Shown: one piece after another, positions 1 through 64,000 of the stretch | How positions within the stretch are numbered: position 1 is the stretch's first letter | Layout of the letters: each line of letters opens with the position of its first letter | Source of the DNA: Bugula neritina | Lineage: Eukaryota > Animalia > Bryozoa | Length of the DNA: 64,000 nt | NCBI GenBank assembly: GCA_964035545.1 | Contig: OZ037766.1 | Location: 3,462,722 to 3,526,721, forward strand | Direction: 5' to 3' | Program-made: the position numbers and the translations under genes | Notes under the pieces: generated by a model | What the model saw: only the letters and a program-made list of their open reading frames with translations | Databases searched by the model: none | What the model was told of the DNA's origin: nothing

Positions 1-552
1 TGATATTGCATAGTGGGAAGTAGCAGAATATAATTAATGCCCATCCCTATCAACTATCAACATGATCACAGTCTCTGAAATAACTGTGCAATGTGCACTA
101 CTTATACTTAGTTTATAAGATATACATCACGCATATCATATCTTTTCATATATTGCACCGTACGTCGTGTAGTTGGTAAAGAAAACCTTAGCTATTTCTT
201 AAATATCACCAATTAAACAAAACTTTTAGCATATAATCTAGATTTGGAAAGTTATTCTGTTAAGTCAGATAGGCTACTGATGAAACTGTACCAATTTGGT
301 ATTTTTTTCTAGTTTCTAATAGAACTCCAACATTTGGAAAGTTAATACAGGTTCATTAAAAATTTGTTTGATGCCCAGTTTAAATGTTGAAAGCTAAAGT
401 CCCCTTTTTAATGAATATAAGTTTATTGTATAATTTATAATCTATTTTTATTTATAAGTAAAAAACTTAAAGAAATATGTGCATATTAAATGTTTGGATG
501 CTTGCTTTGCACTGGCATGAGATTTATAAAAACATGTTTCATTGTCCTTTAG

Positions 553-3500
553 AGTTATGTCCCATGACAAGGCCACTACATCTCCCAGATCCCAACCTGC
601 AAGCACCAACTCTAGAGGTCTCCAAACACCTACGATTACCAACACAATACCTGGTGAGAACAATTCTTGTTTTCAATTATTAAATTTTTTGTAAAACTGA
701 ATGTGTTTATTCATTTAAGATATTACAGCTTGTTTTTGAAGCTTCATTTAAATTGAGTTGATGTGCATGCTTTTTCATGCATAGCATGTTTTGGGTAAGG
801 CCTACGTTGGTTACTTGGCTGATAGACACCAATCTACTCCCACTTGAGTTGAAAGTGATGTTTTGGCTTGCAGTTTGGCAAAGTAACACTCGCCAATCTA
901 ATTGATTATTGATTATTGGGCAACTTGTCGCTGCGACCTGCTTCGTTTGAATGTAGGTCAGGCATCAAACCTTGGCACTATAGCATTATACTATACTACT
1001 ATACTATGTTATACTACACTGTACTATACTATACTATTCTACACTATATTACACTGTACCATACTATATTATACTATATGCTATACTATATTACACTGTA
1101 CCATACTATATTATACTATGCTACGCTATACTATATGCTATACTATATTACACTGTATTATACTATATTATACTATGCTATACTATACTATATGCTATAC
1201 TATATTACACTGTATTATACTATACTATATGCTATACTATACTATATGCTATACTATACTATGCTATACTATACTATATTATACTACACTATTCTACCCT
1301 ACACTATACTGCACTATATACTATACTACACTGTACCATACTATGCTGTACTATTTATTGTACTACACTACACTATACTTTACAAAAGCATTGCTTGTTG
1401 TAGAAGAGGCTGATCATTCACGTCAGGTTTCAGTGAAGAAAGATTCGGACCAGACAGACCTTGAGGCAGTCAGAAATTCTATGCATTTGAGTAAAGATTT
1501 TGCTAAAAAGTTGGAAAAATGGGTTTCAAAGTCTAAACCTGATAACAAAGGTATGGAATCAGCGATAAGCAGTGATATAAATTGCTATTAGTTTGTTTAC
1601 TGAAAATAGTTGAATAAAATGTTGAAAGCTGTTTCAGGTTGGTAAATATTTCTTAAAAGATCTATAAATTCATGCATAACTAGACTTAGCTTGCTGTGAT
1701 ATAGCCCTTGCAGTATATGCATACTTGATATGTCTAATATAGTAGTGTACATACCAGCACATATTTTCAGTATAGCATTCTAGTCTTAGCTTTCTAGATG
1801 CTACATTCATTACAAGCTGCATTTATGATTCACAGTGAATGACATTCATAGCGTTGGCTACTCAACATATTGTCACTCTAGATAAATGTTTCCTTAATAT
1901 TGCACAGTTTGCCTCTGTCAATTATGCAAATTAAGTTAGTCCAAGCCAATGTGTTGTGATATATTTTGTTTCATCTCCGTTTCTTGAATCACGTCAGAGT
2001 GCAGGTCATGGCAGGTCATTGCGGAAGCGAACATCTACCATTCGCGTCTGTATTGTTTTCAAAGCAGTATCAATGAGCAACTATAACTCATTTAGTTTTC
2101 ATTGAGTTGCATGTGACTTTTATATTTCTATTGCAAGACCAAGTTAATACAGTTATATAGAAAGGAGTTTTCTTTCCTTAATTTATGCAAGAACATTCAA
2201 ATGGCATTTGGTATCTTACAGCATAAACGCTCAGGTTAATGAAAATTATTTATAAATAAAAAAACAAAGTAATGTATGTTGTTGTTATCAGTTTTATTAC
2301 TGTGATTATTTATTGTTTAGATAATCAATCGAAGCAGTCAACAAACCAGTCTAGACCTAAAGGTGGTAAAAAGAAAGGTAAAACCTTCAACCGGCAGCGA
2401 TCTATGTCAGCTGATCGAGCAGGTTTGCTGGCCGGGAGGAATGATGCTGAGTTTGAGGAGAAACTTCGGCAGTGGGGAATCAAGCAAGCCTGTGATCCTG
2501 GCTACTACCTAGAGGGCCGTCAGTAAGTGTTAATAGGTTTTTTTTTATAAAACTTGATCAAGGGCTAATATTTTTGAAGAGTTATGTAATTAGATGCCAA
2601 GACATGTGAAATCACTTGCCTTTTTAATGTAAAGCGCCCTATTGCAAAATATAGTGCTTTTTATCCTAATAATCTGCTTAGAATTAGTTTTAAGTAATAA
2701 TATTATATATTGAATTTTTGACCAAATCAATTGTTTGATGAGAACTATACACAATTCAAACCTTTTTTATATTTGTATTACCTGTAATAATAGTAAGAAA
2801 CAGCTTGGTCTATTGGTTACAACATTAGTTCAATAAACTTGAGCACCAGGTTATGGGCCTATGGAAAGATGTCAGAAAAGTTCAGATTTACTTTTGTGTT
2901 TCAAACAGGGTTACATGAAACTATTTTGCTAGCATATAGCAGTAAGCTTGGTTAAGAATGTTCATTATCAACTGTTGTTACAGAGCTGGAGACCGTAAAC
3001 AAACGTTGGTAAATAATGCTTTTGTTTCTATAATATCAAATTTTATCATACAATTAGGTCAAGGAATTCTGAAAGGTCAGTAGAATCGCCTGCACGACTC
3101 ATAAGTCAGGAAGATAACTCTCAGCCTTCAGTCAAACCTCTTCAATCATCTGAAAAACTGACTCCTGAAATTGTAAGACTATCCATTATAGTTATAATAC
3201 TTCATTCAGATTGCATATAGCAGTAAAATATTATCTCCATGCATCTCTAAGCTTTGTTTGAATGTTACACATAGGTTTCGTTTCTATATATTAAGCTTCA
3301 TTGATTATCATTTCCACTGTTATAAAAAGTAAGATCTGCACTTTGTAGAAAATTAGCCAACCAGCTACAAGACTACATCGCCCAGTCTCTATTGAGAGAG
3401 GTAGGAGAGTGAGTCCACACAGAGTGAAGCGTTACACATCCAGGACATCTCAGGTCAGTTCCAAGGAGTCCTGTGATGGTACAAGCAGCAGTAGTAGTGG

Positions 3501-6500
3501 AAGTCTGGAACCAATCAACCATGTTCTACCATCAGATCAACAACTAGGTAATGAGTCATGCAGTGATAGTTATGCTAGCAAATGCCTATTTATTGATTCT
3601 TCAAATTGATAAACGAATGGTAAACTGTTTTTCATGAATCAATACACTATTTTATAACCTTGTTATGATTTCAAGTTGTATACTATAAGTGCATTAGTTT
3701 CTATAAGTGAAAATAGTAATTTGTTCAACTTTCAGAAATATCATAGTTTTTATTTGCTATGTCTGCAAAGCTAGTTTTATTTTCTGAAAATTTAGGAAGT
3801 CGAGAGGCAAGACACAGGACTGCATCCATTGAGTCATTTTTAAGCACAGATGGAAGTGTTACCTTGGAAGAAGAAGCCACCAGTAAAGCTAAGGGTAAGA
3901 GGCCGCTGTCACTCGTAGCTATGACTGGCTCGCTAGACTCTGCTGAGCCCAGGTCTCCCGCCGTGCTGACCTCACAACAAAGTTTTGATTCTGAGATAAG
4001 TCCAACTTGTGACAGCAAAGAACTGCTCAAGACTATCAACGAGGACATTAGCAAAATTAGAGAGAAAAAGGCGCAGAAGAGTGATTCCTCTTCAGAAACT
4101 TCATTAGATAGGTTTTCACACGAAGGTTCGACTTCAAAAATAGTGAGCAGCATAAGCCCGAAAATGCAAAAGTTGAATTTCACTGTTGAAGAACTGCCAG
4201 GTACGCTGCCAAGCCACAGTGTTTGTGTAGACAGCGGCTTGGCTATGGAAGAAGACAGTTTTATCGATCCGCTACTTCATCTGCACCACAGTCTTCAAGC
4301 TCAAGACGTCTTAGAGAATAAAGAAAGCAGAGAAGATGAGTTACTAAAAGACATTCTAAATCAAAGTTCTAACTTTAATGATCCTTTTGTAGAACCTCAA
4401 CTCTCTGTACCCCATTTAAGTCCAGGTGTGAAAACAGAATCAGCACTGGTTTCACCTAAAGGTTTCCAGTCAACCCCAGACCCTTCATTGTCTCATAAAC
4501 ACACCGATGGTTTGAACTCAAAGTTTCAATATTCACCTAAACCTGCTGAAAAAGCGGCAATATTTGTAAAGCCAGAAATAACAATCAGCACAGAGCCATT
4601 GTTTTCTAATCAAAATGAGTTTGTAAATAAATTGATGAACACCAATCCTGATGCACCATCGGAAGATTTGCTTGTCAAAGCTAAACTAATAAAAGTTGAT
4701 AATCACCCTGACACTAAAAAAGTTTTGAAAAACAGGTCTCACAGCGAAAGCGTTCCATTGAAATTTGCTGGAGAAAATAACAAAATTATAGATCAGCCCT
4801 TAGAACCTCTGTTGAGCTCTCAATCAGTGCCACTAAGAACTAAGCTAGACAGGCTGAGCTGTCTGTATGATCGCGATGATGGAACGGATCTCAAGATAAA
4901 GATGGCGGAACCATCCGGTCCTTATGATGTATTTAAAGCTCCAAAAAAGCATCAGCATCCTAGATCGAGGTAAACTATTCAGCTAAAGTTGTGTACTGCA
5001 TTTTCTTTCTAGCAGTAAAAGTCAACAGAGGCAGCTAAACATTAGTACACCGTGTCTAATTGAAAATTTGCATGGCACTTTTTCACCAAATGCAGCTGTC
5101 AATGATATAGCAATTGATACCAGTGAATTGAATTTTTTGATCTTTTATATTGTTTGGTTGTTTTGTGTGCATGGGTAAAAAATTGAAAGTAGATTTTAAA
5201 TTATCAGTTACAATATGAATTATATATATAACACTAATTTGTGCTACATCTACTTGTTAATTACTAAGGTGCTTCTACTTGTGGTTATATCTAGCTGCAA
5301 TGATTTACAGCAATAAAAAGTTTTGTGCAGGCATAAAAATGTATGACTACTGAAGTTATAAAAGATGTTCAAGATAATTAACTCAGACTAATATTAAATG
5401 AAAATAATATTATAGAGAAGACAACTCTTTACATTTTCAAATTATATTTGGCACTATTGAGCTCCACGCTTTAACTAGCATGTAAACCTATAGCTACTGG
5501 TATTTCAATGATAATATTTTATAAGTCACAGAACTTTTAACATTTATTTTCATCAAAAGTGTTACTTCAAAACTTTTGCTCCAAAACAAATCCTCATTAT
5601 TAAAAAAATTTCATATTGAAAGGCTTTTTTTGAAAAACAGTATGATTGTTATTGAATATGTCACAGCTACTCAATTGTAACTTATTTATATGTTTTACAC
5701 TTTGTTTAGGTCATTAGGAGGAGTGCTTGATTCAGATATCAGTTTGGAAGAGTTAAGAATCAAACCTGGAAGTTCATCAGAGTAGGTTTATCTTACATCG
5801 TAGTCAGTAGCTTTACTGTATATACAGTATACCACCTGTTATCCTAAATTCATTTTATGTAAACACAAGCCTTGTTATTGTAGAAGTATGTACACTCTCT
5901 TTATATATGATTATATTAGCATGAAACCATTTAGCTAATCATATGATTTGCTATAACTTCTAGAGAGATTGACAGTCACAAAGCTGGAAAGAAGAGTGAT
6001 AGGAGTAACAAAGTCTCACCTCGTTCTCATCAGGTGAATATAACTCCTCATTATCTTGACTATCTTGTTGCTGCTAAAAAATTTGGTGATTTTAGCGAAG
6101 AAATTGAAATGAGATGAACAGCAAGTTTTGAACATTACTTTTTGATCAATTAGCAGTTCAGTAAAAACCTTAGTAAATTTTTTCTATCCATCATCTTACA
6201 TAATACTATTTTTGTTATATTTAAATCATATTTGCTTTTCTCTCTCAAATTGTTAACTAATAGTAATAACCCAATATAGTTTTGAGCCTGAATTAATATT
6301 TTTTCATGGCGTTTCACTACCTATGTTCAATTAGTTGTCTTATAACTTAATACTTCTGTAGGGGTCACCAGTTGCCCTGAGGGCCAAGGGGCGAATAAAC
6401 AGACCAGTGCTAGACTTGGTACAGAAGTTTGATGCCCAAAGCAGCGACAGTTCATCACCGCTAGTCAGCCCAACGGCAATTCCAGTGTCATCCTCACCTC

Positions 6501-7294
6501 AAATGGTGAAAATCACAGAAAGACTCATGCAAAGTAAAGCTAACAAGTCACACAGGTGTGTAAACTTAGTTGGGAGTTGCCTTCTCATCTAATCAAGAGC
6601 AGATAACAAGCACAAGAAATCTTGACTCTCATGGAAATTTTGGTTTTTAAATTTCTATTAAATGTGCAATTACAGTTTATTGAATATATTTTTTGCAAAT
6701 TTGCATAGATTTATCACAATGGCCTTACCATTCCAATCTAAATACTGAAAGGTTCCACTTTGCCAATCAATAATATCAAATTACAACTGAATGTCGAGTA
6801 CATATTTTCTTAGCCATTTTTGCATTTATTTAGAGTTACTATGCCTATATGAAAAGGCACCACTGGAGCTAAGGGCATGGCCTAGTAGTTAGGGGTGTGG
6901 TCTAGGATTTAAGGGTGTGGCTTAGTAGTTAGGGGTGCGGTCTAGTATTTAAGGGTGTGGCTTAGTAGTTAAGAATGTGGCCTAGTAGTTAGGAGAGTGG
7001 CCAAGTAGGTAGGGGTGTGGCCTCATAAAAGTTTTTTCTGTTCTTTAAAAATATTTTGGGACATGTTTGCACATTCTGAGACTAAGTAATCTAAAGCACA
7101 CCTGAAAACCCTGTTGCCATTAGATGGTCACACTGACAGTGTGACTACTATAATAAAACGTGAGTCTGTATGTATATGCGTGCTATTATGATTTCAGGTA
7201 CACTGTTGACTTAACGCGGCATGTGAAAGAAATTCCAAGAGAGGGTGCTGTACAAAGAGCCCGCACAATTTTTATGGATATGCAAAGCTCCTAA
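553..7294 (+). CDS. 3' portion of a multi-exon gene encoding a large Ser/Pro/Lys-rich, probably disordered protein (5' end upstream of window)
   Basis: GT-AG exons: 553-653, ~1404/1427-1550 (acceptor uncertain), 2321-2522, 3058-3172, 3349-3547, 3796-4969, 5710-5781, 5964-6033, 6362-6555, 7198-7294 (ends ...ARTIFMDMQSS*). Phases are compatible from 1550 onward. No recognisable domain; RxRxxS-type motifs (RQRSMS, RHRTAS). Confidence 0.75.
985..1380. repeat. Degenerate (TATAC/TATGC)n simple repeat, intronic
   Basis: Visible 5-mer periodicity; generates spurious Tyr/Thr/Ile/Leu ORFs. Confidence 0.95.
6873..7022. repeat. 20-bp minisatellite (GGGTGTGGCYTAGTAGTTAG), ~7.5 copies
   Basis: Direct tandem units in the last intron of the first gene; partly alternating variants. 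Confidence 0.9.
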
Positions 7295-8837
7295 GCTAAA
7301 CCTAAACATGTTTGCATTTGTAACTATAGATACCAGATGTATAATATATATCTATTGATTGATTCTCAAACTTGAAGCAAATCTTCCTACAAAAGTAGAA
7401 ATATTTTATTACATAAGTTATTAAACCAAATAGATTTTTTCATTTTAATTGCTGTGCCAAATCTATTTGATCCTGCGGCTAACAACAAATCTATTAAAGT
7501 TTGTTTATTTTTGTATTCACTGAAATTATTTTAAATACTATATTATTTATTATTTTTAAAGGCTTGCAATTATTCACCTAATAATCATCATTATAACAAA
7601 AATGTTCTTTTTATGCTTTATTCAATGTATAAAGTGATAATTGCATCAAATAAAAATGATGCAAGTCACCAACAATAAATGTCATACATAAATCTTTTGT
7701 AAATAACCTATGTGATGTAGTTTTCTGAGCATAAAATACAAAAGTAACTAAAAATCAACACCATTTCTTACAAACCAATGACTTTAAAAACATTGAATAT
7801 TCACATGACTTGCTATCAGAAATTTAGTATAAAAACTTAAACTTGGTAAGGCATTACTTGAAAAATTATGTCCCACACTCTATGCTACCCAAATGATTAT
7901 ATTCACACGCATATTGCAATTTCTTATCTTCAGTCAAACAAACTTTGAAAACGCCTATGACAGATCAATTGTAGAATATTGACTATTATTATTTGAAATG
8001 CCAACACTAATTTATTATTTAATAAATGTTTCATAGTAATACCAGTATGGTTACAGCACTCTATTTATAGAACATTGAGTAATGCAAAGCAAGAGAAATC
8101 AGCTCTTGTGACATAACTAAATGTCGGCACTCGTTCTGGTAACTCCCTGGTGTAATTTAGCTGCACAGCTGGGCTTTATGATTGGCATGAACCATATGGT
8201 GTAACATATGTACAAGATTTACAATAAAGCAAATTTAATTAATATATTATTATGATACACATAAAAGGTATGTAATTTTGAAAATTAGTTAGACATTTTA
8301 AGGAGGTTATTTGTATTGTACAAAAACAACATCAAATAAATAAATTTAGTTGTAAGTTGTATTAATTACACATTTAACTTCAGCAATGAAAATTGTTGGT
8401 ACCTACTCTAATTTTGTTATTACAGTTAATATAAAAATACTGTCTTACCTCAGAAATGTGATTTATGAAAAAAATAACTTGTTAGCAGATTTGTTTTTTA
8501 AAATGACAACATTTTAAAATTTCTCAAATACTTTACTTCGTCATTGTGTTTACTTTTTTATTTACAAGAAATCAGCTTTTGAAATAGTCTATTTTTAAGT
8601 TATGGTGACCCCCAACGATGAACTTAGTAATTGACAAACATTAAAATTAGACTTAAAGCAAAAATCATACACTGCTTTTCCAAGCTTCACATTATTCGAA
8701 TAGATATTTCATTTGAGGTTTGAAAGGAGTTGCATCAAATGAAACCACTACCATAAATTCATGCAAACCACAACCACAAGGTCATTGTACTGGCATCCAT
8801 TCCAATAATGTGAAGTAATGAAAACGCAATGACAGAT

Positions 8838-11800
8838 TCAATTATTATTTTGTAAATCTATGCAATTAGTTAACAGAATTTTTATCATGGCCTTCATGAG
8901 TCTATATCTCTGAAAGAAGATGTATTGTTTACTACTCTGATAGCTGTCTTCTAATTGGTCGATCTGAGCCCTGATAAAGGATATTCGTTTCTGTAGCAGA
9001 TGAATTCTGTTGGACAGCTCAGATTTTGGGCACTCAGGAATGCTGACTGCAACAGCAAATATCACAAAACTGAAACTAAGCACAACTTATAAAATAAAAC
9101 TATAAACAAAATGCGTCATAGTTTCCTAGCAACGTTAGTATCAATTTCGTTGCTTTCATCTTTGCAAATTACGCTTTGTGTTATGCCTCAACGTAGTTAT
9201 TTTATTATTTACGTTGCTTTTATATTTTCTTTGAGTAGACTTCCTTAGACATATGCTTTAATCTTGAAGTATCTTAATTAAATAGGAAAAAATTCAAGTA
9301 AAATATTGTTAAAATTACTAACACCGCTACTTGTATTTCTTTTATCTCAGAAAACAATTTCCTGTGTACGTACTGAGAGGTTTTCTGACACCTGGTGTCA
9401 TCATGAGGACAAGGGAGTTAACTCCAATAGCATGTGATACTTCTGGCAACACTTCAAGTCTTGCGTACATCACCGTACGTTTGATCATCCCCTTCAGTCT
9501 GGTGTATCTTCTTATGATCTCGTAGTTTTTACTGTCTTCATATTCTCCTGCATATATCATATGATATGTATATATGATATCATCATATGTATATATGATA
9601 TGTATATATGATATTATCATATGTGTATATGATATGTATATATAATGATATTATCATATGTATATATGATATGTACATATGATATTATCATATGTATATA
9701 TGATATGTATATATGATATTATCATATGTATATATGATAATATCATATATGTATATATGATATGTATATATATGATATGCATATACAATATTTATATCTG
9801 ATATGTAGGCTATATATGATGCATATGTGATATGCATATATTATGTGGTATGCACATATTTGATATGCATATCACATATTATATACATATCACATATGAG
9901 TACCATGCATATATGTGATAAATATGCATATAATATGTGATACATTAATTATACACCTAAATGGTGTAAATTCCTGAGTGTATATAGTGTTTAGAAACTA
10001 TTTTACTGCTTGTGAATTGCTCACACCTTCAATTATTTCAGATAGCATGCAATAGTAAAAATCAAGAGTCATTCAACTTTTTAAATTATGTAGCAGCAAT
10101 TGAAAAAAATAAAATAATTAAAAATTCTTCTATAATACCAACAGCAGTTCAAAGTCACAGCAATATGTTACTCTGTAGTTACATATTGAACTTGACAATA
10201 TGCATAATTAAATCTATCGGTTAATAATTCATGCCTAATATTACTCACAAGTTGGTCCCTTAGCTGCACTTGAATGTTTTCAATTATAAAGTATGCATTA
10301 TTTTAATTCAAAAAAGCTTTCTCCCAGGTTAGCCTATAACGAAGCTACAAATTAGCAAAATAGCACGTATATGCTTTGTGTAACCATTGAAATCATAACC
10401 TATCCAAGTTTAATTTTCAACTTATATTTATTGAGCAACTTATAAATGTAAATCAACATTTAATGAAAAAACCGCAAATATAATTTATTTTCACATTAAA
10501 AATGTATCTTGTTGGTGTGCGATAAACTATTAGTAGGCCTAAAAGTATTTTTTATTTTACTACATTATTTTTAGCTTGGAAATTTCACAAGCATTTTTTC
10601 AGAAATAATTATATGGTGCAGTTCTTACACGATGAAAAAACATTGATATGTTGACTCATAAACTCTTATTTTTTTATTTAAAATTTGTTTTATACATTAA
10701 ACATTTTGCTCCATGTTTTGTTATACAGCAACTGCTAAAGAATGTTATAAGCTTATGCCTATTACCTTTAACAAGATCCAACACCTTCTTCAACTTTGCC
10801 AACTGTTCGAAATACTTCCTGTATTCAATTATTCTGCTGTCGATGCTGCTTCCCTTGCCGTTGATAGATGCTCCTTTATTTCCTTTCCGTATTCCATTTT
10901 CATGGTTCAGAGCTGCAAGGAATTGAGAGGCAAACTTACCGAGAGACTCTTTCAACATACCGAGTGTGAGCGACCACTGGCTTAAGTCAGTTCACAGTTA
11001 CTAGTTCAAGAAAATGAAAAGGATAACTTCATGTTTAAACCTAGTGAGTTTTTTCTGTATGACGTTTAAAATTATGTAATATTTTTCCAGTGCTATGTGT
11101 GCCACACCACGTAGTCATGAGACTTCAGTCCTGCGTGCGGACAGATAAAGCACTATAATATACCTAAGTGAAATTTTCAATCACTTTTAACATGTTACTG
11201 CTAGGACGTTGAACTCTATGAAGAGTCAAGTTGTTTGATGCTGACACTGATGAACGTTCGTTGGTCAGCGTGGCAGCGTTGAACTACATTGTACTTTGCA
11301 TGCAGTAAGAAAATAGTATCATAAAATATGATTATGAAATTAGATTACAAATCCTATTCCTACCATTTCTATGCATTGGGTTTCATAATTTGATAAACTA
11401 TAATGATATTTCAGTTGTATGTGAGTGGAGTAACAATCACTACTACCACTTGCAACACAATTGCCCCTTGTACACTGTATATGTCTACCAAACATATGCA
11501 TCATGCAGCTACAATTTTAAATTACTATTTCCAACTATAATATAATTATACTATAAATCTAAGATTAGCAAAAAACAGCCATTAACTTAAAAAATGCAAG
11601 CAATTTTTTCGAAAACAAAATTATTTGTTGAAGTTATTTTGTCAAAACAAATGCAGTGAAAGGTATTTTCACAAGTACCCTGTACTATTTGTTAAAAAAG
11701 CAAAGCAGGAAGTGAAACAAAAAATAAGGAACATATCAACTGTCACTTAAAGCAGAAGCTATAATATAATATCAAATAGCTAGTGGAGAGGAGGCTGATA

Positions 11801-14800
11801 ACAGTAATAAACAAAAGAATGCAAAGTAAAAAGGAGCATTTCTCTTAACAATAACAGCAATGGCATTAAGAGTGTTTTTCATCATTTCCAGAATAAGCAT
11901 TAAACACAATTAAATGTCTTAAATTGAAAGCTAAGACCGTTCAATATTATAAAGAAAAATGTAAATACGTAGGTACTATATATTAGTGCTGTTATTTTAG
12001 ATTAAGAATTTTGTGAACTTCCTAAACTGATTTTTTTTATTCTCTGGAAGCCAAAACGTTTTTGCTTAATGAATCTTGTAAAATGAAATAATATGACAAA
12101 ACCATTGAATACATTCTTGCTGTTTAATTCGCTTTAATTAAAGAATGCTTTTTAAGTATTAAACTAATTTCTCGTAATGATATTATTTTGGTTAGTAACT
12201 ATAAAATATTCAGTTTAGGCTGTGCTGCAGTTTTGATGATATACTTTAGATAAGCAAATTACAGGTCATTTTACTTATTTCATATCACTTTACTAGTTAT
12301 ACTTATTCATTTGAATATCCTGGACACGATGTATTTGCTATGTGTGATGATGTCATAGATAGTAAGAAGATAATTCTTCAATAGTGGAGAAAACTCCTAA
12401 TCTATTTTACTTGGAAAATAGAGTTATTTGCAGCAGAAGGTTATATTCTATGCCAATTGTTAACCAAATACTATGTAACACTGGTGAGCAAAAGATTTTG
12501 CCCTACTTTATTTTAGCAATTAGTAGCACGTATTCATCGGGATTTTATATTTTAGATTATATTTTCTAATGGGCTTTTTAATTATATATCATACAAAGTA
12601 CTGTATACACCCTGAAGAAATGAATGCACTATAATTTATTACTAAATCTGGCTGAGCTCTAAAATTATTTCATCATGTATTGATCTTATTTCATTTTCTT
12701 TGCTGCTCAGCCTGTAAATTCAATAAACTGTCTTGTTTAGAAAATGAAAAATTGGAAACATAAAATAGCACTCTGTAGCTGCGATGAAAAATGGCTCAAG
12801 TTGTGTTTTTGAATATATTCACATATTTCAACTTTGAGTGCATCGGAATTAAAGACTTAACTCGTAAAATCATAATTTTCAAGTGGGTCATATTGTAAAC
12901 TGTAATTAAATTAATTGTGATTAGGTAAAGTATATCGTATAGCAATTACTTACATGACTATATGTTATGCTAAACCCTAATCAAATGCCATTGAGTAACT
13001 CCACAAAAGCATAACATTTGACGTATCAATCTTACATTACGTCGCACAGAAATATTGATTTTAATTGTTAATACATAGCTTTCACTCTGGCAAAAATATA
13101 CATACATAATAACATAGTGATCATTATTATTTCTATAGAGCCTGTTGCTCTTAATGTAACAATCTTAATATTCAAATGTAGCAAATTAAAATTTTCCTGA
13201 ACTCTAAAGTCATAGATTATGCATTATTTAGAAATGGCTAAGGAGGGTATTGCTTACTTTGAACATTATGAAACTAGATACAAATACTTGTACTGATATC
13301 ACTGTTCCACCCCTACAGTGATATGCGATAAACCCTTGGTTCACCTATCAATGGAAAGTGAGAGAATATTCAATGTGTAGGGTCAAAAGGTTGTTCTAGC
13401 CGGGGAGTGGCATCACCATCAACAGTGCAAGAGTTTGCATTGCAAGCAGAGCTTTACTAATAGCGTTTGCATTAGGTTCAGACAAAGTATAATCTCATAG
13501 ATGTAAATGTAGAAAATAGCATCATAAATAGCTGCTATATTTAAGACAAACCTAAATTGACCGGTATAATAGAACATATATTTATTTTAGCTGCATGCAT
13601 GCAGCTTGCAGGTACCATATATTGTTTTAAGTTATATAACTAGGTATACCAATTAGTTTTCGATCAAAATAAGCTGTTGCCCTGCAGAGCTGAGATAAAA
13701 GGGGAAAATACTTTGCTGTTACTATAGTAACATCAGTATAAACATAAACTCCCTAATTAAAGTTGAATAAAACTACCAACTGGTTTTATAAGCACCATAC
13801 ACCCAGACAGCTAATGCTGAAAATCTATCAAGGTATAAGAACTTCCACATGCATGTAATAATCGTGTTAAACAACTTTCTCTACTATAATGAGAGTGCAC
13901 TTGTTCATTGCAAGCACTTGTGATGCATGTCAAAAATTGATATAAGAATTGCAACTTTAATCAATATTTGCTTGAGCTGTATGGTGTAGACTTAGTAATT
14001 TACTTAATACATGCTTTGCACTAAGAAATTATTTCCCAGTTTTTAAAGTGATGTATCCTGATGCTCAACTTTATAAGATGGTTTGTATTTCAATCACTTC
14101 TTTTTTAATTTAAAATCAAAAGATTTGGTAAATCTTACTTATACATAGCTTCCAAACTTCTATTATCACAAAATTTAGACAACGTAATAACTACAGTTTT
14201 TATAAGCATTTACTGCATATTTTTCTTATATTTGAAACTTTTTTGAATTTGAGGCTATATATGAAATGGCATTTTAGAAAAAGACAACATTTATGTTCAA
14301 CATCTAAATGTCATTACTTTTATTGATAGATAAAAGACAGCATGTTTTGCATGTAAGAACCCCTGATTGAAAGGGTCTTTTTAAAGAGGGCTTTAAGTAC
14401 TTATATTAATGTGGGGCACAGGAGCAATTATGACTGGAAGCTTTTCCTAACATCATCAATAGCCTTTACTGGAGTTCGGACCACCTTGTGTTTATGTTGC
14501 TCCCCTATTCAATACTGTAAGGCTTTTTATGTTATGCTTTAATAATATCTAGTTGGGCCTAATCGCATTGTAGTAAATACATTTCACTATATGCATACAA
14601 TCATTTTATGAAAAACTTTGTGAATGGTTAATTTATTTCCCAATTCAAGTTTTATGAACTCTCCACCAATAATTAAACCCGTTAGTCCCACTGTGGGTGT
14701 GAGCTACAGCAGCTTTCATTTACAATTTATAGTCTAGCATTAAGCTTTAAGCTTTTTTAAATTGATCAGCCATTGTATTCACTGGAAAGAAGTTTATAAT

Positions 14801-15890
14801 TACAAATAATTATCGACCAATGAACCTATAACATCTTTAAACCAAAAGATCTACAGTATACACAGTTTATATAGGCACTGTGTATACATGCAGCAGGGCG
14901 ATTAGCATGACTCTTTTTAATTGCTCTGGGGAATCTAAATTCTTACTGCATGAGAGGTCAAAGGGACTCCGAAGATTGTAACAAGAAATATGACAACCAT
15001 ACATTAGAGCAGCGTGTCTAGTGATGTTGCTCATGATACAACTATTGGAGGATCATTGATTTGTCTTGTAACAAACTAATATTTTTTTACTAATAGTTAT
15101 TCTATAGTAAAAATGCCTGCCTTGCAAAGTTACAGAGTTTTTCTTTGCTTTGTTGAATAAATGTTATAGTTAGACTCAATAAACATATTTTTCTACCAAT
15201 TTTGTCAGCAATGAAAACACTTCAGCTGTCTATTGTCTGATCATTTAGATAAATATGCTAGCAGAAGTAGAAAAAATCAAACTGAGTTTATAAAAACATA
15301 ATAAGCTACTTATATACATATGTATATGACTGCTAACAATAATAGCTGCATACCTAACAGATTTCAAAAACATTTACTATAATACACAAGGTATAGCCCT
15401 TAATTTGCATTGCATTTAGCTTAATTATTGAATTTAGGTTAAAGAAAGCAAATTGAAGAAAACTAAACTAAGATTATAGTACGGTACTCAAATAATTGTA
15501 ATAAATGTCAATGGCTTAATAATAATGACGAACTACCAGGTTATTGCAGGTGGGGCAGCTACTTTAAGAACCACAGGCCAGTTTACCCCAATTCAGTAGA
15601 CAGGCGGTATAAAGAATTAGCCTAGAACCTTGGTTAATAAAGGGTTTTATTGGACATCATATTAACAAACATGAACAACTAGTGTTCCTAATAAATAAAG
15701 TTTCAAAACTTGATTTACTTTTTCAAGAAATCGCTTTACCTTTAGCAATTGCCACTTGCCACCATTCCCTTCCGGACAATTTGCTGACTTCTTGTCGCGA
15801 TGGAAACGCTGAGGAAAGACAACTGCTTGGGGTTCCAAGACTATGGTTTGAGGACAGAATGCTCAGTGAACGAGTCATAGCATTGAACAT
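8838..15890 (-). CDS. Uncharacterised ~226-aa helical/coiled-coil protein with a twice-repeated Y..SK.Y....RY...K.MIK motif
   Basis: Exons 15890-15740 (ATG..GREWWQVAIAK), 10912-10766, 9547-9374, 9046-8838, all joined by phase-1 GT-AG junctions into 681 nt of open frame. The first exon is least certain (alternative ATG at 10958). Confidence 0.7.
9121..9133. promoter_or_regulatory. Candidate RFX X-box (GTTTCCTAGCAAC)
   Basis: Matches the 13-bp X-box consensus; lies in the last intron of the uncharacterised gene. Confidence 0.4.
9551..9945. repeat. (ATATG/ATATC)-rich degenerate simple repeat
   Basis: Low-complexity AT repeat abutting the - strand acceptor at 9548-9549. Confidence 0.9.
13718..13731. 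promoter_or_regulatory. Candidate RFX X-box (palindrome GTTACTATAGTAAC)
   Basis: Perfect 14-bp palindrome fitting the X-box consensus; intronic. Confidence 0.4.
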
Positions 15891-17441
15891 TATGTTGAGT
15901 GACTTACTTTTGGTTCTACACTAACTTACTCCTCGCTCTACACTGCAAACCCCCTCTTCAGCTCTGAATTTGAACAGCAGTGCAACAATTGACTTTGGAG
16001 ATTTTGCTTTTACAGACAATCTAATCACAATTTTATTTAATAAACTCACTCCAAGGGTGTTGAAAGATGAATATTGATTGTGTTAGCGAGGATAGCTTGA
16101 TGCTGTCAATGCTAGAGTTTCTTCCTTTTAATCACAACGAGCTCTAAATGATTAGCGTATGCACCTTGTGAATAACTCTCGCATAATTACGTTAATTAAA
16201 TATTTTGCAAGATGAAACCCGAAGGCGCAATGGCATCAGAAAATCGAGGTCAAGTTTTGCTGCGTGCTCTGGGAGCCCATGAGTCTTTAGTGACTTACAT
16301 CACACATCTTTAGAGCTTCTTCACCATCCTAAAGGCTAAATTAGGTAATTTTTTGACAAAGTATTTTTTTATAAAAATAGAAGAAATTGAAGATTTGTAT
16401 ATAAGCAACATGAAACAAGTTTAGTGAGCTTAGCTAAAGAATTGAAAGAGCACGAACAGCAAGCACTGCTGAAGAGTAAAACTTTGTCGATGTCAAAGGT
16501 CATTTTTATATTATGATCATATGGCATGCTGATTGCGTTATAATACTGCATATACATTCTATGATAAACATATAGTATTACATAATAATACTGATCCTCC
16601 TCACTAATCTATTGAATGATATCCTTACCTAAAATATTGATAAATTTATAAGAAAAGCTGCAAAGCAGCATCATTTTACTAATTAACTAAGAGCATTGTA
16701 AACTCATTTTCATTAGATAATAAATATTATCATCAAATGTATTGTTCAGGACTGCTACAACTAAGTGCCTTGTTTTTAATTAATAAGGTCAGGATTGAAT
16801 AGAAAGTGGTTTAATTTCACTTTGTATATTGGTTTTTAATCAGTGTGAAGAATAGACCCTAAATTGTGATCTGGCTGTTATGTAATGCATATCATGTTAG
16901 ATGTATGAGATTATTAAAGCTTGGTCAAGCTACATGGCTTGTTAGTTGCTTATGACCATATTTTAATCATATATAATTTAAATCAGAAACCTTAAAACTT
17001 TCTAGCTTAATTTTAATCCTAAAAGCTGTGGTAGAAAAATTTAGGAAAAAAATAAAGAAAAAAAATCTCTCTGGTAGAAAACTGTGCAAATGTTAAAGTA
17101 CAACAACTCCTGATAAGTTCTTTAGATGTTTTCAAAGATTGACAGCTAATTTTGCAGTATTCAAGTATTACATCAAAGCTATGGTTTAGGAAGCTGTTAT
17201 GAAACTACAGCTAATTGGTTGTGGCATAATATGTTAATCACTAAATGTCCAATTATGAGAAATATCAACTACTACTCTAGTACTATAATTTTTATATAGA
17301 GAAATAAAATATATAGATATTATTTTAATTTTTTCCAATGATACTTCTTGGCATAGATAAAATACATATTTAGTAATTATTCACTAATTTCTAGCAAGAA
17401 TTGTGAAAATGACTTTTGTACCATTAATAATAATATATATG

Positions 17442-17444
<3 letters not shown>

Positions 17445-17523
<79 letters not shown>
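17445..17523. repeat. (TA)n microsatellite
   Basis: Pure dinucleotide run. Confidence 0.98.
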
Positions 17524-17524
<1 letters not shown>

Positions 17525-20500
17525 TATGCTATATAATATTCATAACCATGCATGCATAAAGAATTATTTTGGCTTTTCTCAGCACACAAAAACATTTGCA
17601 CTAAACATTTTTAGGAAAACTGTCTCATTTCTAACTGCACAAAACTTTGAAGTTGTTGAATCACCTAGTAGCTGCCAGTATCACGCAAAAAGCAATTGCA
17701 TTCACGAAAACATGCATAATGAATTTATGAAACAATGCATAAAATATAAATAATTCCTCTGTTTAAAATAATACATTAATTTATTTTTCTGTATTTCTAT
17801 TTTGCCAGCTTTAGAAATTATATACAACTAAGTGATAGTTTTACTAACTTTTCTCAGGGCTGTAAAAAGCTCCATTTCCATTAATCCCAACTAGATTAAA
17901 CTTTTGGCGGAGAGTGGAAGTCAAACTTTGAGCTTCAGAAGAGAGCATTGTCGTCCGGCATCGGCAGCAGCTAACTCAATGTTTCGTCTGAATTTACAAT
18001 TAACAGATCAATAAATAATAATGAATTCATTAGGTGATTGAAATGTCAACACCTGTGCATCAATAGGCTATGCAATCAACTGTCATCCTTGTTATTCAAT
18101 GTTTTAGAGATTAAAAATTACAACATAACTTTAAACAACAATGAGATTTCAGATTTCTAACTTATATATAATAGCTTAAATATATATTTGTATAAAAGTA
18201 TTGATTCATGCTTTAGTTTCAGCCTTTTTGTATATTCAACAAATTCGATTGCACCTGAAACGATTTACATGGAAAGATTGCCTTAGTCATAATATATAAC
18301 TGAATTATTTCAAAATGTCTTTGGCTTTTTTTTAACTTCTGACATAAAATTTTAGTAACTCAGGGAGATTGAAATATTTTGAATTAAAAATTGAATTTCT
18401 TTTAGAGAAAAGCTGAATTGAAAGTAATAAAGATAATTACATAACTATTTTAATCGTTATTATTCTACTGATGTCTAGCCTTTGATAAAATATTATATAC
18501 ATATACATAAGCATGTTTACAGTAAAGTAATAATAATTTACAATAATATTGTTACCATTTGTCTGTGACACCACTACGGTCTTAAAACTAAAGCACAGTT
18601 TAAAATTTAGACTCTGTTTATTAGCTAACAAGCAAGTCTACTTTACAAATTTCGACATATTCTGCAATGCTGTTCTGAAAGTATTTAAAATCAAATTTAT
18701 TTTATGTACTAATGAATATGTATACAGGCATTGCTTCTGCTCCATATTAAGATAAATTTCTCCTACATATATGTAGCTACTTACGGGTTTATAAATATGT
18801 GAGAACACAATTGATGCATTTACTCAGAATGCCGTTTAGTGAACTAGCAAAATGCATTCACATTCATATTGAAACAATATTTGGACTAGGTTCATATGGA
18901 ATGCACAACTAAATTGGAATTAATCAAGTCCATCCCTGAATACATTATTACTGAGTAATTTTTTTGAAATTCAGTTTTTATCCCAAATTAATTGACTGAG
19001 TCGAGCTAGTAAACTTTCAAACTGAACTATTTTATAAAACTCAGTGAAAAATACAATTAATCACTGCTTTCATTTTGACTAGAAAGGTCTTTGTGTAGCA
19101 GGTAACTTTTGCAGCGGATTTTTAAACATGAATTTCTTCTTCATGCTCTAAGACCTGTACAATAAAATAATGACTTACACTGACCAACTATAGGCAGCCG
19201 CTGCATTAATACAACACAAACAATCCCTACTTTGCATGATATTACTTACATGAACGAGATGTCACAGTAGATTTACATTTGTTTACACACAGTCTGAAAG
19301 TTCAATATCCAGGAGTAAACAATATGCTCTCAGTAGTATTCAATAGAATAACTTTAGCATATAATCTTACAATCATAATGTATAAGCTACTGCAGTTATA
19401 GATAAAATGTAGCATGCTACTGCTATTACTATTCGTTTATATTTTCTATCTAGAGCCTAAATTTGCCCAAATATTGATTGACTAGAATTATGGGATTATA
19501 AAGTAACTTATTAAGAAATTAGCATATATAAACTATAAGCAATAAGCGTAGGAGCAAATGAGAATTATCATACTAATGCATGTACAGTGCTTATATATAA
19601 TTGCATGTAGGGATGGACTGATAACAGTTATAGCATATTCTTTTAAGTAGCAGTAAATAAAAAAACCAGTAAGCCTATTGGAATCTTTCCATCCCTAAAT
19701 GTAAGTAATCAATACAACACCTCACCTTGTATCGCAAGCTTTTACAGTTATATACAGCTTATCTGCATAATGTGGTTGGTTTGTAGAATGTGGTGCATAT
19801 GGACAGCCAGGTGTAAAACTGCAGCCTTTTCAATTACAGAAATTTGTAGCTTGGGAAGTTATATAACTACAGAAATAAATGAAGCAATCATATTTCTTTA
19901 AATCAAACATTTATATTTCAGCTATAAGCAAAAAATCACAACTTATATACATGCAGATTGTACACATCTAATCAGATTTATGAGCATGTCCAAAGAATTA
20001 TCTCAATTGTTTTTTGAAGCCTCTACGATTTTTAAATTATTTAATTTTGATTTAATATATACCAATCCTACGCTATCTTTAAACAATTGCTACAAACTAA
20101 GCTAATAACTAAAAAAGAATTTTAAATTGTACTGTTTTGATCAATACAGCTTATCCATGAACTATTATACTAATAAAATGCGTGTACAGTTTGAGAAATA
20201 TACCACATTGATTTAATCAAGCTTATGCGTTACTGGGTAGCTAAAACACTTATAGAAGCAACATATTATTGATAGTAGTACAGCATGGATTGTAAACCAA
20301 GAGGGGATTCCTTTCACCTATATGTACAGCCCTAAAACCTTCCCATATAGTTGCCAGACAAGTTAACACCAGTGATTATATTTAGTGTGCTGATATTATA
20401 ATTATATTATGATCCAATACACTGTCTCATTATATGATAATAGGTCTACTGAATTTTCTCCATATAGGCTTACATGCCTGTCTATAACTTTTGAAACATA

Positions 20501-21650
20501 AATAAGCATAGATTTTGAGAAAACAGAAAAACAAAACTATATAGCAGTGAATATTCATTTGCTAGTCAAGCAATCAAATTACTCAACAATATTATTTTGA
20601 GTCGGAAAGATCAAACATAAACTTAAAGCAATCAAAACCTAAACTTGCCAGATTATTTGTTAGATAAAATTATCATAGCTTTATATAAAAGTCAATAATA
20701 TAGTGAGAAAGTAAACTTTAATGTTTTCATGATTCATTAGATAAACAATAATATAGAAGTTTGTAAGCAGAAAGAGTATGAGTTACTTGTTTAAATTGAG
20801 TATTTTAGATAGTAGCACTCTAAGCTTTCACCTTATATCCTGGCAATGAATATAAACTATATTATTCTTTTACAGCTGTAACTAACCTAAATTTCTGCTT
20901 TATTAAGCACTGAAGTTGTAATTACGCTGAGGTGAAATAAGGAATAAATAATATAAATCTGTCCTACCTCAAAAGCTTACGCGAAGTAATAGTTGGAGTA
21001 GATTTCCTGTCTATATAGCAGAAGATTTTTGTGCAACTACTTCAGCCGTAAGAATTATCCCCTCTTTAGCTTTTTTTTTGAAAGCAACAAAATATCATGT
21101 TGGTGCACATGCTTAACTATTATAACTTCACCTTTTGGCAAAATTAGAGTAATGTATAATGAATAATTAGTAGGAATCCACAATGAAGCAATGAAGGAAT
21201 TATATACGGATAGAGTTAATTACAAGGTTGTTACATAAAAGGAGTATCTGTACAGAGCAATAACTTATATCAACTATGGTTTATTATTTTGCTTATTAGA
21301 ACTAGCTTTTAGGAATTGTCTATATAATATAGCAGCTTTTTATATACTATAGCCAAGAGTTAGGATAAATTATTTTCATGCAATGTTAGTACATAGTTTA
21401 TGAGGTTAAAAGCAAGTGGATTTTATTAGTACATAAAAATATAGCTAGTTTCTGATTGAGTGTAGAGCAAGCTAGTTAATTTCGTTATTCATTTAGTGCA
21501 GGTGCTATTACTAAATAGTAAGGGATGATTATTATTTATCAAAAGAAGCCATGGTAAGTCGTTGAACCTTTTAGTTCAGTTTGATAAACCATGCGTACAT
21601 TTACAGAGTTGTTCTCTCTCTACATGTTACCCAGGTCAAGGTTATATTTT

Positions 21651-21672
21651 GTTGCGTAGCGACGTTGGTAAC
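21651..21672 (+). promoter_or_regulatory. Candidate RFX X-box(es) in DRC3 promoter
   Basis: GTTGCGTAGCGAC followed by GTTGGTAAC ~150 bp upstream of the DRC3 ATG; RFX regulates ciliary genes. Confidence 0.6.
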
Positions 21673-21809
21673 GGAAATCTACTAGTTTGAAGCATCGAAC
21701 TTGTCTGAAGTCTCTGTACAGTGTCAAACTCAATGTTACACACAACATATTATATTGAGTACGAAGCATATTCCTAAAGTTCTTTGCGCCAAAAACTCAA
21801 CGTATCACC

Positions 21810-24800
21810 ATGAGTCGACTGTATGACACGATTGAACCAAGTGTCATCGATGATGAGATGCTCAATATGGCAGTTGAAGAGCAGGGCCCTAAAGAAGAAG
21901 CTGGGAAAATAGCAAAAGCAGAAGGCATTGACTTTGCTGACGTTGCGTCACTCAGACTTGACTATAAAAACATTTTGAAAATTGATAACTTGTGGTGTTT
22001 TAAATCACTAATAAAGCTGCAGCTTGACAACAACATCATCGAACGAATAGAAGGCCTAGACCACCTAACGAATTTGGTTTGGTTGGGTACGTGGATGACA
22101 ATAATTATCAATATGATCATCAGTTTGAGTCTTTCAATGTCAATACATATTCAAAATTGTTTGAAAACTTTTAGTTTTATTAATTACTAAAACGATAAAA
22201 AACATTTTGCATATTTTTCTACTTTTTATTGAAACTTTCATCAATTTTTAATGACTTGCAGACCTATCCTTCAACAACATTGATGTCATTGAGGGTTTGG
22301 AAAAACTTGTTAAGCTAGAAGATTTAACACTTTATAACAACAGAATATCAAGAATTGAGAATATGGATACACTCACTAACCTTCATGTCTTGTCTCTTGG
22401 AAACAATGACCTTGACACTCTAGAAAATGTAAGTCTCAATTCCCATAAAAGCAAGTTGTTGTTTAATCATGCTTTATGAACTGTCACTATAATACTAATT
22501 CTAACTAATAAGAATAACCAATTTTTGTGATAGTTTTCATTTGTCTTTGCATTGCATGCTTATAGATCTTGTATTTGAGACGATTCAGGAACCTTCGAAC
22601 ACTAAACCTAGCTGGTAATCCTTTTTGTGAAAACACTGAGCCTAGCTACAAGTCATACCTGGTTGCTTTTCTTCCACACTTGGAATACTTAGATTACAGA
22701 CTAATAGACGAAGACACGGTAAGTCAGCTTTAGTAAACCATTTTGTAGCCAACTGCAGTCTTCAATTTGATTAGTCTTTTACAGCTTGTGTCAGCTGTTT
22801 TAGCAAATTATATTTTAATGTAGTTCACATTCAATTTATCATTTTATTATTATAAATTGTAGAAAGATGCAGCAGAAAAGAAATTTGATGTGGCGATTGA
22901 AGAGTTACTTCATGATGAACGGGGAGCTGAACGTAAGCAGAAAGAAAAAGAAGACCAAGAAATGCAGCTACATTTACATACAGTAAGCTGAAGTATTTTC
23001 ATATTGCTTTATGAACACATCGATTTAATATCGTTGCTGATTCATAACATGGTCATTAATTGACACGTTTGCTGTAGTTACATAACTGACTTCTATGTTT
23101 TAGGTTTGCATTACTATTTCCAAGTAATTTTTAAAAATTGAAAAGAGATTCTAGATGTTGAACACTTAAAGGTTTTGAAGATTGACACTATGTAGTAACT
23201 CAACTGTAGTTTTTTAAATGAAAGAGTGAGTGAAGAGATCATGAACTTATTCAATTTATACATTCTGCTAGTTAAGGTCAGTTTCCTAATTAACCAAAAA
23301 ACTTATGCTATATCAAAATTGTTTCTAGGCAGCGTTTGTGGAAAGAATGGATGGCTCAGATCTGTTTGAGAGTCTGTATACAGAAGATGTGGAGGGCCAG
23401 AAACTTAACACAATGCCAGGAGTGGATGAGCTGCTTGGAGAATATGGAAAGAAATTCACAGGTGAGACTATTAACTAAGAACATTGATTAATTTTTTCAT
23501 AAAACATTTAATGCAACATTCACTCACTTACAGTTGAGAAACTAGAAAACCAGGAATTTAAATTCACCTTTTTTATTTTCTTGTAAGTTGTTTACAAAAA
23601 ATAGCTTGATAACAATGCATAAAATCTCTAACTAATAACATATAAATATATATTTGAACTGCTAAATTGAATTCAAGCAGTCATGCTTTAACTCATAGTG
23701 TTAAGATTGGATTTTTGCTGATCTGCAACAGTTTATTTTAATTTGAGGTTCACCTTTCAACATCACATGTTACAGAAACCTGCAAGAATATATTTGACGT
23801 TGGTCTGAGCAAACACGAGGAGAGAGCCCACGAAGTTGAGGAGTTCTGGGAAAGTATCAATGAAGCTAAAACTGAGAACAAGAAAGAGGGCATGGATTTC
23901 ATCAACAACTTCTTGGAGTACAAGAAGCAGGTAAGCAATTTGTGAGAAAACTAGAGCAGAATTCGGTTAATTTAGTTTTCCCTGCATTCACCTTGTCATA
24001 AAACATTTTTAGTTGTGCTCATTGCAGCATTGCCAACCTTATGATTTACACTATAGTCATGAAGACAATTATCTTTTGGTTTTGTCAGTTATTCGTGGAA
24101 CTACAAACTGATCAAGATCCACAAGTTATTGAGACGAAAATATCTGCCTTCAACACTCGAGTCACAGAAGTCTGGGACAAACTTATGGGTCTGGAATTGC
24201 AACTAGTAGACCAACTAGAGGTAAGATTATCAAGATTGAGCCCATAGTAAATAGTACTAATCTATATTGAGAGTCAGTTGCATGCAGTTGGACTTCAACT
24301 TTTATCACAACTTCTCACTTATAGAGCTAATTGAAATACATATTATACTTAACTAACTAGTTTGATGGAGTCAAAGTGTGTTTAATTATAGGAAGCAGTA
24401 AAAGAATTTGAGAGAAATCTTTCCGACATGGTGGGAGTTTTCATAGAAAAAGTTCAAGGTCATTTCTCTACATGCCGTGACCTTGAAAACCAGCATCACG
24501 AGAGACTGTTGGAGATATCCATGGTAACTCTAGAAAAGGCAATCAAGAATGAGTTAGACGAGGATGTGTCAGAAGACCTAAGGATGGCGAGTATTAAATA
24601 GAAGCTCATCTCTCCTTCCTGTTATTCTCTTTGAAGCTGAAAGTTTGAGTAGTGATATAATAGTATGAATGGCATGGCTTTCTGTAAACACCACATCAAA
24701 AACTCCAGTTATTTTATTATGTTTGATTCATGTTAGAAGTGACCTAATTTAATGGTAGATTTTCTGCTTTTACAGCTCATGGTGGACAAAGACACGGTGA

Positions 24801-25018
24801 TAAATGCTGTCACGTCTTCACATGACATCCATTTGCTTAAGATTGACAACAGGGAAGATGACATCATCACACGGATCAACACCTGGATGAAAGGATTAAT
24901 CGACAGCGTGCACGACGAAGAGGAAGTGCAGCGGAATAGAGCTCGAGTGGCCGAGATCACCAACTTCATAGATCACTTGAGAGATGAAGTTGATAACCTT
25001 GACCTTCAGCAGTACTAG
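21810..25018 (+). CDS. DRC3: Dynein regulatory complex subunit 3 (LRRC48), 9 exons, 524 aa
   Basis: Exons 21810-22086, 22262-22428, 22566-22718, 22863-22982, 23329-23461, 23776-23930, 24089-24220, 24392-24586, 24776-25018. N-terminus [30 protein letters not shown], LRRs ([15 protein letters not shown]), C-terminal [25 protein letters not shown] and RNRARV.EI, as recalled for DRC3. Confidence 0.95.
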
Positions 25019-25142
25019 TAATCAAGTGACAACCACAGTTTAACCTTGACCTTCAGCAGTACTAGTAATCAAGTGGCAACCACAGTTTAACCTTGACCTT
25101 CAGCAGTACTAGTAATCAAGTGACAACCACAGTTTAACCTTG
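24994..25142 (+). repeat. 47-bp tandem triplication spanning the DRC3 stop codon
   Basis: TAACCTTGACCTTCAGCAGTACTAGTAATCAAGTGACAACCACAGTT starting at 24994, 25041, 25088 (one mismatch). Confidence 0.95.
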
Positions 25143-25660
25143 GCTTTAACCGCAATTGTTGGAGGACTAACTAGATACATTGATCTGGTTTGAATGGTCA
25201 TAGAATATGTGCTTGTATATTTGCATTTACTTAAGATTTACTATAATGGTGATATGTATTAGAATATTTCAACAAATAATGTAAATAAATGTTTTTTAAG
25301 TTTGATCTAATAAATTATGTAAACTGAATTCTACTTGAATAGTATACAAAAATACAGTAAGTTTCATCTCTACACATAGAACACGAGCAATAAATAAAAA
25401 ATATTTAAATAAAGTGAGCTAAACTTTGATGTAAATATAGCTTTGACTTGTGACCAAAATGAAAAAAATATAGTTTATAGACCTGACAGATAAATAAAGC
25501 AGTTGGCAGAGCAGCATAGCTTTGTGGCAATAATCCATCTTTGCCTAACTATCCAATACACGACAGAGACAGTTTGATGTTTCAAGTGATATGAATTGTG
25601 GGGTCTCAAAACACTGCAACAAAACTAGCGAAAGTGTTTGGTTTTCATGCAGAACCATAG

Positions 25661-26979
25661 TTACCGGAACTCGTACACACCAATACTCTTTTCCGGGACA
25701 TGCTTCAAGGACAGAGTTTGATACATTTCTGAACTGCGGTGGTAATAGAAACCGTTTATAGTAGCTGTTGATTTTTGGAAACAGATGTAGTAGAATCCAG
25801 CAAATGAAGCACCGTGTATGTCTCGGACTTTGTGGTCTGGAACCAGAAAATGTTCCTAGAAGTAGACAAGGTCAGCTTTCGAGCAGCAAATGAAATGAAT
25901 ATTAAACATTTTTAAAAGACACAAAGAAGCATTCAAGAGTGAATGTTGACAACTTAAATACAAAAATGATAAAAAAAAAACATAATAAACCTACCTTCCA
26001 TCTCATGAAAATAAAATCTGTGTTTTCTAGCTGCTCATAATCAAAGTCATCTGCATTAAATGTCTTTGCAAAAGGATAAAAGGAAATGAACTTATTCTAC
26101 AAACATAGATAAGCATCATCAGTGTTGAAAAAGTCTCATCAGCTGGTGTAAGGAAACTGCTAAGACAATATGGTGGTTGGAACAATGACGTAACGCAGGA
26201 GAACTTACCCAATGTTTCTTATCTACTTCTTCATCTGCTTCCCATTTCCTAGTTAAAAATGGATATTTCCGACTTATTATCTCCCCTTCAAAAAATGTGG
26301 TCATATTCGGAAACTCTTCAGTCAAACCATTAATTTTCAAATAGCCACATAAATAGGAATTTTCTCTATCAACATTCTACAAAAAACAATAAGCAGTTAA
26401 AACTAAGATATTTGCAGCTAAAGCATGTTTTACTGTGCATGCATAGTATATTCCAAAAAGAAATAACAAGCCACTTAGAACTGCAGAAGTTGATAATGAT
26501 ATGATTGTTTCAACCTGAAAGGTTTTTTATATCAATTTCAAAATTTTAAGCCATCAATGCTGCAGTGGTTTATTTTTAAGTTATAGCTATACTAAATTAT
26601 TATAATTATAACAAAAAGAGACATTGAACAACCAACTTGTCTTTGCTACATATGCATGACAGTATGTGCCTTTCAATCACTGTGACTGTGACAGTTACCA
26701 ATACTTATAGAGTTATACTAATAGTAATTCTAATTGTAATTTTATACTTGTAAATAATAAATATTAAATTATTATTATATTTATAGTTATACCAATAGAA
26801 TAGAGACATTCAAAATATCGAAAACAAATTACCTGCAAAACTACTTCCACATCATATCTATGTCCTTTACTTTTTTGATGACCGTGAAAACGTGAACCGT
26901 TATATAACAGTGAAGTGGCTATACCCTGCAGTTGAGAATTGGCTGGAAGAGGTGGGTGAATATCTACGCGTGAAGGCAT
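25661..26979 (-). CDS. GID4: GID/CTLH complex substrate receptor GID4 (Vid24 homologue), 4 exons, 203 aa
   Basis: Exons 26979-26833, 26376-26209, 26096-25995, 25855-25661; motifs [79 protein letters not shown]. Confidence 0.96.
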
Positions 26980-27371
26980 AATGGTAATGGCACTAGTTTG
27001 TTCCGATTAAAAATAGGAAACACTAACAGTTTTATGATATGGATGTCAGTAATTTTGCTTTGTACCACAAGAGAAATAATAAAAGGAAATTAAAATGTAT
27101 TTCAAGTTAAACGCCCTTGAACTCCGAAGTAGTGGTAGGACTTATTGATGAGGGGTCAGAAACGGATTAAGAGAAACTCAAGTTACACGTACCGCATTGT
27201 TTTGAATAGATTTATAAAACATATAAATATAATAATTATTTTAAATTTAAATTTTTTTAATTTACAATTTTGACTATCAAAATTTATTTTGCATGCACTT
27301 TGCAAAAATTATAACGTAAGTGCTGCTGATGCCGATAGAATAAGTAGCATTAGGTAATCCGGTCTCCAAAA
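26980..27371. promoter_or_regulatory. Probable bidirectional promoter GID4/NDUFAB1
   Basis: Divergent ATGs ~390 bp apart; YY1-like AAAATGGC over the NDUFAB1 start codon. Confidence 0.65.
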
Positions 27372-29453
27372 ATGGCATTCGTGCAGAAGGTTGTCAGGCT
27401 TTGCCGGCCACTATACATTGCCTGTTCAAGAGGTGTCTCAAGTCTTTCAGAAATACGACCCAGTATTTGTATGCAACATGGTTACTCAAATACTACTGTG
27501 GTAAGTATAGATGGATGGTGAAATTCTATTTCTGTTGCACGTTTGACTTTGACTTTGACTTTGACTTTGACTTTGAGAGTTACTGTTGGACTTGGTGTCA
27601 TTTTAATATTTAAACTTAAAGTTAAATATTATAAAATTCAATATAATTAATATTAATAATGTTATTAATATTATCAATTAATGTTATTCACTATCAATAG
27701 GAATATTTCGATTATGAAATTGAAAAAATAAAATATAACTTTATATTTAGTGTATTTGAAATTGCTCGAAATAATCATCATACTGGAGCGCCTTGGCTCT
27801 AAGACTAATTTATAATAATATTCGTATTCATATTGATAATAAATTGTATTTTGACCCACAATCAACTTTAAGTTCTCAGTGTCTGCAAAGTGAAATGATT
27901 ATTCATAATAAAAATATGTTGAAGTATAATTCAACTCTTTCACTTTCAGTAATAAAATTTGCAAATATTTATATTGTAAAATGAAAATATCTTCAATGAA
28001 AATTACCAGTAAAAATGCTGTCATTCTGATTCTCTATACTTATACCATTGGCCCAATTATTGGCATCTTATTGAGTTTTTTTTTGGAAAATTGATTGCAA
28101 CAACTAGTACTAGTAGGGAGTAAAAATCTACACTCACGGAAGTGATTTTGAAATAGGTGTACTTCAACTTTCTTGAAATGTGTATTAAGCTTGCAACTAT
28201 CTCGATATGTGTTGTTCACTTTTTGACTGAAACTATTTGTGCAGAAAGTTGCAACAAACTTGACTCAGTCTGTCGTACCTGTGAGATACTATGGAGCTGG
28301 ACCACCGCTAGATAGACAAAGTATAGGGGAGAGAATTCTACTGAATTTGAAGTTGTTTGACAAGGTTGATCCTGAAAAAGTAAGTTTGTGTTCAATTTCT
28401 TGCCATAAAATTACAACAGGCTTGAAAAAACTGCAGTCCTAAACCTCAGCTCTTTATGTCATGTTAACCAAAACTTTTTTCATCATAATTTTATATATAC
28501 ATCTGCTACTTGGCATGTTTGATGGACACTGTGTCATGCTGCAGGTTACCTTAGAGAGTAGATTTAAAGAAGACCTTGAACTGGATAGTCTGGATCATGT
28601 GGAAGTAATTATGGCCATAGAAGATGAATTTGGTAAGTAGCAGACATCTAATAAACAGTCTTGTCATAATGAAAGCAGGGGAGTGTAATAGGGATAGGCA
28701 CATTTGGGAGTTGTATACTCGGTGAATGAGAATATAGTCTTTAAGCAGTTTCTCAGTGCATTTCTATTGCTAGGTGATCTGAATACAGATTGTAAAATGT
28801 AAATTAAACAAGCATTAGTTCCCAGGGTTTGCACAAGAAAGTTTTAAAGCTTAATGAATACACTGACTACTTATATATTAATTATTGAGATATATACTAT
28901 TATTGAAATATATTCTATAGTCTATACCATTTAACTGAACTATACCAAAACAAGAGGCTGTTTTCATAGAATTTCAGTTTCTGTTAAATATTTACAAGTT
29001 GAATTGAATGGCCTTCATATTTATTATATCAAAATTACAAAACCTGCGGAATAAATGTATTTTTTATTTTTTGAACATGTGTTTTTTTGATAAAGCTGTT
29101 AGCAGGTAAAAATTTGTAATTTCATGGTTCACGCAGTACCTTTAGCAGGATTGTTTATTTTCACATTTTTATGATTACATCACTTTATACCTCTATATGA
29201 ACATGTATACTCCCCAATTATATAAAATATTATAAGTTATTTATAGTATCTTTTGCTACATGATGAGTGATCCCTGTAAACAATGTCTTTTAAATTAGTG
29301 AGTAACTGGTGTTCGAATATATCATGACAGTTGAATTGTTGGTTTGCAGGTTTTGAAATACCTGACCAGGATGCCGAGCACATGCACACACCTGCCTTGA
29401 TAGTACAGTATATAATGGATAAATTTGATGTGCTTGAAACCCCTGCACACTAA
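27372..29453 (+). CDS. NDUFAB1: Mitochondrial acyl carrier protein, 4 exons
   Basis: Exons 27372-27500 (Arg/Ser-rich transit peptide), 28245-28379 ([11 protein letters not shown]), 28545-28632 ([24 protein letters not shown], phosphopantetheine Ser), 29350-29453 (FEIPDQDAE). Confidence 0.95.
27542..27576. repeat. (TTTGAC)n hexamer microsatellite
   Basis: About 6 tandem units in NDUFAB1 intron 1. Confidence 0.9.
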
Positions 29454-29991
29454 GACTATCTCAAAAATCTGTTGGTGTTTATATCACTCGTGCTAAACTT
29501 ATAGCTGTTGCCATGAATCTGCTCCAGAAACTGTACAGATAAGTTGAAAGTGGTGGAGTTAGACTTGAGAATGACTTAGTCGGCTTTGTTTCCATTCCAA
29601 CATGGTGAATGTAATGTTTCGATCAAACCAGCTGCTAAATTGTGATGTAGTTTAGTTTTGGTAACTTGCCAACTGGTCATCCTATTAAAACTTTGTAATG
29701 TATGGAAGAGTGTAAATTAATAAAAATACAGTTTTTTAAATTTATACAAATAATTTTGTTTGCACATGATCAACAGATTTAGTAACAACATTGAAGAACA
29801 AAAATGCCTTGATTCAACATAGAAAACAAAACTTGTAATAATTTATATTGTACATGTGACTCAAATAAAAGAGATAATCAATCTTGATATAGATAAGAGG
29901 ATAATTACTAAGAAATTTATCTAAAAATATAAAAACCATGATAAATTAGCAAAGCATATTCTCTCAAAGTCGGTCTTAATAACAGAATAAT

Positions 29992-32900
29992 TTATGTGGC
30001 AGCTATTGCTTCCAGTACAGTTTTATATATCAGTTCAGTTCTTCCTGCAGACTGAAACACTGAGACAAATGTTTGACTTTTATGGCTGTCATGGCGTATG
30101 CCGTCATAGAAATCTTTACAGCTCAGCAAGAAGATCTTTTCATCCACCTGTACAAAGAACCAGACTATGCTAACCTTTATACAAATCAGACTTGCATAAC
30201 AACAAATGCATATGCAGCAAATTACTTGAAAGCGTCCATGCTCCAGTGCCCATGTTTTGTAACAAAGTTTAAACTTCAAGCAAAATATCTAGCTGTAAGA
30301 AACATAACAAAACTAAAGTATTACCTCATCTAAACAGCCAATACGAGAGGCAACGTAAGGAAAGAGTCCTTTCAGCCAGTGATTTGATGACACTGACACG
30401 AAGAAGCAGGTGAGACTCCATACTGCCATGGCTAATGGGTGCCTCTGGGTGAAACTGGTGATGGAGAGTAGCACCCAGTCCTGGAGGAAAGAGCTTCCAA
30501 CTACAGTAGCCTGTTCTTCAAACACCTGTGGGCGTAATATACATATCCATGAAATGGTTACTCATTTGTAAAGATGATCTTATGTGGCAGTATGAATTGT
30601 ATTTGATTTAAAATAGACCTAGAAATGTTGCATCAACAATAAGTTTACAAAGAATAATGTTTGCGTTATATATTATTGAAAAAATGCTACACAACTATGC
30701 CATTGGTTACTATGTCACCAGTGTGAATGTTTAGGCTACACATCAATGTGCAATGTCTCTTCCCACTCATGGTAACATTACTCTAGGTTTATTATCGTGA
30801 TTAAGTAAAAATATCAACAAGAAAGTTAGCCTGTTACCTCATAAACCATTTTAGCTATTAGCACAGGGTGGGGTTGTTGTTCTGAAAGGAACTCTCCTAT
30901 GACTTTGTTCATGATGTCTTGAGAACTGAAGAGATCTGACATCAGCGTAGGCAGTATCCCGGTGATAACCTCAGACTCCTGAGGCAATCCTCGTCGGATT
31001 CTACAATATATCATTTATAATAATATATGTTTTCATTATTATAGTACATAATAATATATTATAACACAATCTATTATATAATATAACTATCATATATATA
31101 TTATATATTATTATATAATATAAATTGTTATACAATGTAATAATGATAATATCATATAACAATATATCTCATTATATATTTATTAAATTAATTTTATCTA
31201 TTACAGTCCACAACAACTAATAGTACAGGTAAAGTAGCACCCTAGCCATAAATATCACATTGCAAACAATGCTATATGACAGTAGAACAAATTGATATTA
31301 TCTATATATTTTATTTTATGTTTTTTTATTTAATGATGTACTTTTCACGTGGGATATCTTTAGATTGTGGTCATAAAAAATAATTTAAAATGACTAGAAT
31401 TCAGATTTAAACTAAACCATGTTTGTTTTTTGACCACACCAAATTTTTCAAGGGGTCTTTTTGATAGAATAACTCAAACTACTTCATGGTACCCGTTATG
31501 AGTAGCTGATTAGCTAGTAGCTAAAATTAGGTAATGCAGATTTCAATTTGTCAACAGGTCAAAAGACAACATTTTAGAAACATTGCTACAATAAAAGTGG
31601 CAGAAAAAGTTCAATATGTGCTTTGTGACTCAACATTAGTTTAATTTGTAAAGTTTGCAAGTTAACAAAATTAAACTCACCTGTCGAAAAGTATAGAAAC
31701 GACTTCCATTTTTAGTTCTGCTGTATCTAATCTGTTTTCATCTGCCTCCGATATATCTGCGTACATGCACGTCACCAGAAGTCCTAGTATGGAATGTGTG
31801 TTGATATGTGTAGCAGGGAGGGATAACCTGCAATAAATGCCAACGGAAGCTGAGCGAAAATTTACAACATGCTGTATGCAATTATAATCAAACATTCGAA
31901 AGCAAATAATAAACATTGTAATACAAAGTTTAAAAGAAATGTTCTTCGTTTTTGGAGCCTCCATACTGCATTCTATAGAATAGCAAAATCATAACTTTTC
32001 TAATTCTTTTTTTTCAATTTAAAAGTGCTATATTGAGAATAACATCAAAAAGTTAGGCTCCAAATTCAAATTTTGTTCTCAGACCATAAAAATCATAAAG
32101 GTGTATTATCTGGGTATTATTAGTTCAGAGTAAACAAGAGGGAACTAAAATATACTACAATATCATAAACCGAGCACATGCACTACTATGACACATTACA
32201 AGCACATGTACTATAGTGTCATGGTACAATCAAGCACATGTACTATAGTGTCATGGTACAATCAAGCACATGTACTGTAGTGTCATGGTACAATCAAGCA
32301 CATGTACTATAGTGTCATGGTACAATCAAGCACATGTACTATAGTGTCATGGTACAATCAAGCACATGTACTGTAGTGTCATGGTACAATCAAGCACATG
32401 TACTATAGTGTCATGGTACAATCAAGCACATGTACTATAGTGTCATGGTACAATCAAGCACATGTACTGTAGTGTCATGGTACAATCAAGCACATGTACT
32501 ATAGTGTCATGGTACAATCAAGCACATGTACTGTAGTGTCATGGTACAATCAAGCACATGTACTATAGTGTCATGGTACAATCAAGCACATGTACTGTAG
32601 TGGCATGGTACAATCAAGCACATGTACTATAGTGTCATGGTACAATCAAGCACATGTACTATAGTGTCATGGTACAATCAAGCACATGTACTGTAGTGTC
32701 ATGGTACAATCAAGCACATGTACTGTAGTGTCATGGTACAATCAAGCACATGTACTATAGTGTCATGGTACAATCAAGCACATGTACTATAGTGTCACAG
32801 TACAATCAAGCACATCTATTATAGTGTCACTGTACATGGCACTAACCTGTCGGAAGCAAACTTAAGCAAAAGAACAGATTCACTTTTACTGATGGCATTT

Positions 32901-35900
32901 ACTAAAAGCAATCTCTCAAATCCCAAAAGTACTGCTGAACAAAGCCTTGTGGTAGAGTTGTTGTCACTGGAGTTCACGACCTCCATGCCAGTCTACAAGT
33001 AAACAGAGTAACTAAAAGTCTATAAAAACAAACTTCAGCTCTTTTGCAAGTATTGGAAGTTTGAATTACATTCCTCAATGTAAAAAATATATCTGCACAC
33101 ACTCCTTTTAAAGGTCTAAACATGATAGACTAATGTGGAGGAATATTTTGTTAAGTGAGTGGAAAGTAGGCTCCGTCAATTTGATTACGACACCACCTTA
33201 AAGTAAGAGCAAGATTTTCTTTGTATTCTTTGCAGATTTTATTTAATGAAGGCCACTTTATTTCATCTGTTTCCAAGCAGAATTAGGTCAACAGGAAAAG
33301 TTGCTATGTTATATGAACATGTGAAACTACAGGTATTAATGCCTATATAAATGTTGATATATTGATAGAAACTTGAAATCATAGCATGACATTTCCCATT
33401 AAGTGGGAGTGTGGGGGGGGGGGGGTCAAAGAGTGACACACATATTAAACTGCTAGCCCTAGTACCATGACCGCTTACCTGTAGAACTTGGGGAATGAAA
33501 TTGTTGACAGTTTTCACTTTTTCCTGAAAATGTTCTATCAAATAGAAAGTTAGTGACCAAACACTGAGGAGGTATAACTCCGACATCAATGTATTCCTAG
33601 TAAAATAATTACAATAGTCGTATGATAAAACATATACAAATTAAACAGGTTTTAAGTTTAAATAATGCAACAGTGCTAAATAATAGAAAATCAAGTATAT
33701 TTAGAGCTTTAATCCTCGGAAAGGTTGATGATAAAAAATTTTTTTAAAGGCTATGAACTACTTTTGCCTAAAATCATGCTAGCAAGAATATTGAGAACTT
33801 TTAAAGCAGCACAAGAGAAGTTGTCCGTCCCATATCCTATTAACCTTTGCTTGAGTTGTCATACCAGACTAGAATAACGTGAGTCATAATAGACAGGTGT
33901 TTCTGTCCACTAGATGGTAGCAGCTTATATATTGCTGGTATATAAGATATATGACAGAAAATGGAGATAGTGAATAGGTTGACCAATATGCGACTATTAA
34001 ATATTATGAGTGGGCTTAACAAACACAACACATGGGCATAGCATAGCAGAAGAAAAATGCATGACATGAATCATTGTTATGTCAAGTAACGATTGTTGGT
34101 ACATCACCACAATAACAGCTAACAACTCCATTAAATTCAGTACACAAAACATTCGCTCTAATTCTTTACCATATCTGCCATTAGAGACACAAAATAAAGA
34201 TACTGTAACGCTACTAACTTGTTGTTAATCAGGTCCATAGACCTAGAGATAAATTCAACGAGAAAGTTAAGTAGTGATTTGACTAAATCTCCTTCTGGAG
34301 CGGCTTCCAGGAGGTAGAGGGCGCCACTTATGGCAGCGAGTCGGGTGGGAATGTGGATAGACCTGAAGGACTGCTCCAGCAGCTTGGACAGCTTCTCCTC
34401 CATGTTTGAATCCTGTGCCATAAAAAATAGCAGCGCAGTGTTAGAATTTAATCAGATAAATCCTTCACTAATGATTCAATGAATCTGTGGGTACATCTTG
34501 GTTGGTAGCTTTAACGGTAGACCAGAAATAGTATCAAAGTCAAGTGAAATTCATCAAATTATTTCAAAAGAGCATATGAAAATTATTCAAATTTAAACTA
34601 AAACATGAAATAATTGAATTCATTAAAATAATTCAAATTCGGCAAGGCAGGACTATTTGATGTCATTTTGAAAGTGAAACTGCACAAAAAATTGCCGTAC
34701 AATCATGTAAATGCAAAGTGAAACTAAATTAAATATTTTTGTGTGTTAATAAGTTTGACACAATTTAGTAGTCATCATAACTACCACACACAGCTGCACC
34801 ATTTGAAATCTTACCAAGCGATACTTTTACAGCAACAATTTTAGAAAAAAATCAACCATTATCATCACCCAACATAAAAACTATGTAAGGTAATTGTTTC
34901 ATTTCACCAGATCAATTAATTAGCTAAGCTAACCTTAAACTTATCATTAAAGAAGATAATTAATGAATTACTAAACCAACTTTGTGACGTTGAATAGCTG
35001 TGATACAGTACGTACCAGATGTATTGCCGCAGCTTTACATAGCCCTAGGACCACGTACTGATTCATCAACTCATCCTCAGCATGGTGGTTAAGGTAGAGG
35101 TCATATAGAGTAGAAAACATCCAAGCAAACTGACTCTTTTCATAGAAGAGATCTGAGAGCATCACAATCTACAGAGATATGACAGTGTACAAGGATGTGT
35201 GCAACAAATCAGACGGCATATTTATTACCTTAACGTAATTTATATTTAAATTATAATTTTAAATTATAATTTCAAAAAAAGTTTAAATATAATTTAAATT
35301 GAAGGGCTCAGAAACAACTATAACTTCGTTGAGAGTTTTTAGTAACAGTATAAACTGTATTGGGTGCCGCAGTACCTACATATACCTACATACTACAACA
35401 GCGCAGAAGTAACAAGAGGGTAGAAAGTATATAATCTCATGTGAAAGCAGAGTATATAATTCAACATACCGATTTCGCACACTCATTGAGCAGCATCAGC
35501 GGTGTCTTAGGAGTAGCAGACGGAGAAAGAAGGTGACTGTAGACATCAATGAGCAGCTTCAAACAGGACGCTGTGTCAACACCCTGAAGAGACTTGATTG
35601 GTTGAGACTTTTCCGCCGACTCAACGTCTGCCTTCTCTATGCTAGAGATCAGAGGACTGAATGTGGACATCTGTGTGGTTAAGTGGCCAATAGACAGCTA
35701 CAAGACAAAAGCAGAACATTAGTGACCATCAAATACAATGGTTGCCAAGCAACTACTATTGGTGCAGACGTTTATAGACTGAGTATTTCTACCTGATTGT
35801 AGCCAATATCACAGCTGACTCTCTCCGTATTCACACAGAATAAATCCACTTCCTTCATACAATCACATCTGCTAACTTTTCTCCTGAGAAACATTCTAAT

Positions 35901-38035
35901 CTGGTACAGCTTTTCCCCGGACCTGATGGAATTGAATACTGAGTAAAGTATAGACATAACATAACACAGTACAACGTACATATTAGTTGGTAAATAATCA
36001 TGGCACAGCCAACTCACGTTGAGGACAGAAGAGAGGCAATTGGTTTCTGTCGGTGTGCGTTCTTATAGCAGGTGCAGAGGGGGTTACCGGGCTGAACCCT
36101 GTTCAACGTCTGACAGAGCAGTCCGGTGATACCCCTCAGGGCTGACACCATCCACTCGATGTTCTCCACGTCATCCTTTAACAAACATTAACAGTCTCTT
36201 GTAAACATCAGCCAGTAACAGAGTCTAGCCTACCATAACACTTTATAGTCCAGCTTAAAAGAAGAGCTAATATAACCACTGATGGCAGAAGCATTCAGTA
36301 AATCAAAGTTCAACTTTTGTTTCACAGAATTAGTCACTTGCTGCAGAAATCTGCTATTGTCAAGTAACCAGGTACTATAGAGGTTTAGGCTTCATCTTCA
36401 ACAGACAAGTTTTTTTCCAGAATATTGATGGCATCATATAAATAACAATGATTAGTATTTATATTGTTCATGATTGTGCAATGCTTTGTGATGCATTTAC
36501 ACTTTATGAATATCAACTCTTATCCAATAGATATGAATATATGAGTATAAAAAGGTTAAACCAGTAATATATTCCATGTGATATACAATTACTCCGGCAT
36601 TATCATACATCCTGCTATAGAGTATAGGATTACAGACAAAGGAAACTAAAAGCAGGTTGCTAATTGCTTCAAAACTATAATTTGTTTCAGTGGGATGAAA
36701 AATGTACTAGTCTCAACAAGTGCCGGCGGGTATTTAAGGAAAGACAACTACGACAGGTAAAATACCTACACTCCCCTAATAATATCCACACATAGATGCA
36801 TGTAGAACAACATACATTGTTTTAGTTACAAATTATTGATTCTTCAACAAATGTTAAAACATGAATTCATATTAATTAGTGGATTCTTTCCCAATTACAT
36901 ATTTCCGTCTCTGTATAGTTAAAGTAAGAGACAAACCTCCTCTGCAATATCTACATTCCCCGTGACGGCCACTGGACTGAGGAGGTGCAGCAGACACGCC
37001 CACGTCTCTTCAAACTGAGGTCTACTGATCCACCCTACAAACAGCACTGGACAGTTTAACTGGGCAATCAGCTATGGGTGAGTCAAGTGACACAGCAACA
37101 GGTAAAGTACCACTTGTCGCGTGTCACAGAAATATGGAAATCGCAAGAAAGAACTATTTTGAAAATATATGTCATATTATGATGAGAAATCAAGTTATGC
37201 AATAAACTATTAGTTTCAATCCTATACTATATGATGAGGAATATCAATTAGACTTGATAATTAATTAACAATACTCTTTGTTATTCGACTACAAGCAGTG
37301 CCGACCTAATAGATTGTTTCTTTTAATAAAATCTCGAAGAACTACAGTGTCTTGCAGGGCATCTACTTTCAGTTGAGGTTTATTGTTGTCTTCCCTTGTT
37401 TCCGATGACATTAGGAACGCAGTGACTGGCATCCTCGCATGTTCGTTGACTGAGGGTAGCCTGGCCATGCCTGAGTAAACAGATATACTCATATACAGGC
37501 TTCATAGGAGCAGTATTGACAAGAAGATAGATCAAGGAAAGCAGTTTAAGTGTAATTTCAATAGTTTTAGTTCTTTAGTTTCGGTCCTTTTTATAGAAAA
37601 GTCTCACAAGAACATACATTCTTTAGCAATGTTTCTTATTTTAAGCACAGCCTTTTTAAAAATTACTACCTGCTTTTCTGTTTGAAGATCACTATTTCAT
37701 TGAACAAGTACTATATACATAATATGGTACTTCTAAGACTAGATTAATGCAAGGTGAAATAATTAAATACTTTTGACAATAATTAATTAGTTTGAAAATA
37801 ACTTTAAAACTGTTCATTATCCATTTTCCAGTACTGTGAAAAAGATTACAAATGCATTGACAAGATATAGAGTGGCCTCACCTCGAATAACATTGTTGAG
37901 CAGAAAGACAAGGGAGGACGGTAAACCAGCCTTCCCGGCAAGTATGATGTCAGAAAGACACGTGACTAGCTGGGAGATCTGTATGTAACCATCTTGAGAT
38001 ATGGCCAGAGTTTCTACAGCATAGTGTGCAATCAA

Positions 38036-38072
<37 letters not shown>

Positions 38073-38109
38073 AATCTGTGGACAGCAGCTGTTTCGGGAT
38101 TTGTCCCCT

Positions 38110-38164
<55 letters not shown>

Positions 38165-41100
38165 GCTATATTATATACTATATTATATGTTATATTATAT
38201 GAGATATTCTGCTATATTATAGGCTATATTATATGCAATATTATGTGCAATATTATAGAAAAAATTATATGTTATACTATATGCTATATTATATAGAATA
38301 TCACATGTTATATTATATACTATCTTATATGTTTATTAGCTTAAAATTTACACTTTCTAGCCAGCCCAGTGATTAAGCTGTGTGTTGCAGCAGCTAAGAA
38401 TAGCATGCAATGAAAATCAGCAATAATTACTGTGAGTTTTATAATACCAGGACTTCAGAGCCAGCTGTCATTAGCAAGTGAACAGAAATCACAAATTAAT
38501 TCAAGACTTGTTTGCAAAAAACTTATTATAAAACAAAATTGTTTAAGCATACAACCCTTAAACAGTAGGTAGACAATAGCTAAGACATATATGAATATTT
38601 TAATACTGCATAAATAAAGTGTGTCGGGGAATTTAAACATTTGTCACATACAACATACCTCGGTAGTTTTCTAACTCAGGAGTCAGTCCAGGCACATTCA
38701 AGCTGTTTAGAATGTAGGTGAGGGAGTCAATGACAGTGAAAACATGGCTGGGATTGCTCGCAAACACTGAAGTGAACTGTGAGTGCTTGAAAACATGACA
38801 CAGCAGTGACAGGTGGGCGTATAGTTGGCAGATGTCAGCAGGTGCCATTTCTCCTGGTCCTTCCTCTGCATGGGAGGTCCAACTGAACATCATCTGACTA
38901 GAGTGTAGTGGGTGGTCCGCAGGTAGTTTTACTCTCTACAAAAAGACAGTACAGGTGCATGTAAAGTCAACAGCATGTGCAAGGTATTGGTAGTTGTCTG
39001 CTCTTTATACAATACAGCAGTAAGATGTAGAGTAAGCTAAGCTGGACAGTATATATTTATACATTCAATACCATGTATAGTCACAAAAATATAAACAGGC
39101 TAAAAAGTATTAAGCAATTAAACTTTCAGTAAACAATACATGATGCAGGGCAATGTAGGGTACCTCAAAGTATGAGACAGCGATATGACAGATAGCCAGT
39201 ATATCAGACTGCTGCAGTCTGCTCAAGAATAGGGGGCAGTGCGTGAGGTAAACTGAGATAGCATTTATTATGCCTACAGAAATCACAGGCTGGCTATACA
39301 CAGTGGAATCCTCCATGGAATCTGAAAGTACAATGAAGAGACAACTCATAAAAGTAAGTGACTTTATAACAGCTTTGTAATTAGCATCATTAGTCATTGG
39401 TATAGGTTTACCAGTTCTTTTAAGAATGTGTTTATTGGAGAAATTAAAATAAGAATATTTTAATTTTATGTGCTATAATAATTTACATAAATCCAATAAA
39501 TAGCTACACAGGTACATGATAAATGTTTGCCAATTTAAAAAAAAATATTTGCAATTTCACCTCTACCATAAGGACAAAGTCTAAAATTCAAGGTGATTTT
39601 AAGGTCACTGCTGAGCTAAAAACAAACTTACTCTGAGTGGCATCTGTTTCAGCTGCAGGTGCAAACTTCATCCAAATCTGTTTTAGCGTTGTTTCACAGG
39701 CGGCCAATAACGGTGAGATGCGTTGGTTGGACTCATTCTCTACTCGGTGAGCTATGTTGACCACAGTTCCAGTATCGGCCCTAAGTGGAATATTAGGAAC
39801 TCATTCTAAACAAACCCTTACATCTAACCGCTGCAATAAAAACCACTTTGCAAAGCATTTGATAAATGGTAATCCACTCCATTTTCTCAATTAAAAACAA
39901 TAGCAGAATATCAACACACCATGTCAAGAGATATAAGAGCATGACTCATATACATGACTCATAATTATGCACTTGACAAGTATAATATAGATCTCACCTC
40001 ACAGCTTTATCCGCACCATGTTTTATACACTCAGCCAGACAACTAAGTTGGAAGGATTCCCCCGACATTATAGCAAGGATATCTTTGAGCCCAAGGCTAC
40101 CTGTAGAATAATAATATATATGCAGCAAAAACCATCAACAGTTCTTTGTATAGAATAAATTATGAGCATGACTGTGACCAAGTTGGAACACGTTTTTGTC
40201 TTTATGTAACACTGATATTTCATCAAAGAGAGGTCATTAATTATAAAATATACATTATTTAAACATTTCATCCAAGTACTGATTGGGGCACAACAAGTAA
40301 AAGAGGAGCAAATAGGAATAACATCATTTGATAATGCAAAGAATATTATTTGCCAAAGCAAGGTAAGTTTCAAGTCACAAGGAAACCATGAAGCAAGAGA
40401 AACTGTGTTGAACAGAATAATTTAGAATGTCATTACCAAGTAGAGAGGCGCACAGCTTTGGAGAATTCCTATTATCACTGCACACACTCTTTGTTACAAG
40501 GAGGTAGAAATCTTTATCAGCCATGTTTTGTTGAGCCGACTGTATGTCAGCTTGAATGAGGGATATGGGAGAGAGAGCCGTGGGATAGAATGTGGCTCGT
40601 AATTTGTCAACCAAAGACAGCAAGCGTCTGTGGCTAAAAGTAGAACAAGTCTTTTAGTTATACATGCAGAAAACCGTCAGCTAAATTACCCAAGAAGTGA
40701 GAAAACAGGTAATATATAAGTTAATTGTATCTAATGATTGTCACCAGACAAATACAGCATTTTCTAACTATACACCGCAAAAACTACTATAGACAGCTGG
40801 CATGGAGATAAATGTAAGATACATATAAGAGAGAGACACTGGGTCAAAGCTATACGTACGTTCTTTTACTGTTATGTAGGGTTACCATCATCTTTAGCAC
40901 ATCTTCCGCCATCAGCTGCTTATGAACCGTCTGCAAATATACAAAAACTTATAATAAAAACACAGTGAAAGCTGTCTGAAGACACACAATATGTGACAGA
41001 TTCTTACTTGCACTAAGACAAAGAATAAACTTTTCTACAAAGTAGAGCATTTAAACCAGATGTTACAGTAACTTTGACAGCAGCATAAGAGCACCTGCAT

Positions 41101-44100
41101 TCCGATGTCACACACGTTGAGATACCAGCTAAAGTATGACATCATACCTGCTCATCTTCTGACAAGAGCACTTCTAATCTCCGACAAGCTACGCTGTCAC
41201 ACAGCCTGCTGATGCCAGAGTGACTAGATGACATCATCTTGTCGATAAGCAGCACGGTGACTGCCCCACTCTGCTCGTTGTGCATGTTACGCAGACAGGA
41301 GACTACATTGTACAGTTTAGTCGGCGTCGAGTTCATGTTGTAACGTGATTGGATGGCTGAGATGAACAGGCCACTGGCAGAGGAGTTACCAAACACTGTG
41401 CTGGAATGAAAAGTCAGCCACTAATGATTTTTTCTGCATAATTACATATTTAGATTTGAAATTGATGATAATATTGTTAATACTACTTTTTTCATTAAGG
41501 CTTGCTGTTATAATAAACGTAGAAAAATTGCTTGGAGTTAGATTGATTTATCAATTTATTAAAATAACAAGAAAAGAAATATCTGACATATAAGTCAATA
41601 GGAAAAATGTTCAGCAATTATGGATCAACATTTCATAGCTATACTTATAAACTCAAAAATATTATAAACAAACATAAATATATAATGACGTACACATAAC
41701 TACACTGCAGTTTGAACTAATTGCAGTATTACCAGCTACGGTGATGCAAGATTTAGACTGAGTAGTGACCATTACACAAGTCAAGTCATTATGCTAGATA
41801 GAGGTGCACTGGTCAACTAGCTGTAACAATTACATTAGTTATACAGTGTGTAAAGAGTACCTCATAAAATCGCTGACGGGTGACTCATGCAGCTGGTCGA
41901 TGATGTCATTAACATGGTTGACGGTAAGCCAGGTGAGGTGTTCGGCATCGTGCATGTTCTCCACCACGTAGTCACAGTACATGGCCAGCCCCGTGCACTT
42001 GATTATCCTCTCATGCAGTGTTAGCAGAGGGGATACGCTGTAACAGATCAGTCACTTACCAGATACACTGTGGACAACTTCTTTTGCATGAGGGCCAAGT
42101 TCAGGACTCAGCCAAAACGAAGGGCCACATGTACACATATTAAACTTTATTATAATAAAGTAATTTGTCACCAAACCTATACTGTGCTAATCAGAGTACA
42201 TATAACAGTTTTTACTTATCTTAAGCATTAAAAGGGCCACTGAAAAATGGGCAAAGGGCCACAGGTGGCCCTGGGGACCCCAGTTTCCCACCCCTACTGT
42301 GGTGTAATGTTGACTATGATACAATCAACAGTATTTCCATCCACAGTAAAGGAAACAGACATTGTAACCACATATTTATTCATTTATAAACATTACAAAA
42401 TTCGTTAAATTGTTCCCATGTGGTTAACCCTCCATACATTGACTTCAAGTAGACTCTATTATTACAAGTTAATCAAAGTACTGGACAACTCAAAGAGTAT
42501 TACCCAAGTTCTGTGTCCTCATCTGAGTCTTTGGGGGTTCTGAGGACACTCTCCCACCAGCTATGGCTATCATAGTTGAGTAGCATGAGGATATAAGACC
42601 ACTGCAGAGTAAGGGTGGGGTAGTGTTTACCCACTAATATTATCTGATCATTAATTTCCAGAACCAGCTGATGGAGATGAGATCCCTTCACTTTCAGCTG
42701 CTCCGTCATAAACTTTGCTACTTTACGGAAATGTCCTAAAACAGCAAAATACTTTTCTAGAACGCTTTACCTGACTGTAACTGTCAATATATCACTCACC
42801 TGACCTTAGCTGTCAGTATATAACCTGACTGTAGCTGTCAGTATATAACTCACCTGACTATAAGCTGTCAGTATATCACTTACCTGACTATAGCTGTCAC
42901 TATATAACTCACTTAGCTATAGCTGTCAGTATATCACTCACCTGACTATAGTTGTCAGTATATCACTCACTTGACTGTAACTGTCAGTATACCACCCACC
43001 TGATTACAGCTGTCAGTATATCACTTACCTAACTGTAACTGTCAGTAGATCACTCACCTGACTGTAGCTGTCACCATATAACTCACCTGACTACAGCTGT
43101 CAGTATATCACTTCACTGTAGCTGTCAGTATATCACCCACCTGACTACAGCTGTCAGTATATCACTCACCTGACTGCAACATGTAGCTGGTGTAAAGGAG
43201 AAGCAGGGTAAGCTGCTGAAGGGAGAACTCATAGTCTGACTTGCTAAGGTAAGGACAGCTGAGGTCTGCATACAGCCTCTCTGTACAGAATCCCACTATT
43301 TGTGTGAGGAAACTAAAATATGACAAGAATTGCTGCAGTGTATCAGTACCCGATTTCTGGCCACATGTGTTTAGTACCAAGTGTACTTCCTCTCACATAA
43401 CAGCTAGTTGATAAATTCTCAACTACTTACACAAGATGAATAAAAAGAAGTTTTGCAAATATTTTGCATCTTATAATTAGACATAGCTTTCTATAACAAA
43501 AGCAGTTTTTAATTAGTCAAAAGGTATTAATTTTGAAAGAAGTTAGGAAACATAGTGATTAAAGTTGCGTTTATACCTTCACGATTTTCGGTCAAAATTT
43601 CAATTTGGCCGGGTTGAAATTTCTCCGAGTTGCATTGCATTGTAAAAGCCACTCGTTGAAATTTTTGTACTGTGATAACTTAATCGGCCAATTTTAGAAT
43701 AGGAGTAATAACTCCTTGTAAACATCGTTATTTAGTTATTACTTTGGCGATTAGACAACGTACTTATACGGTTATAATTATATAGCCTACGCCTTCTCAA
43801 TTATCGCTTTTATGCTTTCCGCTTCACTAATTCACGACGTTTACAAAGGGCATCAAATAGCTATTATGCGAGTCAAATTTCAATTTCAGAAAGTAAGCAA
43901 CCGCATCAATATGATTTCAACGAGTTTCAGTTTGACTATAAAGGGGTACCCGGACAAGCATTATTAACTTAAACTCGGTACTTTTTTCAGCAGAGGTATA
44001 AACGCAACTTAAGAGAATAGCTGTGCTACAGCAACAAGCAAGTTGAAAGAATTATTAAAACACGGCAAAAACATAATTTTAAAATAATTCTTGAGGTTTT

Positions 44101-47100
44101 TGCATCGGATGGGGGAGAATTATTGTTAACTATCAGCCTACACTACAAATATAAGAATTTCTACTTCGGTTATTTATTCACTGCCCAATATAATCTCAAT
44201 TTGTGTGACAGCGAACTGCATATATTCATTATATTGCAACAAGACTTTATTGTGAAGGATGAAAAGACTATCGGAACAAAACAGTAAGCCTTAGAACCAG
44301 TTTCCCAGCTACACCAGTAACGATAGACTATTGAGAGTACCTCGCTAGTAGCTCCTGTGGGAGCACAGAACCACACAATGAGCTTATTACACTCTCACTG
44401 CTCTCTGACATCTGCCTGAAGGTGCTAGTGAATTCATCTGTTGAGCTGTAGAAACTTCCAGAAGCTATGAAGCTGTTGGATAGAAGACTCCGGTCGAATG
44501 AGATCTCGAGTTCATTGAGGCGAGACAGGATCACTTCCTCTTTGCCGATGGACAGGAGCACCCTGAAGAGGGCCAGAACGGAAGAGAGCCATCTTTCCTG
44601 CATTGCCCTGCTTCCCTGGATCATAGACATAGAGTTCAATATTATTTCTTCCTTATATAGGAGGTAGGTGCAGTAATAGAAAAATTGAGAAAAGCCTGTG
44701 TTCTAGATTAAGAATGTAGGAAAAAAAGTTATGTTCTTTCAAAAATTTCAGCCCGCACCCCAAACCAAAATTTATAAAGAAATTCAAAAAACTTAGGCTA
44801 TCGCAATTTCTCCACTAATACTCCTAAATGTTATATAGAATGCCAACATATTGACATAAAACATGCTCGGAAATTACCAAAAACAAATCTAAGTATTGTA
44901 TTTATAGTTAATAAATATTCACTATAAAGTAACTTGTATTTTTACCAGATGTTCCGGCTGAGTGAACAGAGTTTTGAGGAGCATGTCTACAGGTCTATAG
45001 ACTGAGGGAGATACAGCCAGTAGAATACTCTGGAGGGAGAACATAGCGCCCCGACTTTCCAACTCAATCTGTAAGAAAACAATCAATCAGGCGTGAACAC
45101 AACTCCAAGTTGTGAGTGCACAACATAGTAGGTGTGAGAAATGCAACGAGTTCTAACCTTTTGCTTAGAAATTAAGGGAAACAGGAGATCAATGATTTGA
45201 CGACTCAACTTTTTCCACTTCTCCTCGTTATCTTTCATCAGCTGGTAAAGCACAAGAGAGAGAAGCTCAAGAACCTGTAAAAAAGATTGTTGCATTAAAA
45301 ATATACGATATAATGTGTTTGAAATTAGAAAATGGGTAATAAACTCGAAATTTTGTAGATTTTAAGGAATTAGAAAAATAGAGCTTATAGGAGATTATGG
45401 CAAAGCATATCTTCTTTAAATTAACAATAGAAGTAACTCTTATGTGGAACAACAGTCATATTTAGAATGAGTTTAGTAAAAACTGAGAACAAAGCATTGT
45501 GATTTGGCAGATGAACAGTTTTTTGGGAATGAATGAAATTATCAATAAAACACTAATTATTTACAAAACTATTTCTCAAACTAAATCATATAGTGACAGC
45601 CAAAAACTTTTGTCCTGGAAATTATTTACAAATGCTGATCTAAGCAATAAAAAATTAGCATAACTATAAAAAGTAAACTGAAAGAATTAGGTAATATTTT
45701 GAAAAATGGTTGCTTAAATAATGCATTGAATTATTAATTTAGTAACAACTGTGTACGGCAACTGCTTAATAAATTTTAGTAAACTGACTATTTTAAATGT
45801 GTTTTAAAATTGATTTTACAAGATTTTTATGAAGAAAGGCATATATTCAAATTTACAAATTAGGTTTATTAAAAAAAAGTTTATATGGCATAGTGAGAGA
45901 AAAAAAATTGAATTATCTATCAAGTCAATAAATTTAGCTGGCACTTTAAATAAAGAGAAAAGAATGATCATTTCTGATGAGAGAAAAAACCGGACAAAAA
46001 CGTCATACCTTGGTATGGTGAATAAGACGGAGTAGCATGGAGGCCGTGACCTCTCTCTGAGTCTCAATGTCATGGAAGACAGTGTCACTATTTCCAGACG
46101 TGTTGAGAGATCGACACAGAAACAGGTCCTTCACCAGCATCTCTAGAGCTGGGATGGCTGCAAGGAAACAAGAACTGCCCTGTCTCAGGTGGTCATGAGA
46201 TTCAAAAGCAGCACATCACTACTCGAATAATTCACTTAGCAGAGGTGATAGCTGCACCAAAATTGGGAAATGCTAAAATCCATGTGAACTAAACATCATA
46301 ACAAAAAATATGATATGCAAAGTAAAACTGCAAACCACTAAAATCCAATAAAATTAAAGGATGTCCAGCCAATTAGTATGGCATATTCTGCATAATAATG
46401 GCTACTATCAATTTAAAGTAACTTTTTTTAAAAATAATAAACAAATAATGCGAAAATGAAGTAGAATGTTATCAAATAGACGGTAACACTAGTAAGAGTC
46501 ATGAGTTACCATGTGTAGTGGGATTCTGCCCGCTGGCCATTACTCCATCACACAGCTGTATAATAGTGGGCACAGTGATCAGAGTCTTAGAGTGCAGCTT
46601 TTCATACGACAGCAGAAGGAGTAACTGGAATATGGAGCGTATCAGACCAGCCTGCTCTCTGTTGAATAAAGTAGGCAGTCCGTATACATTACCAACAAAA
46701 CTTACTATTGACTCTTACACTGCAACAGGGCATAAGGGGAAACAACTCTCCATGAAAGCAATTATCTAGCAATTATGTTGACAATAAAATAAATACAAGT
46801 CAAGAGATGAGAAAATAAAAAATTCATTGATCTATAAAGCAGCATATCAGTGCAATTAGAGAAGGCATTGTAGTGTATATAGTATTATCTGTACATTGAC
46901 AGCAATAATGGCGAAGGAAAGCTCAGGCAAAAAAGCTATAGAAATACAGCATTACCTTGGTGGTCCTTCACTAATCATGTCCACCTGCTTCACTAGAAAC
47001 TTTAAATACACCTAAAATTAAAAGTGCAATAAAACATATAAACATACATACTATTATGCACTGAAGTGCTTCATAAAAAGTTGTGTAAAAATAACTTTTA

Positions 47101-50100
47101 AATACTACCAGAACACTACAACATGCTTATTTCAATATATAGCTATATGAGTGAGTGAGTGAGTGAGTGAGTGAGTGAGTGAGTGAGTGAGTGAGTGAGT
47201 GAGTGAGTGAGTGAGTGAGTGAGTGAGTCAGAGAGTGAGCGAGGGATGAGCGAGAGAGTTAGTGATGAGTGAGTAGTGAGTGAGTGAGAGACTAAAGTAA
47301 ATCATTTATACAAAAAAAAAATGTTTACACAAAAATCAGTTTACCAAAGTCGCAATTATCATGCCTTAAAATCCAACTTATAAGTAGTAATTGGCCTACA
47401 TTACTGAATAAATAATGCACAAAACACAGCAACATGAGACGCAAATAAATGGACGAACTCAACAGGAAACACCAAAGAGTAAATTTGTTAGCCTACAGTT
47501 GACATATATGCAGCTCAACTAACAGCATATCCTCACCTCGTCATTGTCTAGCAGGCAGTAGTTGACTCTGAGTTGTATCAGCTGTACGAGTAGACTGAGA
47601 ACCTGAGTCTGAAGGTAAACCGAACAGTTCATAGTGTACATTTTGAGAGCTTTGATGACCAGAGGCTCAAACAGGCGAATGTATGCCCCAACAGTGTTCT
47701 GCAACAAGATTATTAGGTGATACATCAAGATAACTGAGTTGATGATGTAAACTACTTTTCATTTCAGCACCAACTGTGACTAACTAACCAATTATCATAT
47801 CTGATAACTTCACCACATCACGTAAGAATTAAAATCAGCGCATTTTAACAATTTTATAAAAGAATGATGCCCGCAGTTTAAATCGCAACTATGCATCATG
47901 TATATAACCTTCAAGATAAAAACTGTGTTCCACTGATCAGTATTTAGTGTCAATAAAGAAAAATATTTGACGGTGGTGAGGAACTGCACTACCTTATCCA
48001 CAGTAGACCCTGATCTCAGAACAGCAGGCATCTTCCTTTCCTCACATCTTTTTATCACATAGATAACACTAAAAGAATAAATTAAAACTTTACAAGTTAC
48101 TAAGAGAAAGTATATATTACAGCCATGATACTTGCTAACAAGACTTGTACGTTCAAAACAGATGTTTCCTATATCCTTAGTGTACCTTTTGTGCTCTCGC
48201 ACATTGTAAATAGCCAACAGGCAGATGGTTAGAAAGTCAGAGAAGCTTACTTGCTGTGGTCCTCGGTCTCTACTCGGTAAAGATTGTGGGCTAAAGCCTG
48301 CGCAAAGTCTGCGTAGGGAGTAGCCAAACAGGAAGTAAACAGGCCAGGTTTGATCGCCGAAGTAGCAGGATTCACACTAGCTAAGGTCACTTCCTGTGAC
48401 CTTGATATGACCTTTTTTTCGACAAGGTCTTCGTATTGACTAGAGAGATTAGTGCCGAATAGCGCCTTGAGAAGCTGAAGAATGAAGAAGCAAGATAAGA
48501 TACAGACTGTATCAAATTGCCTTCTGGTTCGTGGAATGTCTCTTTTAGACATAAACAAGAAGCACAGTAACTTTACTTGGAAAAATAATGCAAAAACATC
48601 TGTACTGAAACGTAAAACAGAAATGCACAAACTTTGTCATGAATGCTAGATATAATAGACCAAATTTAGTATGAAAAGGAAAGCGATTTACGCAGTTTTT
48701 GCAAAAACTCAATTCAAATTTTAAAATTCTAGAGCCTGCAATTTAAAAATAATAGAAACAAGCCTTCCGACTTTTGCCCTGATAAATTTAAACGCCTTAA
48801 ATAAAAGGCGCACACTGCAGCCGGAGAAAAGAGAACGTACTTGTTGCACAAGGTGAATAGCTGCGACAGGTGAGGCAAGTGTTATGGGATTTAGATAGTG
48901 CAGTATTTCCTCGGCACACTTTCCTATTTCCTGCAGACTGGCTACTTCAAGCAGCTGAGAGAATACGACTAGAGTGTGATGAAGCATGCTACTGAACTTG
49001 TCCAGTTTACTCAGACTTAGTGACACCTACAGGGAAACAGTGTACCAACAAGAGATGATAGTGTCCACCAATACTAACAGATATTCTTCAGTTCTAAGTA
49101 TTTGTCAAGATTTGAAAAGTAAAAAAATGATCACCCCAAACTTTCACAATAAAGTAGTATAAGTAGTTTTTTATGATCTTGACGTAGAGGACTACTCTTA
49201 ACTCTTTTGCATTTTCACGACTGCAAAAACTAGTTCCTCCAGTAAATTAATCCACATGTATGACATCAAAGTTGCGTTTATACCTCTGCTGAAAAAAGTA
49301 CCGAGTTTAGGTTAATAACGCTTTTCCGGGTACCCCTTTATAGTCAAACTTAAACTCGTTGAAATCATATTGATGCGGTTGCTCACTTTCTGAAATTGAA
49401 ATTTGACTCGCATAATAGCTATTTGATGCCCTTTGTAAATGTCGTGAATTAGTGAAGCGGAAAGCATAAAAGCGATAATTGAGAAAGCGTAGGCTATATA
49501 ATTATAACCGTATAAGTACGTTGTCTAATCGCCAAAGTAATAACTAAACAACGATGTTTACAAGGAGTTATTACTCCTATTCCAAAATTGGCCGATTAAG
49601 TTATCACAGTACAAAAATTTCAACGAGTGGCTTTTACAATGCAATGCAACTCGGAGAAATTTCAACCCGGCCAAATTGAAATTTTGACCGAAAATCGTGA
49701 AGGTATAAACGCAACTTAAGTGAAGGTAGCAGCTGTGGTCAAGGAGTTGAGTTGCGTTTATACCTTCACAATTTTCAGTCAGAAATTTAACTTGGCCTAG
49801 TTGAAATTTCTCCAAGTTGCATTGAATTGTAAAAGTCACTTGTAAAAATGTTTGTACTGTCATAATTGCTTCTGTGCCACATATCAATAAGTCCTTAGCC
49901 TGATTTCTATCAGGATTTCTCACAGGAATAGCGACTATAAACTTCCATGAGTTTTATGAAATTAGGTGCTGGAAAACATAAGTAATAGAACTATTACTAC
50001 AATAAATTTTGAAATTGTGACATTTTCTACATATTTTTCATGTGTAGAATAAAGTTACGCATTTTGACAAAATATGTTTTGAACAATTTAATGGAACAGG

Positions 50101-53100
50101 CTATGGAAATGAGAGCTATGGCCAAGTACAGATTATACATATATATATTGTAAGCTACTGGTACATATTTCAACGCAACAGCGAAATGATGGAAAACCTT
50201 GCAGTATTTAAAACAATAAAATAAATCACCCCAAACTTTGATTTGATCTTTAAGTAGTGAACTTGGCAGTTTGCTACAATCTTGAGATAGAGGATAACTC
50301 CTAATAATATGCATACAACAGAAAAATGATTGAAAACCTTGTAGTTGAGATGAGCTCCTTTAACAGACTCGTGTAGCTTCATGTAGAAAGGTATGTGATT
50401 AAAGGCACCTAGCACTTCTTTCTTACTCTTTACCACCTTTTCAGCTTCTATAACAGCAAACAATTAGATAACAATACTTCTACGGCAGCAAAAATTAGAT
50501 AACAATACTTCTACGGTAACAAAGAATTGGGTAACAATACTTCTACAGCAGGAAATGCTTGGATAATAATAGAATGTCACTATTAAATTCCACAGAACAT
50601 TATGCAAGGCGTTGAGGATGGCGCATCTATAATAATTGTTAAAGCAAATGTTATTGCCTCTGAATACAGCATGAATAGCTTACTAATACTAGATTTTTTA
50701 CTATCTTCATTTTCTGCATGACTATAAGCAGCTAGGAGAATTGTACAGAATTATTATATCTAAGCAAAAAAAAAGTTGATAGATATGTCAAAGCTGTAGC
50801 TAGAACCTTAACGAAAATACTGCTGGACTCCTAAAATGTTGAATGTCGCAAATATTACGAGATGAAATCAATAGAGCTATTATACATTTAATCGAATTCA
50901 ATCAAGATTTCAATGAATGCTTGATCATGAAATATTTCACAGTAACATGGTGGTATGACAGACTGGCTAGGCTGCTAGAATGAAATGCAATACAACAGAT
51001 GCTGAAATCAGCCATCATCATTATCTAGTTCATATACATGATAAAATCTAATTACCTGACTCAAGGCCCAACAATATTTAAGATACCAGTACTGAATTGG
51101 AGACTCAATTAATGTGACTATGAAGCCAGGATGAAGTTCGGATAAAACTTCTATCGTGGAATTAAAATTAAGCAACAGTTGAGTGGTATACGCCAGGAAT
51201 TATGAACAGCCAATAAAATAAAGACATGAATTGGAACTTATGCAGGGACACTGTAGAGAGCTATAACTGACAATTACTATGGATGCAACTTTGCAACTGG
51301 AGCCAGAAGTGCACACAACTCCACGCAAGTAAATAGGCATGACAATCTCATCTATGCTTGATCCACGAACTTGATTATCAGAAGCAGCACTAGCCTCAGG
51401 GTTAATAATTAATTAATTAAAATATATACAGTGGTCGCTATCAGCAAGCCTAGTTCTTATGTCAAAAAGTATGTTTGATAGTTAAAATAAGTACACAATT
51501 GGCGCATTAAGTAAGAATTGTCTCATTTTCATCGTAATACAATGTCATGCCATTAAGCATATTTATCAATTGTTTAGATTTATATTTATGCTATTGCAAA
51601 TGATTTTGAATAAATGAAGAACACCAACAAAGGTATCAATTAAATACTTGATTAAAAGTTAAAAAGGAAGGCTGAGTGTAAAAGAGACTAAAGAATTATG
51701 ATGAAATAAAGACAAGTAGCATAATTATGCACTTGAACGTAGAGGTCAAAGGTTGCATTGCAGTGGCTTTACCCTTTTTTGTTCCTAAACATGACTTGTA
51801 AAATATTTGGCTGTGTAGGTGTGGCTTACATCTAAGGCATTATGCAATACATAGCGTCTAACATAACTTGTAACTGGAATTTAAAATATTGCAATTTAAA
51901 ATAAACTGAGTTTGTGCATATTGAACTGCAATAGAAAGCAACATGGATCATTTCGCTGCAGCTGCCTGGACTTTGGTTTTCATATTCTGTGCTGCCTACA
52001 GCCTCGAGATCAAAGAAAGATTTTATGGATTAAATGGCTTCGTGGATACCATCTTAATAAATAGAGAACCATATGCAAAGTTGGATGATGTAGTGATAGG
52101 CGGAGATGGATTTGATTATGTCCAGTGTGGTGATACTAATGTAACAGTAGAACTCAGTGAGCACCACATGCTATTACCAAATATCTTTACACTACGTGGA
52201 TGCAAAAGGATTGAATGCGGAACCATGATTGGGCTTCCAAGAATTATTTCAGGTTATGTTGAATGCAACACAACCAATGTGGCTGTTCCAGATGTTTTGC
52301 CCTTTACTTACTTGACCACATACAACGTGACCTCTGATTATGTGAGGATTTATCCAGATGTATCCAACATGTCAGTATTAAACCAAATACTTGGAGCATG
52401 TAATGAAAACGAAGATATATCTATAGACATTATGGCTGTGAATAGTGATAGAGTAACAGTAGATTGTTTAAATTCTACTGAAAATCCACTAGTAAGAGTG
52501 TTGACTGCATCTATAGAAGTTGGAGCATGTGTTGGAGACTGTGAAACCACTTGGAGAAAAGCCTTACAATCTAGAGAATTTGGCTGTAATTATACAAGTA
52601 CAGCAGAAACACGCCGCAACATCACAGTGGCTGAAGACAGTGTGACCGTGTCCAGCGTGTCCATCGAGTCAGATCCGATTTACTTGCTTTACAAGTGTTC
52701 ACCGAAAGCTACCACTACTACCACTGAAAGCACCACAACCAAAAAAATTACCACACCAACAACTCAAAAAATAACAACACATGCACAAACTGAAGTGGAA
52801 ATCATAACTATAGCCAAACCTCAAACTAGACTAATAACCAGAAGCACTAATAAAATAATTATCACTACAGGTGCAACCACAGAAGAGGAAACTGTGAAAG
52901 CAGAAATCAAAAAATCAAAGAGTGGGTCAATAAATGGATGTAAGAAGAATGCAATACTAATGCTTACAGCTATAACCTTGGCAATGGTGAAGTGAGATTG
53001 GGCCTGCAGTCAAATTAAGTCACCAAACAAATTGAAAAACAATTAGCACCAACGCTCAGGGTGAACTTGGAAGAATGAGCTAAAGATTTATTAAAAAAAC

Positions 53101-56100
53101 ATTTGAGTAAAAGTGAGCTGAGAAGAGAAAGCATTATGCTAAATATGATAGTTGTTGTTTTTCAAAAAACATATTATTTGTGAGGTTATATTATGTTGAT
53201 AAATTTTCTACAAACATGTAAATACATATCTTTGAACAAAATTATAATTTTCTTGATTATTTTTTTTTAGTCTAGAATAGTAGGCTAGCACACACCTCCA
53301 TGTTAGCTGATTGTCACGATTTTACAGCTAAGTTTCCTATGCTATACATAAAAATAGTGTCCAGTAAAATTGGCACAGCTAAAATGGCAAGGTAAAAATG
53401 GCACAGGTAATAATGGCACAGGTGGCAAAGTAGGTAATAATGGCACATTTTCAGTATTAGGGTTTTGAGTGGGAGTTGGGGGAATTGATTTTGGGGGTTT
53501 GAATTTGGGGTTTAAGGGTTTGGGGTTTGGAAAAATTCAACATCAGTGTGCCATTTTATTTACTTTTCCACTTGTACCTCTAATACCTGTGCCATTATTA
53601 CCTGTCACTTTACAGTGCTATTTTTACATTGCCATTTTTACATGTGCCATTTTAACGTAAAATTGTGGCTTACATCTCAGACAGCATGCAATACGTTGTG
53701 TCTAACATAACTTGCAACTAGAATTTAAAATATTGCAATTTCAAATAAACTGAGGTTGAAGCATTGGATGGCAATAGAAAGCAACATGGATCATTTCGCT
53801 GCAGCTGCCTGGACTTTGGTTTTCATATTCTGTACAGCCTACAGCCTTGAGGTCAAAGAAAGATTTTATGGATTTAATGGCTTAGTGGATTTTATCTTAA
53901 TAAATAGAGAACCATATGCAGAGTTGAAGAATATAACTATAGGAGAAGATGGAGTTGATTACGTCAGGTGTGGTGATACTAATTTGACAGAAGTACTCAG
54001 TGAGCACCACATTCTAATATCAAATACTGATATATTGAGTGGATGCAACAGACGTGAATGCGCATTTATAAATTTAACACCAAGAATTACAGGTTATGTT
54101 GACTGCAACACAACCAATGTGGCTGTTCCAGATGTTTTGCCCTTCACTTACTTGACCACATACAACTTGACCTCTGATTATGTGAGGATTTATCCAGATG
54201 TATCCAACATGTCAGTATTAAATCAAATACTTGGAGCATGTAATGAAAATGAAGATATATCTATAGACATTATGGCTGTGAATAGTGATAGAGTAACAGT
54301 AGATTGTTTAAATTCTACTGAAAATCCACTAGTTAGAGTGTTGACTGCATCTATAGAAGTTGGAGCATGTGTTGGAGACTGTGAAACCACTTGGAGAAAA
54401 GCCTTACAATCTAGAGAATTTGGCTGTAATTATACAAGTACAGCAGAAACACGTCGCAACATCACAGTGGCCGAAGACAGTGTGACCGTGTCCAGCGTGT
54501 CCGAAGCGTCAGATCCGATTTACTTGCTTTACACCTGTTCACCGAAATCTACCACTACTACCACTGAAAGCACCACAACCATGAAAGTTACCACACCAAC
54601 AACTCAAATAACAACACATGCACAAACTGAAGTTAAAATTACAACAAAGAAAGATTCAACTGTAGCCACAGCTCAAACTAATAACAAAATTATCACTACA
54701 GGTGCAACCACAGAAAAGGAAACTGCGAAGGCAGAAATCCAAAGATCTAAGAGTGGATCAATAAATGGATGTAAGAAGAATGCAATACTAATGCTTACAG
54801 CTATAACCTTGGCAATAATGAAGTGAGATTGGGCCTGCAGTCAAATTGCTTTACCAAACAAATTCAAGCAATTTAGCCCCAACACTCAGGGTGAGCATAA
54901 AAGAATGAGCTAAAGATTCATTAAATCAACTTTTAAGTAGAAGTGAGTTGAGAAATGAAAACATTATGCTAAAGATCATATTTGTTGTTTTTAAATTTGT
55001 GAGAATATAACTTCTATATTAGAGGATTTTATTATTGTTCTAATAAAATGAACACACGTTTCATTAAATGAAAAAAACCTGAAGGTCCAAAAATTGTGTT
55101 AGTTTCTAACATAGCATAAAAAGATGATATAAAACTATTAAAATCCATATAATTAATATGCACGCTTAGTATATAAGCATCATAAGTTACTATATTTATT
55201 GAGCATTGAAGGAAAGTTTGATGGAAGTTGTATATGCTAATCAAATTAACTAACTATAGTTTGCTAGACTTGCTACAAGTGTATTTCAGTAATCTGTAAT
55301 GCAGCAAATATTCAACAAAATAATGTACTAACAATATCATCATCAATGAATTATGATTCATTATTAAAATAGTTCAATGGACTCTTAAAATAGAATTTTT
55401 AAAATAAATATACAAAATAATTTAGGACTGAAGAAATGCTACACAGTTGCTTCTAAAGTTGATAATAAAACAGGTTTTAAATTGAAACAAATTGAATGAG
55501 GGTCATTTTACTTAATTTAGTACACACTGGAAATCTCCAGTTTTTAGCTATTTGTTACAATTTAGCTGCTAATGGACATGTGTTTTTGCCCAAAACTAGT
55601 AAAATATCAATAATAACATCTAAATAATCAAGGTTCTTTTTAATTTTGCTTAATTTCCCATGTTTTTTCCTATTTATTTAGCTAATTTTGATTGCGGACC
55701 GTTCCGGTTTTTTCGTAACGATCTGCCATCAAAAGTAACTGAAAAAGTAAGAAAAAACATGGGAACTTAAGCAAAATTAAAAAGAACCTTGATTATTTAG
55801 ATGTTTTTATTGATATTTTACTAGTTTTGGGCAAAAACACATGTTCATTAGCAGCTAAATTGTAAAAAATAGCTAAAAACTGGAGAACTCTAAACGTGCA
55901 GTTAGTTTTAATTTTCGTATAACACAATATTTGAATAAACTTTCTTGTATCACAAAAGTAGAATTAGAACATTGTAAGAAGTTGCCTGCAACTGCAGGAG
56001 AGTATAAACACCAAAGAGCCTAGTAAAACACCCACCAAACAGCAACAACGCAAACTGAAAGTAAAACAATTCATGGTAAACACAAACTACAAAGAGCATA

Positions 56101-59100
56101 AAAATAAAACTTAAAAGCCTGTCACGTTTTTATCAAGAGTTCAATGGAGTTAGAATTTACCAATTATTCTTTTTGAAAAGACGATTATTAGAGATGAGGA
56201 GCAAATTTGAATCAATATTGAAGACCTTGAGTAAAACTGAAAGTAGGAAATAGCGCCGCAAATAAAACTTAAGCTAAGTGACTTATAATCGTGGTGAGAA
56301 CTGTGATGGCACTGCGAAACTACACCCCCACCCTGCTGTCAACATAGCCTGGGAGTTTTCAAAGTAGCAAGTACAACCTAATGCTATTACTGATAGTGTC
56401 TATCATTACACCCATACAACTGTAAACTTATAGAGCTTCAAACCTTTAGCATTTTTGGGCTCCGTGGGCACATCACTGGCCTGAGGATCCTGTCTGTTGC
56501 CAACTCTCTTCTTTATGGGGCTCGTGATGGCCTCCCGAGCAGCATCAAGCACAGCCTTAGGATTAGCGCTGCTCACTAGACTTGTGTCTTCCAGGACGTG
56601 ACTAAATATGTTCAGCAGTCTAAAAGGGTAAACCACAACTCAGAGATCTGCACGCCTGAGCAGAGCTTCCAGCAATATTAAAGCAATGTTAATTTTAACA
56701 GCTAAGCTTAAAAATAAACTAAACCAACAAATGAGCCCAAATATTAGCCAACAGCGTGACTCTGTACAAGTTAGCCAACGGCGTGGCTCTCTACAAGTTA
56801 GCCAACGGCGTGGCTCTCTACAAGTTAGTCAATAGCGTGTCTCTTTATAAGTTAGCCAATAGCGTGACCTTTTATAAGTTAGCCAATAATATGGCCCTTC
56901 ACAAGATAGCCAATAGCGTAACTCTATATCTACGTAGGTATGAAACCAATAGAAAGGTCCGATACTAACTTGATAAGGTGTACTAGCAACTTATCAGCTA
57001 ATGGACTAGCAAGTCTGTCATATATCCCACACCAGCTTCTCTCCGTACCACCTAACAGCCAGAAACAAGATATACAGATCTCTGTACAGGATTGTCAATG
57101 TTCCATATTTATAATATACTTGATATTTAAATTGTATATCTTATTTATATCATAAACTTCACGCAATCTTCTCTTAAGTGCTTGAGATGATGTTTTTAAG
57201 GCGAAACCCTACAGTTCAGAATTTCTTGTTAGTTTTCCATTAAAATATGCGAATAACTAAACTTGAAATTCATAAAAATAAGTTTGAAAGAGTGCTATAC
57301 TTTGATTAGAGGATACTGTGCATGTATATTAGCTTGTGTGTCCAGTTAACAACTACTCCCAACAGTAAAACAAATTTAAAGTAAAAAGTTTTGTAGAACA
57401 CATGCTAATATGTGAATAAAAGGAAAATCCGCTTCATCCCAATAAGACATGACACTAATTATGAACTTTAATAGTTTAAGTTATGTAACAAGTTTATACT
57501 TTTGTATATTAGAGTACAACTACAAAATATAGTGAATACATAATTGCTGAGCAGATAAGCTGTACATTTCAGATTGAAATAGAAAATAATATCTTACTGG
57601 GAGTTGACTGCCCTTGTTTAAGAGCCGAAAGACACGCCCCTGAAAGTAGGTTCCCAGCCAATGAGAGAAGATCTTGATGAACCCCAAGATCTAGACTGAG
57701 AGGAGAGTGAGTTAGCAAAGACATAACGAGAGTGAGAGGTCCACCACCCGTTCCAACTCTTAGCTCGTCTAACATCAGAGACTTCATAGAACTACAATGT
57801 TTAAGGATATATTATTATTATAGTTAAACTTTTGACTTCAAACAAAATCAGGGGGAAAAAAGGAGTTTTACCAAGCAATGTCTTATACTAGTTTTATAAT
57901 TCATAAAACCTTCCCTTGAAATTTACTTTCATCAGAATAGCACCGCTTAAAACAATGGAATTTGTTCTACAAAATGTTTGTATTAACTCGCCATACTCTG
58001 TGACCTAGATACTGGAATTGACCTCGTCCCTAAAGTTGCGTTTGTACCTTTGCTGAAAAAACGTTCCAAGTTTTAGTTAATAACACTTGTCCGGTACCCC
58101 TTTATAGTCAAACTGAAAATCATTGAAATCAAATTAACGCGGAAGCTTACTTTCAAAAAGTGAAATCTGACGTCGTGAATTAGTCAAGTTGACAGCATAA
58201 AAGCGATAATTGAGAAGGCGTAGGCGATTGAATTATTAACATATAAGTCCATCATCTAATCGCCAAACTCACAACTAAATAACGATGTTTACAGAGAGTA
58301 ATTACTTTTTTTGAGTATTATTCTGAAATTGGCCGATTAAGTTATCACAATACAAAAAATTTTACGAGTGGCTTTTACAATGCAATGTATTCCAGAGAAA
58401 TTTCAACTCGGCCAAATTGCATTTCTGACTGAAAATCGTGAAGGTATAAAGGCAAGTTTAAAGGGTTCAGTGAGAAAGCTTCAATAATTTGGTAACATTT
58501 CCTTATAATATAAAATCTTAAATTCTTAATAAAATTTTCAATTTTCTATATATCTTTTAAGAATCTATCAGTATACAGACGAGCCTTTTTCAAATACCTA
58601 ATGCTCCCTCAACAGTCACCTAAGTTATTTTCTTCCCGTAAGGGAATATTTAGCAAGTACTGCAAATTTTCTTCTATAACAAATTTGTTAATGCATAAAA
58701 TCTATGCACAACAACAAGGCCTAAAATCAATGATGGGATGGTAACACAATTTCCAATCAGCAATAATGTTGCTTTTCTAATATTATATTTAATTCTATAT
58801 TTTTGGTGCATATGTTTTTGACTAAATTAATAGTACATTCAAATAATAAACCAGAATGCAAGTCAATTACCTTATTGTTATTCTAATGAAATTTTTGCTG
58901 TATATCTAGTAACGGGAAAGAAGGCGAATAATTTAAAAGTGAGATGACAAAACTCAGTAGGTCTGTCTGATAATGGACATATTGGTGGAAATAAAACCTT
59001 TAGTTAAATTGTATGTAAAAGGAATGCAGTCATCGGCAACATATTTTTTTCGACGTCTAAACAGTAGTAAATCTCCCAAAGTAGGCTTCAAACAGACGTG

Positions 59101-62100
59101 CATATTTTATGTCTGTAGAGGGTTTTAAGTCTAAAACAAGCAAGATTATGGTCTGGAGAGTATAGCTTATAGTTTATTGTAAGTAAGATCCTACGCACTG
59201 CATCACCAAACAATATACGCATGTTGAGACTACAACAGCCATCATTTGCTCACCTGGTTGTCGACGAATTAGATTTCAGGTTAGAAGCCGGTACTCTGGA
59301 CTTCTTGCCGCAGCTAATACCAGGGGCACAGGACCAGGCGTGCGGGTATTTAGTAACGGGATAGCTTTCTGACAGTTTATACAGCGCGTGGCATATCCCC
59401 AGCTATTCAAACACAGTATATAATCAGAAAAACTAAATATACAGTAAGATAATGAATGCACATTTGTTCTACTAAAAATAAAATATCAATTGGTATTCGA
59501 TTTATCTGCATATGGCAACAGTGTATAGAAAGTTTCAACAGATATTTGCAAACAAACTACATAATTTAAATATTAATTAATCAGACTAGTATATAAAATT
59601 TATTCATTGTTTAGAAAAAATTGTTTGTCATATATAGTTGGGAAATAATTCATAGAATCCAATAACCAGATTATTAAGATAACTCTTAGTAATTGGTCAT
59701 TCACCTCTTCAAATAATTACAATCAAAACCATCAGTTTGTAAAGATAACATTAAGTTTATATTTAGATATCATTGCACCAACAAATAAATATGATAACAA
59801 AAAGCTGCAGCAGCAAACCTTTGTATTCTGTAAGGAAGTGGCAGCAAACATGTCTAGTAGTCTGTACACAACTTTACTCAGTGAAGATTGTATAGCGTGA
59901 GATTTGGCCTTAGGATCTGACAGATCGGATGCCAAATAATACGGGCTGGGTAGAGCGTGTACCAGGGGAGGGCACTCAATGGGAAACTGCGCAGAGAATG
60001 GGTACATGAGAATGTTGAGATGACTGGTGGCTCTAGCTAGTAACACACTTTGGTGAGGGTGGTCAGATCCATGGAACAACTCAGGAATCAATCTGCAGAA
60101 TAAGTACGCTTAAAATTACTGTGACGTCAATCTATTGTAACGCATTGAAACTAATACATATATTTCTCTAGTAAGCTAACATTAGAAAATTTTCACATGT
60201 TATGGAGTTACCCTGAAATACAAAACGTTATTTGCTTGCACACAATGTATATAGTATTATAATTTACTATAGAAAAAGCAACAAAAATTTGATTATAATC
60301 CCTTCTGGTACACTGGAAACTGTTACTTGATAGGCTGCAAAAATGCAAGCAAGCATTCACACATAAATCGACCCCTAAATGATAGTTTCAAGGAATATGA
60401 ATATTAAGTGACACAAAACATTCACGAATCACTCTTATTGAATAATGAAAACAACTGACGCTACTAATGCTGTGCTGGCTGCCTGGCGAACCCTATGGTC
60501 CGAGTCTCCCAACAGCCTTAGCACCACCTCGTCCAGTATTTTAGTCTGTATAGACAGGCCAGAAAGATAAACCAACGGAAGCATATCTAACTCCGACACC
60601 AGCTCCAGCAGCTCAGACTGAAACAAACACAGCTCTAGTTTAATGTGTGTAGCACAGCATCTGTCCCAACATGTTTCAATTCATTGCAATGCAGCACAGT
60701 ATAAGCTGTGATGGTAAGACACAAATATCGACATATTCAGGAGAGTTTGATAAAACACAGTTTCAATTGGCAGAATTTGAAGTGTGACAGTTGCGCCGTG
60801 CATACAACACGTATTACATATTCATAGACAAAATTACTAGATGAAGCATTAACCTCATTTGAAAGCCTCTAAGTATCAACAAATATATACCAAATTCCGA
60901 ATGATGCTTTTTAGCAAAAAACCTTCCTTCACATGTTTACTTTACCATTAATATTTCTATACTACAAATCGTATAGATTCACAAAATTGAGCAGCGCATG
61001 CAGAGGTACTCAGTATGATTACCTTTACAAGCCAATAGCTGTTATTCACGTGTTGGAGTGCTTTCTCCAATAAGGTCAAGCCCTTCTGGTGATACTGGCT
61101 GTTGAGCAGAGTGTTGATGCAGGTTTTTATGGCTGACACGGCCAGCCTGGTGGTCATGGCACTCTCAGTATTAAGAAGATCCATCAGCATGCTGAAGTAC
61201 GACTCTAGCACTGTACAGTACAACAATATGCAGACTTGGAGTACTTGAACAAAGTAACTGAGTAATACTCTACTGCTGGTTCGGTGGTAGTAGCAACAAA
61301 GAACATTCTTTAACTGAAGGTGGTAAAAATGGCAAGCATAAAAATAAGCAAATCGGCTATATAAAACAGCAATGTACACATGAAGTAGAAAAGAAGCTAG
61401 TTGAGTCAGTTTACTTCATTTAGTACACACCAGCAACTTATGACCTAACATTAAAGTTTGCTCAAAATCAATTGAAATTTACTATACATGCTATTTTTAT
61501 GTGCTGGTTTTAACTACGCATAACAGAAAAGGCTGGAAGGGGATTCCCCAACATTAAAGCACAGGTCATTGTCATATGCACTTAATATTCTATATGTGTG
61601 ACCGTTACGAAAAAACCGTAAGGGTCTGTAACCAAAACTAGCTGAATAATTAGGAAAAAATGGGAAATAAAGCAAAATTAGAAAGAACTTTGATTATTTA
61701 GGTGTATTTATTGCTGTTTTACTAGTTTTGGCCAAAATACCATGTTCATTACCAGCTAAATTGTGAAAAATAGCCAAAAGCTGAAGATATCCAGTGTGTA
61801 CTAAATTAAGTAAAATGACCTAGTTATAAATCCAAATATAGTCAAGAGAAGTTTTGCTCATTATAGTTGAAAAATGTAGGAAAAGAAAATTTAGCTTTAG
61901 TACCTTGAGATGAGGTAGTGTTGATTAGCTGGGCACAGTGCACCCTGGCATGTATAAGAACACCAAGAACCTGGGCTACCATGCCTTGTATTTGGGGGTC
62001 AGAGTGGTGATGGTAGAGTAGCACATCCGAGAGTGGTTGATTCTCTGCAGATAAAATATAGCCTGCAAAAACTCCCTTAGATCTCATCAGATAAACTCAA

Positions 62101-63897
62101 AAGATAGCTGAACACACACGACCGTAGTTGATATATACTGTTCTCCCTCCGTATCTCACTAAGCTGCCGGTCCCAAAACCTTAATTTGTGACATAGAGAG
62201 TAGAATACCAGATTTAACTAATGAATCCGTTAAATCCAGCCATTATATTCTTATACACACATACATAGGCCATAAAACAGGGTCCCAGGCCCTTCTCGTG
62301 ATCTATGGAATTCCGTGAGAACGGGAACCGTGAGATATGGAGGAAGCACAATATTAAATTTTCTTAAACCTATAATTTTCATCCCTTAGCTAAAATATTG
62401 AATTAACCTATAAATAACTGTCCCAACTAGGCATCAAACCACAGTTCAACTCACAAGCTAGCGTGCTACCTGGGAAATCTCAACACCACAAAAACCAGCT
62501 TCAGACAGTAGCAGTTGATTTTAATATTTCTATATAAATAGACAACCACTACTGTTGTACTCAAAAGCTCACCACAATGTACAGACGTGTACAGCTGATG
62601 CTCAATGGCCTGTGGGTAGAATTTGAGAATGTAGAGGAGACAGGAGAGAGCCAAAGACTTGATGCTGACTCTAACATCTCTGTCAGCATACAGCCTCTCT
62701 TCCGTGTTGCCAGTGAGGAGGAATGTGTGGCAGATAAGACGAACCGAGTACAGGATGGGTGGCTGAGCGGCATCGGTGAGAGAACCAATCACATCGCTGA
62801 TTGATTTCCCGCTGTCGGGAGATGGCGTACTTTCCTCTCTAAATGTTGTGTAAATAAAATATTAACAGTCCAACTGCAGCAAAATCTGCTGACATTAAAA
62901 TAAAAAATCAACACACAAGTGAATATCTAAACATAATTAATAGGTTAGAAATTACCGTTTGAAGCCAAATTAGAGAAACAAATTTATAAGTTATAAGATA
63001 TGGCGAATCCTTTGAAACAGCTGTGTAGTGAAATATGTGCATCTTTTTTGTGTGAAGACATTGTTGAATGACAACATTGTAAGTTTCTTTTATGCTATTA
63101 CCCACTGTAATACTCAATGTAATGTTCATTATTGGTTGTAACTCACAAACTATACAATGAAATAACTTGTATAAAAAAACACAATAGTTTTAAGCCTCCC
63201 TTCCCATGGAAAGCCTTGATGAAAAAGTTTTTAAACGAGCCAAAGATTATGTCTATTAAACCATTCTGTTTGTGGGCTTCTGATTGTAGCATAGGGTTTA
63301 TTATGACTAGTTGCTCTTTCTAGCATCACTAATAGCCATTTTTCGTGACATGTAATCATGACCTAATAAGTCAGTGCTCTTACCATAAAAATATAGCTGA
63401 TTTTTACAATAAGCTCCAGGAAAAAGAAATAAAAACGTAAAATAAGATGCATTCAAAGAAACAAAATCTCGTTCAGCTAAAGCGAGTAGCTGTGTTTCCT
63501 TTTAGTACTGACAGATTTAAGGTTTTTCAACCCATATTTATATTATTTTACTGACCTGACATCTTTTTTACTCTCTTCTGCAGAGTTATTCTCTCCTGTA
63601 AGAGCTTCTCCCTCCTCTAACACCTCTTTCTGTCCATCATCTGTGAACAAACATAGCAAATAGATGCAACCTCTTTAGAGAACTCAGCATCTGTACAGTA
63701 AATTGGGAATAACAACAGTATTTCCGTATTGTATACCCAGAGGTTTAGCCTGAGTAGCATACCTGCTGCAGTGGAAGGAACGGCATCAGTCTGATCAACG
63801 TCAGGTGCTAGGGCTAAGTTACCCTGCAGTCCCTCTAAACCTCCATTAGAGTCTGTATCTTCTATACTCATCTCCGAATTAGACTGGACCACATTCT
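29992..63897 (-). CDS. HTT: Huntingtin, ~45 exons, 5'-truncated by window edge
   Basis: Colinear HTT-like peptides: [15 protein letters not shown] (~62650), [76 protein letters not shown]...[109 protein letters not shown]; stop at 29992-29994. Internal exon boundaries approximate. Confidence 0.96.
32200..32839. repeat. 32-bp minisatellite, ~20 near-identical copies
   Basis: AAGCACATGTACT(A/G)TAGTGTCATGGTACAATC head-to-tail without spacers; begins a few bases inside an HTT donor (32846). Confidence 0.97.
38037..38330. repeat. Two (TA)n tracts and degenerate AT-rich repeat
   Basis: Visible dinucleotide runs in an HTT intron. Confidence 0.9.
42066..42297. mobile_element. Degenerate non-autonomous hAT (Charlie-like) element
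   Basis: Right end CAGTTTCCCACCCCT and repeated subterminal AGGGCCA motifs resemble hAT MITEs; left end decayed, no clear TSD. Confidence 0.4.
42767..43175 (-). repeat. ~29-bp tandem array of an HTT exon/intron junction (~14 copies plus the real donor)
   Basis: - strand unit GTCAG|GTGAGTGATATACTGACAGCTRYA; fills most of intron 42736-43169. Confidence 0.92.
43563..44009 (+). mobile_element. 447-bp MITE family A, copy 1
   Basis: 16-bp TIR AGTTGCGTTTATACCT, flanked by TAA on both sides (PIF/Harbinger-like; TTAA-type Kolobok not excluded); no coding capacity. Confidence 0.9.
47148..47290. repeat. (GAGT)n microsatellite
   Basis: About 20 pure units plus a degenerate tail. Confidence 0.97.
49270..49716 (-). 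mobile_element. MITE family A, copy 2 (inverted relative to copy 1)
   Basis: Same TIRs and length; near-identical reverse complement of 43563-44009; flanks CAA/TAA. Confidence 0.9.
49750..49870 (+). mobile_element. MITE family A, truncated diverged copy
   Basis: AGTTGCGTTTATACCTTCAC... matches the first ~120 bp of copy 1. Confidence 0.8.
50455..50550. repeat. ~32-bp tandem repeat x3
   Basis: AATTAGATAACAATACTTCTACGGCAGCAA units next to the HTT acceptor at 50448. Confidence 0.85.
51943..52995 (+). CDS. Nested intronless gene A: secreted Cys-rich glycoprotein with Thr-rich stalk, probable GPI anchor (350 aa)
   Basis: Long ORF; signal peptide (..FCAAYS|LE), 10 Cys in ectodomain, several NxT/S sequons, Thr-rich region, short hydrophobic C-terminus after SKSGS; intact paralogue next to it. 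Confidence 0.88.
   Translation: MDHFAAAAWTLVFIFCAAYSLEIKERFYGLNGFVDTILINREPYAKLDDVVIGGDGFDYVQCGDTNVTVELSEHHMLLPNIFTLRGCKRIECGTMIGLPRIISGYVECNTTNVAVPDVLPFTYLTTYNVTSDYVRIYPDVSNMSVLNQILGACNENEDISIDIMAVNSDRVTVDCLNSTENPLVRVLTASIEVGACVGDCETTWRKALQSREFGCNYTSTAETRRNITVAEDSVTVSSVSIESDPIYLLYKCSPKATTTTTESTTTKKITTPTTQKITTHAQTEVEIITIAKPQTRLITRSTNKIIITTGATTEEETVKAEIKKSKSGSINGCKKNAILMLTAITLAMVK
53362..53658. mobile_element. Foldback/MITE with AAAATGGCAC subterminal repeats and G-rich core
   Basis: Left arm has tandem (A)AATGGCA(C), right arm tandem (G)TGCCATT(T); centre has GGGG/GGGTTT runs. Confidence 0.75.
53786..54826 (+). CDS. Nested intronless gene B, tandem paralogue of gene A (346 aa)
   Basis: ATG at 53786 is homologous to 51943 (in-frame upstream ATG at 53768 also present); same architecture, all ectodomain Cys conserved; flanks also homologous. 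Confidence 0.88.
   Translation: MDHFAAAAWTLVFIFCTAYSLEVKERFYGFNGLVDFILINREPYAELKNITIGEDGVDYVRCGDTNLTEVLSEHHILISNTDILSGCNRRECAFINLTPRITGYVDCNTTNVAVPDVLPFTYLTTYNLTSDYVRIYPDVSNMSVLNQILGACNENEDISIDIMAVNSDRVTVDCLNSTENPLVRVLTASIEVGACVGDCETTWRKALQSREFGCNYTSTAETRRNITVAEDSVTVSSVSEASDPIYLLYTCSPKSTTTTTESTTTMKVTTPTTQITTHAQTEVKITTKKDSTVATAQTNNKIITTGATTEKETAKAEIQRSKSGSINGCKKNAILMLTAITLAIMK
55501..55890. mobile_element. Foldback element family B with ~135-bp inverted arms
   Basis: 55534-55669 is a near-perfect reverse complement of 55751-55886. Confidence 0.85.
56744..56930. repeat. 27-bp minisatellite, ~7 copies
   Basis: TTAGCCAA(C/T)AGCGTG(A/G)CTCT.TA(C/T)AAG units within an HTT intron. Confidence 0.9.
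58034..58457 (-). mobile_element. MITE family A, older diverged copy
   Basis: Imperfect TIRs AGTTGCGTTTGTACCT / AGGTATAAAGGCAAGT; colinear with copy 2 with indels; flanks TAA/TTA. Confidence 0.85.
61603..61820 (-). mobile_element. Partial diverged copy of foldback family B
   Basis: Reverse complement of ~55501-55720 (ends ..GTGTACTAAATTAAGTAAAATGACC). Confidence 0.8.
62138..62351. mobile_element. Short MITE, Tc1/mariner-pogo type
   Basis: Imperfect TIRs CTGTTCTCCCTCCGTATCTCAC / GTGAGATATGGAGGAAGCACAA flanked by TA on both sides. Confidence 0.6.
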
Positions 63898-64000
63898 CTG
63901 CAATTGTAAAATAAAGAAGGTCTAGTTGAAAATTAATATCATGTATATGAGATGCATGGCATTGGATAATGTTTTCAGTTGTTTAGATGATCCAATAAAA

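What the first reader, a model, noticed from the sequence alone, without database searches (positions are those of the whole stretch)
51943..54826. Tandem surface-protein pair with hypervariable tip and invariant core: candidate recognition system
Seen: two intact intronless paralogues (signal peptide, 10-Cys ectodomain, Thr stalk, GPI-like tail). By hand alignment the first ~88 mature residues differ at ~32 positions plus one indel with all Cys kept, while the next ~133 codons show 1 replacement and 6 synonymous changes. The synonymous differences argue for purifying selection on the core rather than only very recent gene conversion. Inference: a diversified membrane-distal domain on a constant base is the pattern of immune, allorecognition or gamete-recognition receptors. 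I recognise no known family.
Basis: partly seen in the sequence, partly recalled or inferred. Interest (0 to 1): 0.8.

Follow-up and report, generated by a model that had tools for sequence, protein, structure and literature searches.

The report
Bryozoan orphan surface-glycoprotein gene pair
Two neighbouring genes of the moss animal Bugula neritina encode an undescribed, probably lipid-anchored surface glycoprotein; their "variable tip on a constant base" comes mainly from the middle of the genes being repeatedly copied from one onto the other, and nothing so far shows a self/non-self recognition system.

Summary
There are two intact intronless ORFs, A at 51943-52995 and B at 53786-54826. They show 32 replacements plus one indel in the 88-residue mature tip, and 1 replacement plus 6 synonymous changes in the next 132 codons.

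The genome is the UK Bugula neritina assembly. A second assembly from Virginia is a diverged sibling lineage (huntingtin exon dS 0.149) and carries the same pair, nested antisense in a huntingtin intron.

Four-sequence site patterns settle how the contrast arose:
- Both non-coding flanks and the tip follow orthology: 55 of the 58 informative sites there.
- The stretch from codon 128 (informative sites; differences thin out from about codon 103) to codon 285 follows "paralogues alike within each genome": 23 sites in a row, none for orthology.

So the constant core is concerted evolution by gene conversion after the lineage split, on top of moderate purifying selection (omega about 0.3 between lineages). 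It is not invariance.

The two tips behave differently. The tip of B is conserved (omega 0.13-0.18). The tip of A changes at or above the neutral rate (omega 1.6-1.9, not significant; 11 replacements to 0 synonymous among Virginia A copies, P 0.018), mostly in one loop.

There are only two copies in the genome. No relative was found outside B. neritina, no fold could be predicted and no RNA data were found. The recognition reading is possible but unsupported.

The parts
51820..53166 (+). Duplication unit A (5' flank, gene A, 3' flank)
   Evidence: Self-BLAST gives 88.3% identity to 53664-54995. The same unit is present in the Virginia contigs L003 and L004.
53664..54995 (+). Duplication unit B
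   Evidence: Orthologous to L004 9902-11210 by flanks and tip.
51820..51942 (+). Conserved 5' flank of gene A with an AT-rich TATA-like block (about 51880-51905): putative promoter and 5'UTR
   Evidence: The aligned 141-base stretch (123-base flank plus the first 18 coding bases) shows 91% mean column identity over 7 copies of two lineages. The flank follows the orthology pattern (7 of 8 informative sites). Promoter function is inferred.
51943..52995 (+). Gene A coding sequence, 350 aa, no intron
   Evidence: Intact in both lineages.
53786..54826 (+). Gene B coding sequence, 346 aa (alternative in-frame start at 53768)
   Evidence: The upstream ATG is conserved in the Virginia B copy.
51943..52002 (+). 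Signal peptide of A (codons 1-20, cleavage after AYS inferred)
   Evidence: Hydrophobic N-terminus read from the sequence. No predictor was run.
52003..52266 (+). Tip domain of A (residues 21-108, 4 Cys), with a hypervariable loop at residues 93-103 (52219-52251)
   Evidence: Orthology pattern at 33 of 34 informative sites. Omega 1.6-1.9 between lineages. Replacements cluster in the loop (permutation P 0.002).
53846..54106 (+). Tip domain of B (residues 21-107)
   Evidence: dN 0.030, dS 0.164, omega 0.13-0.18 against its Virginia orthologue (P 0.0006-0.002).
52250..52796 (+). Gene-conversion tract in A (about codons 103-285: end of tip, whole 6-Cys core, first half of stalk)
   Evidence: 23 consecutive 'concerted' sites from 52326 to 52796 and no orthology site. 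0 of 100000 permutations reach that run. The tract limits nearly coincide in both lineages.
54090..54634 (+). The same conversion tract in B (approximate limits)
   Evidence: Coordinates transferred from the A-B alignment.
52803..52909 (+). Second half of the stalk in A (codons 287-323): a 'swapped' segment whose closest relative is the B copy of the other lineage
   Evidence: 10 'swapped' site patterns. p-distance wA-h4B is 0.087 against wA-h4A 0.148.
52915..52992 (+). GPI-attachment-like C-terminal signal of A (small residues, short polar spacer, 13 hydrophobic residues, Lys)
   Evidence: Read from the sequence. Nearly invariant among copies. No GPI predictor was available.
53364..53627 (.). 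High-copy inverted-repeat (MITE-like) element in the spacer between A and B; not part of the genes
   Evidence: Inverted arms. Summed contig depth is 1e4-1e5 against about 115 for single-copy sequence.
50335..50439 (-). Huntingtin exon piece (Htt_N-HEAT positions 438-472), the nearest HMM-confirmed host-gene exon on the left
   Evidence: G000:C2:3513056-3513160.
57593..57757 (-). Huntingtin exon piece (Htt_N-HEAT positions 301-355), the nearest HMM-confirmed host-gene exon on the right
   Evidence: Gene calls in the Virginia assembly place Htt on both sides of the pair.

Best explanation
A and B are two real, lineage-restricted (orphan) genes of Bugula neritina. Each encodes a secreted, heavily glycosylated head of about 230 residues (a 4-Cys tip plus a 6-Cys core) on a Thr-rich mucin-type stalk, with a C-terminal signal of the GPI-anchor type. 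The pair lies antisense inside an intron of the huntingtin gene.

The duplication is older than the split between the UK lineage and the Virginia lineage of the B. neritina complex. Since that split, the middle of the unit (about codons 103-285) has been homogenised between the copies by gene conversion, independently in both lineages. The tip, the distal stalk and both non-coding flanks have not. Unequal crossing-over also occurs: one Virginia contig (L003) carries three copies, although the two Virginia contigs look like mixed haplotype consensus. The 'variable tip on an invariant base' is therefore mainly a conversion mosaic laid over moderate purifying selection on the core.

The two tips have different fates. 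B's tip is conserved. A's tip changes at about or above the neutral rate, mostly in one loop between Cys92 and Cys108.

Inferred, not shown: the tip is the paralogue-specific, ligand-facing part of a cell-surface adhesion or recognition glycoprotein; conversion stops at the tip because sequence divergence there blocks it, possibly helped by selection; the protein is GPI-anchored and expressed.
For: - Real genes: the ORFs are intact in two lineages. Purifying selection acts on the core (omega 0.24-0.39, P 0.0003-0.011; ML 0.29-0.45) and on B's tip (omega 0.13-0.18).
- Lineage divergence: flanking huntingtin introns are 85-91% identical and pooled huntingtin exon pieces give dS 0.149, dN 0.008.
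- Source of the two assemblies: UK specimen, 216.00 Mb (PMC11480708) and Virginia specimens (PMC7576161).
- Conversion: core p-distances are wA-wB 0.018 and h4A-h4B 0.033, against 0.071-0.091 between orthologues. In the tip, orthologues differ by 0.054-0.142 and paralogues by 0.20-0.27. In the flanks, orthologues differ by 0.05-0.09 and paralogues by 0.10-0.17.
- Site patterns: of 98 informative sites, 62 follow orthology (55 of the 58 in the flanks and tip). 23 in a row in the core follow the concerted pattern and 10 in the distal stalk follow the swapped pattern. 0 of 100000 permutations reach that run.
- Tract limits nearly coincide in both lineages.
- Unequal crossover: L003 has three units and L004 two. 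The middle unit has a B-type start to its 5' flank and an A-type remainder.
- Orphan status: only 2 loci in the 216-Mb genome, with either a single protein or a profile as query. Only B. neritina hits came from the 5.8-billion word search and the 1.84-billion profile search (the two other hits are tandem-repeat artefacts). No hit in Pfam, PDB sequences or the Atlas.
Against: - No expression evidence. No RNA run holds the stretch, and the 'RNA-Seq' metagenome contigs also cover intergenic DNA, so they are DNA.
- No transcript-derived protein fragment is in the protein collection.
- The fold is unknown (AlphaFold pLDDT 31 and 37), so a 'binding tip' is only an architectural inference.
- The GPI anchor and signal peptide were judged by eye.
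- That the two assemblies are sibling species rests on 20 kb around this locus plus the literature, not on unlinked loci.
- The coincidence of conversion limits with the tip/core border in both lineages could also mean that selection keeps the tips apart, which would favour the recognition reading.
Confidence: 0.72

Rival explanations
1. One reading: a recognition system (immune, allorecognition or gamete/species recognition). The membrane-distal tip is kept diverse by positive or balancing selection, and the core is kept constant because it does the shared structural or signalling job.
For: - A-tip omega is 1.6-1.9 between lineages.
- There are 11 replacements and 0 synonymous changes between two Virginia A copies (LRT P 0.018).
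- Replacements and three independent indels cluster in one loop, residues 93-103 (P 0.002), while all Cys and 43 of 87 tip columns stay fixed.
- Glycosylation sequons in the tip differ between copies.
- Conversion stops at the tip border in both lineages.
- Larval kin recognition has been reported once for a Californian B. neritina population (Keough 1984, cited in PMC10078279).
Against: - Omega above 1 between lineages is not significant (P 0.2-0.28), and A-tip dN (0.174) barely exceeds background dS (0.149), so relaxed constraint fits as well.
- B's tip is conserved (omega 0.13-0.18).
- There are only 2 copies in the genome and no large repertoire.
- The B gene is identical on the two Virginia contigs, and A copies differ by 2-4%, like the neighbouring introns.
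- Both non-coding flanks escaped conversion as well, so no selection on the tip is needed.
- B. neritina colonies do not fuse, and kin-biased settlement was not reproduced in other populations (PMC10078279).
- There is no signalling domain and no expression data.
Confidence: 0.12
2. Copy A is a redundant duplicate whose tip is drifting under relaxed constraint. It is kept open only because conversion from B keeps repairing its core. There is no distinct function for A.
For: - A-tip omega is statistically indistinguishable from 1, and its dN is about equal to the neutral dS of huntingtin.
- A versus B is strongly asymmetric: 32 replacements to 5 synonymous against 6 to 8.
- A-type copies vary in number and one Virginia A copy is frameshifted, though that may be an assembly error.
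Against: - The A ORF is intact in both lineages and in two of three Virginia A copies.
- All four tip Cys and about half of the tip columns are invariant, and changes are concentrated in one loop rather than spread evenly.
- There are no stop codons. However, about 1.6 stops are expected in 37 neutral changes (my own rough estimate), so intactness alone is weak evidence.
Confidence: 0.15
3. The UK and Virginia sequences are not sibling lineages but ancient haplotypes kept at this locus by balancing selection. The 9-15% divergence would then itself be the sign of a recognition locus.
For: Both assemblies carry the name Bugula neritina. Divergence around the pair is high: 85-91% identity in the surrounding introns and flanks.
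Against: - The divergence is uniform over all 20 kb compared, including huntingtin introns and exons 10 kb away (exon dS 0.149, omega 0.06).
- B. neritina is a documented complex of cryptic species, and the samples come from Plymouth and from Virginia.
- The two Virginia contigs differ by only 0-5%.
- Another agent's note on an unrelated gene of this genome also speaks of two diverged lineages (s1-451114; unchecked).
Confidence: 0.04
4. These are not protein-coding genes but chance ORFs or a decayed mobile-element or viral envelope remnant in an intron.
For: They are intronless in an intron-rich genome, nested in an intron, flanked by high-copy repeats, and have no homologue anywhere.
Against: - Two 1-kb ORFs are kept open in two lineages at dS 0.15-0.2, with omega significantly below 1 in the core and in B's tip.
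- The protein has a coherent secretory architecture.
- There is a conserved 5' flank.
- No transposase, reverse-transcriptase or other long ORF lies nearby.
- There are only two copies in the genome.
Confidence: 0.02

Closest known systems
Concerted evolution of tandem duplicates by partial gene conversion, with a diverged segment left outside the tract (textbook cases: primate globin duplicates, opsin genes, MHC and KIR genes; from my own knowledge)
   Same: Paralogues within a genome are more alike than orthologues in a defined tract, while the flanks keep orthology. There is copy-number change by unequal crossing-over. The tract is bounded by more diverged sequence.
   Different: The protein here is an orphan of unknown function. 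Only two lineages are available, so the number and direction of conversion events cannot be resolved.
GPI-anchored mucin-type surface glycoproteins (general architecture: signal peptide, folded Cys-rich head, Ser/Thr-rich stalk, GPI signal)
   Same: The order of parts is the same, with many N-glycosylation sequons, a Thr-rich stalk, and a short hydrophobic C-terminus after small residues.
   Different: The head matches no known domain by sequence (Pfam, PDB sequences, 1.84 billion representatives). The anchor has not been shown experimentally.
Ly6/uPAR three-finger proteins (10-Cys, GPI-anchored)
   Same: There are ten ectodomain cysteines and a GPI-type tail.
   Different: The 10 Cys are spread over about 230 residues instead of about 80, and there is no UPAR_LY6 hit in Pfam. 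It is not a member.
Invertebrate allorecognition genes (Hydractinia Alr1/Alr2, Botryllus FuHC/fester; PMC3342096, PMC9546547 listed)
   Same: It is a cell-surface protein of a colonial marine invertebrate, with the most variable part farthest from the membrane.
   Different: Those genes are transmembrane IgSF or EGF-type proteins with extreme allelic polymorphism, in animals whose colonies fuse or reject. Here no Ig domain was detected, no high allelic diversity was seen, there are two copies only, and colonies are reported not to fuse.
Fast-evolving gamete-recognition proteins (bindin, lysin/VERL; from my own knowledge)
   Same: One copy's exposed domain evolves at omega of 1 or more between sibling species.
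   Different: There is no sequence or domain relation (no ZP or other Pfam hit), no evidence of gamete expression, and the excess of replacements is not significant between lineages.

Membership tests
Tandem duplicates under concerted evolution (gene conversion) | In the tract, paralogues within a genome are closer than orthologues between genomes | tested here: met
   Core p-distance is 0.018 (UK) and 0.033 (Virginia) between paralogues, against 0.071-0.091 between orthologues. Core dS is 0.06-0.07 against 0.17-0.20.
Tandem duplicates under concerted evolution (gene conversion) | Outside the tract the copies keep orthology, so the duplication predates the split | tested here: met
   55 of 58 informative sites in the 5' flank, tip and 3' flank follow the orthology pattern.
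Tandem duplicates under concerted evolution (gene conversion) | Site patterns cluster along the sequence beyond chance | tested here: met
   There is a run of 23 concerted sites among 98 informative sites, and 0 of 100000 permutations reach it.
GPI-anchored mucin-type surface glycoprotein | N-terminal signal peptide | tested here: inconclusive
   A hydrophobic N-terminus with an AYS/LE junction is seen by eye. No SignalP-type tool was available.
GPI-anchored mucin-type surface glycoprotein | Ser/Thr-rich stalk between the folded head and the membrane | tested here: met
   Residues 253-330 are 37-44% Thr+Ser in all copies.
GPI-anchored mucin-type surface glycoprotein | C-terminal GPI signal: small omega-site residues, polar spacer, hydrophobic end, no cytoplasmic tail | tested here: inconclusive
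   The pattern is present by inspection and nearly invariant among copies. No predictor or experiment was available.
Ly6/uPAR | Match to the UPAR_LY6 three-finger domain (8-10 Cys in about 80 residues) | tested here: not met
   No Pfam family reaches E <= 1 except a chance Rep_fac-A_3 hit far below its cut-off. Cys spacing is incompatible.
Allorecognition locus | Exceptional allelic polymorphism concentrated in the distal domain | tested here: inconclusive
   Only two Virginia contigs and one UK haplotype were available. B is identical on the two contigs, and A copies differ by 2-4%, like the flanking introns. The contigs look like mixed haplotype consensus, so the sample is poor.
Allorecognition locus | The organism shows fusion/rejection or kin discrimination | not testable with these tools
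   Literature only: colonies do not fuse, and kin-biased settlement was reported once and not replicated (PMC10078279).
Positively selected recognition protein (gamete/immune type) | dN/dS significantly above 1 in the binding domain | tested here: inconclusive
   For the A tip, omega is 1.6-1.9 with P 0.2-0.28 between lineages, and 11 replacements to 0 synonymous with P 0.018 between two Virginia copies. For the B tip, omega is 0.13-0.18.
Positively selected recognition protein (gamete/immune type) | Expression in gametes, immune cells or contact surfaces | not testable with these tools
   No RNA run holds the stretch.

The most novel reading that the evidence does not exclude
Copy A's tip loop (residues 93-103) is under diversifying selection as a species- or partner-specific recognition surface. 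Candidates are sperm-egg or larva-substrate/kin recognition, or recognition of the vertically transmitted bryostatin-producing symbiont, which differs among the cryptic species. Copy B would supply a conserved partner function, and conversion would keep their shared core compatible. That would make this a bryozoan-specific recognition module built on a fold with no known relative.
Probability: 0.1. Interest if true: 0.65.

Novelty: new member of a known kind. Interest (0 to 1): 0.3.

Why it matters
The finding is a clean, small example of how partial gene conversion can mimic a "hypervariable tip on an invariant base". A two-paralogue comparison within one genome cannot separate that from selection; one sibling-lineage comparison resolves it.

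Biologically it adds an orphan, probably GPI-anchored glycoprotein pair to the many lineage-specific surface proteins of bryozoans. It flags one fast-changing loop that could be tested cheaply by population resequencing.

It also gives a local measure that the two public "Bugula neritina" assemblies are distinct lineages (synonymous divergence about 0.15). That matters for anyone who uses them interchangeably.

Tried and rejected
- **Pfam** scan of both proteins: nothing.
- **ESM Atlas** feature search, whole protein and ectodomain: no usable hit.
- **Word-based protein search** with the whole protein and with the core alone, the second to catch fragments from transcriptome or Logan assemblies: only the four annotated Virginia B. 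neritina proteins.
- **Exhaustive profile search** of 1.84 billion representatives: only B. neritina. Two further hits (P0004, P0006) are translations of perfect tandem repeats whose scores add up over 29 and 8 weak stretches, and I rejected them as artefacts.
- **Profile against PDB sequences:** nothing below E = 1.
- **JGI metagenome scan:** no relative.
- **AlphaFold2** on the 5-sequence alignments of the ectodomain and of the core alone: pLDDT 31 and 37, unusable. A Foldseek PDB search with the second model gave no match at E <= 0.001, as expected for such a model. I did not run further fold libraries on these models.
- **Tip versus core self-comparison:** no internal repeat.
- **Sequencing runs:** no RNA holder. 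The two "METAGENOMIC RNA-Seq" runs cover intergenic sequence at about 6-12% divergence, so they are DNA of the Virginia-like lineage and say nothing about expression. Logan contigs of the source DNA run show about double depth over the core, consistent with two copies, but give no heterozygosity.
- **Literature search** for the locus-tag prefix: no relevant paper.
- I recomputed the string inside the script instead.

Full report
**1. Observation**

They are 81% identical as proteins. They sit in a duplicated unit, 51820-53166 versus 53664-54995, that is 88.3% identical as DNA.

- Mature residues 21-108: 32 replacements plus a one-codon indel.
- Codons 109-240: 1 replacement and 6 synonymous changes.
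- Tip versus core at the base level: 54 of 261 against 7 of 396 differences, Fisher P 1.4e-16.

The architecture is as described:
- Ten ectodomain Cys are conserved in every intact copy.
- There are 7-10 N-glycosylation sequons.
- The stalk is 37-44% Thr+Ser.
- The protein ends in 13 hydrophobic residues and one Lys after small residues.

No signal-peptide or GPI predictor was available, so those two features rest on inspection.

**2. Whose genome, and what there is to compare with**

The word-based protein search found only three proteins, all "hypothetical protein" of Bugula neritina, at 74-82% identity. The window's assembly has 216,009,554 bases. That matches the 216.00-Mb Darwin Tree of Life assembly of a Plymouth (UK) specimen (PMC11480708). 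The database proteins come from GCA_010799875.2, made from two colonies collected at Oyster, Virginia, and described as highly heterozygous (PMC7576161).

In that assembly the locus is on two contigs:
- L004 has two units, both intact ORFs.
- L003 has three units. The first and third carry frameshifts, but their protein pieces equal the L004 copies, so the frameshifts are probably assembly indels.

In all three versions the genes lie on the strand opposite to huntingtin (Htt), between Htt exons. In the window, the nearest HMM-confirmed exon pieces are at 50335-50439 and 57593-57757 on the minus strand.

The UK and Virginia sequences are only 85-91% identical across the 20 kb that can be compared. 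Pooled Htt exon pieces give dS 0.149, dN 0.008. B. neritina is a known complex of cryptic species. I therefore treat the two assemblies as sibling lineages. That is an inference from 20 kb plus the literature, not from unlinked loci.

**3. What makes the core constant**

I aligned all seven units and computed distances by segment.

| Segment | Orthologues | Paralogues |
|---|---|---|
| 5' flank | 0.08-0.09 | 0.10-0.15 |
| Tip | 0.05-0.14 | 0.20-0.27 |
| Core | 0.071-0.091 | 0.018 (UK), 0.033 (Virginia) |
| 3' flank | 0.05-0.08 | 0.14-0.17 |

In the flanks and the tip, orthologues are the closest pairs. In the core the order is reversed.

Four-sequence site patterns give the same picture:
- The 5' flank and tip together have 40 orthology sites, one concerted and one swapped; the 3' flank adds 14 orthology sites and one concerted.
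- From 52326 to 52796 there are 23 consecutive concerted sites and no orthology site.
- From 52803 to 52909 there are 10 sites at which UK-A groups with Virginia-B and UK-B with Virginia-A.
- No permutation out of 100,000 gives a concerted run that long.

So the duplication predates the lineage split. The middle of the unit has since been homogenised by gene conversion in both lineages, and the distal stalk has been exchanged between copies in one of them.

The limits of the low-divergence block nearly coincide in the two lineages. The left limit is at about 52249 in the UK pair and 52249-52319 in the Virginia pair. The right limit is at about 52797 in both.

The three-unit Virginia contig, whose middle unit has a B-type start to its 5' flank and an A-type remainder, shows that unequal crossing-over also happens here.

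**4. Selection**

All figures are Nei-Gojobori counts and pairwise codon maximum likelihood.

- *Core between lineages:* dS 0.17-0.20, dN 0.044-0.072, omega 0.24-0.45, significantly below 1. The core is constrained but not invariant: 13-21 replacements.
- *Core between the UK paralogues:* dS 0.069. This dates the last conversion at less than half the lineage divergence. The 6-to-1 ratio of synonymous to replacement changes agrees with purifying selection but does not argue against conversion.
- *A versus B in the tip:* dS 0.27-0.37 and dN 0.23-0.34, omega about 0.85.
- *Tip of B, orthologue comparison:* dN 0.030, dS 0.164, omega 0.13-0.18 (P 0.0006-0.002). Conserved.
- *Tip of A, orthologue comparison:* dN 0.17, dS 0.10, omega 1.6-1.9 (P 0.2-0.28). 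At or above the neutral rate.
- *Two Virginia A-type copies in the tip:* 11 replacements and no synonymous change (LRT P 0.018).

Half of the tip columns (43 of 87) and all four tip Cys are invariant. Replacements and three independent indels pile up between Cys92 and Cys108 (permutation P 0.002). That is what a surface loop on a fixed disulfide scaffold looks like. It fits either diversifying selection on that loop or locally relaxed constraint, and with two lineages I cannot tell which.

**5. What the protein is**

No family could be assigned:
- Pfam: none.
- Atlas: none.
- Profile search of 1.84 billion representatives: only B. neritina plus two tandem-repeat artefacts.
- PDB sequences: none.
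- Metagenomes: none.
- The genome itself: only these two loci, even with a profile as query.
- AlphaFold2 with the five available sequences: failed, pLDDT 31 and 37. A Foldseek search with the better model found nothing.

It is an orphan as far as present catalogues go. Other bryozoan genomes could not be searched here.

Expression is untested. No RNA run holds the stretch, and the two runs labelled RNA-Seq are metagenomic DNA of the Virginia-like lineage, because they also cover intergenic sequence.

Evidence that the genes are functional is evolutionary: open frames in two lineages, omega below 1, and a 5' flank that is part of an aligned 141-base stretch (123-base flank plus 18 coding bases) with 91% mean column identity and a TATA-like block.

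**6. Most likely mechanism**

*Shown:* an old tandem duplicate whose central 0.55 kb undergoes recurrent conversion, with moderate purifying selection on the core, a conserved B tip and a fast A tip.

*Inferred:* the product is a GPI-anchored, heavily glycosylated head held away from the membrane by a mucin stalk, and the 4-Cys tip with its variable loop is the copy-specific contact surface.

Conversion probably stops at the tip and at the distal stalk because divergence there blocks heteroduplex formation. The same holds for the non-coding flanks, so selection need not be invoked. The matching limits in two lineages leave room for selection against homogenised tips.

**7. The recognition idea**

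It is not excluded, but its usual supports are missing:
- There are two genes, not a repertoire.
- No exceptional allele divergence is seen in the small sample. B is identical on the two Virginia contigs, and A copies differ by 2-4%, like the flanking introns. Those contigs look like mixed haplotype consensus, so the sample is poor.
- There is no signalling part.
- B. neritina colonies are reported not to fuse. Kin-biased larval settlement was reported once and not reproduced elsewhere (PMC10078279).

Other agents' notes on this genome list much larger diversified receptor families as allorecognition candidates (unchecked by me). I give the recognition reading about 0.1.

**8. Verdict**

This is an undescribed orphan surface-glycoprotein pair with a textbook conversion mosaic. 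It is of modest interest, with one testable lead: the loop of copy A.

Noticed in passing
window 53238-53571 and 55409-55900: Two very high-copy repeats lie inside the huntingtin intron. One has inverted arms at 53364-53447 / 53547-53627. The other is a 353-base near-palindrome at 55534-55886 (90% self-complementary). Summed contig depth is 1e4-1e5 against about 115 for single-copy DNA. They look like MITE-type elements.
   Followed up: partly
window about 45100-61250, minus strand: This is a huntingtin (Htt) homologue. Eleven exon pieces match Htt_N-HEAT. Between the UK and Virginia 'Bugula neritina' assemblies the ten ungapped exon pieces give dS 0.149, dN 0.008 and the introns are 85-91% identical, so the two public assemblies are distinct lineages. 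In GCA_010799875.2 the gene predictor split Htt into two models exactly at the intron that holds the nested pair.
   Followed up: partly
L003 8108-13413 versus L004 7672-11210: There is a copy-number difference in the Virginia material: three units on one contig and two on the other. The extra middle unit is a hybrid (B-type start of the 5' flank, A-type body), as expected from unequal crossing-over. Blocks of zero mismatch alternate with blocks of 1-5% between the contigs, so they are probably mixed haplotype consensus.
   Followed up: partly
window 53768-53785: Copy B has an in-frame upstream ATG that would add MAIESN to the signal peptide. It is conserved in the Virginia B copy and absent from all A copies.
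   Followed up: no
window 902-1591: Two overlapping long ORFs here are translations of a short tandem DNA repeat (Tyr/Thr/Ile/Leu-rich peptide repeats). They are most likely not a gene.
   Followed up: no
window 3759-4973, plus strand: This is a 404-aa open frame rich in Ser, Pro and Glu, probably one large exon of a bigger gene. I did not examine it.
   Followed up: no
window 49268-49865 and 58032-58455: These are dispersed repeat copies (82-83% identical) on both sides of the nested pair, one of them internally palindromic. The same element is inserted between the gene copies in the Virginia contigs (L003 11628-12060, L004 9422-9854) but not in the UK spacer.
   Followed up: no
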